A stretch of 64,000 nt of DNA, taken from contig CAXXDQ010000004.1 in NCBI GenBank assembly GCA_963664325.2, positions 544,001 through 608,000 on the forward strand. The letters run 5' to 3'. Made by a program: the position numbers and the translations under genes. Positions within the stretch are counted from its first letter, which is position 1, and every line of letters begins with the position of its first letter. Of the stretch, positions 1-64,000 are shown piece by piece. The notes under the pieces are model-generated. The model made no database searches and was not told where the DNA came from. It saw only the letters and a program-made list of their open reading frames with translations. Source of the DNA: Desulfomonilia bacterium. Its GTDB lineage: Bacteria > Desulfobacterota > Desulfomonilia > UBA1062.

Positions 1-504
1 CGATGCATTCCTCTCTTTTTTTTCAGTCGGCAGAACCGCTACCGAGGCTAAAACTTTCATAAGGGCTTCGTTATATTCCTTATCGTTATTTGATAATGAA
101 GGTAATGCAAAAGGAGGTTTCTTGTTCTCAATACCCGAATCTGTTTTAACGTCGCCCCCTGTTTCAACGGTTATGTATGATCCCACATAAGGGGCAGGGC
201 ATAAGATTGGAACAATCCCATTTTTTTTAAGAAAGGCTTGTATCCCTGTCAGGGTATAATGATCGGCGCTGACGGATTCATCCAGAAGCAATGCATTCAT
301 GTGTTCGGCAACGCAAATGTCTGCAAGGACACTTACTTTTTTAATGCCCTCCATAGCCTTTAAAGAAGGCCCTGACACATCCACTCCCGAATCCCCCGGG
401 ATATCTTTTTGTCGGGCTTCGGACTTTGTTTCAATTGATGCGCAGGATGCAAACATCAACATGATAAATACGCAAATCATAATTTTTACTGTCACGTTAT
501 TCAT
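1..504 (-). CDS. Putative lipoprotein, partial (runs off window edge)
   Basis: Manually read open frame from ATG 504: MNNVTVKIMICVFIMLMFASCASIETK..., lipobox-like FASC, SD AAGGGGGAAG upstream, no stop before position 1. Confidence 0.7.
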   Translation of the reverse strand, partial: MNNVTVKIMICVFIMLMFASCASIETKSEARQKDIPGDSGVDVSGPSLKAMEGIKKVSVLADICVAEHMNALLLDESVSADHYTLTGIQAFLKKNGIVPILCPAPYVGSYITVETGGDVKTDSGIENKKPPFALPSLSNNDKEYNEALMKVLASVAVLPTEKKERNAS

Positions 505-530
505 GCCGATCTTCCCCCTTTGTCCTGGAT

Positions 531-1595
531 TCAATATTTTCTTACAGGCTCATCTCCGTTTAATGCCCTTAATCCGCCTTCGGCAAGCGCAAGCATTTCG
601 TTTTCTCCCGGATAAATGCAGACCTTACCTAAAAAGCGGACCCTTTCAATTATCCAGCCTGTGAGCATTTCCGAATATGCAAGACCCCCCGTCAGGATGA
701 TCCCGTCTATCCTGCCGGAAAGGCTTGCAGCCATTGCGCAGATATATTTGGATATCTGATATGCCATGGCCCTGAATATAAGTTCGGCTTTTTTGTCGCA
801 TTGATTTATTCGCCTTTCAACCTCTTCGGCATTGTTTGTGCCCAGATAGGCTGTCAGGCCTCCCCTGACGGTCAGGTTTTCCTTGAGAGCTTCAATGTTC
901 GATCCAGTATGTTCCATGGTGTAAATTAGTTCCAGCGTTGGCAGGGAGCCGGCCCTTTCAGGGGTAAACGGACCTTCGGAAAGTCCGTGCGTGCTGTCGA
1001 TTACGCGGCCGTTTTTGTGCGCACCTATTGTGATTCCGCCTCCCATATGGGCGATGATCAGGTTCAGTTCTTCGTATTTCCTGTTCAACATACGGGCATA
1101 TCTTTTTGCCGCAGCCTTGTGGCTCAGTGCATGAAAAGCGCTTTTCCTCTCAATTGAAGGGAAGCCGGAAATACGGGAAACCTCATCATATTCGTCCGTG
1201 CTGGGTGGATCAACAACAAGTGCCTTCGTCCCGATTGCCTCGGCAATGTCGAGGGCTATCCGCGGGCCTAGTGCAGAAGCATGCAATCCGTAACGGCCGA
1301 GCATAAGATCGCTGCACATTTCCTCATTTATTTCATAAACACCCGAGCCTCCCGGTTTTCCGAGCCCTCCCCTGCTTATGATAATATCTATTTCAGGGGG
1401 TTTTATTCTCGAAGCCTTAATGAATTCGTCGATATCAGATCTTCTTGCAGGCAGCTGTTCAGCGATTTTCAGCTTAAGGACATCTTTTTCATATCTGTTT
1501 ACGTGTGATGCCAGGAGTGAATCGCCCTTGAACAATGCCATTTTTGTTGATGTTGATCCAGGATTTATTATCAGCATCAGAGGCTTATTAATCAT
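531..1595 (-). CDS. buk: Butyrate kinase
   Basis: INPGSTSTK, RGG, HASALG, AHMGGG, GPFTPERAG and LTGGLAYS motifs; start set at MINKPLML. Confidence 0.93.
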   Translation of the reverse strand: MINKPLMLIINPGSTSTKMALFKGDSLLASHVNRYEKDVLKLKIAEQLPARRSDIDEFIKASRIKPPEIDIIISRGGLGKPGGSGVYEINEEMCSDLMLGRYGLHASALGPRIALDIAEAIGTKALVVDPPSTDEYDEVSRISGFPSIERKSAFHALSHKAAAKRYARMLNRKYEELNLIIAHMGGGITIGAHKNGRVIDSTHGLSEGPFTPERAGSLPTLELIYTMEHTGSNIEALKENLTVRGGLTAYLGTNNAEEVERRINQCDKKAELIFRAMAYQISKYICAMAASLSGRIDGIILTGGLAYSEMLTGWIIERVRFLGKVCIYPGENEMLALAEGGLRALNGDEPVRKY

Positions 1596-1611
1596 TATTG
1601 TTAACCTTTCC

Positions 1612-2487
1612 TTATACCAGCGAGGCAAGGGCCATGCTGGCCAGCAGGCCTTTGTTGCATATGAAAGGAAGATTAATTATTGCCGGTTTCGACATCCCGA
1701 GAACAAGCCCGCTGCAGACAAGCCCTCCTATGAATACAAGGTGTTCGGCGAAAAGATACCCTGACTCGACATCATGCACCAGGTAAATGTCGGTATCACC
1801 GGCAACCGGGCTTTTGACCCCCTTTCTTTCTGCCGCGATTTTTGAAAGGGCACAATCTATATCAAGAGGGCCTTCAATCATGGCTTCGCCGAACTGGCGT
1901 CTTTCAGACATCTTTGAAAGGATTGCTGAATCCAGAGTGGAATGTATCTTGGGGTTAACGTATTCGAGCACTGCAAGTGCCGCAATCTTGGGTATTTCCC
2001 TGCCCAGTGCTTTCCACAGAGAAGTAGCATTCTCGACGATAATCTGTTTTTCCAACAGTGTCGGATGGTCGTGAATAAACGTGTCGGTTATTATCACAGG
2101 CGTTTTTCTTCCCGGAAAGAAGAATACACAGGCATGGCTTGCTCTCCTGTGTGTGTGAAGTCCTGTCTTCAAATCCTGGAGTGAAGATAAAAATGAAGAA
2201 ATATCTATGCCTCCCTGTATTATTATATCCGCTTTATTGTTTTTGAGCATATCTGCAGCAACGGCCAGCGATTCCTCTGATGAGCCTGCATCAATATATT
2301 CACAAGGGATGCAGTTCTCCTGAAATTTCCTACGGATGTTCCTTCCACCGATAAAGACCGGATATACAATGCCCAATCCCGCGGCTTTGATGATCATATC
2401 CAGGTCGTCGTCAATGCACATCGGAACAATCAAACGCTTTTTCATGCGGGATGCCTTCCTGATAAGGCTGTCAAATCCGTCTTTCAT
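1612..2487 (-). CDS. Phosphate acyltransferase (Ptb/Pta family)
   Basis: KIAAL, STLDSAIL, EGPLDIDCA and SPVAGDTDI motifs; adjacent to buk. Confidence 0.82.
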   Translation of the reverse strand: MKDGFDSLIRKASRMKKRLIVPMCIDDDLDMIIKAAGLGIVYPVFIGGRNIRRKFQENCIPCEYIDAGSSEESLAVAADMLKNNKADIIIQGGIDISSFLSSLQDLKTGLHTHRRASHACVFFFPGRKTPVIITDTFIHDHPTLLEKQIIVENATSLWKALGREIPKIAALAVLEYVNPKIHSTLDSAILSKMSERRQFGEAMIEGPLDIDCALSKIAAERKGVKSPVAGDTDIYLVHDVESGYLFAEHLVFIGGLVCSGLVLGMSKPAIINLPFICNKGLLASMALASLV

Positions 2488-3416
2488 TTTTTAGCCTTTC
2501 TCATCCTGTCTGAGATAACAACTCCCATAGCCATTTCACCGACAATCGAGTCTTTGGTATCAGCACGGGAAGGAACAAGGACAGGGCCTGCGGATGTGTT
2601 AACGATCGAGCGTCTTGTTACAGGCAAGAGAAAATCCAGCTTGCATAGTATGTTGCCTGCATCCAGACCGGGCACAAGCATCACGTCAGGCAGCTTTGAT
2701 ATATCTATTGATTCCATACTGGTTAGCCGTTTTGAATCACCCAGAAAAACACCACTCAGATTTGTTTGCGGAAGAACTTCACATTCGCCCAGGTTGCCGT
2801 TAAGAGCCTCCTGCAGCAACGCCGCCGCATCTTTTGCCGAAGGCTGCTCAATTCCGAATCCCCGGTTGCCTGATAAGGCCAGTATTTTAGGTTTTGAATT
2901 CCCCAGGATGTGCAGGAGAAAGACCGCATTTTTTATGGTATTTATCTTGGCCTTAAGGTCGGGTTTTATATTCACACCGACGTCGGTGAAAATGATGAAA
3001 CGGTTGAGACCTGGTATTTCCCACATTGTCAGAACACAAACGGTCATCCCGCTTTCGGTTCTGGTTTCTTCCCGAATTACAGATTTGTAGACATATGCCG
3101 TCGGAATCTGGCCCTTGCAGACCATGTCAACCCGTCCTGAAAAAAGCATTGAAAGACCTTTGTTGGCGATTGCCTGACGGTCGGTTTCCCTGATCAGTTC
3201 ATAATTGTCACAGAAAAACCCGATCTTTTCCGATACCCTTTTTATCTTCTCAATATCCCCTATCAGGAGAGGAATGATGTATCCCATTTCCCATCCTTCC
3301 TTTACGGCCGATAAAAATTCACTGTCCTCGGGTGCAAGGACAGCAAGGCTTTTGGGAGTTGTTTTCCCCGCAACTGTAAGCACATCTTTTAAAGTATGTA
3401 TCATGCTATACCCCAT
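2484..3416 (-). CDS. Phosphate acyltransferase (Ptb/Pta family), second paralog
   Basis: KGQIPT, TDVGVNIKP, PDVMLVPGLDAGNILCK and VPSRAD motifs. Confidence 0.82.
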   Translation of the reverse strand: MGYSMIHTLKDVLTVAGKTTPKSLAVLAPEDSEFLSAVKEGWEMGYIIPLLIGDIEKIKRVSEKIGFFCDNYELIRETDRQAIANKGLSMLFSGRVDMVCKGQIPTAYVYKSVIREETRTESGMTVCVLTMWEIPGLNRFIIFTDVGVNIKPDLKAKINTIKNAVFLLHILGNSKPKILALSGNRGFGIEQPSAKDAAALLQEALNGNLGECEVLPQTNLSGVFLGDSKRLTSMESIDISKLPDVMLVPGLDAGNILCKLDFLLPVTRRSIVNTSAGPVLVPSRADTKDSIVGEMAMGVVISDRMRKAKK

Positions 3417-3652
3417 TAGCAGAAAACGTTCTGTCAGGCATGTTCAATATTTTCCCCGGCAACAATGAATATAAGAACCTGAGGCATTCCTGTAAATCGA
3501 ATTTCTTTAATATTAAAGTATAAAATATTGTCCATAATTCCCAAATTTTTCCATTTAAATAAATTGAAAAAATTTGTTTAAAATACTAAAGTCGGTTTAT
3601 GGAATTGACGATATCAAACTCATATTTGAAATGATTTAGAGGGAGGACGCCC

Positions 3653-3952
3653 ATGGAAGAAAAAAGAAAATATCCCAGGAGAAAACTCGGATGTACCGCA
3701 TTGTTCAAAGGCGGTACCTTGGCGTGTGAAAGTGTACGTATCCGCGACATAAGCAGAGGCGGTCTCTTTGTTGAAACGCAAAAACCTGCTGCCCGGGGTG
3801 AGACAGTCCTTGTAAATATTGATGAATACAATTTCGGCAAAGATGTCGGCATAAAGGGCATAGTGGTGAGACATGTTCCTGAATACGGCATGGGCATTCA
3901 GATATCTTCTACAACCGATGACGATTACCTGAGGGAATGGATTTCCAGATAA
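3653..3952 (+). CDS. PilZ-domain protein (c-di-GMP receptor)
   Basis: KRKYPR and DISRGG motifs; SD GGAGG. Confidence 0.85.
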   Translation: MEEKRKYPRRKLGCTALFKGGTLACESVRIRDISRGGLFVETQKPAARGETVLVNIDEYNFGKDVGIKGIVVRHVPEYGMGIQISSTTDDDYLREWISR

Positions 3953-3999
3953 GCCGGTTTCATCAATAGATAAAGCCATTCGTGCCAGAGCCAGGCAGT

Positions 4000-5337
4000 T
4001 TATTTTATTTCCGCCTTCAATCTCTTGTACATTTCATAAGTAAGGTTTTCCCATCTGCATGGAAGAATTGAGTTGTTATGAAATAACGGCTCGGATTCTA
4101 TGGGGAAAGGGCTTTTTTTAACGGCCTCAACCCAGAGGGCTGTATTCGGAATCGGTGAATACTCTGCTATTATGGGACGCGCGCCCGATGCCTTTACAAA
4201 ATCAACAGTACCGATGACCTGCCTGATATCCTGGTTCGGCATTCCGCATAAGACATATACTCCGATATCGTTATCAGCATAACCCGCTTTATGGAGGTTG
4301 CTGACGGCTCGGACAAACTCAGGATTAGTGACCTTTGAACCGGTTTCTGACTGCAAAACCGGGTCTGAGGTTTCAAGGCCGAGCCTGACTGTCTTAAACC
4401 CGGTCTTTTTCATCAGCAGTGCGACTTCTTCACTAATGGAATTAGCATGAAGGCCGTTCGGACAATGAAATGCCGCCATAATGTTCCTTTTCAGAATTTC
4501 CTTCATAAGTGGAATTGCAGACCGTTCGGGTTCGAAAAGCAGCGCATCGTCATAAAATGCAAAATCCCTTATTCCCCTTGAACTCCAGAATTCGATTTCA
4601 TCGGTCACTTTTATAGGATCGCGCCTGTTGAATCTCTTGTTCATTATCGACGAGGCGCAGTATGTACAGGAATACGGGCATCCCCTTGATGTCTGAATGC
4701 AGACATAGGGTGCCTCTGTGAGGTCAAAAGCCGGATAAGGCAGCTTGTCCAGGTCTGGCGTAATGTTTGGACAAGTGCCGGGCGAACACCATACCGAACA
4801 CAGGATTTTAATAACGCTCTCTTCACCTTCACCCTGTATTATAACATCGGCACCCGAGAATCTGCGTGCGTGTTCAGGCAGAAGTGTTGCATACACGCCT
4901 CCGAGAAGAACCGGAACGTCCGCATATATTTTTTTTATCCGGCTGATTGCCTCGATTACCCCGGGATACCAGTATGTCATAAGTGATGTTACAAGGATTG
5001 CATCCGGCCTGGAAATGCCGGTTAACATCATGTCGAACTCTTCAGGTGCCATCCCGTACCTTGAATAATTTCTTGGGAAAAAAGCAAGAATCTCCGGTTT
5101 TTCAATAATCTGTCTTCTGAATTTTCCGTGACCGCCAGGTTTCCTGTTTGAACGACCTGTCTCAAGACAGTCTATGAAAGCGGTCTCACAGCCATATGAC
5201 CTGAGCAGTGAACCGATATATAAAAGGCCAAGAGGCTTGGCCCACATGTCATAGGCGGCGAAATCATAAATCCAGGGATTGACAAGGAGAACATTCCTCC
5301 CCTTGAAAATCATCTTGTCTTCTTTGCCGGTTGACAC
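4000..5337 (-). CDS. Cobalamin-binding radical SAM protein
   Basis: N-terminal B12-binding-like region (KPLGLLY...LGGVYAT); SRGCPYSCTYC cluster motif. Confidence 0.88.
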   Translation of the reverse strand: MSTGKEDKMIFKGRNVLLVNPWIYDFAAYDMWAKPLGLLYIGSLLRSYGCETAFIDCLETGRSNRKPGGHGKFRRQIIEKPEILAFFPRNYSRYGMAPEEFDMMLTGISRPDAILVTSLMTYWYPGVIEAISRIKKIYADVPVLLGGVYATLLPEHARRFSGADVIIQGEGEESVIKILCSVWCSPGTCPNITPDLDKLPYPAFDLTEAPYVCIQTSRGCPYSCTYCASSIMNKRFNRRDPIKVTDEIEFWSSRGIRDFAFYDDALLFEPERSAIPLMKEILKRNIMAAFHCPNGLHANSISEEVALLMKKTGFKTVRLGLETSDPVLQSETGSKVTNPEFVRAVSNLHKAGYADNDIGVYVLCGMPNQDIRQVIGTVDFVKASGARPIIAEYSPIPNTALWVEAVKKSPFPIESEPLFHNNSILPCRWENLTYEMYKRLKAEIK

Positions 5338-6975
5338 CTATTCCTTCAGAGTATCGAAGGCCGACAGCACCAGATCAATTTCCCGGGCCTTCCTGGCCTT
5401 TGTCCATTTGAGTTCCCTTGCCGCAATGGAGGCGATATTATCTATGACGTCGACACCGGGGTTTCCGAGGGTGCAGATGCCGGTTCTTCTGAAAAGTATG
5501 TCAGAGAGACACACCGCCATCTCGTTTCTCAATGCATAAACAGCCTCGGCCGTTATATCGGGAAGGTTGAGTGAAACCCTTTCGAGCTTCTTCGGGGCGC
5601 TGGATATTACATCAAGATACCTGGTTCCATAGTTTCTGCAGAGGTTTTCGATTATTTCATCCTGAAGTCCGGCCGGCCTTCTCATTTTTGCCCTTTCGAC
5701 AAACGTCGTATACCGGGCTATATCCCCTCCGTAAAGCGGCGTGGTGTGGGTCATGCAAGGCAATGAAGGCATTTTCAGTTTTTTCACGGTAAGGTCGACA
5801 AGCTGTGCGGCAAGGTTTCTGGATGTAGTGTATTTTCCGCCTATGACTGTAATGAAGCCTTTTATCTGATCGTCTTCCTCATGATCGTAAATCTCGTACT
5901 TGCGGGATGCGTCGTAAACCTCTACCTCTATGCTTGTTTCTTTTTCAACAATGGGTCTCAGGCCTCCATATTGAAAGAGCACGTCGGAGCGTTTCAGGTC
6001 TGCAATAGGGTATCCCTCGTTAACCTCGGTTATCAAGCCCGTGATATCCTTTTCTGTTACCTTGAAATCATCGGGGTTTCCCTTGAAAAGTTCATCCGTT
6101 GTCCCGATAAGACTGTGGCCTCTCCATGGAATTATAAAAAAATGCCTGCCACCCGGGGTCTGAAGTGTTATGGCCTTGTCTTTGCCGATGGCCTTCGTGA
6201 TGATATGAATACCTTTTGACCTGACAAGTCCGTGATGGGTCTTTCCCTTGAGTTTGCCTAGCATCTGGTCTGCCCATGGGCCGGTTGCATTGATTGTGAC
6301 TTTGGAGCGAACGGAGCATTCCTCGCCGGTAAGCATATCCCGGGCCTTGACACCGGTAATGGCATCGCCTTCCGTGACCAGTTCCGTTACCTCGGCGTAG
6401 TTGATAGCATCCGCACCGCATTCGATACCCGAGAGTATGAATTCCAGCGTCAGTCTTTCGGGTGAATACATCTGACAGTCATGGTATACGACGCCGCCCT
6501 TTAGTCCTTCTTTTACAAAACCTGGGGCCAGCTCAAGAATTTCTTCGGCGTTTAATCTCTCATGTGCCGGAATCTTTCTGTCATCATCATTGATCCATTT
6601 CCTGTCATAGGCCAGCGAATCATAAAAAACCATGGCGGATATAAGCGCAGGAAGGCCACGCATTCCCCATCCGTAGGCAGGGAAGATAAAAGGCATCGGG
6701 TATACAAGATGCGGGGCAATCATCTCCAGGATGCGTCTTTCCTGAAGTGATTCACGGACAAGACTCAGTTCCATCGTCTTGAGGTATCTGAGTCCTCCGT
6801 GTATCAGTTTGGATGTTGCGGCCGAGGTCGCTGCACCAAAATCAGATTTGTCAAAAAGGGCTGCTTTCAGTCCCCTCAGGGCTGCATCCCAGAGAACGCA
6901 TGCACCTGTTATGCCTCCTCCTATCACGAGCAGATCATAGGTTTTTTCGCTCATGGCCTTGAGATCTCTTTTCAT
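5338..6975 (-). CDS. glpD: FAD-dependent glycerol-3-phosphate dehydrogenase/oxidase
   Basis: IGGGITG, SKLIHGGLRYL, NATGPW, GLRP and GGKYTT motifs; GGAGG before ATG 6975. Confidence 0.87.
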   Translation of the reverse strand: MKRDLKAMSEKTYDLLVIGGGITGACVLWDAALRGLKAALFDKSDFGAATSAATSKLIHGGLRYLKTMELSLVRESLQERRILEMIAPHLVYPMPFIFPAYGWGMRGLPALISAMVFYDSLAYDRKWINDDDRKIPAHERLNAEEILELAPGFVKEGLKGGVVYHDCQMYSPERLTLEFILSGIECGADAINYAEVTELVTEGDAITGVKARDMLTGEECSVRSKVTINATGPWADQMLGKLKGKTHHGLVRSKGIHIITKAIGKDKAITLQTPGGRHFFIIPWRGHSLIGTTDELFKGNPDDFKVTEKDITGLITEVNEGYPIADLKRSDVLFQYGGLRPIVEKETSIEVEVYDASRKYEIYDHEEDDQIKGFITVIGGKYTTSRNLAAQLVDLTVKKLKMPSLPCMTHTTPLYGGDIARYTTFVERAKMRRPAGLQDEIIENLCRNYGTRYLDVISSAPKKLERVSLNLPDITAEAVYALRNEMAVCLSDILFRRTGICTLGNPGVDVIDNIASIAARELKWTKARKAREIDLVLSAFDTLKE

Positions 6976-7104
6976 TTTTTCCTCCGGGGTTAAAGTCAAT
7001 AAAAGTTACTTATCAAAAAAATTCAAAATAATCTGTAGGGATATTTTTATGATAATATTGCCCGGATTATTCAACTCTGTTATCAGCCAGGAAAGGAGGC
7101 GGAT

Positions 7105-7893
7105 ATGGAACTGGGTTTAAAAGGAAAAGCGGCTGTAGTCGCAGGGGCAAGCAGGGGACTGGGGTTTTCAATAGCAAAGATACTTGGACTTGAAGGGGCC
7201 AGGCTTGCAATATGCTCAAGGGACAGCGGCAATATCAATAAAGCCTGCGATGAATTAAGGTTGCTTGGAATAGATGCAAAAGCCTTTGTTGCAGATGTCA
7301 GAAAGGCGTCCGACACGAAGGCTTTTATTGATAATGCGGCCCGTGAACTTGGTGGAATCGACATCCTCGTTACAAATGCAGGCGGTCCGCCATCCATGCC
7401 TTTTGAAGAAATTGATGATAATACATGGGAAGAAGGTTTCCGGCTGAACCTTTTAAGCTCGATCATTATGATCCGTGCCGCAATTCCATTCATGAGGGAA
7501 AAGAACTACGGGCGCATAATCAACCTGACCTCCATTGCCGTTAAGCAGCCGATCGAAGGGCTTATCATTTCAAACACGGTCCGGGCAGGCGTTATCGGAC
7601 TGGCAAAAACACTTTCACGCGAGCTTGCCCCATACAACATAACCGTCAATAACATCCTTCCGGGCTATTTCAGGACCTCACGCGTCGAACAGCTTGCGGA
7701 TAGGCTTGCCGAGATAAAAAAAGCCATGCCGGAAGATATTATCGAGTTCTGGAAGAATGATATACCGCTCAAACGACTGGGTGATCCGGACGAAATCGGT
7801 CACCTTACAGCCTTCCTGGCCTCCGACAAGGCGGCATATATAACAGGAACCTCTATTCCGGTTGACGGTGGTTTTTACAAGGGGTTGATGTAG
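7105..7893 (+). CDS. SDR-family oxidoreductase (FabG-like)
   Basis: GASRGLG, NAGG, SNTVR and VDGG motifs. Confidence 0.88.
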   Translation: MELGLKGKAAVVAGASRGLGFSIAKILGLEGARLAICSRDSGNINKACDELRLLGIDAKAFVADVRKASDTKAFIDNAARELGGIDILVTNAGGPPSMPFEEIDDNTWEEGFRLNLLSSIIMIRAAIPFMREKNYGRIINLTSIAVKQPIEGLIISNTVRAGVIGLAKTLSRELAPYNITVNNILPGYFRTSRVEQLADRLAEIKKAMPEDIIEFWKNDIPLKRLGDPDEIGHLTAFLASDKAAYITGTSIPVDGGFYKGLM

Positions 7894-7934
7894 TATTTCC
7901 GGTAAAATCATTTTGGATTGCCGGATTTTTTATG

Positions 7935-7966
7935 AAAAAAAAAGACGCCGGCAATACCGGCGTCTT
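7935..7966 (-). terminator. Rho-independent terminator of the porin gene
   Basis: AAGACGCCGG-caata-CCGGCGTCTT hairpin with an A-run (U-tail on minus strand). Confidence 0.8.
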
Positions 7967-7996
7967 CGTTAAATCTGGTTAAATTCTCAGTTCAGG

Positions 7997-9652
7997 TTAG
8001 AATGTAACCTTGCAGATCCAGCGAGCTGCATAGGTGTCTTTAAGATCTTGTCCGGTTCCATTCCAGGTCTTTAACTCCATTCCTGTTATCGAGCCACCCG
8101 TATAAGTTATTACCGCGTACTGCGAACCTATTTCCCTGAAACTGTTTTCAATAAGTTTTTTGTAGAAACCGCCCGGCTTGTAGTATGCAAGGTCGATTCC
8201 GAATGAAAGGTTGTCCATCCACGCATAATTCAAACGGCCCCTTAATTCCCAGCCGAGGTCTTTTTTAACATCGCCAGAGTAGCAGTCGGTTCCCATCGTA
8301 CCGTCAGCGAAAGTAACAGTACCATTGCCCAAATCGTCTACAGTACTGATGAGTATTGAATTCTCTAAAGTGTCAGCTCCAACGGCATTGGCAAGACCCG
8401 GGGCTGTCTGTTGGCCATTAAGGTTAATTGAGTTGCCGGGATACCAGTTCTCAATATACTTTGTGTTCTCTTTCTGGCCATAGACAAAGTTCAGGTCGCC
8501 AGCAAGTTTTGGTGAGAATTTGTAGGCAAGGTTCAAACGGCCTAGTATGGCGTTAGTAAAACTGTAATTGCCATCAATCCTCGGATCGCCGAGGGCAGCC
8601 TGCGTTGCATAGGTTTCAAATGCCCAGGCATAGATGTCATGGACATCGTTCATGAGCCATGTATCGAGGTTCTCACCGTCATCAAGGTATCCGGAAACAT
8701 ATTCAGGCTTCTTGGCGCCCGGGATATATGCGCCGTCTATCTGGATTGTAGCATTGCCGGGAGTGATTCCAAAGCCAAGCCATCCGCCGAAGATATTGTC
8801 CACTTTCCAGTTACGTTCTGCATCAATTGTTGTACCAACCGGTGAATCCGTATCCACAAGCGTACCGGTTCCATAAGCAAGCTTCATATTCATCTTAAAC
8901 ATGTCGTTGAACTTCTGGTTGAACCAGAGGTGAGGATACCAGATCCTGGTCTGTGCATGACCGGCGCCGGAATACTTGTATGCCAGCCTCATGTCTAGCA
9001 TGGTGGCCGCATTTTCAAATTTGAAAACACCTTCAAACTCATCCTGGTCGCCTGTATTGTGGCTGTTCTGTGTTCCTAAAGTTGTTCCCAATTCCTGCTT
9101 CTTGTTCCAGACCAGTCCGAAGGTCCAGTCTTTTGCTGCAGGAACCTGAATAAACCAGCCGATACCGGTGAAGTCCTTTGTCTTGCCTGCAATGAATTTG
9201 CCTATGTTTGTAGTAACATCGGCATAGAACTGGTCGACAGTGAATGTGTTGTACTGGCTGTAGGGTTTGTAATTACGCGTATTGAGTTTTGAGCCCGTAT
9301 CTGACGGGTCCACGATAGCGCCCGTCGGTACAAATTCAGAATAAGCCTGATAAATGCCATTATAGCCCACTTCATCATCCTGAGATAACTTGTTGTCAAA
9401 TACTTCCAGGTCGCCGACAATCTTGATTTTGTCATTTATCTGAATGGTTGGATAAAAATTTAAATAATGTTTCAAATACATGTCTGTTACTGGAAAAGTA
9501 AGATTGTTGTCTATATCCATAATCAGCGGATAAGAATAGTAACGGCCCTGAATCTCGTATTTGCCCCCTAGTTTAAAGTCAACAGCCCATGCAGGTATCG
9601 CAAAAGCCATTGCCACTATGAAGAGCATTACCCATTTACCCCATTTACCCAT
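7997..9652 (-). CDS. Outer-membrane beta-barrel/porin
   Basis: Signal peptide ending AWA, amphipathic beta-strands, C-terminal Phe (CKVTF). Confidence 0.75.
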   Translation of the reverse strand: MGKWGKWVMLFIVAMAFAIPAWAVDFKLGGKYEIQGRYYSYPLIMDIDNNLTFPVTDMYLKHYLNFYPTIQINDKIKIVGDLEVFDNKLSQDDEVGYNGIYQAYSEFVPTGAIVDPSDTGSKLNTRNYKPYSQYNTFTVDQFYADVTTNIGKFIAGKTKDFTGIGWFIQVPAAKDWTFGLVWNKKQELGTTLGTQNSHNTGDQDEFEGVFKFENAATMLDMRLAYKYSGAGHAQTRIWYPHLWFNQKFNDMFKMNMKLAYGTGTLVDTDSPVGTTIDAERNWKVDNIFGGWLGFGITPGNATIQIDGAYIPGAKKPEYVSGYLDDGENLDTWLMNDVHDIYAWAFETYATQAALGDPRIDGNYSFTNAILGRLNLAYKFSPKLAGDLNFVYGQKENTKYIENWYPGNSINLNGQQTAPGLANAVGADTLENSILISTVDDLGNGTVTFADGTMGTDCYSGDVKKDLGWELRGRLNYAWMDNLSFGIDLAYYKPGGFYKKLIENSFREIGSQYAVITYTGGSITGMELKTWNGTGQDLKDTYAARWICKVTF

Positions 9653-10093
9653 ATCCTTTCCTCCTATAAATAATTTTTTTATTTCTTATCAGGATGCGGT
9701 TCATGGATGCATGCTCTGGGTGCGGGTTTCTCGTTGGATTTGCAATATCTTTTAATATGTCTTTTATTTAGACATATCCCCAACTCTTGTCAATACAACA
9801 TGCATGCCATTTTACAAAAAATGTCATACTTAGATTTTTTATGCCTATGTTTTCAAATCTGCGATGAGACATTTTAAAAAAATAAACATAAATATAATCA
9901 ATATGATAAGCTGTTTTACCAGGAACCAGATAAATAATAAATATTTCAGAAGTAAGGACTTCACTTTTATCAAAACAAATTGCCGGAAAAGGGCATGTTG
10001 TAAGTATTCAACATGTTTAGACGTAATATTGCAAAGTTGACACAGGATAGTAATATATTGACAAAACCCGCTTGCAGTGTGATTGAGTGAGAA

Positions 10094-11779
10094 ATGACAG
10101 AAGGCTCAGTAAAAATATTAAAATGGCTTGTTCTGTTTATAGTCCCCGTATTGATCTATATTGTTTCGCTCCCCGCAATACCTCTTATTGAGCCTGACGA
10201 GGGCCGTTACAGTCTGATTCCTCAGGAGATGAACCAGACGGGAGACTATGTCACCCCAAGGCTTAAGGGTGTTGATTATTTTGAAAAACCCGTTCTGGAT
10301 TACTGGGCAACAGCGGCTTCTTTCAAGATATTCGGGGAAAACGCATTCGCCTCCCGGCTTTTTGTGGCCCTTTGCGCCTGGGGCTGTATATTTCTTGCAT
10401 ACAGGATCGGCAGGCGTTTTCATGACGAGAAGACCGGGATTTTTGCAGCAGCCCTCTTGTCCACTTCAATTTATCATTTTGCAATGGGAAGGGCGCATGT
10501 TCTGGACATGCCCCTTACATTCTTTGTCTGCATGGGCATATGGTCATGCTACAGGTTTTTTTCCGGCGAACGCCGCAAAAGGATCTGGCTTTTCCTTGCA
10601 TACTTTTTTGCAGGTCTCGCCTTTTTGACAAAGGGACTCATCGGTATTGTATTCCCTTTCGCAATAGTTTTCTTCTGGCTTGTCTGCAGAAGGCGGTACA
10701 GGGATGTTTTCCGCCTTATCTCACCTGTGGGATTGATTATACTGCTGGCCTTGACAGCTCCGTGGCTTTATCTTGTGCAAAAAGCAAACCCGGATTTTTT
10801 CAATTTCTTTTTCATTCATGAGCACCTGCAGAGATTCACGACAAGAATTCATAACAGATATGAACCCTTCTGGTTTTTTATCCCAGTTCTGATAGGCGGG
10901 ATTATACCGTGGCTGGGCTATCTGCCGCAGGCCGTTAAAAATATGAGACCCAAACTTGGTTTTATTTACAAGAAAGACGAGACCGTCTTTCTGTTCACCT
11001 GGGCAGGGTTTATTTTTCTGTTCTTTTCCGTATCGTCATCAAAGCTTGTACCTTATATTGCGCCTGTTTTCATCCCGATCTCGGTAATGCTCGGGCACAT
11101 ATTCAGGCTCGGTGACGATGCAATAAAGCAAGGCAGCCATGTCCCGGCAAGCATAACCGCTTCATTGGCAGTCTGGCTGCAGTCGTCGGCCCTCGGGATC
11201 GGGATCCTGTTCCTGCCCCTTTTTGACAAGGGGAGCCTTATTACAATGTCAGGGTGGCTGCCGTATACCATAGTCCCTGTTATCATGCTTCTGTGTCTTA
11301 CTTTTGTCCCCAATATAGCCAAAAACAGGCTCCACTTCGGGTGGTTTTTCAGCATTTATCTTTTTACAGGGCTGTTCTTTCTTTCTCTGCTGTTGCCTGC
11401 GGCAAAATATGTCACACCATACAAATCAGCCTGGCCGATAGTGCAGGCCATCAGGCAGCATGTCCCTGAAGACAGCATTCCTGTCCAGTTCAAGATGAGC
11501 GAGTACGGTATAGACTTTTACACGAGGATGAAAACGCCGGTTGTAGACGATTACGGCGAGCTTGCTTACGGTGTCGCAAAACTTTCAAAAGAGGAAAAAA
11601 TAAGGCGATTCCCTTCAACCGCCGACTTCTTTGAGCAGTATAAAAAGTCCGGAGAAGAGTGGTGCGTGACAGACGACATTTACAAGGTAAAAATTCTGAA
11701 AGAGGTATCCCCTGCAGCGGAAGTCCTATGGCAGAACAGGGAGTTCTTTCTCGTACACATGAAAAGAGGTATGCCTTAA
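10094..11779 (+). CDS. ArnT/PMT-like GT-C glycosyltransferase
   Basis: DEGRY, YFEKP, LTKG and SSSKL.PYI motifs; multiple TM helices. Confidence 0.87.
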   Translation: MTEGSVKILKWLVLFIVPVLIYIVSLPAIPLIEPDEGRYSLIPQEMNQTGDYVTPRLKGVDYFEKPVLDYWATAASFKIFGENAFASRLFVALCAWGCIFLAYRIGRRFHDEKTGIFAAALLSTSIYHFAMGRAHVLDMPLTFFVCMGIWSCYRFFSGERRKRIWLFLAYFFAGLAFLTKGLIGIVFPFAIVFFWLVCRRRYRDVFRLISPVGLIILLALTAPWLYLVQKANPDFFNFFFIHEHLQRFTTRIHNRYEPFWFFIPVLIGGIIPWLGYLPQAVKNMRPKLGFIYKKDETVFLFTWAGFIFLFFSVSSSKLVPYIAPVFIPISVMLGHIFRLGDDAIKQGSHVPASITASLAVWLQSSALGIGILFLPLFDKGSLITMSGWLPYTIVPVIMLLCLTFVPNIAKNRLHFGWFFSIYLFTGLFFLSLLLPAAKYVTPYKSAWPIVQAIRQHVPEDSIPVQFKMSEYGIDFYTRMKTPVVDDYGELAYGVAKLSKEEKIRRFPSTADFFEQYKKSGEEWCVTDDIYKVKILKEVSPAAEVLWQNREFFLVHMKRGMP

Positions 11780-11856
11780 GCTGAAAACCCTGATATTGAA
11801 ACACCATCTTATGTGTGTTATGCCGCATGAAACCAAAGAGTTCTATGGAGACGCAA

Positions 11857-12690
11857 ATGGAAAAAGACTCGTTCACCGGAACAAAATCCTATGTCCTTGA
11901 CCCTGAACTAGCCCGGATTGTCAATGCATCAATCAAGCTCGAGATGCCGCTTCTCCTGAAAGGGGAACCCGGAACGGGCAAGACCCTGCTTGCATATGCC
12001 ATTGCTGAAAACCTGGGCATGCCGCTTATTATCCTCAATGTAAAATCAAGCATGAAGGCGGTCGAGGCGCTTTACCAGTATGATACTTTAACACGCCTGA
12101 ATGACAGCCGGTTCGGTGATTCAAAGCGGGATGTAAGCAATATAGAGAACTATATAAAGATGGGAAAGATCGGACAGTCCTTCACGTCGGACAGCCGTGT
12201 CGTCCTGCTTGTAGACGAGATCGACAAGGCGGATACCGACTTTCAGGACGACCTGCTTGATGTCCTTGACCAGATGAGTTTTGACATAATCGAGATCGAC
12301 AGGACGATTAAAGCAAAAAACCGGCCTATCATGATTATAACGTCGAACGCAAAAAAAGACCTGTCAGACCCGTTCCTCGGCCGCTGCATATTTCACCACA
12401 TCGCATTCCCGGATGCGGACATGATGAGGAAAATCGTGCTGGCCCACTTTCCTTCAATCGATAAGAAGATAAGCGAGGCATGCATAGAGGCCTTCTACAG
12501 GCTGAGAGAGATAAAAGGCGTTGAGAAAAAGCCTGCCACTCGGGAACTTATAAACTGGATACGCATACTGATTATGGATAAGGAATTTGATACGCAATAC
12601 CTTGCCAAAAGGGATGTCCCGTACCTGGGTGTCCTGTTTAAGAAAAGCGAGGACCTGAAACTGGCCCAGAGATATACGGGCGGCTACTAG
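11857..12690 (+). CDS. MoxR-family AAA+ ATPase
   Basis: GEPGTGKT, LVDEIDKAD and IITSN motifs; SD GGAG. Confidence 0.9.
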   Translation: MEKDSFTGTKSYVLDPELARIVNASIKLEMPLLLKGEPGTGKTLLAYAIAENLGMPLIILNVKSSMKAVEALYQYDTLTRLNDSRFGDSKRDVSNIENYIKMGKIGQSFTSDSRVVLLVDEIDKADTDFQDDLLDVLDQMSFDIIEIDRTIKAKNRPIMIITSNAKKDLSDPFLGRCIFHHIAFPDADMMRKIVLAHFPSIDKKISEACIEAFYRLREIKGVEKKPATRELINWIRILIMDKEFDTQYLAKRDVPYLGVLFKKSEDLKLAQRYTGGY

Positions 12691-12695
12691 AGAAA

Positions 12696-12816
12696 AATCA
12701 GGAGACAGGAGTCAGAATGAAAAACAGAGATAAAGAGTCAATAGCAGGGAGTCTGGAGAAAGAATATGGAGCGGTTCATAAAAGGCTCTATACTGTCTCC
12801 TGATTACTGTCTCCTG
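12696..12816. repeat. Intergenic heptamer-like/inverted repeat element
   Basis: AATCAGGAGACAG (12696-12708) is the reverse complement of CTGTCTCCTGATT (12793-12805); TACTGTCTCCTG occurs twice in tandem. Confidence 0.7.
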
Positions 12817-12824
12817 GATCCATT

Positions 12825-14015
12825 ATGTTTGCAGAATTCTTCTATACTCTCAGAGACCGCGGCATACCGGTGAGCCCGACAGGATTTTTGAGGCTTCAGG
12901 AGGCCCTTGACAAGGGGCTTATAGTGAACCTTGAAGACCTCTACTGCATCAGCCGTGCCGTGATGATCAAGAGCGAACGCTACTTCGATATGTATGACCG
13001 TGTGTTTGCCCATCACTTTAAAGGTGCGGAGCTGCCTGACAGTGCCATGGACGAGATAGAAAAGGCCATTGCCGCAATGCTCGAAGAGTGGCTGAAGGAC
13101 CCGGCCCAGATGGCGGATTTCCTGGGCATGAGCACTGAAGACGTCAAAAAGCTTTCACCCGAGGAACTGGAGGAATATTTCAGGAAACGCCTTGAGGACC
13201 AGAAGGAACGCCATGACGGCGGCAACCGCTGGATAGGCACCGGCGGTACATCGCCGGTAGGCCATTCAGGGTTTCATCCCGGCGGTATGCGTGTGGGCGG
13301 GGCCTCGCGAAACCAGTCGGCGGTCAAGGTTGCGCTGGAGAGACGGTACCGCGATTATACACAGGACCAGCGGCTCGGGCCTGCGCAGATTTCGGATGCC
13401 CTGAAGCGTCTCAGGCATATGGTGCCTGCGGGACCGAAAGACAGTCTTAACATAGAAAAAACCATTGTTGAGACCATGAAAAACGCGGGGGAAATAGAGA
13501 TCGTCTTTGACCGCAGGCTCAAGGACAAGCTCAAGATTGTTCTAATGATTGACAACGGCGGGTATTCCATGGACCCGTATGTAAACGTGGTGCAGGTCCT
13601 GTTCAACCATGCCAGGTCCCAGTTCAAGGATGTGAAATTTTATTTCTTCCACAATACCGTATATTCGCTTGTGTGGTCGGATTCTCAGCGAATGAACAAA
13701 CCATTTGCAGTCGAGGAATTCGCCCGGCTGGACCCGGAGACCAGACTCATCATGGTCGGAGATGCATCAATGGCGCCTTACGAGCTATACAGCCGCTACG
13801 GCAGCATCTATTACGGATCACAGATGCAGCGCCCCAGCGTTGAAAGCCTCGTATTCCTTGCCAAGACCTTCAGACATAGTGTATGGCTTAACCCCAAGCA
13901 TGAATACACCTGGCCCGGCACAGAGACCATAATGGCGATATCCGAGATATTCCCCATGTATGAGCTGACACTCAACGGTCTCGACGATGCAATCGGCCGC
14001 CTGATGAAGAAATAA
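12825..14015 (+). CDS. VWA-domain (CoxE-like) partner of MoxR
   Basis: GGNRWIGTGGTSP, DNGGYSM, VGDASMAPYEL and WLNP motifs. Confidence 0.87.
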   Translation: MFAEFFYTLRDRGIPVSPTGFLRLQEALDKGLIVNLEDLYCISRAVMIKSERYFDMYDRVFAHHFKGAELPDSAMDEIEKAIAAMLEEWLKDPAQMADFLGMSTEDVKKLSPEELEEYFRKRLEDQKERHDGGNRWIGTGGTSPVGHSGFHPGGMRVGGASRNQSAVKVALERRYRDYTQDQRLGPAQISDALKRLRHMVPAGPKDSLNIEKTIVETMKNAGEIEIVFDRRLKDKLKIVLMIDNGGYSMDPYVNVVQVLFNHARSQFKDVKFYFFHNTVYSLVWSDSQRMNKPFAVEEFARLDPETRLIMVGDASMAPYELYSRYGSIYYGSQMQRPSVESLVFLAKTFRHSVWLNPKHEYTWPGTETIMAISEIFPMYELTLNGLDDAIGRLMKK

Positions 14016-14021
14016 ATTTTT

Positions 14022-14098
14022 GCGCTCGTAGCTCAGTTGGATAGAGCGTAGGCCTCCGGAGCCTAAGGTCGCAGGTTCGATCCCTGTCGAGCGCACCA
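14022..14098 (+). tRNA. tRNA-Arg(CCG)
   Basis: GCGCTCG/CGAGCGC acceptor stem, TAGGC-CTCCGGA-GCCTA anticodon arm, GTTCGA, encoded CCA. Confidence 0.96.
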
Positions 14099-14103
14099 GT
14101 TAT

Positions 14104-15225
14104 TTAATCCAGTGTTTTCCTGAACCTCATGGTGGCGCCCATGAAAAGAACGGCTCCAAGTATAGCCAGTGCTGCGAACTGCTCCCATAGAACAGTGAGC
14201 CCTACTCCTTTTAAGAAAACGCCGCGGATTATGACCAGGAAATACCTTAGAGGATTGAGATAAGTTATCCACTGGACGAAAACAGGCATGTTGTCTATCG
14301 GGAAAACAAAGCCCGAGAGCATGAAGAAAGGCAGTATCACAAAGAATGTCGTCATCATTGCCTGCTGTTGCGTGGAGCTTATCGTCGAGATGAAAAGCCC
14401 GACGCCGAGTGTGCTCAGGAGGAAAAGCAGGGCGGCTCCGAACAGCAGCAGGGCACTTCCGGCCATCGGCACCGAGAACCAGTATTTGGCGAAAAGCAGT
14501 ATGAATACCATCTGTACTAGCGCAATAATAATGTAGGGAACAGTCTTGCCTATGATGAATTCAGCAGGCCTTATCGGGGTGACTATGACCTGCTCCATGG
14601 TGCCAGCCTCCTTTTCCCTGATAACTGCAATCGACGTCAGAATAAGGCTCAACAGCATTATCAGGAACGCCACTATGCCGGGCACGAAGAAATTCCGTGA
14701 ATTGATGTTGGGATTGTACCACTGCCTGATGCGGGCGTCTATTTCACCATACTTCATGTCCATTGGATAGAGCTTCTTCATCATGAGGCGGTTGTACTCA
14801 TCCAGTATGGTCATCGTGTAGGAAATTCTTATAAATGCCATATTGCTAGTCGCGCCGTCTACTAGTATCTGGACGTCAGAGGTCTGCCCTTTCCTGATTT
14901 TGTCGCTCATGTCGGGAGCCAGTGAAATCCCCAGGTCCGCCTTCTTGTTCAATATCAGGCTGTCCAGCTCCAGGTCGGACTTCGGGTATGCGACCAGGTT
15001 GAAATAGCCGTTTCCCCTGAATGCGTCTATGAATTCACGGCTCTCAATTGTGTTGGCCTGGTCGAAGACGGCAACCCTGATATTTTTTATGTCAAAGTTC
15101 AGGACATAGCCGAATACAAGAATCTGCACCAGGGGCGCTATGATCAGGAGGGGCCTGTTCTTCTTGTCCCTGAAGAGTTCTATGAACTCTTTCCTTACGA
15201 GCTCCCTTATCCTGAGAAGGCTCAC
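14104..15225 (-). CDS. ABC-2 permease (YbhR-like)
   Basis: YNP...FFVPG, REKEAGTMEQ and LSGFVFPI motifs. Confidence 0.9.
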   Translation of the reverse strand: MSLLRIRELVRKEFIELFRDKKNRPLLIIAPLVQILVFGYVLNFDIKNIRVAVFDQANTIESREFIDAFRGNGYFNLVAYPKSDLELDSLILNKKADLGISLAPDMSDKIRKGQTSDVQILVDGATSNMAFIRISYTMTILDEYNRLMMKKLYPMDMKYGEIDARIRQWYNPNINSRNFFVPGIVAFLIMLLSLILTSIAVIREKEAGTMEQVIVTPIRPAEFIIGKTVPYIIIALVQMVFILLFAKYWFSVPMAGSALLLFGAALLFLLSTLGVGLFISTISSTQQQAMMTTFFVILPFFMLSGFVFPIDNMPVFVQWITYLNPLRYFLVIIRGVFLKGVGLTVLWEQFAALAILGAVLFMGATMRFRKTLD

Positions 15226-16355
15226 ATTCCCTCCTTCTTGAGCAGCAGGTAATTGATTGCAAAAAGAGCCACCGGAATGGCAGCGAGCACTGCATAATTT
15301 GGCCAGACAGCCGTGAATCCGGCATTCCTCATGTATATGTCACCGAGGATGCTGATATAATACCTTGCCGGGACTATATATGTGATGAGCTGCAGAACTT
15401 TGGGCATGTTTGATATGGGAAAGACAAAATTGGATAAGAGGAATGACGGAAGATAGGTAATCAGGATCGCCGTCTGGTTGGCTATCATCTGGTTCTTGAT
15501 AACGCTTGAGAGCAGAAGTCCGATCGAGAGTGCAACCATTATGTAGAGCCCGGAGGCGGACACCATTATCAGAAAGCTTTCCTTCATGACGACGTTGAAC
15601 AGTACCTGCCCCATTATTATAGCCACCATGACATCGGTCATGGCTATAAGAAAATAGGGTATCATCTTGCCCACAAGGAAATCAAACGCACCCAGCGGCA
15701 GTGATTTAAGGGTCTCCATCGTTCCGTTTTCGTATTCGCGCGCGATGACAAGCGAAGTTAGCAAAGCTCCCGCAATGATAATTATGACAGCCACGATTCC
15801 GGGGATGATAAAGTTCCTGCTGATGAGGTTTTCATTGAACCAGACCCTGATACGGCCGTCTACCGGCTGATTTATGGGCGTCATACCCTGTCGGTTGATG
15901 TAGTCCGTCAGCAGGTCCCTGTTGTAAAGGCTAATAAATGCATTTACATAACCTTTACTGGTATTGGCAAAGTTGGGGTCGCTGGCGTCAAGAATCACCT
16001 GAATCGAAGCGGGCCTGTCGGCGTCAAGATTTTTAGTGAAGCCCGGAGGTATGATGAATGCGAGTGAGGTCTCCTCGTGGTCAAGGTATCTGTCGACCGC
16101 ATCAACGCTTTCCTCCTGCGCCACGATCTTGAAATACCTTGATGATTTTATATGCCTGATAAAGTCTCTGCTTTCATTAGTCCTGTCCTGATCTACAATA
16201 ACGGTTTTAATATACTCGACGTCTAGGCTGAGTGCGTATCCAAACAAAAGAATCAGTGAAAGAGGGATGGCAAACGCCAGAATGAGGCTGCGCCAGTCCC
16301 TGACAAGGTGATAGAACTCCTTTCCTGCGACCGCCCTTATCTTGACGAAACTCAT
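15222..16355 (-). CDS. ABC-2 permease (YbhS-like)
   Basis: FGYALSLD, REYENGTME motifs. Confidence 0.9.
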   Translation of the reverse strand: MSFVKIRAVAGKEFYHLVRDWRSLILAFAIPLSLILLFGYALSLDVEYIKTVIVDQDRTNESRDFIRHIKSSRYFKIVAQEESVDAVDRYLDHEETSLAFIIPPGFTKNLDADRPASIQVILDASDPNFANTSKGYVNAFISLYNRDLLTDYINRQGMTPINQPVDGRIRVWFNENLISRNFIIPGIVAVIIIIAGALLTSLVIAREYENGTMETLKSLPLGAFDFLVGKMIPYFLIAMTDVMVAIIMGQVLFNVVMKESFLIMVSASGLYIMVALSIGLLLSSVIKNQMIANQTAILITYLPSFLLSNFVFPISNMPKVLQLITYIVPARYYISILGDIYMRNAGFTAVWPNYAVLAAIPVALFAINYLLLKKEGM

Positions 16356-17122
16356 GACGACTTCTCCGACATCAGCTTAATGAATGCATCGTTTAGAGTG
16401 GCCTTATCCTGGTCCGGGCAGACCTGGCTTACGATTTTTTCAGGTGATCCTTCAGCAACTATGACACCCAGGTTTATCATGGCTATCCGCTCGCAGTGAA
16501 CCGCCTCGTCCATGTAATGGGTGGTCACGAAAACCGTTATTCCCCGTGAGGAAAGGTGGCCGATAAACTCCCAGAAATGCCTTCTGGTGACGGGATCCAC
16601 ACCTGAAGTCGGCTCATCCAGAAATATTATACCCGGCTGGTGCAGCATGGCGCAGCCCAGTGCAAGCCTCTGCTTCCAGCCCTGCGGCAGTTCCTTTGTC
16701 AGGCGGTTCTTGACATCCGTTATCCTTGCGGTTTCAAGCACCCATTCCGTGCGTTCCTTCCAGAGCTTTTCCGGCACATCGTAAACACCGAGGTAAAACC
16801 GGATATTCTCAAATGGCGTTAGGTTCTCGTAAAGGGAGAACTTCTGCGACATATAGCCGATGGAGCGCTTCACATCCTCAGGCTGCTTCACGAAATCGTA
16901 TCCCGCAACCTTCCCGCCGCCTGAAGTGGGGTTGAGTATCCCGCACAGCATCCTTATAGTCGTGGATTTGCCTGAGCCGTTCGAACCAAGAAAACCGAAT
17001 ATCTCTCCCCTTCCGACTGTAAAGCTGATACTGTCAACGGCTGTGAAGTCGCCGAAACGCTTGGTCAGTTTTTCAACCGTGATGACGTTATCGCTTGAAA
17101 GTGTCACTCTTAAGCTCCTCAT
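16352..17122 (-). CDS. ABC transporter ATP-binding protein
   Basis: GSNGSGKST, LDEPTSGVDP, TTHYMDEA. Confidence 0.92.
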   Translation of the reverse strand: MRSLRVTLSSDNVITVEKLTKRFGDFTAVDSISFTVGRGEIFGFLGSNGSGKSTTIRMLCGILNPTSGGGKVAGYDFVKQPEDVKRSIGYMSQKFSLYENLTPFENIRFYLGVYDVPEKLWKERTEWVLETARITDVKNRLTKELPQGWKQRLALGCAMLHQPGIIFLDEPTSGVDPVTRRHFWEFIGHLSSRGITVFVTTHYMDEAVHCERIAMINLGVIVAEGSPEKIVSQVCPDQDKATLNDAFIKLMSEKSS

Positions 17123-17843
17123 CGGCTGCGCTCAAGATGTCTATCATCGCGTCTTCGAGGTTTTTGTGGCCAAGGCTTATCTCATCGGGCGAGCCGGTCC
17201 GGATTACTTTCGACTTGTGCATGAGGGCCACGCTCACGCAAAGCTCTCCCTCATCAAGGTATGCGGTCGAAACCATGATGGTCTTGCCCTCGGCCTTCAT
17301 ATTAAGAAGGATGTCCCAGAATTCTTTTCGCGAAACAGGGTCAACGCCGTTAGTCGGCTCATCAAGTATCAGCACATCCGGTTCATGGACAAGAACACAG
17401 GCCAGGCCGAGCTTCTGTTTCATACCACCCGAAAGCTTTCCTGCAGGCCGCTTCAGGTAGGGGAGCAGGTTTGAAAAGCCAAGGTATTTCTCCATCCTGA
17501 TCTTTCTCTCAGCGCCCCTGATGCCGAAGATATCCATGAAAAAACTCATGTTCTCCTCGACCGTCAAATCCTGGTAAAGACCGAAACGCTGGGGCATATA
17601 ACCTATGATGTTCTTGATTTTCCTGCCTTGGCTGACAACGTCTATTCCGGCAATTTTCATTTTCCCTGAAGCCGGTTTCATCATGGTCGCAAGAAGCCTC
17701 AAGAGCGTTGACTTCCCGGCGCCATCCGAACCTATAAGGCCGAAAATATCCCCCTTGCCGATAAACAGGCTAACACCATCAAGCGCCTTTACCGCACCGA
17801 AGTTCATGCTGACGTTTTCAACGGATATGTAAGCTTCACTCAC
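17088..17843 (-). CDS. ABC transporter ATP-binding protein
   Basis: GSDGAGKST, LSGGMKQK, LDEPTNGVDP. Confidence 0.92.
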   Translation of the reverse strand: MSEAYISVENVSMNFGAVKALDGVSLFIGKGDIFGLIGSDGAGKSTLLRLLATMMKPASGKMKIAGIDVVSQGRKIKNIIGYMPQRFGLYQDLTVEENMSFFMDIFGIRGAERKIRMEKYLGFSNLLPYLKRPAGKLSGGMKQKLGLACVLVHEPDVLILDEPTNGVDPVSRKEFWDILLNMKAEGKTIMVSTAYLDEGELCVSVALMHKSKVIRTGSPDEISLGHKNLEDAMIDILSAADEELKSDTFKR

Positions 17844-17864
17844 TTTAATTTCCTCAGTGTGGAT

Positions 17865-18014
17865 TTAAAAACTCGACCTTTCTTCTTCCCCTTCTGTCCG
17901 GAAAATGGTTATATAATTTTCTTCGACCCGCAGCAGCCGTGAATTGAAGAAAACAGGTTGCCTTTTTCCCCTTGCAGGGGAATAGGCGTAAGTGACGGGT
18001 AGAGGCTTTTTCAT
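17865..18014 (-). CDS. Small hypothetical protein (49 aa)
   Basis: Manually read ORF MKKPLPVTYAYSPARGKRQPVFF... fills the gap inside the operon. Confidence 0.35.
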   Translation of the reverse strand: MKKPLPVTYAYSPARGKRQPVFFNSRLLRVEENYITIFRTEGEEERSSF

Positions 18015-18030
18015 ATCTTATCCGGTTTGT

Positions 18031-19041
18031 TCATTTCAACCAGGCATCCGCCGGAAGACCTGGTTTGAGGGACGTATCCGGATTTGGGATGTCTATCTTT
18101 ACCAGGTAGACGTATTTCACCCTTTCTTCTTTTGTCTGGATAATCTTCGGCGTGAATTCAGCCGTCTGTGAAATATAAGACACCTTGCCTTCATAGACCC
18201 TGCCCGGCTGGGAATCGACTTTAACTTCCGCTCTCTGGCCCTGTTTGACTTTCGCGATGTCGGTTTCTCTGACGAAAATTTTAAGCTGGACCTTTTTCAA
18301 GTCGGCCATGGACAAGACTTCCCTCGTTTGAGTGATCACCTCGCCGGGCTCCATGCTGCGGCTCAGGATCACACCGTCAAAGGGGGCGATCAGTTTTGTA
18401 TATCCAAGTCGGATTTTTGCTTCATCAAGCTGCGATACCGCAAGATCAAGCTGGGCTTCCGCCTGTTCCATGTCTTTTTTTGTCGCCTCTATCTTGCCCA
18501 GATTGCTTTTTGAAGCAACGAGTGCCGCCTGCGCCTGGTTCATTCTGGAACGGGCATTGTCAGTTGCCAGCTTTACATCATCCCGCTCCTTTTGGGTTAC
18601 GACACCCCTGCTGTACAGTTCCTCATACCTTTTATCGTTGATCTTCGTATTTTCGTAAGTCTGGGTCGCAATCTTCAGGGCGGCTTCCGCCTGCCGGACG
18701 TCTTCGGGAAGGGATTTGTCATATATGCCGAGGACAACTTTGAGCTGCTGCACCGCCTTGCTCGAACGGTCGACATTCGATATGGCCTGCATCACCCTGG
18801 AGTCATATTCCGACGGCTCGAGTTCGGCTATGACATCACCTGCCTTCACGCTCTGTCCCTCGTCAAAAAATATGTTTACTATCCGTCCGGGGGTCTGGAA
18901 TGAAAGATTTGACTCGTGGGCATCTATGGTCCCGGAATACCACATTTCTCCGGTCGAGTTCATGATCTGCGTGCGGTATACAAGAACGCCTGCTATAATG
19001 ATCAGGACAATGAATAAAGCCAGGATTGCAAACCTTTTCAT
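18031..19041 (-). CDS. HlyD-family membrane fusion protein
   Basis: N-terminal TM, lipoyl-like motifs, APFDG, AEFTPK, LKPGLPAD. Confidence 0.9.
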   Translation of the reverse strand: MKRFAILALFIVLIIIAGVLVYRTQIMNSTGEMWYSGTIDAHESNLSFQTPGRIVNIFFDEGQSVKAGDVIAELEPSEYDSRVMQAISNVDRSSKAVQQLKVVLGIYDKSLPEDVRQAEAALKIATQTYENTKINDKRYEELYSRGVVTQKERDDVKLATDNARSRMNQAQAALVASKSNLGKIEATKKDMEQAEAQLDLAVSQLDEAKIRLGYTKLIAPFDGVILSRSMEPGEVITQTREVLSMADLKKVQLKIFVRETDIAKVKQGQRAEVKVDSQPGRVYEGKVSYISQTAEFTPKIIQTKEERVKYVYLVKIDIPNPDTSLKPGLPADAWLK

Positions 19042-20396
19042 TTTACACCTCCGGTTGTTAAAGAAGATGAATCGATCTTTACGCCCATCGCCCTTTCAAG
19101 TCTGGCAAGGGCGATCGCATTGTCACCGAGTGCAGCTGCATAATCAGACCTGGCGCGCGTCAGCAGCGCCTCGGCATCAAGGACTTCTGTTCCGGTGCCG
19201 AGCCTTTCGCGGTATCGCTCGGAACTAACACGGTAGTTTTCCTCAGCCCTTGTTATCGCAGTGAAGGAGACTTCAACCTGTTTTGATGAATCTTCAAGGT
19301 CAAGCCAGGCCTTCTTTGTTTCGAGGCGGACCATGTCTTCAATCTGAGCAACGGCGATATCTGATTGAGTGAGTCTGGCTTTTGAGGCGTCAACCCTGCT
19401 TTTCGTTTTGCCCCATTCCCAGAAATTCCAGGTGGCGGCTGCCGATATGTACCATGAATCTCTGTCCTTATAATCGCTGCCGTTCATACTCAAGTCACCG
19501 CCTGCGCGTTCTGCATGTCCAAACGCATTGATACTTGGAAGGTATTCCGATTTTGCAACTTTCAGTATGCTTTCAGACTGTTCCTTCCTGTATCTGGCGG
19601 ACAGCACTTCAGGCCTGGAATCAAGGGCCCGGTTTATACAAGGCTCGAGCTGTTCGTTGAATTTGAACAGGCAAAGATTGTCAGCCAGCATCACCTTTTC
19701 GTTTATATCCCTTCTCAGAAGAATGTTAAATTGGGATTCGGCCATTTTGAGATTATTCTCGGCGGTCAATAGTGAGCGCTGACCCGAGGCCAGCTCTACT
19801 TCTGCCCTGAGCAGATCATTGAGAGGGGCAATCTTAACGTCGTAAAAAGCCTGTGCGGTTTTCATATGGGCCTCAAGCATATCAACATAACTCTTGGCGG
19901 CGTCCCTCATCCTGGCTGCCTTCAACACATTGTAATAGGCTGTCTTCGTCTGCTCGATCACATCGTTTATCTGGGATGTCCTTTCATGGGAGGCCACATC
20001 TTGGCCGGTCTTTGAGGCCTTATAGCTGTAATATATGGCGCCGCCTGTGAATATCGGCTGCTTTGCATCAAGACCCAGAGCATAGTTGTCCCTTGTTCCT
20101 ATTGTAATGATCGAAGGGGGGAGCAGGGGTCCCATTCCGGGGAAAACCATCGTAGGTTCCGCATTCAACCGCGTAATGCCATAGGTCATGCTGAGGCCCG
20201 GCAGAAAGGCCGCCCGGGATTCCCCAATTCTGGCCTTTGCAATGGCGAGATTCTCATCCGACTGCTTTATACCGAGATTCTGTTGAAGGGCTATATTTAT
20301 GCTTTGATCAAGGGTCATGTTTTCAGCATGAAGAAGGGGCGGCATTATCAGACATGATAATACCGCGGCGCCAATTATAAACACCAGTCTGTTCAT
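19038..20396 (-). CDS. TolC-family outer membrane efflux protein
   Basis: Signal peptide, two OEP repeats (LPGLS/QPIFTGG, LPSIN), EVLDAE. Confidence 0.9.
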   Translation of the reverse strand: MNRLVFIIGAAVLSCLIMPPLLHAENMTLDQSINIALQQNLGIKQSDENLAIAKARIGESRAAFLPGLSMTYGITRLNAEPTMVFPGMGPLLPPSIITIGTRDNYALGLDAKQPIFTGGAIYYSYKASKTGQDVASHERTSQINDVIEQTKTAYYNVLKAARMRDAAKSYVDMLEAHMKTAQAFYDVKIAPLNDLLRAEVELASGQRSLLTAENNLKMAESQFNILLRRDINEKVMLADNLCLFKFNEQLEPCINRALDSRPEVLSARYRKEQSESILKVAKSEYLPSINAFGHAERAGGDLSMNGSDYKDRDSWYISAAATWNFWEWGKTKSRVDASKARLTQSDIAVAQIEDMVRLETKKAWLDLEDSSKQVEVSFTAITRAEENYRVSSERYRERLGTGTEVLDAEALLTRARSDYAAALGDNAIALARLERAMGVKIDSSSLTTGGVK

Positions 20397-21034
20397 TTGA
20401 CACCTCCGGGTTCTTTACCTGCAAGCACCGACCTCATCACCAGCCGCTCGATTTCAGATGAAATATATGATGAAGAATTTTCATACATCTTTCTCATTGC
20501 CTTCGGAGCATTGTCCTTCGAGCAAAGAAGCGGGATAATTGTGTTCGATGATATTATACCGCCAAGGATCATAACATGAACAAGCGGAGGCAGTGTTTTT
20601 ATAAAAACACCGGTTTTTGTTCCAGCCTCGATAACCCCGGTAATAATGGAAATGATCCTTAACAGGTCTTTAAAGAAAATATCAGGAAGGTTGATGCCGC
20701 CCGAGGCAATCTCACGCATCATTATCCGGGGCATTTCAGGGATGCATCCGATGGCGCTGTAAAGCTCTCTTACATATGTTCTCAGCTTTTCTTCAGGATT
20801 GCCTGCATTTTTTAATTCCTGTTCAACCCTCTCTGCCACCCTTCCGATCACGCCGTGCAGAACCTCTGCATATAATGCCTTTTTGTCTCCCACATGGTAA
20901 TAGAGCATGGCCTTGTTAACGCATGCCCTTCGCGCAATTTCGTCGACACGGGCACCTTCAAAACCCTTTTCTGCAAATTCGCCCAGTGCGGCATTGAGAA
21001 TCTTATCAGTTACCCCATCCTTTTTATCCGACAT
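20393..21034 (-). CDS. TetR/AcrR regulator
   Basis: EFAEKGFEGARVDEIA...LYYH HTH; SD before ATG 21034. Confidence 0.9.
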   Translation of the reverse strand: MSDKKDGVTDKILNAALGEFAEKGFEGARVDEIARRACVNKAMLYYHVGDKKALYAEVLHGVIGRVAERVEQELKNAGNPEEKLRTYVRELYSAIGCIPEMPRIMMREIASGGINLPDIFFKDLLRIISIITGVIEAGTKTGVFIKTLPPLVHVMILGGIISSNTIIPLLCSKDNAPKAMRKMYENSSSYISSEIERLVMRSVLAGKEPGGVK

Positions 21035-21056
21035 CACTAATCCCCTTTTAGATACA

Positions 21057-21091
21057 TTAACTAAACGGTAGGTTAAACTAACTGGATAGTT
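21057..21091. promoter_or_regulatory. Probable TetR operators (two imperfect palindromes)
   Basis: TTAACTAAACGGTAGGTTAA and AACTAACTGGATAGTT directly upstream of tetR. Confidence 0.5.
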
Positions 21092-21471
21092 AACACTTAA
21101 ACAAAAGAAAAACAAGTTTTTTATTTCTTTTTTACGGGAATTACGCTATATATTTATTCAGGATGTGCATAATTGGTTATGTGTTGGCTTGTATGACATA
21201 TTGTTATGGGATTGTTTCTTGATATTTTCACAATTAAACTGACACACTGAAATTTTTTATTGTGGTTTTATCTTTATTTCCCCGTGTTCGAATTTCAATA
21301 TTTGCAATAGTATTCGGCTTATAAAAAATTTTGCTCATCCTTGAAAGGCATATATAAATGCCCATATATAAAAGGAGATGTTAAAAAAACACTTCATTGC
21401 AAAAGGAAATAACGAAGCAATGCTAACAATGGAAAACCAATGTTCTGGAATTTTTTAAAAGGAGAAAGCTT

Positions 21472-21912
21472 ATGAAAAAAACTTTGTTAAAAAGTTTTTT
21501 ACTGACAACCGTACTGGCTGTAATTGCCGTTTCATGGGCAACTGCAGCCCCTGTTGGAATGGATAATATCAAGGAATTATATTTTTCAGAATCAGGGTTA
21601 TATTTGAAATATTCGTTGAATCCATCAGACGGCACATATCAGGAAGATATAAGGCTAGACAGCTTCGGAAATTATTCAAATTGGTGCCAGACATACACTT
21701 TCGATTCCAGCAATTACCCCGATAATGCTTTTATCCTGTTATCCGATGTGAAACCTGATGCCGATATGATCTGGCTCGATTATTCCAACTGCAAAAGACC
21801 GGAACCCGCTCCTGTGCCTGAACCCCGTACAATAGCGCTGCTTGGTTTAGGTTTGATCTCGGCAGGGATAATGCTCAAAAAGAGGATTCTGAAAAATCCA
21901 TCAGCGGCATAA
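21472..21912 (+). CDS. PEP-CTERM sorting-domain protein
   Basis: Signal peptide; C-terminal VPEP + TM (TIALLGLGLISAGIML) + KKR. Confidence 0.88.
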   Translation: MKKTLLKSFLLTTVLAVIAVSWATAAPVGMDNIKELYFSESGLYLKYSLNPSDGTYQEDIRLDSFGNYSNWCQTYTFDSSNYPDNAFILLSDVKPDADMIWLDYSNCKRPEPAPVPEPRTIALLGLGLISAGIMLKKRILKNPSAA

Positions 21913-22146
21913 AATAATTTGCAAAGATTAAAATCAGTATGCTGAAAATGTTACCGGTTCAAAGGAACTTGATCGTAACGTATAAAATTTGAGGATCAGG
22001 CTTTAAGGTGCGGTTAAGCTTAACAGGCAGGTTTTAATTTGTCTTTTCACACTGCTCCAAACTGAGATGTCATGGCGAACAGGAAACTTGTTTTAAAATA
22101 AGTATGCATAAACAATACTCACAGCTAATTTATAAGTTTGCAGGTG

Positions 22147-23403
22147 TTAGTCGTTTTCGATTCCCGCCTCTGCCCTGCTCATATCCCTGAAATTGTTAAC
22201 TCCAGTGAAGAATTCCCGCATCATGATCACCCAGTAATAGCGCCCCTTTTCTGTCAGCTGAAGAGTTTCAGGGGTAGTTTTCATGGCGCCAATAAGGGAA
22301 AAGAACATACATTCAAATGGAAGAAGCTTCCAAGGGTCTTTACCGAACCTTTGAATAAAAATGCCTCTCGGCACTTTTAATCCGAAAAGCCCCATTAGAA
22401 AAATATATCGTGCAAGTTCTTTTTTTGAGAATTTCTTTCTTGCATAAACCGGAAGTTTTCCGTCCCGGAGGTCTTTTATGTATCGTCTGATGGAAAATGT
22501 ATTTGCGTATATTGAACCGCTTGCTAGTCCGAACGCCCCGCTTCCAATTCCGGCATAATCTTCGTTGGACGTTATATATTCGTCAATCATTGCTTCTGAC
22601 AGGGAATAACACCAAGCAGACTGTGGAGAATAATCCGGTGAAAGATTTTCCGATATGATCTCATTAAAGAGCCGCTCTTTTCTCAAGCTGTGATGCCCCA
22701 TGATTTTCTTCATCTCTCTTATGGTTTCGTCTGAAACCATCAGTGGGTAAAAAGTGATCTGGTCGGGCCTTATATTATTAAGTATATATATATCATTAAG
22801 TAACTGGTCACTGTTTTGGACAGGATAATTATAGATCATATCAATATTTAGAGTTCCAATAATATTTTTTATGTATGATATTTTATCGTTCAGTTCATCT
22901 CCGCTGCCGTATTTTTCATATCTTCCGATTAATTTGAGTATATCATCATTGAATGTCTGAACCCCGACCGAAACCCGCCCTACTCCCAGATCGGCTAAAG
23001 CACAAAAATAATCTTTACTCAAAGTGTCGGGGTTTGTTTCAACAGATATGTCCCTGGGTTTATAGAGCTTGTGTATTAGCTTTAAAGTCTCGGCAAGTTC
23101 ATCCATCAATATTGTCGGAGTTCCACCGCCAATGTAGATTTCTGAAAATCTGAAACCTCTTTGTTCATATATCTCAAGCTCTTTCCTCAGGGCCAGGTAA
23201 TATGACCTAGTCAGATCTTCCCTGAACGCTACCCTGTGAAATGAACAATAGGGACAAAGCACCCTGCAGAATGGAATGTGTATGTACAGTTGAATATTCT
23301 TTTCTGGTGCTTCCGGGGGTTCGCAATGGCCAAACTCACTGAAACCAAGATAATCTGTTGTTTTGAACTTCATGAAATTCGAAATGAAAGTATCAATTAT
23401 CAT
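22147..23403 (-). CDS. HemN-like class C radical SAM, probable menaquinone methyltransferase (MenK/MqnK)
   Basis: YIHIPFCRVLCPYCSFH, GGGTP, QITFYPLM and MMREFFTGVNNFRD motifs. Confidence 0.7.
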   Translation of the reverse strand: MIIDTFISNFMKFKTTDYLGFSEFGHCEPPEAPEKNIQLYIHIPFCRVLCPYCSFHRVAFREDLTRSYYLALRKELEIYEQRGFRFSEIYIGGGTPTILMDELAETLKLIHKLYKPRDISVETNPDTLSKDYFCALADLGVGRVSVGVQTFNDDILKLIGRYEKYGSGDELNDKISYIKNIIGTLNIDMIYNYPVQNSDQLLNDIYILNNIRPDQITFYPLMVSDETIREMKKIMGHHSLRKERLFNEIISENLSPDYSPQSAWCYSLSEAMIDEYITSNEDYAGIGSGAFGLASGSIYANTFSIRRYIKDLRDGKLPVYARKKFSKKELARYIFLMGLFGLKVPRGIFIQRFGKDPWKLLPFECMFFSLIGAMKTTPETLQLTEKGRYYWVIMMREFFTGVNNFRDMSRAEAGIEND

Positions 23404-23534
23404 GCAGTGTATAATATTGCTTTAAGGCCCTGGGTGTCCACACCTATCCTTTATAAATTACATATCATATTGGTTGGATGATGATTTCGTGTTACGACAT
23501 TTTCAAAATCGTTCCATGGAGGGCCAGATAGGCA

Positions 23535-24185
23535 GTGATACCGGTAAAAGATACTTCTTCAAAAGGTTTTGCCGCAGTTACAATACTTATTATCATTGCG
23601 AACCTTGCGATGTTTTTCGAAGAAACCAGGACCGGCAAGGCCCTGTTTGACCTGTATGGAGTAAGCCCCCATGACATTTATCTGAACCTGATAAATGGCA
23701 GGGGGAGCCTTCTTAGAATGAACCTGTCAATATTCATATCCGGCTTTATGCATGGAGGTTATTTGCATCTTTTCAGCAATATGCTTTTTCTGTATGTGTT
23801 CGGGCCGTCCATTGAAAAAGAACTCGGGTGGATGAGATATGTAGTATTTTATACGGCAGCCATTTTCGTCTCTTTTTACATCCATACATTGTTTTATCAT
23901 AATTCGGATGTCATTGTTGTCGGGGCGTCTGGTGCGATAGCCGCCATAATGGGTGTATTCGTTATCCTGAAGCCGAGTGCAAAAATAACATCAATAATAC
24001 CGGTTTTCTTTATTATTAAGATTGCCCAGATCCCGGCATTTGTTTTTATTCTGATATGGTTTGCCCTGCAGGGATTAAATGGATATTTTACACTCGGGGC
24101 GCAGACTTCTATAGCATGGTTTTCTCATATTGGAGGTTTTGTTATGGGTTTTGTTTATGGGGCGCTTTACAGGCTGAACAGGTAA
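23535..24185 (+). CDS. Rhomboid intramembrane serine protease
   Basis: FMHGGYLHLFSNM, GASGA, SHIGGF. Confidence 0.9.
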   Translation: MIPVKDTSSKGFAAVTILIIIANLAMFFEETRTGKALFDLYGVSPHDIYLNLINGRGSLLRMNLSIFISGFMHGGYLHLFSNMLFLYVFGPSIEKELGWMRYVVFYTAAIFVSFYIHTLFYHNSDVIVVGASGAIAAIMGVFVILKPSAKITSIIPVFFIIKIAQIPAFVFILIWFALQGLNGYFTLGAQTSIAWFSHIGGFVMGFVYGALYRLNR

Positions 24186-24365
24186 TTAAAACATAATCGA
24201 TATCAAAATTATTTAAAAAATATTTGTTTTTAATCAATATATTTAAAAATTATGTAAAGTTTATTTTTTTGAATCCCGATAGGCTTGACATGAAAGATGA
24301 AGATTTAGTTCAGACAGAGTTGATTTATAATGATAACTGTTTAATATTGGTTTATAATACAGACA

Positions 24366-24650
24366 ATGAATGTACGGCGGCTCATCATAATAGGCTTTAT
24401 AATGATGGCGGCGCTAACGCTGATTTTTACAGTACCAGGCGAAAAAGGGCTTATTCAGACATACAGATTGAAGAAGGAGCTTTTTATTCTGCAATCTCAG
24501 AACGCTGCTCTAAAACAGGAGAACCAGGTGCTTGCGCAGGAAGCAAGTCTGTTAAAGGAGAGCCTTCCTTACATAGAACATATCATCACAAGAGAAATGA
24601 ACATGGTAAGGCCGGGGGACACCATCGTAATAATAAAAAAGAAAAAGTAA
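24366..24650 (+). CDS. ftsB: FtsB/DivIC septum formation initiator
   Basis: TM, GEKG, coiled coil, IEHIITREMNMVRPGD. Confidence 0.75.
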   Translation: MNVRRLIIIGFIMMAALTLIFTVPGEKGLIQTYRLKKELFILQSQNAALKQENQVLAQEASLLKESLPYIEHIITREMNMVRPGDTIVIIKKKK

Positions 24651-24668
24651 TATTTGCGGGGTGAGTGA

Positions 24669-25727
24669 ATGCTTTTCGGCAAAAAAACCTTGTTAGGCTT
24701 GGACATCGGGTCACAAAGCATCAAAATGGTGGATCTGGAAAAAACCCGATCCGGATATGAATTAAAGTCCATGGGAATCGCTATTGTGCCTTCTGAGTGC
24801 ATAGTAGACAAAGATATAATGGATTCGGAAACGGTTGTTGAGACAATAAGAAACCTGAGGGATAATCTGAAAATCTCGCCAAAAGGTACGGCCACAGCTG
24901 TTTCCGGCCACTCTGTAATTGTCAAGAAGGCCGAAATATCAACAATGTCGAGAGCCGAACTTGAACAGACGTTGATGGTTGAAGCGGAGCAATACATACC
25001 TTTTGACATCAATGATGTTTACCTTGACTTTCATATCCTTGGAGAAAGCCTTGAGAGACAGGACATGATGGATGTCCTTTTTGTAGCATCAAAAAGAGAA
25101 CTCGTGGATGATTATTCATCGGTTATAAAGAATGCCGGCCTCAAACCATTAATTGTTGACGTGGATGTCTTTGCTATCGAAAACATGTATCATTCCAATT
25201 ATCCGGATGCTCCTGAAACTATTGTTGCCCTTGTTGATGTAGGGGCATCAATGATTAATATAAATGTAATGAGAGAGGGTACTTCGATTTTTGCGAGAGA
25301 TATTTCAATGGGCGGCCGTCAGATGACCGAACGCATACAAAGGGAATTCGGAGTCAGCTTTGAAAGGGCGGAAAATATAAAATGCGGTGCAAGCATAGAG
25401 GGAATTGATCTCGAACGTGTAAATTATATTTTCAAGATGGCTTCTGAAACGTATGCCCAGGAAATAAAAAGGACACTGGATTTTTTCCTCTCCACAATGG
25501 TGAATGAAAATATAGAAAAGATTTACATAAGCGGCGGTGGTGCAAGAATGCCTGGATTGATCTCTCTTATGCAAAAACAAAACGAAATACCTGTTGAGAT
25601 CATTAACCCGTTCAACAATATTACATGGAATGAAAAAAATTTTGATCCTGCATACATGGCCTATATTGCCCCGCAGATGGCAGTTGCAGTAGGCCTGGCG
25701 TTAAGGAGGGCGGATTACAAATGGTAA
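24669..25727 (+). CDS. pilM: Type IV pilus assembly protein PilM
   Basis: GLDIGS, EAEQYIPF, VDVGA, SGGGA, AVGLALR. Confidence 0.94.
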   Translation: MLFGKKTLLGLDIGSQSIKMVDLEKTRSGYELKSMGIAIVPSECIVDKDIMDSETVVETIRNLRDNLKISPKGTATAVSGHSVIVKKAEISTMSRAELEQTLMVEAEQYIPFDINDVYLDFHILGESLERQDMMDVLFVASKRELVDDYSSVIKNAGLKPLIVDVDVFAIENMYHSNYPDAPETIVALVDVGASMININVMREGTSIFARDISMGGRQMTERIQREFGVSFERAENIKCGASIEGIDLERVNYIFKMASETYAQEIKRTLDFFLSTMVNENIEKIYISGGGARMPGLISLMQKQNEIPVEIINPFNNITWNEKNFDPAYMAYIAPQMAVAVGLALRRADYKW

Positions 25728-26257
25728 CGATCAATCTGCTTCCGGTAAAAGATGAGTTAAGGCTGAATGCCATCATACAGCACATCGTAGTGTTTGCCGT
25801 ATGTATCGGTATAGTTGTTATTGGCCTTGGTGTCCTTCAGGGAACGATGAAAAAACAAAAATCCATGATCGAAAGTGATATTCAGGCAACACAGATCCAG
25901 ATTAAAGAACTTAAAGTCAAGGCAGAAGAGATTGAAAAAGTTAAGAAACGCAGGATGGAACTGGAGAAAAAACTTCAGGTCATCAATGACTTGAGTACTC
26001 AGAAAACAGGCCCGGTGGAGGATCTGGATGAATTAAGCATGCTTATCCCCGAAAAGGCATGGATCGGTTCCTTTACAAACACGGGCGATAAGGTGATAAT
26101 AGACGGCACCGCAGTCGATAATACAATCATTGCCGAATTCATGAAACGACTGCAGGGATCTAAGCATTACACTGATGTGGAGCTTGTCTTTTCCCAACAG
26201 GAAGGACTTAACCATAAATTTGTGATTCAGTGTAAAATCAAAAAGATTCAAAATTGA
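25721..26257 (+). CDS. pilN: PilN
   Basis: INLLP motif, TM, coiled coil; operon order. Confidence 0.9.
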   Translation: MVTINLLPVKDELRLNAIIQHIVVFAVCIGIVVIGLGVLQGTMKKQKSMIESDIQATQIQIKELKVKAEEIEKVKKRRMELEKKLQVINDLSTQKTGPVEDLDELSMLIPEKAWIGSFTNTGDKVIIDGTAVDNTIIAEFMKRLQGSKHYTDVELVFSQQEGLNHKFVIQCKIKKIQN

Positions 26258-26258
26258 G

Positions 26259-26855
26259 GTGGGCATGAATATCAATAAGATAATAGATATTCTACTGCAT
26301 CAGAAAACGGCTTCAAAGATGCTTATTATGCTGGCCGTTATTGTAATAATTGCCGGCCTGTACTGGTACTTTTTGTACAAGCCTCTCAGGGAAGAAATTA
26401 ATATCCTTCAACCCGAACAGGCAAAGCTCAAGAGCGAACTTATGAAAGTTCAGGCAATTGTTGCAGAAAAACCAAAATACGATGCAATGCTTGAGCAGAC
26501 CAAAATGGACTTGCTGGTTGCACTTAAACAGCTTCCGGATAAAAGTGAGATTCCATCGCTTCTTGAAAATGTTTCCTCTCTGGGTAAATCTTCAGGTCTT
26601 GAATTCCAATTATTCAAACCGAGGGTTGAAGTACCGAAAAACTTTTATGCGGAAATCCCCGTTGATATTAAGGTTGAAGGAACATTTAAGGATATTGTGG
26701 ATTTCTTTGATAAGGTATCAAAAATGCCAAGAATCGTAAATATATCCGATATAGCCATTGGCACTCCTAAGAGGGGATATGGTGGTTCCACCATTGTGGA
26801 TACATCATGCGTTGCAACCACATACAAGTTTATTGAAGGGGTAAGCACGCAATGA
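26259..26855 (+). CDS. pilO: PilO
   Basis: LPDKSEIPSLL, FYAEIP, MPRIVN. Confidence 0.92.
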   Translation: MGMNINKIIDILLHQKTASKMLIMLAVIVIIAGLYWYFLYKPLREEINILQPEQAKLKSELMKVQAIVAEKPKYDAMLEQTKMDLLVALKQLPDKSEIPSLLENVSSLGKSSGLEFQLFKPRVEVPKNFYAEIPVDIKVEGTFKDIVDFFDKVSKMPRIVNISDIAIGTPKRGYGGSTIVDTSCVATTYKFIEGVSTQ

Positions 26856-27361
26856 ACAAGGATATACTGATAGCGGTATTGATAGGGGCAGCTCTCATAT
26901 TTTCCGGCTGCACAGGGAAAAAGGAAGCGGCTTCGGTCAGTAGTTTGTCAACACCAAAACCCAGTAAAATTCAAAATCTGAAACCTGTTACCACTAAAGT
27001 GGAGGAACAGAAAACAGAATATACAGTGCAGGGAGTAAGAGACCCCTTCCAGCCATATGAAATCATTAGACTGGATGACAGGTCTAAAATGACTACTGCT
27101 GATATATTGCAGAATATAACCCTTGGACAGGTTTCCCTGGTAGGTGTTATCCTTGATAAAGACCCGAAAGCCCTTGTCCAGGATGCAAGCAATACGGGTT
27201 ATATTATCAAGGAAGGCATGCACATTGGAGAAAATTCAGGTATAGTAACAAAAATAAGCAGTAATGGTGTCACTATAAAACAACACTTCAAGGACTACAT
27301 GGGAAAAGTCAACACCAGAGAAGTTGTATTGACGCTTAAGAAAGAAGAGGGGGAAAAGTAG
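26852..27361 (+). CDS. pilP: PilP lipoprotein
   Basis: Lipobox FSGC, RDPF, IGENSG. Confidence 0.88.
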   Translation: MNKDILIAVLIGAALIFSGCTGKKEAASVSSLSTPKPSKIQNLKPVTTKVEEQKTEYTVQGVRDPFQPYEIIRLDDRSKMTTADILQNITLGQVSLVGVILDKDPKALVQDASNTGYIIKEGMHIGENSGIVTKISSNGVTIKQHFKDYMGKVNTREVVLTLKKEEGEK

Positions 27362-27362
27362 T

Positions 27363-29204
27363 ATGAAGAATAAAATCATACAGCTACTTGTAATAGGCAT
27401 GATAGCCTTACCTGCTTACTCATATGCATTAACTGTAAAAAGTGTTGACTTTATGAATGTTAAAAACAAGTCACGTATACAGATAGGGCTGGACGGTAAG
27501 GCATCTTATGATGTTTCTAAAAAAGGAGAGATTGTAATTCTGAAAATTGAAGGGGCCAAGATACCGGCAAACCTTTCAAGACCTTTTTTAACTTCCGATT
27601 TTGTTACACCTATCGATAACTTCTTACCTAAGCAGGAAGGGAAAAATGTCATATTTGAAATAACAATGAAAAAAATGTCTCCATATTTCATTACCCAGGA
27701 TAAGAACCAGATTCTTATGGATTTCGATATCCCGGCAGATATGAAAGGAACTCAGGCAGCAAGCCGAGAAAATGTTCCCAAAGTCGTTTCTGCACCCCCC
27801 AAGAAAAAAGCTTCTGGTGAAAAAACCATTACTGTTTCCAAAGCAGATGTTGACGAATTATCGTCTCGCAGCAAGCAACCGACAACTCTCGATACATTTA
27901 AACCAAAATACAAGGGGCAACCCATAACACTGGATTTCCAGAATGCTGATATCCAAAATGTATTGAGAATAATTGCGGATGTAAGCGGGTTGAATATCGT
28001 TACTTCCGATGAAGTCAAAGGGCAAATCACAATACGACTGAAGGATATCCCCTGGGATCAGGCACTTGATGTTATTCTTGAGAGCAAGGATCTTTCAAAG
28101 ATGCAACTTGGCAATGTTGTGAGGATTGCCCCGGCTGATAAGATAAAGACAGCTCAGGACAGAATTATTGCTTCTCAAAAGACAGAGGAGCAGCTTGAAC
28201 CGCTTTACACTTCGGTAATACCGGTGAATTTTTCCAAGTCGACAGAAATGATTAACCTATTAAAAGGCAAGGAAATAGGCATTCTTACTGATAGAGGTAC
28301 TATAGTTGCTGATGCTAGGACAAACGTCCTGATCGTCAAGGACATCCAGAAAAGTGTAGATGCAATTTCTGCAATGATTAAAAGGCTGGATAAACCGACA
28401 CCGCAGGTTCTAATAACCGCCAGGGTTGTTCAGGCTGACGATTCGTTTTTAAAGGCTCTAGGCGTAGCATGGGGCGGTGCATACAGGTCGCAGTCAAACA
28501 AGTCGTTCTTCGGTCTGACTGGAAAGACTACGGGTGCTGCAACAAGTCTGTTTGATTCAACGACGGTTGCCGGTAAAAATCCTACATGGACAACGTCTGT
28601 TCTTCCTACTCCAGCGATGGCAGTAAATTTCCCTCAGAATCAGGCGGCGGGTATTGGAATACAGCTCGGCAGACTTGCCGGAAGCATGGTTGATCTCGAT
28701 CTAAGGCTTGATATCGGCGAGACCGACGGTACTACAAAGGTTATCGCAAGGCCGAAGGTTATTACACTGGATAACAAAAAAGCATCGATAAAACAGGGTG
28801 AAAAATACCCTTATGTTGTCCGAAACCAGGAAGGACAGCTGTCAACCGAACTGAAAGATATAGATCTGGTGCTGGAAGTTACACCCAGGATTGCTTTTGA
28901 CGGCAGCATTAATATGGAGGTGAAAGTTGTCAGAGACTCTCTTGGAGCGATTACAAACTCCCTGGGTGACCCGAGTATCTCAAACAGGGAAGTGACTACC
29001 GAAGTTATGGTCAAGGATGGAGAGACTCTCGTAATCGGCGGAATTATTGAAGAGGAAATTAAAAATAACGTTCAAAAGGTCCCGTTCCTTGGGGATATTC
29101 CAGTCATGGGATGGCTTTTCAAGTCCAAGAGGAAAGAAACAACAAAGAGAGAACTCGTGATATTCATAAGTCCGCATGTGATTGATAATATTGCATTAAA
29201 ATAG
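27363..29204 (+). CDS. pilQ: Type IV pilus secretin PilQ
   Basis: LDFQNADI, IPWDQALD, DGETLVIGG, VPFLGDIP..GWLFK. Confidence 0.94.
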   Translation: MKNKIIQLLVIGMIALPAYSYALTVKSVDFMNVKNKSRIQIGLDGKASYDVSKKGEIVILKIEGAKIPANLSRPFLTSDFVTPIDNFLPKQEGKNVIFEITMKKMSPYFITQDKNQILMDFDIPADMKGTQAASRENVPKVVSAPPKKKASGEKTITVSKADVDELSSRSKQPTTLDTFKPKYKGQPITLDFQNADIQNVLRIIADVSGLNIVTSDEVKGQITIRLKDIPWDQALDVILESKDLSKMQLGNVVRIAPADKIKTAQDRIIASQKTEEQLEPLYTSVIPVNFSKSTEMINLLKGKEIGILTDRGTIVADARTNVLIVKDIQKSVDAISAMIKRLDKPTPQVLITARVVQADDSFLKALGVAWGGAYRSQSNKSFFGLTGKTTGAATSLFDSTTVAGKNPTWTTSVLPTPAMAVNFPQNQAAGIGIQLGRLAGSMVDLDLRLDIGETDGTTKVIARPKVITLDNKKASIKQGEKYPYVVRNQEGQLSTELKDIDLVLEVTPRIAFDGSINMEVKVVRDSLGAITNSLGDPSISNREVTTEVMVKDGETLVIGGIIEEEIKNNVQKVPFLGDIPVMGWLFKSKRKETTKRELVIFISPHVIDNIALK

Positions 29205-29224
29205 ACACAGAGAAAGTCATAAAG

Positions 29225-29257
29225 AATCCCCGGTTTATATTTTGACCGGGGATTTTC
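29225..29257 (+). terminator. Terminator after pilQ
   Basis: AATCCCCGGT...ACCGGGGATT hairpin followed by Ts. Confidence 0.7.
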
Positions 29258-29359
29258 ATTTGTAATCAAATTCTTAAACAGCTAAAGATAATCCACATTG
29301 ACAGTTGTGTTGTATAATTAATATAAGCTACAGGAACAACTGAGGAGGTTAAATGGCAT

Positions 29360-30073
29360 ATGGCTAATATTGACCGCAAAGAACTTGTAAAGACGCAGGA
29401 TTCATTTATTACAAGTACCGGCACTGTCGTTCAATGGATAAAAAACAACCCGTTCAGATTTGTCTCTGCCGTATTGATTATAATTATCATTGCCGGTGGT
29501 ATTTCCGGTTTTATCTACTGGAAAACATCCCGTGAAGACAAGGCGCTCAGTTCGCTTGTAAAGGCAGGGAGCAATTTAAAGCAAATAAGCGAAGTTGCCT
29601 TGAAATATGCTGACACTAAAGCCGGAAAGATGTCAAAGCTGAGACTTGCTGGGCTGGCCTTTGATAAATCGAATTTTAAGGAGGCCGTGAAAAATGCAGA
29701 TGAGTTCATAGAAGGCTGGGGTACGCAGGATGTTCTTTTCTATCAGGCAATGATGATACGTGCCATGTCGTATATGGAATTAAAAGATATACCCAAGGCC
29801 TTGGAGTCGCTGGATAAATGTGAAAAGGGTGCATCCGGTGTAATAAAGGATCAGGCTGTTTTTTTAAAGGCAATAGAGCTGAATGCATCAGGAAAAAAGA
29901 ATGAGGCAATTGATCTGTTGAAGAAAATATCTGCAGATCAGCCAAAAGCAATCGGCGAGAAAAAGGATGTCAAGAAATTGCCGGATAACGAGTCTTCAAA
30001 TTACAGGGAAATGGCAAAAGCAACTCTATCGGATATAAATTTTTCTGGGGGAGCCGGTATAAATGCAAAATAA
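29360..30073 (+). CDS. YfgM-like membrane-anchored TPR protein
   Basis: Single TM followed by TPR-like helices; KTQDSF N-terminus. Confidence 0.7.
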
Positions 30074-31872
30074 ATCAGGAGCCAGCGGCTTTCTGAAAAC
30101 AGCCGCCTTATGGATCGTAATAGTTCTCATAATGGTAATGCTTTATCAGCTGTTTAATCAGACCAAAACAAAGATTACGAAGTACGCCTACAGTGATTTT
30201 ATCCATATCCTGGACAGCGGCAAAGTAAAGGAAGTCAAAATACAGGGACAGAATATTGAAGGGAAACTTACAGATAATGTTTCTTTCGAAACTTTCATAC
30301 CGGACGATCCCAAGCTGGTAGACAGGCTTTTAGCCAAAAATGTAAAGGTTACGGCTGAGAATAAATCCTCGGATCCGTGGTATATGTCCGTCCTTATTTC
30401 CTGGATACCCATGCTTCTTTTGATAGGGGTTTGGATTCTCTTCATGCGCCAGATGCAAACGGGTGGCAACAAGGCAATGAGCTTTGGTAGAAGCAAGGCA
30501 CGGCTCATGACTCAGGATAAAATGAAAGTAACCTTTGCTGATGTCGCAGGTGTTGATGAAGCTAAGGAAGAGCTTAATGAAATAATTGATTTTCTTAAAG
30601 ACCCGAAGCAATTCACGACACTTGGGGGCCGAATTCCCAAGGGGGTATTGCTTCTTGGGCCTCCGGGAACAGGAAAAACCCTTCTTGCAAAGGCAGTTGC
30701 CGGTGAAGCCGGCCGGCCTTTTTTCAGCATGTCAGGATCGGATTTTGTTGAAATGTTCGTAGGTGTCGGCGCCTCACGGGTACGTGACCTTTTTGCCCAG
30801 GGCAAGCAGCATGCACCCTGCATTATATTCATAGATGAAATCGACGCAGTCGGACGGCACAGGGGTGCGGGGCTTGGCGGCGGACACGACGAGAGGGAGC
30901 AGACACTTAACCAGCTTCTTGTTGAAATGGACGGGTTCGAATCGAATGAAGGTGTTATACTCATGGCTGCGACGAACCGGCCTGATGTGCTTGACCCTGC
31001 ATTATTGAGACCAGGGAGATTTGACAGGCAGGTTGTTGTTGCAAGGCCTGATGTTAAAGGGCGCGAAGGAATTCTCCTGGTGCATTCCAAGAAGATACCT
31101 TTGTCTGAAAATGTAGATATAAAGATTCTCGCCAAGTCCACCCCGGGCTTTTCCGGAGCCGACCTTGCCAATCTTGTTAATGAAGCGGCCCTTTTAGCGG
31201 CTAAGCAAAAGAAGACGCAGGTTGAGATGGAGGACCTGGAAAAGGCCAAGGACAAGGTTCTAATGGGTGTTGAAAGAAAGAGCCTTGTAATCTCCTGAAG
31301 AGGAAAAGAGGACCACCGCATATCATGAAGCAGGCCATGCCCTTGTTGCCAGGTCACTTCCGGATGCCGACCCTGTCTACAAGGTAAGTATAATACCGAG
31401 AGGAAGGGCTCTGGGCGTTACACAGCAGCTGCCCATCGATGACAGACATACATATAAGAAAGAATATCTCCATGACACGATTGCGGTACTTATGGGCGGT
31501 CGTGCCGCTGAAGAAATTGCCCTGAACAGCATGACCACAGGTGCTGGCAATGACATTGAGCGTGCAACCGAAATGGCCCGGCATATGGTTACAGAGTGGG
31601 GAATGAGTTCGCTCGGGCCGTTAAGCCTCGGGAATGTCGAGCAGGAAATGTTCCTCGGACGTGAGATTTCCAAGAGGGTTGATTACAGTGAAATGACAGC
31701 CCAGAAGATTGATGCGGAAGTTAAGAACATTGTTATGGAGGGATACAACAGGGCCAGAAATGCTATTGACCAGAACAGGGACAAGCTTGAAAAACTTGCC
31801 CAGAGGCTGCTTGAAAAGGAGGTTGTTGATAGTGTCGAACTCGACAGCATCCTCGGAAAAGAGGCAGCCTAA
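30063..31872 (+). CDS. ftsH: ATP-dependent zinc metalloprotease FtsH (+1 frameshift at ~31295 in this sequence)
   Basis: [16 protein letters not shown] and SRH in frame 1; AYHEAGH and M41 domain continue in the +1 frame from 31297. Confidence 0.93.
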
Positions 31873-33050
31873 AGCAAGGCTGCTTTCTTTTCCTGATCAT
31901 ATAGACCTGATTTCATGTGGAATTGACCCGGGGGCGCTCCCTTATCTTATACCCAAGCTTTACCATAAAGTTATCCTTATTAAGGATGTGAAACTTTTTG
32001 CAGCAAACATAATCAAACAAGCCATGCTTTCCATCGGGGGAGATGTCGCCGTCCACCATTCTGTCATATCAGGGAAGGTAGATTATTCTGATTGCGTTGT
32101 CATGGGTGATCTCAGGCATTATGAAAATCTTGTCGGAAAGCTTGAGAACCAGCCGAATATGACTGAAATAGCAGGCATTATTAAAGAACAGCTGAATATA
32201 AAAAGAACAAATCTAAAACTCAGACTCTGCTCCAGCACTTTAGAATGGGAAAAACGCCCGCTGATAATGGGAATTGTTAATGTAACACCGGATTCTTTCT
32301 CTGACGGAGGCTTATATGCCGAGTCTGAAACGGCCATTGCCCGTGGGCTTGAATTAATCAGCCAGGGAGCGGATATTATCGATATTGGAGGTGAGTCTAC
32401 AAGGCCTGGAGCATCTCCAGTAGATGAAAAATCAGAAATTCAAAGGGTATTGCCTGTTATAAAAGGAATTGTTTCGGGTTCGGATGTGCCGGTGAGCATT
32501 GATACGAGAAATGCTGCCGTTGCCGAGTCTGCAATTGCTTCAGGCGCCTCGATAATCAATGATGTAAGTTCGATGACATATGATAAGAAAATGATTACTG
32601 TTGCAAAAAGAACAGGGGCCGGAATAGTGCTGATGCATATGCGGGGCAATCCTGCGGATATGCAGAATAATACCTGTTACAGAGATGTTGTGGCAGAGAT
32701 ATATGATTACCTCGAAGACAGGGTTAAGGTATGCCTCGAAGCAGGAATAGATCCTTTAGGCATAATCGTTGACCCTGGCATTGGTTTTGGTAAAGACCTT
32801 GAAGGAAACCTAAGCCTGATAAAAACACATTGGGGAGTTTTCATCGCTTGGAATGCCGGTAATGCTTGGACATTCAAGGAAATCATTTATCGGCAAGGTT
32901 CTTGATTCCAATGTTAATGAGCGGGAGGAAGGAACCGACGCGGTGACTTCCTGGGTGGCAGTTCAGGGGGTCGATATTGTACGCGTCCATGATGTTAAAA
33001 GAGCAAAGAAGACAATTGAGATGATCAACTCGATTTTAAAAAGCAGATGA
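31832..33050 (+). CDS. folP: Dihydropteroate synthase with N-terminal extension (+1 frameshift at A-run 32821-32825)
   Basis: [27 protein letters not shown]; SRKSFIG and RVHDV in the shifted frame; GTG 31832 after AAGGAGG. Confidence 0.9.
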
Positions 33051-33418
33051 TAGCAGGCGTAGGTATAGACATAGTTGAGATAGAAAGGATACGGAACCTT
33101 ATCAACAGATATGGGAGCAGGTTTATTGACAGGGTTTTTTCGCCAAGTGAGATATTATATTGCCGTAATAAAAAAGACCCGTCAGGGAGTTTCGGAGCCA
33201 GGTTTGCCGTCAAGGAGGCTTTCGTCAAAGCACTTGGTACCGGTATGATCGAGGGTATGAAATTTAAAGACGTTGCCCTTGAATTCATAGACAGGCCGGA
33301 AATAAAACTCTCAGGTGTTGCTGAAACAATCGCAAAGACAAGAAGAATAGCCGCTATGCATACAAGTATTTCCCATGAAAAAGGGTATGCAATAGCCATA
33401 GTAATCCTGGAGGTGTGA
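33047..33418 (+). CDS. acpS: Holo-ACP synthase
   Basis: GVGIDIVE, RFAVKEAFVKALGTG, SISHE. Confidence 0.94.
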   Translation: MIAGVGIDIVEIERIRNLINRYGSRFIDRVFSPSEILYCRNKKDPSGSFGARFAVKEAFVKALGTGMIEGMKFKDVALEFIDRPEIKLSGVAETIAKTRRIAAMHTSISHEKGYAIAIVILEV

Positions 33419-33419
33419 T

Positions 33420-34952
33420 ATGAAATGTCTCTTTGCATCACAGATGAGAAGCGCGGACCAGGCGGCAATCGAAATGGGAATTCCCGCCATGGTACTTATG
33501 GAAAATGCCGGAAGGTCTGTTTTTGAAGAGGTTGCGAAAAGATGGACGCGCAACGATATTGAAAGGGTAATCATCATTGCGGGCAAGGGCAACAACGGAG
33601 GAGACGGATTCGTAGCGGCCAGGCATCTTTGGAATTCAGGTTATGATGTAAGTGTTTATCTTATAGGCAGGACTTCGGAGGTGAAGGACCATGCGCGGGT
33701 AAACCTCGATATAATAATCGCCATGGGCTTGCCGATAACAGTTGTGCTGGACGATGCTGACCTGGAATTGCTGAGAAGCGAACTGGGCTGCAGGAAGACA
33801 TATCTGTGTATAGATGCAGTTTTCGGTACCGGGCTTTCAAAAGAGGTAAAAGGTATTAACCGCTCTGTCATTGAATGCATCAATGACAGCAGCATGCCGG
33901 TTATTGCCGTGGACATACCGTCCGGCCTGGATGCCGACTCGGGTCTGCCTCTGGGTATTTCAGTCAGGGCTTCATTAACTGTGACATTTGGTTATCCCAA
34001 GGTCGGTCTGGTTTTGTCAAACGGCGTCCCTTATACAGGTGAACTCATCGTAAGCGATATTTCAATTCCCAGGGCTGTTGAAGACAACTCATGGAAAGTA
34101 AGACTGATGAAATCGGATATCCTTGAAAATATACCCATAAGAGGTCCGGAGGCACATAAGGGGGATTTCGGCAGGGTAACGGTCTTTGCAGGATCACCCG
34201 GTTTTACCGGAGCTGCCTGCCTTGCGTGCGAGGCGGCTTTGAGGGCGGGAGCGGGTCTAGTGACGTTATGTGTCCCTGCAGGACTGAATCCTGTTATGGA
34301 AATAAAACTGACAGAGGCAATGACAAGACCTTTTGGCGACCCGGCTGAATTTCATTTTTCACTTTCAATGATCGAAGAGGCCTTTGACATCCTGAAAAAA
34401 TCAGATGCGGTAATCGCCGGTCCGGGCATAGGAACATCGGAGCAGACATTTGAATTTGTTCGTGAGCTTATCGGCAATTGTGATAAACCCATGGTGATTG
34501 ATGCAGACGCACTTTCAATTCTGGCGTCAAAACACATGAAATTGAAAGTCCCTGCCGTGCTCACCCCTCATCCGGGTGAGATGTCCAGGCTTATAGGATG
34601 GGACACCCAATCGATTAACCGTGACAGGATCGGGGCGGCAGAACAATGTGCATCTACATATAACGCTGTTACCGTAATAAAGGGATTCAGGACAGTCATT
34701 GTTTCTCCGGATGGAGATATTGCAATAAACCCCACAGGGTCAAACAATATGGCATCAGGCGGGATGGGAGATGTTCTGTCGGGTATCATCGGCGCTTACC
34801 TTGCCCAGGGGCTTTCGCCGTTTAATGCCGCCTGCCTTGGCGTGTACATTCATGGCCTGGCATCAGACATGGTCTCTGAAACAATGGCCAGAGGACAGAT
34901 TGCATCTGATCTGCTGGTAAAGATTCCCCAAATAGTCAAAATTAGCAGATGA
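33420..34952 (+). CDS. nnr: Bifunctional NAD(P)HX epimerase/dehydratase
   Basis: LMENAG, GKGNNGGDG, DIPSG, HKGDFG, DADAL, TPHPGE, GGMGDVLSG. Confidence 0.93.
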   Translation: MKCLFASQMRSADQAAIEMGIPAMVLMENAGRSVFEEVAKRWTRNDIERVIIIAGKGNNGGDGFVAARHLWNSGYDVSVYLIGRTSEVKDHARVNLDIIIAMGLPITVVLDDADLELLRSELGCRKTYLCIDAVFGTGLSKEVKGINRSVIECINDSSMPVIAVDIPSGLDADSGLPLGISVRASLTVTFGYPKVGLVLSNGVPYTGELIVSDISIPRAVEDNSWKVRLMKSDILENIPIRGPEAHKGDFGRVTVFAGSPGFTGAACLACEAALRAGAGLVTLCVPAGLNPVMEIKLTEAMTRPFGDPAEFHFSLSMIEEAFDILKKSDAVIAGPGIGTSEQTFEFVRELIGNCDKPMVIDADALSILASKHMKLKVPAVLTPHPGEMSRLIGWDTQSINRDRIGAAEQCASTYNAVTVIKGFRTVIVSPDGDIAINPTGSNNMASGGMGDVLSGIIGAYLAQGLSPFNAACLGVYIHGLASDMVSETMARGQIASDLLVKIPQIVKISR

Positions 34953-35395
34953 TTAAGGAAATAATAACCGGGAGTCCCCAGGAAACCTTTAGTGTCGGGG
35001 AAAAGGTCGCTGTATTATTAAAGGGTGGCGAAACGATACTTCTTACAGGCGACCTGGGAGCCGGAAAGACAATGTTTGTTAAAGGAATTGCCAGCGGTCT
35101 CGGAGTGGACCCTTTAACACCCGTGGTCAGTCCGACATTCACGCTGATTAATCTTTATAAGGCCAGGATTGATATCGTACATGCCGATTTATACAGGCTG
35201 GACCCGGAAGGAATTTTCGGACTTGGTATTGAAGAGTACATGGACAATTCTCATATCATCATGGTAGAATGGGCCGATATATCGGAGGGCTACTTCAAAG
35301 GAAACCTTCTCAGGATTAAAATTGAATATTTGGAACAAAACAGAAGGAAGATAATCCTTGGCGGGAATATCATCAGAGAAGAAAACTGGAGGTAG
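34949..35395 (+). CDS. tsaE: t6A biosynthesis ATPase TsaE
   Basis: GDLGAGKT, SPTFTL, HADLYRL, VEW. Confidence 0.94.
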   Translation: MIKEIITGSPQETFSVGEKVAVLLKGGETILLTGDLGAGKTMFVKGIASGLGVDPLTPVVSPTFTLINLYKARIDIVHADLYRLDPEGIFGLGIEEYMDNSHIIMVEWADISEGYFKGNLLRIKIEYLEQNRRKIILGGNIIREENWR

Positions 35396-35402
35396 GATAC
35401 AT

Positions 35403-36638
35403 ATGGCGCTGGTTGTACAAAAGTATGGTGGAACATCGGTAGGAAGCGTTGAAAAAATTAAGAATGTGGCTTCAAAGGTAGCGAAGTATTACCGGGAGGG
35501 CAACAGTGTTGCGGTTGTTGTTTCGGCCATGTCGGGGCAGACTGACAAACTTATTAACCTGGCCAATGAATTATCTCCCAGGCCTGACCCGAGAGAACTT
35601 GACGTTATTGTTTCAACAGGCGAGCAGGTAAGCATTGCTTTGCTTGCCATGGCATTAAAAGACCTCGGTGTGCCTGCACGCTCGGTATTGGGATTTCAGA
35701 TTCCGATCATTACCGACAGGGCCTACACAAAGGCCAGAATTGAATCAATTACCGACGAGCTGCTTAAAAAGGTTTTTTCTGCAGGAGAAGTGGCGGTTGT
35801 AGCCGGATTCCAGGGGATTACAGATGATGGTGATATAACGACACTTGGCCGCGGTGGATCTGATACATCTGCGGTTGCCCTTGCAGCTGCATTAAAGGCC
35901 GATATCTGCGAGATATACACTGATGTTGACGGCGTTTATACAAGCGATCCCAACATATGCAAAAAGGCTAGAAGGCTCGACAGGATATCTTATGAAGAAA
36001 TGCTCGAAATGGCATCTCTCGGGGCAAAGGTCCTGCAGACGAGATCTGTCGAATTCGCTAAAAAATACAACGTACCTGTTATAGTAAAAAGTACCTTCAC
36101 AGACGAGGGTGGCACACTTGTAACCAAGGAGGACAGTGACATGGAAAGGGAACTGGTATCGGGAATAACCTATGACAAGAACGAAGCGAAAATCTCCATG
36201 CTGGCGATTCCGGACAGGCCGGGCGTAGCCGCCGAGATATTTACAGCCCTTGCTGAGAAAAACATCAATGTTGATATGATCATTCAGAACGTATCGGTTG
36301 ACGGCAAGTGCGCCGACCTGAGCTTTACGGTGACCAAAAGCGATTTCCAGACCGCTATGGAAATCGTCAAAAAAGAGGGTGAAAAACTCAAAGCAAAAGA
36401 CATAATAGGAGACACGTCAATTGCCAAAATCTCAATTGTCGGCGTTGGAATGCGGTCACATGCCGGAGTTGCCGCACGCATGTTCAATGCACTTTCAAAA
36501 GTGGGAATAAACATACAGATGATATCCACATCTGAAATTAAGGTGTCGTGTGTTATTGATGAAAAATTTATCGAGCTCGGCGTAAGAGAGCTTCACGAAG
36601 AATTCACACTGGACAGACCGGGGGGAATAGTTGAGTAA
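35403..36638 (+). CDS. lysC: Aspartate kinase
   Basis: VQKYGGTSV, TLGRGGSD, two ACT domains, STSEIK. Confidence 0.95.
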   Translation: MALVVQKYGGTSVGSVEKIKNVASKVAKYYREGNSVAVVVSAMSGQTDKLINLANELSPRPDPRELDVIVSTGEQVSIALLAMALKDLGVPARSVLGFQIPIITDRAYTKARIESITDELLKKVFSAGEVAVVAGFQGITDDGDITTLGRGGSDTSAVALAAALKADICEIYTDVDGVYTSDPNICKKARRLDRISYEEMLEMASLGAKVLQTRSVEFAKKYNVPVIVKSTFTDEGGTLVTKEDSDMERELVSGITYDKNEAKISMLAIPDRPGVAAEIFTALAEKNINVDMIIQNVSVDGKCADLSFTVTKSDFQTAMEIVKKEGEKLKAKDIIGDTSIAKISIVGVGMRSHAGVAARMFNALSKVGINIQMISTSEIKVSCVIDEKFIELGVRELHEEFTLDRPGGIVE

Positions 36639-38202
36639 GATCGAGATATACGATACATCGCTAAGAGACGGAGCCCAGTCAGAAGATATAGCTTTTTCAT
36701 TTGATGATAAGTGCGCCGTTGTTCAGAAACTGGACCAGTTGGGTGTCGATTTTATTGAAGCCGGATGGCCTGGTGCAAATCCAAAAGACGACAGGCTTTT
36801 TAAATCGCTAAGGAAACTTAAAATTAAAAATGCCAAGGTCATGGCCTTTGGAAGCACATGTAAACCAGGCAGTATTGTTGAAAATGATTTGATAATCGAA
36901 GCCCTTGCCGATTCATGCCCGGACGGTATCACCATATTCGGCAAATCATGGGATTTTCATGTAAGGAAAGGTCTCAGATGCTCTTTGAAAGAGAATCTCA
37001 GAATAATCAAGGAAACTTCTCTTTATTTAAAAAACAGATGTCCCCTTTTATTCTTTGATGCCGAGCATTTTTTTGACGGATTCAGGGCAAACAGGGAGTT
37101 TGCCCTGGCTACGCTGAAGGCGGCAGTCGATGGAGGGGCAGACAGGGTTATACTTTGTGATACCAACGGAGGGTCATTACCGGTTTTTATTTCTGAAGTG
37201 GTCCAGGAAGTTAAGAAACATATAACAGCCGGGATTGGAATCCATTGCCACAATGACGGAGACCTTGCAGTAGCCAATTCCATATCAGCGGTAAACGCAG
37301 GGGCTTCACAGGTACATGGCACGATAAACGGCATCGGCGAAAGGTGTGGAAATGCAAACCTGTGCTCGCTTATACCCACTCTCTCGCTGAAAATGGGATA
37401 TGAGACAATCCCCGAAGAAAATCTTGCTCTGGTAACAGACGTGTCACGTTTCATTGAAGAGATCGCCAACCTCTCCCACAACAAACATCAGCCTTATGTA
37501 GGAAAATCGGCATTTGCACATAAAGGCGGTATACATGTGAGTGCAATATTGAATGAACCCGAAAGTTATGAGCATATCGACCCTCTTTTGATAGGAAACC
37601 AGAGAAAAGTTCTTGTTTCAGAGTTATCTGGGAAAAGCAATATCCTTTTCAAGGCCAGGGAATTCAATCTTGATATTTCAAGCGACAGAACAGCAACACA
37701 GGAAATTGTTAAAATCATTAAAGAACTTGAGGATTACGGTTTTCAGTTTGAAGGTGCGGATGCGTCCCTTGAACTGCTGATGAAAAAAGCCATAGGCTTG
37801 CATACACGATATTTCAAACTCAAGGGATTCAGGGTGATTACCGACAAGCGCAGTGAGGGTACGGAGCCTCTTTCTGAAGCGACTATAATGATTGAAGTGG
37901 ATGGCAACATCGAGCACACGGCCGCTTTGGGAAACGGCCCGGTCAACGCCCTGGACAATGCACTCAGGAAGGCGCTCAAGAATTTCTATCCCAGGATTAA
38001 GGAAGTCAAACTTCTTGATTATAAGGTCAGGGTCGTTTCATCAAAGCAGGGTACGGAATCCGTTGTCCGGGTACTGATAGAATCCGGGGATAAAAGCGGC
38101 AGCTGGAATACGGTGGGCGTATCGAGCAACATAATAGAGGCGTCGTGGATGGCCCTGGTGGACAGCATGGATTATAAGCTTTTCAAAGATCTTGAAACCT
38201 GA
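36631..38202 (+). CDS. cimA: Citramalate synthase
   Basis: DTSLRDGAQ, DAEHFFDG, HCHND, AFAHKGGIH, GNGPVNALD. Confidence 0.9.
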   Translation: MSKIEIYDTSLRDGAQSEDIAFSFDDKCAVVQKLDQLGVDFIEAGWPGANPKDDRLFKSLRKLKIKNAKVMAFGSTCKPGSIVENDLIIEALADSCPDGITIFGKSWDFHVRKGLRCSLKENLRIIKETSLYLKNRCPLLFFDAEHFFDGFRANREFALATLKAAVDGGADRVILCDTNGGSLPVFISEVVQEVKKHITAGIGIHCHNDGDLAVANSISAVNAGASQVHGTINGIGERCGNANLCSLIPTLSLKMGYETIPEENLALVTDVSRFIEEIANLSHNKHQPYVGKSAFAHKGGIHVSAILNEPESYEHIDPLLIGNQRKVLVSELSGKSNILFKAREFNLDISSDRTATQEIVKIIKELEDYGFQFEGADASLELLMKKAIGLHTRYFKLKGFRVITDKRSEGTEPLSEATIMIEVDGNIEHTAALGNGPVNALDNALRKALKNFYPRIKEVKLLDYKVRVVSSKQGTESVVRVLIESGDKSGSWNTVGVSSNIIEASWMALVDSMDYKLFKDLET

Positions 38203-38285
38203 ATTTTTCAAAAATAAAGCCTAATCCTTCCCGACTTTCGTCCGATATGTCTATTAACAGGACAGGACAAAGGGGGATATGATAC

Positions 38286-38573
38286 ATGATTCAGACCGAG
38301 AGACCGAAGGTAGAGTTCCAGGGCATGCGCAAATGGCTTAAAAAGGGGGAATATATAATCTCTACAATATCAGAAGACGGAACCATCTGGACATTTACAA
38401 CCGATACCATTCCAATTTTTGATTTCAGGACAACAAAGATATTCCAGGCCCAGGAATCGGGCATGGCTGAAATAAAAGGTGTGGAGCGGGGGGAAGAATT
38501 CTTTTTCTCGATCCAGGGTATAAAGGTTTCAAAAGTTTACGATTTTTACTTTCAGGAAGACAGTCCCGAATAA
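38286..38573 (+). CDS. Hypothetical protein
   Basis: 95-aa ORF with SD AGGGGG. Confidence 0.6.
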   Translation: MIQTERPKVEFQGMRKWLKKGEYIISTISEDGTIWTFTTDTIPIFDFRTTKIFQAQESGMAEIKGVERGEEFFFSIQGIKVSKVYDFYFQEDSPE

Positions 38574-38609
38574 AATAACCTCTGGCTGAAAAATCAATCA
38601 AACATGGAA

Positions 38610-38634
38610 AAGAAGGGGCTTGAAGCCCTTTCTT
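38610..38634. terminator. Hairpin terminator between convergent ORFs
   Basis: AAGAAGGGGCT-tga-AGCCCTTTCTT. Confidence 0.55.
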
Positions 38635-38864
38635 CATTTTATAAGATTAACAAGTATATTTACTAGAACGGTTAAAATCAGTTCAATCATCACAGCAAAG
38701 GGAATACGGGATCTTCCCTTGGATTTCTTAATCATACTGGTTTCATAAATAAAATACCCCAGTAATATGAGCAGGACAAAAACAAGAGAAAGGATATTAA
38801 GATATATCAGGACGCTGTAACTGAACCATACGCAAACCGGTATTAGGATAATTATCCACCACAT
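38634..38864 (-). CDS. Small hydrophobic membrane protein
   Basis: 76-aa ORF with about three hydrophobic segments; weak SD. Confidence 0.4.
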   Translation of the reverse strand: MWWIIILIPVCVWFSYSVLIYLNILSLVFVLLILLGYFIYETSMIKKSKGRSRIPFAVMIELILTVLVNILVNLIK

Positions 38865-38981
38865 GATGCTAAATCAAATAACACATAAAAAGACTATAAG
38901 AAAGTCAGTATTTTACCTCAAAAGCAGAGGGTATTTTGAACTTGAAATTTTATTTTAACCGTGACATAGGGAGTCTTCATC

Positions 38982-39054
38982 GAGCCAGTAGCTCAGTTGG
39001 TAGAGCACCTGACTTTTAATCCGGTGGTCGAGGGTTCGAGTCCCTCCTGGCTCA
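38982..39054 (+). tRNA. tRNA-Lys(TTT)
   Basis: GAGCCAG/CTGGCTC acceptor, CTTTTAA loop, GTTCGAG; CCA not encoded. Confidence 0.92.
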
Positions 39055-39066
39055 CTTGAGCGATGT

Positions 39067-39145
<79 letters not shown>

Positions 39146-39153
39146 GTAATAAC

Positions 39154-39190
39154 AATAGGTTAGACCGTTTGATCTAACCTATTTTCATTT
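39154..39190 (+). terminator. Element-supplied terminator behind tRNA-Glu
   Basis: AATAGGTTAGA...TCTAACCTATT hairpin with T-rich tail. Confidence 0.7.
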
Positions 39191-39489
39191 TAAGGCATGT
39201 TGTCCCCACGCTATTCCCCACAGGCAAACCTAATTTCCCCTTTTTTCTTAAGAAGTATCTCGCCTGAGAATTGAATAACTTTTTAAGTTTCATAATAGGC
39301 AGTTACACAGTTGGCCCATAAATGGAAATGAAGAAAACTCCAAGGGGGATTCACTCTTTAACACATATTTCTATCAGTATATTACGTTTTCCGTACCGCC
39401 CAACTTTCAGGTTGAAATACCTGTAAAACCTCATTAAGATTGATTCTGTAACAGTATGTCACATGGAAATTTATCCTTTTCCAGCGGGA

Positions 39490-39540
39490 CCCCTCGAGGT
39501 ACTGTAAACCGCAAAGCAAAAACCCGCAACAGGACCCGCT
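39490..39540 (-). other. Putative lambda-type cos site (cosQ + cosN-like)
   Basis: Minus strand GGGTCCT...TTGCGG-TTTACAGT-ACCTCG versus lambda GGGTCCT...TTACGG-GGCGGCG-ACCTCG. Confidence 0.5.
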
Positions 39541-39704
39541 CCATAGGCAGGCCCTTGAAGCAGTCTTAAAGGTTTGTAACATCTACCCGGCAAGTTATGC
39601 AGGGGCATCATGGAGCCTTAGACCTATTAATCATTTAACATACTGTTTATATTAAAAGTAATTGAACTATTCAACAACAAGGCATTGTTAACAATGTCAC
39701 ACTC

Positions 39705-39938
39705 TCGGGACTTCGGGACATTGAAAAAGCAAAGTCCCGACCCGTAGGCCCTTTTCTTTGCCGGGCTTATGGAAAATCTCGGGACTTCGGGACATATATA
39801 AAAGATTAATACTCTTTTTTTTATTATATAATGATTTTTAACAGTTTTCTTAAAAACAAAGTCCCGAAGTCCCGAAAACTAGTAATGATGATTGTTTGCA
39901 GGCGGGACATTGAAAAAGCAAAGTCCCGAATGTCCCGA
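39705..39938. repeat. Iteron array, putative replication origin
   Basis: Ten CGGGAC/GTCCCG copies (5 per orientation) around an AT-rich core; 27-bp duplicate at 39714 and 39903. Confidence 0.8.
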
Positions 39939-40047
39939 CCCCTGTGCTGATATCGGATATTGAAGGGCTTGCAGCAGACCATAAGTGTTAACGGTTGCCT
40001 GGTTCATTTTATTAATATCTTAATACTTAAATACCGATAAACCTTTC

Positions 40048-40191
40048 ATGGTTCGCATACCGATTGTATTAACCGCCGATCAATTAGAAATGCTCCGAAA
40101 GATATTTCAAACTGAATCTGTAATTACCGAAGCCTTGGCCGAACAGATAAGAAATATCATTCTTGTTTGGGAAGAGTTAGGAGAGAAATAA
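40048..40191 (+). CDS. Small 47-aa ORF, possible ribbon-helix-helix protein
   Basis: Manually read MVRIPIVLTADQLEMLRKIF...; followed by hairpin CACAGCCGG..CCGGCTGTG; no clear SD. Confidence 0.4.
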   Translation: MVRIPIVLTADQLEMLRKIFQTESVITEALAEQIRNIILVWEELGEK

Positions 40192-40319
40192 AAGGCACAG
40201 CCGGTTATATTTGCCCGGCTGTGTGTGGTTCATCCCTTCTATGGCAGGGCTGTAATCCAGATTAGAAATTCTTTGTTGAGTTAGGGTTTTTTCACCAAAG
40301 CGAGCCTTTTAAAGATTGT

Positions 40320-40805
40320 TTATAAAACCTTTATGAAAACATTTATTTTTTTGTTTGGAATTTCAGCGGAATCCATGTCTTTAATGACATAACCCGTCAG
40401 CGCGAAAGGCGAGTTGCAGCTACAATGGGCACCTCTATATCCTGAGCCATGATCGCGACCACGAAGCAAACCATGATGATGCCACGTTTGACAATAGGGG
40501 CAGAAAATCTCAATATCGCCGCCTGCTGTATGATAACCTTCCACCGTGGGTATCGGAACATCCTTTTTTTTGTTCCACAAATCCCGTGACATGGAAATGC
40601 CATAAATTTCAACCAAACGTCTCCATTCAGTGAGACAGGCAGGGCGGCCTTTGCAATTTCGACAAGTTAACTCGCTACAAGTTACAATGACTTGATCGGC
40701 GTCGTGTTGTGCTGTGCAAAATTGCCACCACTTACAGGTTTTACATTTTTTGGGACGGAATATTTTAATATCTTCACCACTGGGATTTTTAAAAATCTTA
40801 TTCAT
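40320..40805 (-). CDS. Cys/His-rich hypothetical protein (putative Zn-binding)
   Basis: CKTC, CRNC, CPYCQTWHHHG and AHCSC motifs; SD AAAGGA. Confidence 0.65.
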   Translation of the reverse strand: MNKIFKNPSGEDIKIFRPKKCKTCKWWQFCTAQHDADQVIVTCSELTCRNCKGRPACLTEWRRLVEIYGISMSRDLWNKKKDVPIPTVEGYHTAGGDIEIFCPYCQTWHHHGLLRGRDHGSGYRGAHCSCNSPFALTGYVIKDMDSAEIPNKKINVFIKVL

Positions 40806-40898
40806 ATTTTTCCTTTGGGGAATCCTCCCCACTGTTTAAAAAATCTTTTAATGACCCTTCATTTCCGCTTTACCTTTGTAGTCTTGTCTCTGGGATAC

Positions 40899-43181
40899 TT
40901 AAGACGTGTTCGGGATTTCCGAATTTGATTTTATGTCTTTAAGGAGTGTTTCAATTCTGTCATTCCACATGAGACACCGAACGCTCTCACGGTTATTAGC
41001 GCGTAAATTTCTGTCGGATATCGTTAAACCGGCGCTTCTGAGGAGTTGTCCCAGGGCCTTCGGAGTTGAAATCCTATGATCCGAACGACAATTTTCATGA
41101 AATTTATCGTAAATATATCCGATAGCAAGACGCCCGTTATCAACATCGGGACGTAATTTTTGAAGTGTTTCGATTAAATATTTTAATTGGCCGCTTGCTT
41201 CAAACTTTGATTTGATCGGCTTTTCAGTAGTCAGCATCTCACATGCATCAACAACGTTCGACATATAGAATTTTGCAGCCTCGATACCTGCTGCGACTTC
41301 AGGGACACCCAAAGTCCCGGTTGGTTCTAAGCCTTGCACAAATTGAGACAGGCAATATAAAATTCCTGAAAGCCTTAATGCGTATGAAATCATTTTCGGA
41401 ACGAAACCTTGAAAGATGGGCGGCAGATAGCGCAACCAAGAAAAAAGCTCGTTTCTCCAATCACTAAGGAAATCAAACGCAGGATCGTCGAATTTTAAAA
41501 AGACACCGGAACCGGAACCCCGCGAATCAGCCCAAATCATCGCAGCTTTGAGGGTATACTCCCAGATAGCCCTGTTTTCTTCGGTCCAGATTTCTGAAGT
41601 AAGCAGAGGCAACGGACCGCCACTATCAGTGGTTAATAAAAAGCGGTACATTGTTCCGTCAGCTTGATATAACTTGTTTTTCCCACTAAACATCCTGCGC
41701 CAAACCTCGGGTTGGACGCCGCCGAAAATTGATATCCTTGCATTTCTGATCAGGCGGGTCTTCTCAGCATCTGCACGTACGATTCGCGCTGGCTTCCCGT
41801 CCCAGAGCGTCAACCACGCTTCACGATCAGCGCCCGGTTTATATGCATTCTGACTACTCAAAAAGGCGCTGAGTTCAGCGAGGATCGCCACGATACCGCC
41901 ATGTTCTGAAATATCTTTTTGGATTCCTTCAAGTGTCAAGTCCGTTACAAAATACCCCCTCGCCCTCTCTGGCTTATCCTGCTGCGCCTTCTCCTTTGGT
42001 TTAAACTTGTTCCAGTCACTGAGCGCCTTTTCATAAATTTGATTTGCCTGATTTTGTGTTTCATACAACAAACGGCAAAGTGAACTCGCCGCTGGGGTTT
42101 TGCCAGCTCCAGAACCCCTTATGTCCCCAATCCAAAAAATTAAAGGTTCGCTCCAGGAGCTTTTTACCTTAACAGTAATGGTCGATCCGAGTAATGACGC
42201 CAAAATGCAAAAAGCCACTCCCGGCAGGGCATCCGGGGTGGTTGCATGAGACCGGGCCAGTTGTTGAAGGCTTCTGCCGATGGATTTCGGCAAGATTTTG
42301 AATGGGAAGCTAATACGAGGGAATAAATGCCGGGCAAGTTCCCAATCTTTGAGCGGTGCGGGTTCACATGACAGCAACGGTTCCCAGCCAGGCGCGGCCT
42401 CAACAAGTGCCAGAAGTTCGGCTTTGCCGTTTCCGGCATCTTTCCAATCTATGATGTCTCCCTTTTCAGAAAGTCCCGGCAGGTCTATAACCTTTAGAGA
42501 AGCCACCTTGCACTGGAGTCCAGATGTGAGCATGTCCCGATAAATGCGGCCCGCTGTGTCATTGTCTGGGAGAATAATGATGTTCTTGCCGGACAAGTGC
42601 TCTATCATGCTTTCACTCAATTTACTGTTAGAGCCTGAATCAAGCGAAGTGCTGCATAAATCCCAGGAGTTTAAAAGATCGGCTTTTTTTTCACCTTCAA
42701 CAATGTAAACAATTTCAGCTTTATTGACGCCCGGCAAGTTATAGAGGACAGACTCACAGCCGCGCCCTGTTGCGTTGCCGTGTTTGAATATAAATTCCTT
42801 GGTGCGTCCTTCCCTGCCAGGTTCGAGACGTATTTTATAATAAAGCACTTTTCCGCTTTCATCGTGGTATTTATACCGACCCGTTTCGGTCTGCTTGACA
42901 GGGGGGGCGGGTTCTGGGTCCAGGTATTTTGCAGCCAGGCTCTTGAGGTCGAGGCCTTCTAATTTCATGTGAAAATCGACAATATCGCCACCTTTCGGCG
43001 AACATTTTCGACAAAGATAGCGGCCTTCCTTAACAAAATAAACAAAGCCGTCGTTATGAGCATCACAGCAAGGGAAGGGGCAAGGTCCTGCAAACTCATT
43101 TGCATTTTTCCTCTTTAAGTCAGGTAATATTTCACATATTGAGGGCAAAGAATTTTTCAGCTTTTTAATATCAATCGACAT
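40899..43181 (-). CDS. Primase (Zn-ribbon + TOPRIM) fused to DUF3987/YfjI-like P-loop domain
   Basis: GPCP..C / CRKC, VEGEKKAD, PDND, GSGAGKT, DLTLEGI and GGVQP motifs; start set at MSIDIKK. Confidence 0.85.
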   Translation of the reverse strand: MSIDIKKLKNSLPSICEILPDLKRKNANEFAGPCPFPCCDAHNDGFVYFVKEGRYLCRKCSPKGGDIVDFHMKLEGLDLKSLAAKYLDPEPAPPVKQTETGRYKYHDESGKVLYYKIRLEPGREGRTKEFIFKHGNATGRGCESVLYNLPGVNKAEIVYIVEGEKKADLLNSWDLCSTSLDSGSNSKLSESMIEHLSGKNIIILPDNDTAGRIYRDMLTSGLQCKVASLKVIDLPGLSEKGDIIDWKDAGNGKAELLALVEAAPGWEPLLSCEPAPLKDWELARHLFPRISFPFKILPKSIGRSLQQLARSHATTPDALPGVAFCILASLLGSTITVKVKSSWSEPLIFWIGDIRGSGAGKTPAASSLCRLLYETQNQANQIYEKALSDWNKFKPKEKAQQDKPERARGYFVTDLTLEGIQKDISEHGGIVAILAELSAFLSSQNAYKPGADREAWLTLWDGKPARIVRADAEKTRLIRNARISIFGGVQPEVWRRMFSGKNKLYQADGTMYRFLLTTDSGGPLPLLTSEIWTEENRAIWEYTLKAAMIWADSRGSGSGVFLKFDDPAFDFLSDWRNELFSWLRYLPPIFQGFVPKMISYALRLSGILYCLSQFVQGLEPTGTLGVPEVAAGIEAAKFYMSNVVDACEMLTTEKPIKSKFEASGQLKYLIETLQKLRPDVDNGRLAIGYIYDKFHENCRSDHRISTPKALGQLLRSAGLTISDRNLRANNRESVRCLMWNDRIETLLKDIKSNSEIPNTS

Positions 43182-43449
43182 GTTTTTCACCCTTCTTGTT
43201 ACCAATCCCGGCCCGGTTCGGATTTCTGCCGAAACGATAATTGTGAAGGTCACACCTGACGATTGGGCAGAGTTTCACCTCAGAAACGCACCCGACACAA
43301 CAGGAAAGGCAATGTGCCCGGATAGCTTTAAGAGGGGACAATTTGACAACCTGAATTTTGTGCGATAATACGATTTCATCATTTAGCTTTGCCTCGGATT
43401 TACCCCCCGCGCCGCTGTAATCGGCTCGGGGTTCATTTTCGCGATTCAT
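43171..43449 (-). CDS. Small Cys-rich phage-type protein
   Basis: SPLKAIRAHCLSCCVG...VKLCPIVRCDLHNYRFG; SD GAGG. Confidence 0.7.
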   Translation of the reverse strand: MNRENEPRADYSGAGGKSEAKLNDEIVLSHKIQVVKLSPLKAIRAHCLSCCVGCVSEVKLCPIVRCDLHNYRFGRNPNRAGIGNKKGEKHVD

Positions 43450-43456
43450 AGCATCC

Positions 43457-43651
43457 TCAACGGTTTTCAGGGTCAACACGGTGCTTGTTCATGTACAATT
43501 CCAGATCCTCAACTTTGTAGCGAATAGACGCGCCAATACGATGATATGCAGGCCCCCGGCCCAACTGTCGGTAGTTCCTCAAAGTTTGAGTTGCCAGACC
43601 GATGATTTTTGCAGCTTCTTTGTCATTGACATAAGTTTGAACATTTAACAT
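43457..43651 (-). CDS. AlpA/Xis-like helix-turn-helix protein (excisionase)
   Basis: KEAAKIIGLATQTLRNYR...GPAY..IG..IRY; SD GGAGG. Confidence 0.85.
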   Translation of the reverse strand: MLNVQTYVNDKEAAKIIGLATQTLRNYRQLGRGPAYHRIGASIRYKVEDLELYMNKHRVDPENR

Positions 43652-43825
43652 TTTAAACCTCCACTTATTTGTAGTTAATAAGCGTATACCGGATTGAAAA
43701 TGGTCTTTTGGCAAATAGACGGAAATTAGAAATAATTATAAAATATTTATCTTTTAATATAATTAATATGTTAGAAGACGATCACAGGAAATTATCAAGA
43801 AATCATTGGCAAATTATAAGGATGT

Positions 43826-44623
43826 TTATCTTCCTTTTTTATGTTTATTAAAACACCTTCGAAAATAGTCTTTTGTCATACGATCTATCTCACGATTCCC
43901 TTTTTTTATGACAATATCACCTTCTTTTGTAGTCTCGCGTGCGTAATAACATGAGGATATTTTATAACGATTTTTGATATAATCAAATGCAGCAGAAGCC
44001 TTCATATCAGGATTATTGGGTTCCTCATCAAGCAATTTATCAAATAAGGCTTTTCTTGGTGTGTAGTCTTTTCTTGTTTCTTTCTCGCTAGGTTTTTTAC
44101 CTATTTCCTCTTTAGAGTTGATTCTCGGTGTAGGTATTAATACAAGAAAGGGGTCCGGTATTCTTAAACCTCGTGTTTTCGCCCATTGTATAAATTCACT
44201 CGGTTCAATCACATACCGCTTAGGTGCTTCCTTTACTATCTTCCACCCGAGCGGAGAACACGCCATGTATTTCATATTCTTTATCATAGGTGAGGGATCA
44301 ATTACACCATGCTTAAGCGTACCAAGTGCAATGCCCGTGTAGATTTCATTATCTAGTGATCTTCCGGTGTCCCAAAAATCATTCATTCCACGAATTGTTA
44401 TAACCTTGAGTTCGACATCTGATTCAGCCTTGTCATATTCAGCACGCTCAACCTTACCCATAAAAACGTTACGCAATAACCGGGGCTCTAAGTTCATCAT
44501 CAATGATACTGGCTCTGCAAAATAATATTGCCCCGGAATATAGTTCCATGCAGACTGCTTGATCCAATAATCATAGTCCGGCATCAAGTCATCATTATCA
44601 TCGTTAAAAAATGGCACTGTCAT
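43826..44623 (-). CDS. Hypothetical island protein (265 aa)
   Basis: Long ORF with SD GGAGG; EFIQWAKTRG motif; basic C-terminus. Confidence 0.75.
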   Translation of the reverse strand: MTVPFFNDDNDDLMPDYDYWIKQSAWNYIPGQYYFAEPVSLMMNLEPRLLRNVFMGKVERAEYDKAESDVELKVITIRGMNDFWDTGRSLDNEIYTGIALGTLKHGVIDPSPMIKNMKYMACSPLGWKIVKEAPKRYVIEPSEFIQWAKTRGLRIPDPFLVLIPTPRINSKEEIGKKPSEKETRKDYTPRKALFDKLLDEEPNNPDMKASAAFDYIKNRYKISSCYYARETTKEGDIVIKKGNREIDRMTKDYFRRCFNKHKKGR

Positions 44624-44625
44624 TT

Positions 44626-44716
44626 TTGCGCCTCCTGTATGCGCCCTGAAACTGTCAGAGGAAAGCGGGCTCAGGATTGCCCGCCTTGTCGGTTATGATT
44701 CTACCTCTGAAAGTTC
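44626..44716 (-). ncRNA. Putative structured cis-regulatory leader RNA
   Basis: Nested stems TCAGAGG/CCTCTGA and GCGGGC/GCCCGC; loop UCCUG complementary to CAGGA at the downstream SD. Confidence 0.5.
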
Positions 44717-44719
44717 GTA

Positions 44720-45004
44720 TCATGCAGCTTTCAATATAGTAATCTTGTGATTCTTTTGTCCCGCTGTCCACAAATCGAGCTTCCCCTGCATTTGTAACCA
44801 GCTTTCCGGAGTGGTATCGGTTGCCTTACCTATCCTGATAGCCATATCTGGACTTAATGCAACACGACCATTAACCAGTTCACTCAAAGCCTTTCTGCTT
44901 ACACCAAGATGCTTTGATGCATCAGTTATAGTAATGCCAAGAGGCTTTAAAACATCCTCACTAAATACAACTCCGGGATGCGTAGGCTTTCTTCTTGTTA
45001 TCAT
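44720..45004 (-). CDS. higA: HigA antitoxin (HTH-XRE)
   Basis: PTHPG, LGVSRKALSELVNG, DMAIRI, TPESWL. Confidence 0.92.
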   Translation of the reverse strand: MITRRKPTHPGVVFSEDVLKPLGITITDASKHLGVSRKALSELVNGRVALSPDMAIRIGKATDTTPESWLQMQGKLDLWTAGQKNHKITILKAA

Positions 45005-45017
45005 GTCTTAATCTCCC

Positions 45018-45296
45018 TTAATGGTAGTCCTGGTAATCAACCAGGACTGCATCATTTCCTTCAAACTTGAATGTCACCCGCCAATTGCCGTTTACCCACA
45101 CTGACCACATGCCTTGCATATCGCCTTTCAATTCATGAAGCTTATACGCCGGAAGGTTCATATCCTGTGGACACATTGAAGCATCAAGTCTGTCAAGAAT
45201 ACGTTCAAGCTTCGCAGTATGATCGGGCATGATTCCTTTTTTGCTTCCCTCAATAAAAAACTTCTCAAGCCCTTTGTGTTTGAAAGACTTAATCAT
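45018..45296 (-). CDS. higB: HigB (RelE-family) toxin
   Basis: MIKSFKHKGL, LHELKG, VNGNWRVTF, DYQDYH. Confidence 0.92.
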   Translation of the reverse strand: MIKSFKHKGLEKFFIEGSKKGIMPDHTAKLERILDRLDASMCPQDMNLPAYKLHELKGDMQGMWSVWVNGNWRVTFKFEGNDAVLVDYQDYH

Positions 45297-45312
45297 GAAA
45301 GGCTTAATATCA

Positions 45313-45331
45313 TGTCACCTTATAGGTTACA
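45313..45331. promoter_or_regulatory. Probable HigA operator
   Basis: TGTCACCT-tat-AGGTTACA inverted repeat just upstream of higB. Confidence 0.6.
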
Positions 45332-45356
45332 ACGGTAAGTTTAAAAAGTAATTTTT

Positions 45357-45665
45357 CTAATCTGGTTCGATCCCTATTTTTAGTATGCGGTATAATTCGC
45401 AGTCAGATGCCTTAATTGCATCAAGATCAAGCATAATTATTGTTTTATCCTTAGCATTTATAGGCCATAAGGCAACAGATGAACCCTGAATCATTAAACG
45501 CCTTAATAGATATTCCCCATCCTTTTTATATATTACCTGCTGTTTGTGTATTGGTTTGTCGACCGGCTCAATAAGCAATGAAATTCCATTGACGTATTTC
45601 GGAAAAAACATATCACCTGTAACATTGAAACTAAAAATATTTTTGGCCTTTTCCGCTTGTTTCAT
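45357..45665 (-). CDS. Stand-alone S24 peptidase-like domain protein
   Basis: FNVTGDMFFP...G..LLIEP...LLRRL...LWPIN resembles the LexA/CI C-terminal fold. Confidence 0.55.
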   Translation of the reverse strand: MKQAEKAKNIFSFNVTGDMFFPKYVNGISLLIEPVDKPIHKQQVIYKKDGEYLLRRLMIQGSSVALWPINAKDKTIIMLDLDAIKASDCELYRILKIGIEPD

Positions 45666-45718
45666 TTTCTACCCCTCCCTCTAATCTATATTTTGCGTCC
45701 TTGAAGACTTATTTTTGT

Positions 45719-46924
45719 TCATGCGCTTTTTAATGAAATCGCCTTGTCTATAATGTCCCCCACTATGCCGGATGCTTTCTTTAAAGCGTCATCCCTCAGA
45801 TGGGCATATCGTTGCGTCATCCTAAAATCCTTGTGCGTCATGAGCTTCTGTAAGGTGTAGATATCAACCTGACCGGATGAAGCCAGCATCGAAGCATAGG
45901 CGTGCCTTAAACCGTGCATGGGGCGGAAATTCTTGGGCAATCCCGCCCTCTGTTTTATCCTTGTCACGACATGATATATCTGTGCGCGCTGATTTCCCTT
46001 ATCTCCAGGGAACACAAACGGGCTTTCCGTTTTCTCGATGGAACTTAAAAGTTCTCCGGCCTTTTCGCTTATCGGGATCATGGCGTTGCGGCCACCCTTG
46101 GGGTTCCTTATCATTATGAAGCCTGTATTGAAGTTTATATCATTCCACTTTAGCTTTAAGAGTTCGCCGCGCCGCATGCCTGTATGCAGGGCCATGAGCA
46201 TCATGTTTGCTACTGTCCGGTTCGGATCCGCCTCTATCGCTATCAGAAGCCTTCTCAACTCGTCCGGTGAAAGGTCTTCCGTAACCACATTATCAACACG
46301 GGGCTTCTGGATTGAAAAGCCAAGGCCTTCAGTAAGGCCTTTCTTGTAACCGTAGTTCGCAATCCTGGTTATCAGATTAAGCACATGCTTGACCGTCTGT
46401 GGTTTGTGCGTCTTGCTCAATTTTATGCGAATCCTGTCAATGTCCAGGGAGACAATTTCATGAGGCTGTTTGACTCCAAGGGGTTTCTCGATGAACTTCC
46501 TGTATCTCGATATATCAATCTGAGCGGGTTTCTTGAACCTCATTTCGGCAATGATCTTGTCAAGGTCGTCGTCTTTAATTTCCTTGTCGGCGAGCTCCTT
46601 CTCATCGGTAGTTGATTTCTCTTTAATGTATCTTCCGAACAAGCGGTTAAACGTCCAGCTTGAATCTCCTGCCCTCCTTGCTGCCTCTTCTTCTGCCCGG
46701 CGCTCTACATTAGTTCTTTGCCGCCCTTCAAGTTTTTCAACTCTGAGACTGTTTGCCCTTGCAGGTGTCATATCGTCCTGCTTCTGCCAGCCCGCCTTTT
46801 CCTCAACAAGCTTACCGTTCTTCCTGTAACGGATATAGTAAACCTTCTCTATGCCCGTTTCACCTTGCGCGTTTATGTAGAACACTCCGGGATATTTTGT
46901 TTTGTGTCTTACCATTTTCGACAT
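45719..46924 (-). CDS. int: Tyrosine recombinase/integrase
   Basis: TGMRRGEL, KGG, HGLRH, LMTH...TQRY catalytic residues; next to att. Confidence 0.95.
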   Translation of the reverse strand: MSKMVRHKTKYPGVFYINAQGETGIEKVYYIRYRKNGKLVEEKAGWQKQDDMTPARANSLRVEKLEGRQRTNVERRAEEEAARRAGDSSWTFNRLFGRYIKEKSTTDEKELADKEIKDDDLDKIIAEMRFKKPAQIDISRYRKFIEKPLGVKQPHEIVSLDIDRIRIKLSKTHKPQTVKHVLNLITRIANYGYKKGLTEGLGFSIQKPRVDNVVTEDLSPDELRRLLIAIEADPNRTVANMMLMALHTGMRRGELLKLKWNDINFNTGFIMIRNPKGGRNAMIPISEKAGELLSSIEKTESPFVFPGDKGNQRAQIYHVVTRIKQRAGLPKNFRPMHGLRHAYASMLASSGQVDIYTLQKLMTHKDFRMTQRYAHLRDDALKKASGIVGDIIDKAISLKSA

Positions 46925-47098
46925 ATTTACCCCTTCCCTATTGAGTTGTTCCCCACACTATTCCCCACACCTAAAAGACATTTATAAGTAATTTGAAGTA
47001 ATGTCAAGTTAATGATAAACTCTTTATAATGGCTTATATGGCCTTTCTAGGGGTGCAATAAGTAAAACAGGGTAAACAGATAAAAAGGCGCTATAGTT

Positions 47099-47146
47099 GG
47101 CCTTTCACGCCGGCAACAGGGGTTCGAATCCCCTTGGGGACGCCAA
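47099..47146 (+). repeat. att site (duplicated 3' half of tRNA-Glu)
   Basis: 48-bp identity with 39098-39145. Confidence 0.95.
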
Positions 47147-47155
47147 CAAAATTCT

Positions 47156-47186
47156 AAGGGACAAGAGATGAACTTGTCCCTTTTTT
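47156..47186 (+). terminator. Displaced original tRNA-operon terminator
   Basis: AAGGGACAAG...CTTGTCCCTT hairpin plus T-run right after the att copy. Confidence 0.8.
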
Positions 47187-47232
47187 CTATTTATGCTTGC
47201 AATATGCGCCTTGAAAGTATTTATTTTTAAGA

Positions 47233-48369
47233 ATGGAACCTAATGCCGGCAGAATACATTATATCGATAACGTAAGGATAGCCCTGATAATACTTGTCCT
47301 GGTTCATCATGTTGGCCAGGCCTATGGGCCGACAGGCGGATGGTGGGCATACCAGGAACCGGAACGGGCCAGAATCCTTGGCATTTTCTTTACTGTTAAC
47401 CGCTCTTTTTTCATGAGCCTCTTTTTCTTTTTATCGGGCTACTTTATGCCGGGTGCATTTGACAAAAAAGGGCCGGCAAAATTTCTGGCAGACAGGTTCA
47501 AACGCCTCGGAATCCCGCTGCTGGTTTTCTTTCTGGCGATAATACCGGTGATACACTACTGCTATTTCCTGAACTTCAGGCATTATGGGTATATCGGGTT
47601 TTTTGATTACTATAAAAACTTCTGGTTCGGTCTGGGGATGAAACCCTTGGACTGGTCAGGACCCGCCTGGCCTGAACTGAATTTTGCACAGCTATGGTTC
47701 GTTGAGCACCTGCTCATTTATGCATGTTTTTATGCACTCTGGCGATTTATAAGAAAGGGGCCGACCGGGCGGGAAATGAATGCCCCGCTGCCGAAAGCCT
47801 GGCAGATCGTGGCATATTCTCTCATTATAATGGTCATAACTGCCCTTGTCAGAATCCCTTATCCGATCGATAAGTGGATAGGCTTTCTGGGATTCATTCA
47901 GGTCGCCTTTGCCGATGTCCCGCGTGATCTTGGCTGGTTCATAATGGGAGTTGTTGCGTACAGGAAAAACTGGATTGACCGGTTCCCGGCAAAGTCCGGT
48001 TTTACCTGGCTGGGCATAGGTTTCGGTTTGTCCCTTCTTTACAGTTTCCTGGCCTGGTTCAGGGTCTTTCCATATGAAATATACGTATTATGGGAAACGT
48101 TTCTCTGCACAGGCTTTTGCATAGGATTCTGCATCCTGTTCAGGGAAAAATTTGGCGGCTCAAACAGGTTAACCGTTGAGATGGGGCTTTGCACCTATGG
48201 CGTTTATCTTTTCCATGTGCCGATACTGATAATTTTCCAGTACATGTTTGCGGGAGTCCAGGCAGGGCCGCTTGTGAAATTTGCCTGCGTGTCCGTCATT
48301 GCGACAATAGTTACATTTGCGTTTACTGCCGTTCTGAGACGGCTGCCTCTTGCAAGGGAAGTAATATAG
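47233..48369 (+). CDS. Acyltransferase-3 family membrane protein (OpgC/MdoC-like)
   Basis: YIDNVR, FFMSLFFFLSGYF, RFKRLGIP, QLWF, YGVYLFH. Confidence 0.88.
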   Translation: MEPNAGRIHYIDNVRIALIILVLVHHVGQAYGPTGGWWAYQEPERARILGIFFTVNRSFFMSLFFFLSGYFMPGAFDKKGPAKFLADRFKRLGIPLLVFFLAIIPVIHYCYFLNFRHYGYIGFFDYYKNFWFGLGMKPLDWSGPAWPELNFAQLWFVEHLLIYACFYALWRFIRKGPTGREMNAPLPKAWQIVAYSLIIMVITALVRIPYPIDKWIGFLGFIQVAFADVPRDLGWFIMGVVAYRKNWIDRFPAKSGFTWLGIGFGLSLLYSFLAWFRVFPYEIYVLWETFLCTGFCIGFCILFREKFGGSNRLTVEMGLCTYGVYLFHVPILIIFQYMFAGVQAGPLVKFACVSVIATIVTFAFTAVLRRLPLAREVI

Positions 48370-48448
48370 AATCATCCTGTCCTGCCTGCATCAATTGATA
48401 AAGAATCCTTTTTTTGTACCGGCGGCAGGAGAGGGAGGATTAAAAAAA

Positions 48449-51262
48449 ATGTTATATAATTCCATTCCCGGAATTGCCGGATTCTTTCTTGCCGCTTTTA
48501 TTTTGATGATTGTCCTGATCAGACCGCTTTGGGTTGATATCGACAAATTCATTTCCCAGGCAACAGGACTGCAATTCCCATGGGTGGCTATTGTCACAGC
48601 ATTAACCGGTTTGATATCGTGTGGTTTTACAGCAACTTTTCTAAGGGACATTTCGAACCCGCAGGCAAATGGTTTTCCGGTATTTTCTACTGCCGCATTA
48701 ATAATCTGGGCCGCAGTTCTGGCGTTTCTTCTTTATCAGATAAGACTTTCACTGTTCAGTATTGTTTCACTTAAACGGTTATCCGTAATCATGGCCGCCT
48801 TCAGCATTTTCTGTACAGCGGTGTGTCTTTTCTTTATCGATACCGGAAATGCAGGGTTCCGGCAGCCCGGGATCATTGTTGCATCGGTTGCACTTGTCTC
48901 TGCCGGCTTTTTCATAATGATGACTGTATCTTCCATGCGCGAAGAAAATTCCAGGTGGCCAGCTGTCGCACATAGAGAACATTCAGACTGGAAGGCCCAT
49001 TGGATAACCTCTCCTGAAAGCCGCACGGTAAAAAATATTTTTTCCGGAAACAAAACCCCGCAGAATACTTGGATCTGTTTCAGAAAGAATTTTGACATCA
49101 GGCAGGTCCCTGTTATGGCTGAAGTAAGAATTGCCGCTGACAGCAAATACAGGCTCTGGATGAACGGCAGGTCTGTTGTTGCAGAAGGAGGGCTCAAGCG
49201 TGGGCCCAACCCGTTTGATACCTACTATGATACAATTGATATAGCCCCATACCTGGCAAAAGGGGCCAACACTGTGGCAATACTGGTGTGGCATTTCGGC
49301 AGAGACGCATCTTCACACAAAAACAGCGGGAGAGCAGGTCTTATATTCGACTGTAAGGCTGAGGGGCTGGAACTCTTTTCGGATTTATCCTGGAAGGTGA
49401 AAGTCCACCCGGCATTTTCTGGTATCGGTGAACCTCTGCCCAATTTCAGGCTTGCCGAAGCAAACGTTCTTTTTGATGCAAGAAAAGACATCGCCGGGTG
49501 GGAGGGTTCCGGATATGATGATTCAGGCTGGTCAAAAGCCCTCGATGCAGGAAAACCTCCTGTTTCGCCGTGGAACAACCTTGTTCCGAGGCCGATACCC
49601 TTTTTCAGGGATTATGGAATTAAGGATTATGCTCCAGGCGTTGATTGTCCATTCACGAGTGACGGAGACTCCGTCATATGCAGCCTGCCTTATAATTCAC
49701 AGATTCAGCCATCCTTCACAATCAAAGCCCCTGATGGGCTGCTTGTGGACATGCGGACAGATGACTACCGGGGGGGAGGCGAATACGGCATCCGTTCGTG
49801 TTATATCACGAAGGAAGGCAATCAAGCTTATGAGGCGCCTATCTGGATGAACGGACACAAGGTTATATACACATTTCCCACAGGCGTTGAGATTCTATCG
49901 CTCAAATACCGTGAAACAGGCTATGATGCTGACTTTACCGGCACGTTCATTTCGAATGAACCCTTCTACAACAGGCTCTGGCAAAAGGCGCAACGCACGC
50001 TTTATATAACCATGCGCGACAGCTATATGGACTGTCCAGACAGGGAACGCGCACAATGGTGGTGGGATGCGGCACTCGAGATAGGAGAGTCCTTTTATGC
50101 GCTTGATCCCAGAAGCCATCTGCTTGCAAAAAAGGCCATGCTCGAACTTGCCTCATGGCAGAAGAACGACGGAACGCTCTATTCGCCTGTTCCTTCTGGC
50201 AACTGGAATATCGAGCTGCCGCTGCAGATGCTGGCCAGCATAGGCTGGTACGGCTTTTACACCTACTATTTGAACACGGGCGATTCAGGAACAATAAAGG
50301 CCGTCTATCCGGCGGCGAAACGATACCTTGAGAGATGGAAGATGGATGAAAAGGGTGTCGTGTCAATCAGGAAGGGCGGCTGGAACTGGGGTGACTGGGG
50401 GCGGGAAATCGACATAAAACTGCTGACCAACTGCTGGTATTATCTGGCGATTAAAGGCCTGGAACAGATGGCGCTTGTTTCTGATAAACCGGATGATGCG
50501 AGGGTTCTCGGTGAAAAAATGCGCATGATTCAGAAGAGCTTCAACGATAATTTCTGGCGCGGGAATGCTTACCGTTCGCCCGGCTACAGGGGCGAGACCG
50601 ACGACAGGGGAAACGCACTGGCAGTCTGTGCCGGCCTTGCGGATAAGCCTATTTATCCTGCTATCAGGGAAGTACTTTTGAATGAATACCACGCTAGCCC
50701 GTGTCTGGAAAAGCATGTTGACGAGGCTCTTTTCATAATGGGATATGACAGGGATGCACTTGCCAGGATGAAGAAGCGTTTCGGTGAAATGGTCGATGCG
50801 ACCTATTCCACACTCTGGGAAGGCTGGGAGATAGATAATACTGAATATGGAGGCGGTACGATAAATCATGCATGGAGCGGAGGGTCGCTTACCCTGCTTT
50901 CGATGTATGCCGCCGGTATCAGGCCGACCAAACCGGGCTATTCTGAATACGAAGTAATGCCACAGATGGGCAGCCTCGGCAGGATTTCATGCACTGTCCC
51001 TTCAGTCAGAGGGGCAATAGAAGTAGGTCTGGAAAAGGATGATAAAAGCTTCAGGCTCTCGCTTTCATCGCCTTCGGGAACAAGCGCAGTAATAGGCATT
51101 CCGGCTGAATATAAGGGCGATATCAGTATTACCGACGCAAACGGCAATATCCATGATGCCCTTAATACCGTACCCGAAGGCATAACCAGTCTTGGATTCG
51201 ATGGCGATTTCAAAAAATTCAAGGCAATGCCGGGCAAGTGGGTTTTTCTGTCTCGGAAATAA
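48449..51262 (+). CDS. GH78 alpha-L-rhamnosidase-like protein with N-terminal multi-TM region
   Basis: ADSKY.LW.NG, MDCPDRER, TLWEGW, NHAWS and GIRP motifs; about 5 hydrophobic helices at the N-terminus. Confidence 0.85.
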   Translation: MLYNSIPGIAGFFLAAFILMIVLIRPLWVDIDKFISQATGLQFPWVAIVTALTGLISCGFTATFLRDISNPQANGFPVFSTAALIIWAAVLAFLLYQIRLSLFSIVSLKRLSVIMAAFSIFCTAVCLFFIDTGNAGFRQPGIIVASVALVSAGFFIMMTVSSMREENSRWPAVAHREHSDWKAHWITSPESRTVKNIFSGNKTPQNTWICFRKNFDIRQVPVMAEVRIAADSKYRLWMNGRSVVAEGGLKRGPNPFDTYYDTIDIAPYLAKGANTVAILVWHFGRDASSHKNSGRAGLIFDCKAEGLELFSDLSWKVKVHPAFSGIGEPLPNFRLAEANVLFDARKDIAGWEGSGYDDSGWSKALDAGKPPVSPWNNLVPRPIPFFRDYGIKDYAPGVDCPFTSDGDSVICSLPYNSQIQPSFTIKAPDGLLVDMRTDDYRGGGEYGIRSCYITKEGNQAYEAPIWMNGHKVIYTFPTGVEILSLKYRETGYDADFTGTFISNEPFYNRLWQKAQRTLYITMRDSYMDCPDRERAQWWWDAALEIGESFYALDPRSHLLAKKAMLELASWQKNDGTLYSPVPSGNWNIELPLQMLASIGWYGFYTYYLNTGDSGTIKAVYPAAKRYLERWKMDEKGVVSIRKGGWNWGDWGREIDIKLLTNCWYYLAIKGLEQMALVSDKPDDARVLGEKMRMIQKSFNDNFWRGNAYRSPGYRGETDDRGNALAVCAGLADKPIYPAIREVLLNEYHASPCLEKHVDEALFIMGYDRDALARMKKRFGEMVDATYSTLWEGWEIDNTEYGGGTINHAWSGGSLTLLSMYAAGIRPTKPGYSEYEVMPQMGSLGRISCTVPSVRGAIEVGLEKDDKSFRLSLSSPSGTSAVIGIPAEYKGDISITDANGNIHDALNTVPEGITSLGFDGDFKKFKAMPGKWVFLSRK

Positions 51263-51329
51263 GCGGGATCGCCGGGATTACGCCTCAATTCGGAGGAATG
51301 TACATTTGGCTTATTTAATGCTATCCGGG

Positions 51330-51728
51330 TTATATAAAACTGATCTCCTGGGTAGCCTCTGTCACTACATAGCAGCGCTCATTGTTTGAACCTGAATCCG
51401 CCGGGACGATGAAGAAACCTGGGCGACCCGGCTGGTAGCCCGTTGTAGTTCCCACAAGCACTTCGCCGTCCTTGAACACCACCCTGATCCGGCGCCCGAC
51501 CGGAGGTTTTGCAGGGTCGAACTCGTTCCGTTTGACGTGCTGCGGGTTGCCCGCGAGGTCCTTCACAAAGAACACCGCTTTCACGTCCTTCGTACGGATT
51601 TCGACAGGAGTCGCCACATTTGGGGCGTTCGTTGCGTTCACATGGAAAGTGTCTTTACCGGGAAAAAAGTCTGATGTCATGCCCTTGATCATATGACCGT
51701 TTATTAGGCGTACTACCACTTTATTCAC
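51330..51728 (-). CDS. Conserved hypothetical protein (DUF6982-like)
   Basis: KAVFFVKD, FKDGEVLVG, GFFIVPAD..SNNER; SD GGAGG. Confidence 0.7.
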   Translation of the reverse strand: MNKVVVRLINGHMIKGMTSDFFPGKDTFHVNATNAPNVATPVEIRTKDVKAVFFVKDLAGNPQHVKRNEFDPAKPPVGRRIRVVFKDGEVLVGTTTGYQPGRPGFFIVPADSGSNNERCYVVTEATQEISFI

Positions 51729-52127
51729 GGCTCCTCCAGAGTATCAGTCTTTCTGCTCCGATAAATTGCCATACATAATGTATAATATCGGCATAATTAT
51801 GGTAAATCATTAGTCATGTCATTCCGTTATATGAAAAATGTGTTGAAGTGATAACCGTTGATTGCTTCACAAAGTCTTTAGAATAAACTGTTTATGGGGG
51901 ACTGAATAGACCGGAAAGCATTTGATGCACAATGAAAACCCAGATAACTGTGATATAACAAAGCTTTCATGTCCGTCCTGAAAAGAAAAGGTCCTTGAGG
52001 TACCAGCATCAGAAGCATATCCATAAAAGTGTGTATGTCACAGGTATGGACTATCTTTTTTCAGTGAACATGAAAAAGGATTTGTCCCCGGATGTCGGAG
52101 AGTGAGACAAAGCAAAACTGGATAAAT

Positions 52128-53741
52128 TTACCCGGCCAGAATTGCCTCCATGTCTTCACGGATAGCCTTGAGCTTGTCTATGTCTTCGGGCGAAATACGG
52201 CCTGCTGCGGTGCCGTCTGCAGCAACGGACTTCAGCCGGGCCAGCTCTGCCTCGACGCTGCTTATCGCTTTCATCATCACCGGAGCAATGTCGGCAGCCG
52301 AAGGGGCCGGCGCGGGCATGACCTCGCTGGCCTGTCTTCCTGCTGAAAAGATCAGTTTTTCCCTCCACTGGGGCACCTGAGCATTGAGCTTCAATTCCTC
52401 CCTGATAAGATTCGCCAGGGTTTCGCTTGCAACAGGTTCGCCGTGGATTACAAAAACCTCGGGCGCCGACGGCTTGAAATGTCCAACCCATTCCAGGAGG
52501 CCTTTCTGGTCTGCATGGCTTGAAAAGCCGTTGATTGTAAATATGCGCGCCCTTACCGATATGTTTTCCCTTAATACCCTGACCGAGCGCCTGCCTTCCA
52601 CGAGCATTCTCCCGGTTGTGCCCTGAGCCTGGAAACCTGCGATGACGATGCTTGCTCCCGGCTTCCAGAGATTGTGCTTGAGATGATGCTTTATGCGGCC
52701 CGCCGTGCACATGCCGTTGCCGGCAATTACAATGGCCGGACCCTTCATAGTGTTTATCGCCATTGATTCCTTCATGTCATTGGTGAATTTGAGGTTTGGC
52801 ATATCTATGGGATCGATGCCCCTGTTGACTATAGCAAGCGCATCTTCATCATATTCCTTTTTATATTTTCTGAATATATTGGTTGCTTTTATGGCCAGCG
52901 GACTGTCGAGAAAAACCGGGATGTCAGGCAGACTGCCGGCCCGGTTCAGCTCGGAGAGTATGTACAGGATCTCCTGCGTCCGTTCAACGGCAAAGGCAGG
53001 TATTATGACCTTCTCTCCATTGCCGTATGCATACTTGACGGCCTCAAGCAGTTCCTCCTTGCTGGCGGCTATTGAACGGTGCAGACGGTTGCCGTAGGTC
53101 GATTCGACAAAGAGATAATCCGCACTGAAAAGCTCCTGAGGTTCACACATGATGAGCTGGTTTTTCTGTCCGATATCACCCGAAAAAACTATCTTTAGCT
53201 CCTTGCCGTCATCTTTTATCCACATTTCGATAATGCACGATCCCAGGATATGGCCTGCATTCCTGAATCTGAACCGGATTGAATCGTCAAGCTGGATAAT
53301 ATTTTCACGCTGAACGGGTTCGAAATATTTAAAGCAGGCTTGCGCGTCTTCTATTGAATAAAGAGGTTCGACAGGCTTTTTCCCTTTTCGGTCGTTTTTC
53401 CTGTTCTGCCACTCGACATCCATTTCCTGGACATGGGCGGAGTCCAGCAGCATCACTTCACAGAGGTCTGCTGTTGCCGGCGTTGCAATTATCTTTCCCC
53501 TAAATCCGTTTTTAACCAGCCTGGGAATCCTTCCGCTGTGGTCAATATGTGCATGCGTCAGTAGGAGGGCACCAATTTCGCGCGGGTCAAAATCCCAGGC
53601 AAGCCAGTTCCGGAGTTCCATGTCCACGCCGCCCTGGAACATCCCGCAATCCACGAGGTATTTGCTTTTATCGCCCACCTCAATAAGATAGTTCGAACCT
53701 GTTACAGTACCGGCCGCCCCAAGGCATGTGACCTTTATCAT
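52128..53741 (-). CDS. MBL-fold beta-CASP ribonuclease
   Basis: GAAGTVTGS, DCGMFQG, THAHIDHSG, AGHILG, FSSHAD, HGE. Confidence 0.92.
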   Translation of the reverse strand: MIKVTCLGAAGTVTGSNYLIEVGDKSKYLVDCGMFQGGVDMELRNWLAWDFDPREIGALLLTHAHIDHSGRIPRLVKNGFRGKIIATPATADLCEVMLLDSAHVQEMDVEWQNRKNDRKGKKPVEPLYSIEDAQACFKYFEPVQRENIIQLDDSIRFRFRNAGHILGSCIIEMWIKDDGKELKIVFSGDIGQKNQLIMCEPQELFSADYLFVESTYGNRLHRSIAASKEELLEAVKYAYGNGEKVIIPAFAVERTQEILYILSELNRAGSLPDIPVFLDSPLAIKATNIFRKYKKEYDEDALAIVNRGIDPIDMPNLKFTNDMKESMAINTMKGPAIVIAGNGMCTAGRIKHHLKHNLWKPGASIVIAGFQAQGTTGRMLVEGRRSVRVLRENISVRARIFTINGFSSHADQKGLLEWVGHFKPSAPEVFVIHGEPVASETLANLIREELKLNAQVPQWREKLIFSAGRQASEVMPAPAPSAADIAPVMMKAISSVEAELARLKSVAADGTAAGRISPEDIDKLKAIREDMEAILAG

Positions 53742-53948
53742 CCCGCATCTCCTTTTTCCTGCCGCCGCTCAGCTTTTTACCTGAGTTTCAAAAAGCTTTA
53801 TCATCCGCTTGTCGATACAATATATCGATTTCTGAGCAAAAATATTTAATATTGCACTTGCCTGTGCATTATAAGACAATATTATATTAATGAGTCTGAT
53901 ATTTGAAACTTTTAAAAATTTAATATTGCAATAATCATCGGAGGCAAA

Positions 53949-56468
53949 ATGTTCAACAAATTTGTTATGGCTCTTTGTATTAGCGCAATTTTCTGTTTTC
54001 CATCCATGCTCAATGCAGACGGCATTCTGGGCAGCTCCGCCCAGAGCAGGCTTGATTCCGAACTTAAGACAACGGGCTCGGCGGATAGTGTGATAGATTT
54101 GAATGTCAGGATCGATATCCCTGACCAGTACAGAAGGGATAAGAATGAAAACCCGGTAGAACAGATCGGGGATGTGTCCGGAAAGTTGAGCGGTGTTACG
54201 CTCTGGGGCACACTGGTGAGGCCGAAAGACGACCCTGCCGACGCATCTGCGGGCCGTATGACCAGACGGCCCACCATCATCGTGGCAACATGCTACAGGC
54301 GCGAATTCTGCATAATACCCTGGGGCATACCTTTGGTGAAGCACGGCTATAATGTCCTGGGGATCGACCTCAGAGGTTCAGGATCAGCAGGAGGACAGTG
54401 GGACACATTCACATTCGAAGAACAGTATGATGTCGCATACATCGTTGATCACTGGCTGCCCGGGGATAAAGCGGACGGCGGGATTGAATCCGGACAGCCG
54501 TGGTCCGACGGTACATCCGGCATGATCGGGGCCTCCTATATGGCGATCACGCAGTTGAATACCGCGGGCCTGTGCCTTAGGGACGAAAACGGAGTGCCCA
54601 AACATTTGAAGGCGCTTTTCACGTATGTCCCCCAGAGCGATCCATACAAGGAAACTCTCATGCAGAACGGGAACCTCGACATCTGGTTCATGCTCGGGCT
54701 CTGGCTGCCGCTTACCGACATACTTGCAATACTGCCGCCTCTTAATGTTCTCGGGGAAAACGGGTTTATCCCGACAAAAGATGAGATTGCTGAAGCCGCG
54801 GGCGCATGGAAAGACCATGTTATCAATATTAACAACCATATCGAACTGGCGATGAATCCTATGCTGGAATATGACGGCGACTTTATAAATCCCCGCTCAA
54901 GCATGCAGTACTGGCCTGTGAAACCTGAAGGCGGGTGGGTATATTACGGACAGGATTTCGGTGGCGGCAAGTATCCGGTTTATCCCGCAGGCGCTAAAAT
55001 ACCGGAAGGCGAGCGCGTCATTCCCGGCAAGCTGCCGGTATTCATGCTGGGCGGCTGGTTCTGCATATTCACAAAGGGCACGCTTAATCATTACGAATAC
55101 GGGCTCAAGGAGCATGGCGAGGGTGACAAGGCGCTGGTGATGGGCCCCTGGTATCACCTTGACGGGAGTATGGGCCTCGGGCTGCCTGACCTGTACAAGA
55201 CGCAGGCGGTTGCCGCCCGCTGGTTTGACTGGAAGATCAAGGGCAAAGTTGATTCGTTTATGAAGCGGTTTCCGGTGCTTCTTTACGTAATGGGCGAAAA
55301 CAGGTGGAGGGCTGAAAAGGCCTGGCCTCTCCCGGCATCAAGGGTAGGAAAAGAGAAGCAGAAACTCTGGCTTTCCGGCAAAAAGGCATCGGGAATCAGC
55401 GGGGACTCCTTCACGACCGGGCTGTTCTCAAACTCCGGGAACAATTACAGCCTCACGTGGCAGACGGATTCGCTCGACTACACTGGCAGAGGTAATTCGC
55501 CGGTGCTCAAGCACAGGCCGACATCTCTTCATGGCGGGCTTTCCCGCTCAATGGTAAGGTTCTATATCGGTTTCCCTGACATGATGAACATCTTTGCGCG
55601 CGCCATAGCCGGAAAGGAAGGGGCCGGAGACGATGCGCCCTGGGAGGATGCCCGTGATAATGAAAAGGGGGTGCTCACTTTTACTACGGAGCCTCTGGAC
55701 AGGGATGTTGAGATTACCGGGCCCATAAAGCTCTCCTTCTGGGCCAGCACAACTTTCGACACCCTGGGAGCGAATGACTGGGAGAGTATCCTTGATTTAA
55801 TGAAGAACTATTTCAATATAGAACAGCCAAACCTCCTGTACAACATGATGAGCCGCAAGGATGTCCAGTGGGTGGCTGAACTCCATGATGTCTTCGAAGA
55901 CGGGCGGGCGAGAAACCTGACCTCCGGATGGCTTGCATCATCCCACAGACCGTATGACCCCGGCAACAGCAAGGAACTGGATCCGTCTTACAAGGCGTTC
56001 GATCCCTTCTATTCCTATCCCGACATCCATCCTCAGGCGATTGAGGAAAATACTTTGTATCCTTACGTTATAGAGCTATGGCCCACTTGCAACGTATTCA
56101 AGAAAGGCCACAGGATACGCCTCAGTATCTTAGGGAGTGATTTCCCCCATTTCGTGCCGGTCCTCAGGCCCTCGGACAGCACATTCCTGATAGATGCAGG
56201 GCATCCCGCCAATATTGAATTCGATATGGTTAATTCCGATAACGAGGGTGTAACCTGGAAATGGATCGGCTCCAAAGGGAAGTACCTTTCGGGCTACAGC
56301 AACCAGTGGAACGCCAGCCAGGCTGCGAATGAATATCTTATGTCCAAAGAGGTCCCTGACAACGGTGACATGGGAGATGATGTGAAGACCGTCAGCACCG
56401 AAGAGGCTTCATCGGACGGAGGTTCGTCGGGCAGTTCATTCTGCTTCATCAACAGCGCAGGAATATAA
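53949..56468 (+). CDS. Secreted CocE/NonD-family serine hydrolase with C-terminal CFI-type tail
   Basis: Signal peptide, DLRGSG, GASYMA, GPWYH, FKKGHRIRL; ends GGSSGSSFCFINSAGI. Confidence 0.85.
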   Translation: MFNKFVMALCISAIFCFPSMLNADGILGSSAQSRLDSELKTTGSADSVIDLNVRIDIPDQYRRDKNENPVEQIGDVSGKLSGVTLWGTLVRPKDDPADASAGRMTRRPTIIVATCYRREFCIIPWGIPLVKHGYNVLGIDLRGSGSAGGQWDTFTFEEQYDVAYIVDHWLPGDKADGGIESGQPWSDGTSGMIGASYMAITQLNTAGLCLRDENGVPKHLKALFTYVPQSDPYKETLMQNGNLDIWFMLGLWLPLTDILAILPPLNVLGENGFIPTKDEIAEAAGAWKDHVININNHIELAMNPMLEYDGDFINPRSSMQYWPVKPEGGWVYYGQDFGGGKYPVYPAGAKIPEGERVIPGKLPVFMLGGWFCIFTKGTLNHYEYGLKEHGEGDKALVMGPWYHLDGSMGLGLPDLYKTQAVAARWFDWKIKGKVDSFMKRFPVLLYVMGENRWRAEKAWPLPASRVGKEKQKLWLSGKKASGISGDSFTTGLFSNSGNNYSLTWQTDSLDYTGRGNSPVLKHRPTSLHGGLSRSMVRFYIGFPDMMNIFARAIAGKEGAGDDAPWEDARDNEKGVLTFTTEPLDRDVEITGPIKLSFWASTTFDTLGANDWESILDLMKNYFNIEQPNLLYNMMSRKDVQWVAELHDVFEDGRARNLTSGWLASSHRPYDPGNSKELDPSYKAFDPFYSYPDIHPQAIEENTLYPYVIELWPTCNVFKKGHRIRLSILGSDFPHFVPVLRPSDSTFLIDAGHPANIEFDMVNSDNEGVTWKWIGSKGKYLSGYSNQWNASQAANEYLMSKEVPDNGDMGDDVKTVSTEEASSDGGSSGSSFCFINSAGI

Positions 56469-56588
56469 AAGCAAATCCGGGGCGGGCATCATGTCCGCCC
56501 GTATCCCCTGACCCATTATTTGACTAAAGCCTTCTGTATTTTATGTCGAAATATCCTGTAACAGCCAATACATAAAAGGAGCCCAGAC

Positions 56589-56960
56589 ATGAATAAAACA
56601 GGCTTTTGCCTACTGATTGCCGCATTCGTTTTTTATACAGGGGCTGCAGCCGCGGCCGACAGGACGATTACTGACAGCGACGACTGGATAACCGTCGAAC
56701 TTAATACCGGGGATACCCTGACCGTTGTTCTCAACGACGATCCCGATGACGGCTACGACTGGACAGTCGGCAGGTATGACGACGATATCCTGCAGCTCTT
56801 AAGCGGTCCCATGGCCATACCCTCCAATGGAACGGCCGTTACCAGATTCAGGGCTACGGGAAGCGGGACTACCAGCCTTCTTTTAAGGTACAACAAAGTC
56901 GAGGGGGCTTATCATCACGATATCATGGCATTCCAGGTTACCGTCTCCGTAAGAAACTGA
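56589..56960 (+). CDS. Chagasin/I42-like secreted protein (divergent)
   Basis: Signal peptide; GDTLTVVL...GYDW...FRA...G...L.Y pattern. Confidence 0.65.
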   Translation: MNKTGFCLLIAAFVFYTGAAAAADRTITDSDDWITVELNTGDTLTVVLNDDPDDGYDWTVGRYDDDILQLLSGPMAIPSNGTAVTRFRATGSGTTSLLLRYNKVEGAYHHDIMAFQVTVSVRN

Positions 56961-56962
56961 GC

Positions 56963-57505
56963 ATGAAATCAGAGTGGATTAAACTGGGCTCCCGGGAGAT
57001 CTACCGGAACAGGATACTTCGCCTGAGGGAGGACGCGTACCACTTTATTCCGAATAATATTAAAAAAGACTTTACCGTCCTCGAGTTCAGCGACTGGGTT
57101 AATGTTATACCGCTCACGGCTGATAATAACATAGTCATGATAAAACAGTTCAGGCACGGCTCGGACTCGGTGACACTTGAGATACCGGGCGGACTGGTTG
57201 AAAATGACGATAACAGCGCGTCGGTTGCGGCATTAAGGGAAATGGAAGAGGAAACAGGGTATTTTTCAGATGAAATGATCCATTTGGGCACGGTCGAACC
57301 AAACCCGGCAATACAGACAAACCGCTGCCATACCTTTCTGGCAAGGAATGCATATTTGAAAAGCCGGCAGGATTTTGACCCAACCGAGTCCATCAAGCTT
57401 GAACTTATAAATTCCGAAAAGGTGCTGGAAATGATAAAAGCAGGTAATATAACTCACGGTCTGGTAGTTGCTGCATTCGCCTTTTATATGCTCTGGAAGG
57501 GGTAA
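56963..57505 (+). CDS. NUDIX hydrolase (ADP-ribose pyrophosphatase-like)
   Basis: EIPGG...ALREMEEETG Nudix box, QFRHG. Confidence 0.9.
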   Translation: MKSEWIKLGSREIYRNRILRLREDAYHFIPNNIKKDFTVLEFSDWVNVIPLTADNNIVMIKQFRHGSDSVTLEIPGGLVENDDNSASVAALREMEEETGYFSDEMIHLGTVEPNPAIQTNRCHTFLARNAYLKSRQDFDPTESIKLELINSEKVLEMIKAGNITHGLVVAAFAFYMLWKG

Positions 57506-57517
57506 AGGAGGTTTAGG

Positions 57518-57955
57518 ATGAAGGTATTATCAAGTATGATTGTTGTCCTGGCAATATTCTTGTTTTCATCGCCTCTGGCGGCAGCCCAGAGGACGGTAAC
57601 CGATAAGGATGATGAAAAGCTGGTCAGCCTGAGCATAGGAGACAAGCTTGTAATAAAACTGCCCGGCAACTACACCACCGGGTACCAGTGGGAAGTAAAA
57701 GAGGGTTACGATGATGATGTGATCAGACAGGACGGCAAAGGCAGCTATCAGCCTGAAAAGACAGACAGGGTGGGAGCCGGCGGGATCGCTTCGTTTGCCT
57801 TCAAGGCAATAGGTGCGGGCCGAACGGACATTAATCTTGAATATAGAAGGCCCTGGGAGAAAAACGGCGATGTCCCGGAAGATTTCGAATTAACGGTTGT
57901 GGTAACAAAAGTCAAGGGCAAGGGAAAAAAGGCTGTCCCGGAACAGGCCGACTGA
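57518..57955 (+). CDS. Chagasin-family protease inhibitor I42
   Basis: GNYTTGYQW, VGAGG and YRRPW loops; signal peptide. Confidence 0.87.
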   Translation: MKVLSSMIVVLAIFLFSSPLAAAQRTVTDKDDEKLVSLSIGDKLVIKLPGNYTTGYQWEVKEGYDDDVIRQDGKGSYQPEKTDRVGAGGIASFAFKAIGAGRTDINLEYRRPWEKNGDVPEDFELTVVVTKVKGKGKKAVPEQAD

Positions 57956-58052
57956 CTCAGGCATCGTCTTATATGCAGCCGCATTACAGCAAGGGAGGAT
58001 CAAATATCCCCAGGAATAAATGTCCGGGTAACGCTCTGTCTCATACAAAATT

Positions 58053-58277
58053 ATGAAAAGCTTAAGGCTGAATGTTTTTGGCAGGGAGGTTCTTGTTGTC
58101 AGGCAGGATGAAAAGTGGTCGGTCTTTTATGTAGGGCCGGACGGAAAAAAACGGCCTGCAGCGGATATCATGATCCCGCCAGCCACGAAAGAATCGGAAA
58201 TTGAGCGCTGGCTTGCCGATCTGTGCCATGAATGGTCGAGTCTAAAGCACCCGTCGGTCACAAGGCTGGATAAATAA
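58053..58277 (+). CDS. Small conserved-looking hypothetical protein
   Basis: 74-aa ORF, NVFGR...GKKR...LADLCHEW. Confidence 0.6.
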   Translation: MKSLRLNVFGREVLVVRQDEKWSVFYVGPDGKKRPAADIMIPPATKESEIERWLADLCHEWSSLKHPSVTRLDK

Positions 58278-58369
58278 AACAGGCGGGTTATCCTTTGCCC
58301 GATACCTATGCCTGTGCATCCATAATCCTTCTTGAAACTCATAGCCCCTTACGGTATGCAAATATTACC

Positions 58370-58743
58370 GGGTCGAAGCAGGACAGGTGACCGCCGGCGC
58401 AAAAGCGCGGGAGGAAAGTCCGGGCTCCGCAGGGCAAGGGTGGTCGTTAACGGCGACCGGGGGTAACCCCAGGGAAAGTGCCACAGAAAACAAACCGCCC
58501 GTCTATATGGCGGGTAAGGGTGAAACGGCGAGGTAAGAGCTCACCGGTTCCCCGGGTGACCGGGGAAGCCAGGTAAACCCCACCCGGAGCAAAACCAATA
58601 GAGGGACACATGGAACTGCCCGTTCCGTCCCCGGGTAGGTTGCTCGAGGCGCCGGGTAACCGGCGTCCTAGACGAATGGTCACTGTCCGCTGTCGGGTAA
58701 CCGCCGGCGGAAACAGAACCCGGCTTACGGACTGCTTCGGCCC
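58370..58743 (+). ncRNA. rnpB: RNase P RNA (class A)
   Basis: GAGGAAAGTCCGGGCTC, GAAAGTGCCACAGAAA and ACAGAACCCGGCTTA; P1 GGGTCGAAGCAG/CTGCTTCGGCCC. Confidence 0.96.
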
Positions 58744-58776
58744 ACTTTGATTCCATCTCAAGCTTCAGGGGGTTAA

Positions 58777-59838
58777 ATGAAAAAATCCAGGTTTGAGTTG
58801 AGTCACATTGAAACGGTCAGACGTTCCATCTATGTATTTCTCAGGGACGAACTCGAAAGGAAGTTAAGGGCGATTGCGCTCGAGAATCCATACAGGGTCT
58901 GCCGAGACAAAATGTGCCTGGTCTACCCCTATGTCGATCCCGGAGACATGAGGCCCAAGAAAAAGGAGTTTCTGGCGGAATCATCGGTGATAAGACCTTT
59001 TCTCATAATGTTCTGTGAGGAATCCATTGATGCCCAGCACATGAAGTACATAAGGTTCAATGACGACAACAGGATACGAAAGGACACCATTTCGATGGTG
59101 CCTACTGTGAACCTGAGAAGGTCATTCTCGTCAGGGATCAAATTTTTTGAAAAAGAGACTTTTTTTGAACTGCTTGAAAACCTCCTTGATGTCGATTACG
59201 GTCTTCTGATCCAGCGGGATGAACGCTACAGGAAGCACAACAGTTATGCGCTGACGCATTTTCATGTCAAGATAGACTGGCCTATTGCGGAAGCGGCTGA
59301 AAGCCTTTCAAAGGAGCTGAGATTTGTTTCAAAGAGCCTCTATGAACAGGGTGAGCGCTACGCCGAAATGCTGGAACAGAAACTATTTGAATACTATGGC
59401 TGCCACCACCAGTCCGTGGGCGGCAGGCGGACGGCTGCGCTCATTGCCTCGCAATACCTGAAATCACTGCCCGGCCTTTCGACCGTATATGTCGCCAGCG
59501 AGGAATCCCGAACACTCACCCGCTATTCGGAAAAAGGCGTTGCCAGGTATGCAATCATTCAGCTCGAAAAGGAATATGCCTCGCAGATCAGAGAGACCAA
59601 CAGGATCAATACTGAAACGTTTAAAAAGTCATATGTCCTAGGCGAAAGTGAAAAATTCTATGATGTGATTCTTTTTGTAACATATAAGCATACAGAATGG
59701 GGCGTGCCGCCTGCCGACGGAAAGCTCAGGATGGTAAAACCGGACTACAGCTGGATAGGAGTTGACAGCGAATTGATTCTCCCCCTTTCCAATTCGCTCA
59801 GCGCCCGTCCGATTAATGTGAAACTGGTCTACAAATAA
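58777..59838 (+). CDS. Hypothetical protein (353 aa)
   Basis: Long ORF with SD AGGGGG; family not recognised. Confidence 0.8.
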
Positions 59839-59858
59839 CTTTGAGTGGAGGTTTTATT

Positions 59859-60713
59859 TTGTCCAATATAATTAACGGGAAGGCCTTGTCAGAGAAGAAA
59901 AGGGCTGAGGTTGCAGTAAAGGCGGCTGAATTTACAGAAAAATACTCAAGGCCGCCCGGTCTGGCAGTCGTTCTTATCGGCGAAGACCCGGCGTCAGCCA
60001 TTTATGTCAGGAACAAGAATCTTGCCTGTGAAAAGGCGGGCATCAGGTCATTTTCATACCACCTTGACGAAAAAACTTCGCAGCAGGAAATTCTTGATCT
60101 TGTCAGAAAGCTTAATGCGGACAGGGAAGTTGACGGCATCCTGGTCCAGCTTCCCCTTCCCAAAGGGCTCAATCCACAGGAGATCCTGCTTGCAATAGAC
60201 CCGGCAAAGGATGTCGATGGTCTCCATCCCTGTAATCTGGGCAGGCTCCTAACGGGCGAGCCTACGCTCGTTTCATGCACGCCGGCAGGCGTCATGTATA
60301 TGCTGAAAGAATCCGGAGTTGAGCTCAAAGGGAAAGACGCCGTGGTCGTAGGGCGCAGCAATATGGTTGGCAAGCCGCAGGCGATATTGCTGATGGCTGA
60401 GCATGCAACGGTCACCATCTGCCATTCAAGAACCAGGGACCTCGACAAGAAGGTAGGCTCTGCCGATGTGCTGGTGGCTGCAATCGGCAAGGCGGAAATA
60501 ATCAGGGGATCATGGATCAAAGAGGGCGCCGTGGTGATCGATGTGGGTATGAACAGGACCGAAGCGGGACTTAAGGGTGATGTGGAATTTGCGGAAGCGG
60601 TAAAAAGGGCAAGCCTGATTACGCCTGTTCCGGGAGGAGTCGGACTTATGACGGTTGCGATGCTGCTGGAAAACACTGTTGCGGCTGCAAACGCACACGA
60701 GGAGGCCAGATAA
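59859..60713 (+). CDS. folD: Methylene-THF dehydrogenase/cyclohydrolase
   Basis: [36 protein letters not shown]. Confidence 0.95.
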
Positions 60714-61786
60714 TGCGCACGGCGCTTTATGATGACCATGTAAGACTCGGTGCCCGTGTGGTTGATTTCCATGGATGGGACATGCCGGTATGGTACACGG
60801 GCATCAAGGAAGAACATATGGCGACCCGCAACGCGGCAGGCATTTTCGATGCAAGCCACATGGGCGAGATATGGGTTAGCGGGCCCGGCTGTCCGGAATT
60901 CCTCAACAGGATTGTCACGGTTGATGTAGCCGTCCTGGAAAAAGGCAAGGTGAAGTACACCTTTTTCCTTAATGAGGAAGCAGGGATAATAGATGACATA
61001 ATAGTCTACTGCACGGAGCCGAACAAAAAATACATGCTGTGCGTCAATGCATCGAATATCGACAAGGACCTCGCCTGGCTCCGGGCGCATAAACCGGATG
61101 GCGTGAATATTGATGACAGGAGCCCGGTAACGGCAATGATTGCCCTTCAGGGGCCCCTTGCAGGAGAAATTCTGGGCAGGGTCATAAAGTTTGATTATGG
61201 GGCTTTGAAAAGGTTTTATTTCGTGACTTCAGACACTCCCTTCGGCGAGGTTATGATTTCCCGGACAGGATACACAGGCTCGGACGGTGTTGAAATATTC
61301 ATGGATGCCGTACATTCACCCGCTCTGTGGTCGGCGCTTGTTACGGCGGGTGCCACACCCTGCGGACTCGGGGCCAGGGATACGCTCAGGCTTGAAATGG
61401 GCTATCCCCTTCACGGCAACGACCTTGATGAGACTACAACCCCGATCGAAGCCGGCCTCAAATTTGCCGTTGATATGAACAAGCCCGCGTTCATCGGCAG
61501 GGCGGTGCTTGAAAAACAGCTGGCCGGGGGTTTAAAGAAAAGGCTTATAGGCCTGGTAATGGAAGAGAAAGGCATCCCGAGGCACGGGTATGCCTGCGAG
61601 GCGGAAGGCGCATCCGGCAGCATTACCTCCGGCAGCATTTCGCCCATGCTGGATACCGGTATTGCGCTTGCATACATGGATGCATCCATAAAAGACGGGG
61701 ATGCGGTTTATGTGGTTATCAGGGACAAGAAGCTTAGGGCCAGGGTTAAAAAACCGCCTTTCGTGAAAACGAATCTAACAAAATAA
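60713..61786 (+). CDS. gcvT: Glycine cleavage T protein
   Basis: FHGWDMPV.Y, FDASHMG, SRTGYTG, GLGARDTLRLE. Confidence 0.95.
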   Translation: MRTALYDDHVRLGARVVDFHGWDMPVWYTGIKEEHMATRNAAGIFDASHMGEIWVSGPGCPEFLNRIVTVDVAVLEKGKVKYTFFLNEEAGIIDDIIVYCTEPNKKYMLCVNASNIDKDLAWLRAHKPDGVNIDDRSPVTAMIALQGPLAGEILGRVIKFDYGALKRFYFVTSDTPFGEVMISRTGYTGSDGVEIFMDAVHSPALWSALVTAGATPCGLGARDTLRLEMGYPLHGNDLDETTTPIEAGLKFAVDMNKPAFIGRAVLEKQLAGGLKKRLIGLVMEEKGIPRHGYACEAEGASGSITSGSISPMLDTGIALAYMDASIKDGDAVYVVIRDKKLRARVKKPPFVKTNLTK

Positions 61787-61807
61787 ATAATTGTCAGGGG
61801 GAATGGC

Positions 61808-62197
61808 ATGAATATTCCGGGTGAGCTCAAATACACAAAAGACCATGAATGGGGAAAATGCGAAAACGGCAGGATGAAGGTCGGCATAACGGACTATGCC
61901 CAGAAGGAGCTTGGGGATATTGTCTTTGTCGAGATCAAGGCTGCCGGCACGAAACTGAAGAGCGGCGACACTATGGGGACCATAGAGTCGGTGAAGGCCG
62001 TTTCTGAAATATATGCCCCGGTTTCCGGGGAGATAGTCGAGATAAATACGTCGCTGCTCGATACGCCCGAACTCGTTAACAAAGACTGTTATGGGGAGGC
62101 CTGGATGGCGGTTATTGCGATGGACAGCCCCGCCCAGGTCGAGACCCTCATGGATGCGGCGGCATACGGGGAATACGTAACGTCAGAGGCCAAGTAA
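61808..62197 (+). CDS. gcvH: Glycine cleavage H protein
   Basis: HEW, GITDYAQ, ESVKAVSE lipoyl-lysine motif. Confidence 0.95.
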   Translation: MNIPGELKYTKDHEWGKCENGRMKVGITDYAQKELGDIVFVEIKAAGTKLKSGDTMGTIESVKAVSEIYAPVSGEIVEINTSLLDTPELVNKDCYGEAWMAVIAMDSPAQVETLMDAAAYGEYVTSEAK

Positions 62198-63495
62198 TGT
62201 CTTTCGTACCGCACAGTGTTGAAGAAAGAGACCTGATACTTAAGACGATAGGCATCAGCGATGAGGATGAACTTTTTGCCGCGATCCCCCAGGAACTCCG
62301 TCTCAAGCAGAGGCTGAAAATACCGGGCCCTCTGGATGAGGAAACGATAAAAAGGATACCGCAGGGAAATTACGCAAGGGTCTTGTTTGCCGGAGGCGGC
62401 ATATACCGCCATCACATCCCTGCCGTTGTCGACATGCTGGCTTCACGCCAGGAAGTATATACCGCCTATACGCCCTATCAGCCGGAAATCAGCCAGGGCA
62501 CCCTTCAGACGATCTTTGAATACCAGAGCATGATGGCCGGCCTCACAGGCATGGATGTGGCGAACGCCTCCATGTACGATGGCGCAACGGCCCTGGCCGA
62601 GGCCGTACTGATGGCCCTCAGGGCAAAAGAGATTAAGCGCGTACTGGTCACAAGGTCCATGAACCCCGCATACCGTGCCGTGCTGAAAACATACATGGCT
62701 AACTTCGAAATTAAAATCGAAGAGGTCCCGTTCGATGCCGGGTCGGGGCAGGTTGACCTTCCGGCCCTGAAGGGCATGTCGGGAAGCGATTCGGCCTTTT
62801 TCCTGCAGAATCCCAATTTCTTCGGCATAATAGAACCGATGGACAAGGTTTCACCGCTTGCAGGAAATACGGCTTTCTGGGGCATCGTCACCGGAGATGC
62901 CGTCTCGCTCGGCCTTTTGAAAAAACCGGGCGTTTGGGGCTGTGATGTTGTAGCGGGAGACGCCCAGTCTTTCGGCAATCCCACAAGCGGCGGAGGGCCG
63001 ATGCTGGGATTCTTATGTGCAAGAAAGGACAATGTCCGGCGCATGCCCGGAAGAATCGTGGGACTTACTCAGGATGCCAGGGGGAACCCCGCATTCTGCC
63101 TTACGCTGTCAACCCGCGAGCAGCATATACGCAGGGAAAAGGCCACGTCGAACATTTGCAGCAATCAGGCCCTGTGCGCGACACGGGCAGCCATGTACCT
63201 GTCAGCCGTGGGACCGGCCGGGCTCAGGACTGTCGCGATTCAAAGCGCCAGGGGGGCCAGGCTTCTGGCCGACATCCTTGCCAGGAAAGGTTACGACCCG
63301 GTATTCAGCGCCCCGTTTTTCAACGAGTTCGTAATCAGGATGGATTCAAAAAAGGTGCTGGAGCTTGAAAATGAAGAAATAGTGCCCGGCATACAGATAC
63401 AAAGCTGCTATCCCGAAATCCCTGAAGCGGTCCTGGTAACCGTGACCGAGGCGAATACGAAAGAGGAAATGCGATGTCTGAACGAAAATCTATAA
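62197..63495 (+). CDS. gcvPA: Glycine dehydrogenase subunit 1
   Basis: TAYTPYQPEISQG, NASMYDG, REQHIRREKATSNIC. Confidence 0.94.
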   Translation: MSFVPHSVEERDLILKTIGISDEDELFAAIPQELRLKQRLKIPGPLDEETIKRIPQGNYARVLFAGGGIYRHHIPAVVDMLASRQEVYTAYTPYQPEISQGTLQTIFEYQSMMAGLTGMDVANASMYDGATALAEAVLMALRAKEIKRVLVTRSMNPAYRAVLKTYMANFEIKIEEVPFDAGSGQVDLPALKGMSGSDSAFFLQNPNFFGIIEPMDKVSPLAGNTAFWGIVTGDAVSLGLLKKPGVWGCDVVAGDAQSFGNPTSGGGPMLGFLCARKDNVRRMPGRIVGLTQDARGNPAFCLTLSTREQHIRREKATSNICSNQALCATRAAMYLSAVGPAGLRTVAIQSARGARLLADILARKGYDPVFSAPFFNEFVIRMDSKKVLELENEEIVPGIQIQSCYPEIPEAVLVTVTEANTKEEMRCLNENL

Positions 63496-64000
63496 GCACT
63501 TTCCCGGAAATATCCGAGCCGGTCCTGAAATTCATCAGCGCCCGCGGAAAAAACAAGCGGACCGTGCCCCAGCCTTTCGGGCAGGGGATTCCCGGCGACC
63601 TGGCGGATACGGTTTCATCAGGGCCGCCTGAAATACCGGATATTTCAGAGGTCGAGGCTGTAAGGCATTTTACAAGGCTGTCGAAAATAAATTACGGCGT
63701 TGACCAGGGCATGTACCCCCTCGGGTCCTGCACGATGAAATACAACCCCAAGATATCCGAGGCGATTGCACAAGCCATTACGGACAAGCACCCGGGTGAC
63801 AAGTTTGCGATGAGCAATGTGCTCAGGGCTCTTGCCGCGCTCAAGCGCTATCTTGAGGAGATATGCGGAATGGAAGGCTGCTGCCTCTGGCCGGCGGCCG
63901 GGGCGCACGGCGAGCTGACCGGGATGCTCGTCATTAAAAAGGCCATAACTTCAAAAGGCGAGAAAAGGCCGATTGTTCTCATCCCGGATACTGCACATGG
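63474..64000 (+). CDS. gcvPB: Glycine dehydrogenase subunit 2, partial
   Basis: Manually read frame from ATG 63474: ...RHFTRLS..NY...YPLGSCTMKYNPK...AAGAHGELTG. Confidence 0.9.
   Translation, partial: MSERKSISTFPEISEPVLKFISARGKNKRTVPQPFGQGIPGDLADTVSSGPPEIPDISEVEAVRHFTRLSKINYGVDQGMYPLGSCTMKYNPKISEAIAQAITDKHPGDKFAMSNVLRALAALKRYLEEICGMEGCCLWPAAGAHGELTGMLVIKKAITSKGEKRPIVLIPDTAH

Follow-up and report, generated by a model that had tools for sequence, protein, structure and literature searches.

Does the gene-free end of a small integrated island carry a cos site, at which the packaging enzyme of a helper phage could act? The question is raised by a string on the minus strand of the window (the whole 64-kb stretch of DNA that was analysed), which at 39537->39495 reads GGGTCCT-GTTGCGGGTTTTTGCT-TTGCGG-TTTACAGT-ACCTCG and which a preliminary description, comparing it with the lambda cos string, had taken for a lambda-like cosQ-cosN. 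Both strings had been given correctly, the first being exact as written and the second agreeing with the lambda record NC_001416 (right end ...ACGGGTCCTTTCCGG...GGTTACG, left end GGGCGGCGACCTCGCGGG...). The comparisons described below make it very probable that the stretch is a homologue of the cos regions found in gpNu1/gpA-type phages. We lean, if only slightly, towards its also working as a gpNu1/gpA-class cos, the island being a PICI-like satellite; packaging of such a phage satellite would probably depend on the enzyme of a helper phage.

The 8,001-bp unit of the preliminary description is real, being bounded by an exact 48-bp direct repeat, the left copy of which forms part of a tRNA gene (Table 1). 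The minus strand carries every island gene, in the order integrase, small S24-like protein, HigB/HigA, 265-aa protein, AlpA/excisionase-like HTH protein, 102-aa protein, CHC2/DUF3987 primase-helicase and 170-aa Cys-rich orphan; three of the island proteins have no assigned function. Among the 12 island ORFs scanned with PHROGs (nine of which are genes) there was no virion structural family, and no relaxase or mobilisation family was found among the island proteins (Pfam, PHROGs). The 170-aa protein has itself as its sole match in a 90%-clustered library, and its 270 distant matches are confined to the C-terminal ~65 aa; a Protein Atlas look-up of this protein and of the 265-aa protein gave nothing informative. 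The element combines integrase, AlpA-like regulator, primase-helicase and iteron origin with a lack of virion genes, and we suggest that it is best explained as a PICI/P4-type island, small, integrative and self-replicating.

Table 1. Features of the island and of the candidate cos site, with the offsets from cosQ of the elements aligned with the G029 prophage
Feature	Position	Strand	Offset from cosQ, candidate	Offset from cosQ, G029	Remarks
tRNA-Glu(ttc)	39067-39144				Left repeat copy is its 3' part
attL core	39098..39145	+			3' part of tRNA-Glu; exact 48-bp repeat
Island end	39146..39228	+			Hairpin with T-run (39148-39189) and arm-type repeat TCCCCACGCTATTCCCCACA (39203-39222)
Third same-strand ATTTC[AC]A copy	39323..39329	-			Other copies start at 39470 and 39418
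cosB-like region	39394..39489	-			Blocks TAAATTTCCATGTGACAT (39473-39456), ATTTCAAC (39418-39411) and TGGGCGGT (39402-39395)
TGGGCGGT			135	140	
ATTTCAAC			119	125	
TAAA(A)TTTC(C)ATGT.ACAT			64	65	
Putative cosN: GCGG / TTTACAGTACCT / CGAGGG	39491..39512	-	25-46		
ACC(T)CG			37	37	
GCGGT			25	25	
cosQ-like element GCGGGTCCT	39531..39539	-	0	0	Heptamer GGGTCCT at 39537->39531
Replication origin	39700..39940				Three exact 15-bp iterons, further half-sites, AT-rich core
Cys-rich 170-aa orphan	40320..40832	-			Last gene ahead of gene-free end; no family match
Primase-helicase, CHC2 zinc finger and DUF3987	40899..43253	-			PF13148, E 3e-30; phrog_239, phrog_2373
AlpA/excisionase-like HTH protein, 85 aa, HTH_17	43457..43714	-			PF12728, E 1e-9; phrog_66
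HigB/HigA-type toxin-antitoxin pair	44720..45296	-			PF05015, E 5e-22; PF01381
Tyrosine integrase	45719..46924	-			PF00589, E 2e-31; phrog_1
attR core	47099..47146	+			Exact 48-bp repeat

The end of the island that faces the tRNA gene is, as had been described, gene-free and AT-rich: no ORF within 39146-40320 matches a Pfam, PHROGs or NCBIfam family, and 39230-39494 has a GC content of 0.366, lower than that of the island (0.429) or of the window (0.463). The iteron origin lies within it, separated from the primase-helicase gene by the 170-aa gene and a 47-aa ORF; two iterons (39705-39719 and 39779-39793) have the same orientation and the third (39861-39875) is inverted, and the AT-rich core (39800-39860) has a GC content of 0.13. 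At the outer border, the stretch 39146-39228 adjoining tRNA-Glu is conserved in three genomes of the same genus, and its arm-type repeat TCCCCACGCTATTCCCCACA has a second copy at 46950-46969 (two copies occurred in 0/100 shuffles). A promoter and terminator scan returned, besides the tRNA hairpin, a single weak promoter-like site on the plus strand.

Small integrative replicons that carry their helper's cos and use its terminase are familiar from P4 and the cos-type SaPIs (SaPIbov5), the P4-like gene set consisting of sid, psu, delta and epsilon beside int and alpha. No island protein matches the P4 capsid-size or regulatory families or the SaPI ccm/cpm families (PHROGs, Pfam). The window island does resemble the cos-type PICIs of E. 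coli (EcCICFT073 and relatives), which, as described in PMC6092414 and PMC9026076, share with it an int gene, an AlpA-type regulator and a pri-rep gene with adjacent origin, have neither virion genes nor TerS, and are packaged by way of a lambda-like cos that comprises cosQ and cosN. Of the features by which PMC6092414 recognizes Gram-negative PICIs, three are found here: an integrase with att repeats, an AlpA-type regulator and a pri-rep gene with iteron origin. In the account given by PMC9026076, the lambda-class cosN is a 12-bp cohesive end with its flanks, two-fold symmetric at 10/16 bp and conserved in lambda-like phages and their PICIs; cos adjoins terS, on its upstream side, in the phages and rpp in the PICIs, and cosB holds one or more TerS-binding R sequences at a fixed distance from cosN. 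The E. coli PICIs treated there carry cosQ and cosN near-identical to those of their helpers and are described as having no helper-like cosB, with an rpp gene about 100 bp past cosN that retargets TerS (PMC9026076). For EcCICFT073, several units are reported to be packaged per full-size capsid (PMC6092414). In contrast to these E. coli PICIs, the cosB-like part of the window island is phage-like and its cosN core is not, no Rpp- or TerS-like gene follows, and the host belongs to another phylum; its best housekeeping match, at 70%, is with a MAG titled Syntrophaceae.

The candidate site is placed between the origin and the att end and is read on the minus strand. Its cosQ matches lambda at 7/7 positions, or at 8/8 including the preceding C, and matches at 9/9 a prophage in a genome of the same bacterial family (G029), in which the 9-mer GCGGGTCCT recurs identically 183 nt ahead of the terS ATG; the octamer CGGGTCCT is common to the candidate, lambda and two further elements of that family, the G005 island and the G035 element. 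After cosQ the candidate reads GTTG, where 11/12 reference cos regions read TCC. The candidate and G029 agree in having GCGG(T) at offset 25 and ACC(T)CG at offset 37, as compared with 38 for the latter in lambda and in the reference locus L206. CG[CA][GA]G occurs at offsets 40-42 in 6/12 reference cos regions and at 6/351 genomic GGGTCCT sites including the candidate, this spacing pattern between cosQ and the nick region having been set after the data had been seen. The nick sites themselves would, going by position alone, fall within the putative cosN.

The likeness to lambda comprises the octamer, an ACCTCG whose distance differs by no more than 1 nt, A/T-rich DNA past cosN and significant anchored similarity across 143 nt (see below). 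Unlike the candidate, lambda has a cohesive-end core with two-fold symmetry, the R3-I1-R2-R1 array, an IHF consensus and the Nu1 gene after them. The cosN core of the candidate is identical to the lambda cohesive end at 4/12 positions, ACCT only, and is symmetric at 2/16 bp (0-4 in neighbouring registers) against 10/16 in lambda; this core differs from that of every reference compared. Neither lambda-type R repeats nor the IHF consensus were found at the site. ATTTC[AC]A, a motif picked post hoc, occurs there three times in 142 nt, the background in AT-rich windows being 0.15 per 300 nt, and these copies may be TerS-binding repeats. Downstream of the candidate follow the att arm and the tRNA, with no terS or rpp gene. 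Of the lambda-like cosQ-cosN put forward in the preliminary description, it is the cosQ heptamer that holds, as a packaging signature conserved in a prophage and two islands, and the cosN core that does not.

That the heptamer marks packaging regions beyond lambda was seen in loci of the same phylum, where GGGTCCT lies upstream of a gpA-type TerL, on the TerL strand, in 8/30 loci (42,578 nt); in the controls there was one upstream copy on the opposite strand, and three copies in 41,397 nt downstream, both strands counted. All eight upstream copies stand in a lambda-like context, (A/G)CGGGTCCTTCC. Judged by these counts, packaging regions of the gpNu1/gpA type in the phylum do have the cosQ heptamer as a genuine, conserved signature. 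G029 is a full prophage with terS, terL, portal, capsid-protease and integrase genes, in which the pre-terS sequence CGGGTCCTTTCCG, identical to lambda at 13/13 positions, lies inside a 220-nt gap that follows a primase gene and is followed by terS (phrog_57) and then terL (phrog_15, gpA type).

Moreover, the islands of G005 (locus L098) and G035 (locus L234) resemble the window island in having an integrase and primase and, in the interval from the replication genes to the att end, a cosQ-like element in coding-strand orientation; they differ from it in carrying a gene for a 161-aa gpNu1-like, TerS/Rpp-like protein. The G005 island is inserted at a tRNA, has a DUF3987 primase 41% identical to that of the window island, arm-type repeats at both ends and an iteron cluster adjoining the end of the primase gene, and is ordered origin, cosQ-like element, gpNu1-like terS, att end. 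Its 161-aa protein matches phrog_57 (1.7e-21), and the HTH of this protein matches solved TerS DNA-binding domains including that of lambda gpNu1. The order in G035 is primase, cosQ, a lambda-like cosN (GACGGCGACCCGCAGG) and the terS-like gene, which in both elements starts ~105-117 nt past cosQ. The two 161-aa proteins are 50% identical to one another, and each is 23-25% identical to the TerS of the G029 phage. A further island, in G002, has an integrase 84% identical to that of the window island and carries a HGGxSTG/TerS-like protein. In its position the candidate site is syntenic with the cos-terS modules that related islands carry, a gpNu1-like terS occupying in them the end that is gene-free in the window island.

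In the comparison with G029, the cosB-like blocks of the candidate are colinear, over 95 nt, with the spacer between cosN and terS (Table 1). A local alignment of the two, from cosQ to TGGGCGGT, scores 54, against 28.5 +/- 4.8 for shuffles (0/500 reach it) and with 7/5,999 random genome windows reaching it. In an anchored test, which took the 143 nt after cosQ and left out the heptamer itself, the global score was 32 against G029 (reached by 0/1500 windows and 0/1500 shuffles) and 19 against lambda (1/1500 windows, 0/1500 shuffles), nominal values that need a ~12-fold discount because the references and motif blocks were examined after cosQ had been noticed. G029 itself scores higher against the candidate (32) than against lambda (25) or any of the other references. 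Clearly significant anchored scores were obtained with 2/12 references (G029 and lambda), L206 and L193 being marginal and the other eight null, and the anchored similarity of the candidate to the cos regions of G005 and G035 is not significant.

The similarity to G029 resides in the cosB-like part: nt 48-143 score 34, against -4.6 +/- 8.1 for shuffles (0/2000), whereas the score of the cosN-proximal first 48 nt is reached by 580/2000 shuffles. The first 48-55 nt past cosQ show no significant similarity to any reference, and the first 55 nt rank 206/351 by mean and 97 by maximum among the genomic GGGTCCT sites. In agreement with the preliminary description, the stretch named there as the place where cosB would lie is specifically similar to the cosN-to-terS spacer of G029. 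The expectation that related hosts would have prophages with a match directly ahead of terS was likewise borne out by anchored alignment, in G029, but not by BLASTn.

Could the stretch be a relic of a phage cos region (say, of a cos-terS module of the G005 or G035 type that has lost its terS) and no longer work in packaging? This is the alternative that survives best, and we regard it as unlikely. Such a relic would account for relatives having a terS-like gene right past cosQ where the window island has none, and for the cosN-proximal part being the least conserved and without symmetry. Unconstrained decay would, however, be expected to erode the spacing of cosQ and the cosB-like blocks, which stays within 1-6 nt of that in G029 across 140 nt, and the rest of the island looks intact, with its exact att repeats, its three exact iterons and its open genes. 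Nor was a remnant of terS detected in the island: neither tblastn (E <= 1) nor tblastx picked up a TerS-like sequence, and there was no family match.

A relic would also be in keeping with the outcome of our search for a helper, none being found in the genome or the genus. There are no terminase, HK97-type capsid or portal genes in this genome (95.6% complete) and no gpA in the genus's three other genomes; in the order, 5/52 genomes, G029 among them, have a terminase of the gpA-type family. Besides its own record, the G029 TerL has two distant viral relatives and one distant genome locus. For the claim that the island hijacks a gpNu1/gpA-type terminase purely in cis, the lack of a TerS-like gene, which relatives do have, stands on one side; on the other stand the three island proteins of unassigned function, because of which a purely cis-acting mode cannot be shown, and the lack of a helper or terminase in genome and genus. 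TerS-like genes were also absent from four further primase-bearing loci (L099-L102).

Rather less likely again is a chance resemblance, that is, an ordinary AT-rich spacer running from the att arm to the origin and holding lambda-like words. The heptamer is frequent, with 351 copies in the 4.3-Mb genome, and GGGTCCT-N25-35-ACCTCG has four copies there, the three-part motif one; by themselves, the heptamer and ACCTCG are weak evidence for cos. The unanchored tests, the generic cos profile and BLASTn all gave null results, as chance would predict: 41/300 shuffles align locally to the lambda junction, without anchoring, as well as the site does, the best such alignment is a non-colinear 13-mer, and 24,977/8,615,184 genome positions match the lambda 44-nt stretch from cosQ to ACCTCG equally well or better. 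A profile HMM built from 10 phage cos regions placed the candidate only at rank 1187/1616 in the genome (-0.0 bits). By the criteria of the preliminary description, the case for more than chance is weak, and the unanchored similarity to lambda is ordinary. Such words do arise by chance, as six motif-positive viral contigs (cosQ..GCGGT..ACCTCG) show; these are GC-rich coding DNA with null-level anchored scores and served as negative controls.

The BLAST searches were of the same kind. The gene-free end is single-copy in its own genome by BLASTn; matches in 60 relatives are limited to 39146-39228, and 121 other genomes of the class gave two marginal short matches, both outside the motif. BLASTn against 50,697 phage records found nothing similar at the site (one match, E 0.1, lies in the origin part) and against plasmids no match to the gene-free end; blastn and tblastx of that end against 84 and 99 fetched loci, and blastn-short against five gpA loci, found nothing. 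The exact 23-mer has no occurrence in the viral and genome collections.

The anchored tests are post hoc, which leaves some room for chance, and their results are nonetheless hard to reconcile with it. Among all 351 GGGTCCT sites the candidate ranks first against the G029 region in four of four scoring schemes, and against lambda first in three and second in one, with the same top ranking among the 79 AT-rich GGGTCCT sites. Block shuffles (10-48 nt) that keep the local composition reach the score in 0-1/2000 cases for G029 and in 1-4/2000 for lambda. The composite cosQ-N100-130-ATTTCAAC-N6-10-TGGGCGGT was found in the candidate and the G029 prophage cos region only, among 122 genomes of the class (about 530 Mb), and in none of the IMG/VR contigs; its reversed control gave no match. 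Additionally, the site is located where related islands have cos-terS. Our own first reading was that the lambda match is pure chance; it was dropped on the comparative and anchored evidence, namely the terS-like genes at the same end in relatives, the colinearity with the G029 pre-terS region and the anchored scores.

Improbable, and the weakest of the alternatives, is some other cis element shared with phages (a late promoter or regulator-binding region, an accessory site of the origin, a small RNA or the oriT of a conjugative helper), for although GGGTCCT belongs, on the minus strand, to a 9-bp GC-rich hairpin as its 3' arm, with a U-rich tract behind it, the site is flanked by an inverted repeat of 10 bp (39450-39465, 39632-39647) and the origin is 160 bp away, the RNA folds no better than shuffles (z -1.07, +0.62), there is no Rfam match, no downstream gene to regulate and no mobilisation or relaxase family, and the shared heptamer is the lambda termination subsite, upstream of terS in phages.

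Returning to a functional cos in a PICI-like satellite as the reading that we favour, we infer the following scheme, including cleavage, the nick positions, the identity of the helper and the number of units per capsid. A helper phage would induce excision and replication of the island, giving rise to concatemers. The TerS of the helper would bind the cosB-like stretch, a mimic of the helper's own, its large subunit would nick at the putative cosN, and cosQ would serve termination. Several island units would then fill one helper capsid. The more specific statement of the preliminary description, that six units total 48 kb, a lambda-sized headful, is arithmetic only, or numerology, no capsid size being known.

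We further suggest, tentatively and as a view that may well prove wrong, that this bacterial family near Syntrophaceae hosts an undescribed radiation of PICI-like islands with lambda-class cos packaging, of which the window island could be a minimal member that has dropped the TerS/Rpp-like gene and is packaged purely by mimicry of a helper's cosQ and cosB. A search for close relatives of the island by way of its primase and 170-aa protein returned only distant ones or none, and none with this end. If the suggestion is correct, gpA-type terminases as far apart as those of enterobacteria and of this phylum would all read the cosQ word alike, and cosN would drift freely, which would reverse the pattern described for the PICIs of E. 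coli. The window island would then offer a natural contrast to the latter, being TerS-less and Rpp-less, with mimicry of cosB as opposed to its replacement.

Enterobacteria, Pasteurellaceae, vibrios and Gram-positive cocci are the main groups in which phage satellites with defined packaging sites are known. The present evidence, from sequence alone, points to cos-type satellites and a helper lineage of lambda type in anaerobes of another phylum, an uncultured lineage, and the stretch involved is concrete, about 150 bp in length. In practical terms, the cosQ word combined with an anchored pre-terS comparison may serve as a rule for finding cos sites that BLASTn and generic profiles miss. Finally, in the contigs from three runs of one sample, among which there was no second contig matching the cos stretch at at least 90% and in which neither joints nor piled-up ends were seen, the island is continuous with its flanks; a run of raw reads did not contain the organism.

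Of 30 loci in the phylum that encode a gpA-type terminase, 8 (L186, L189, L192, L193, L195, L199, L201 and L206) have GGGTCCT(T)CC on the coding strand upstream of the TerL ATPase domain, at a distance of 670–1410 nt, and conservation of the lambda cosQ word therefore seems to reach far outside the enterobacteria. Within the same bacterial family, genome G005 carries at tRNA-Thr an inserted island of 7.5 kb (L098; G005:C178, 5920–13483) with att repeats of 46 bp, arm repeats GTCCCCATTCTGTCCCCAT at both ends and iterons TGCAGACATTGCAGAC adjoining the primase gene; its cosQ-like sequence ACGGGTCCTT is followed, after 117 nt, by a gpNu1-like terS gene (161 aa). This island appears to be a PICI-like satellite of cos–terS (rpp-like) arrangement. 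Another family member, G035, harbours an element (L234; G035:C57, approximately 5000–16000) with the order int, excisionase-like gene, primase, cosQ, lambda-like cosN (GACGGCGACCCGCAGG) and terS-like gene. The TerS-like proteins of the two elements share 50% identity, and no gpA-type terminase was found in the G035 genome. When a generic profile built from 10 phage cos regions was run against the window's own genome, the top match fell outside the window (G000:C4:360583–360611, E 0.99; GACGGGTCCTTCCAGG) and may represent either a chance match or a further cos remnant.

In this genus the tRNA-Glu gene is a hot spot for insertions (window 39146–39243; loci L035, L036 and L037), and the first ~80 nt past the tRNA are kept in the insertions of the window and of three congeneric genomes, G001, G002 and G003. 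At this gene, a 1.55-kb remnant in G003 carries an attR together with integrase fragments, and a remnant in G001 carries toxin–antitoxin genes and a split recombinase of a different type; in G002, tRNA-Glu(ctc) is occupied by a sister island of 6.5 kb whose replication module is lambda-O-like.

Sequencing runs X1–X3, from one sample containing the window organism, yielded contigs that all lack the base at 39654. The depth of the island contig in X2 was about half that of its flanks (5.4 versus 11.5 and 11.8), but no halving was seen in X1 (12.9 versus 10.8 and 8.1). The signal is too weak to indicate partial loss.

Small features of the window island
Feature	Position	Strand	Remark
47-aa ORF	40048–40191	+	opposite strand; ends at GC-rich hairpin
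GC-rich hairpin	40195–40230		at end of 47-aa ORF
170-aa Cys-rich protein	40320–40832	-	orphan over full length
102-aa ORF	45357–45665	-	adjoins integrase

Among the small ORFs of the island, the 47-aa ORF has no family match and, judged by eye, looks like a ribbon–helix–helix protein. The hairpin resembles the terminator of the minus-strand operon. The sole match of the 102-aa ORF is to a peptidase S24 domain (LexA/UmuD-type), and a DNA-binding domain is absent from it. Distant relatives of the 170-aa protein, 270 small unnamed proteins, match it across its C-terminal ~65 residues (CxxC...HHH...C.C).
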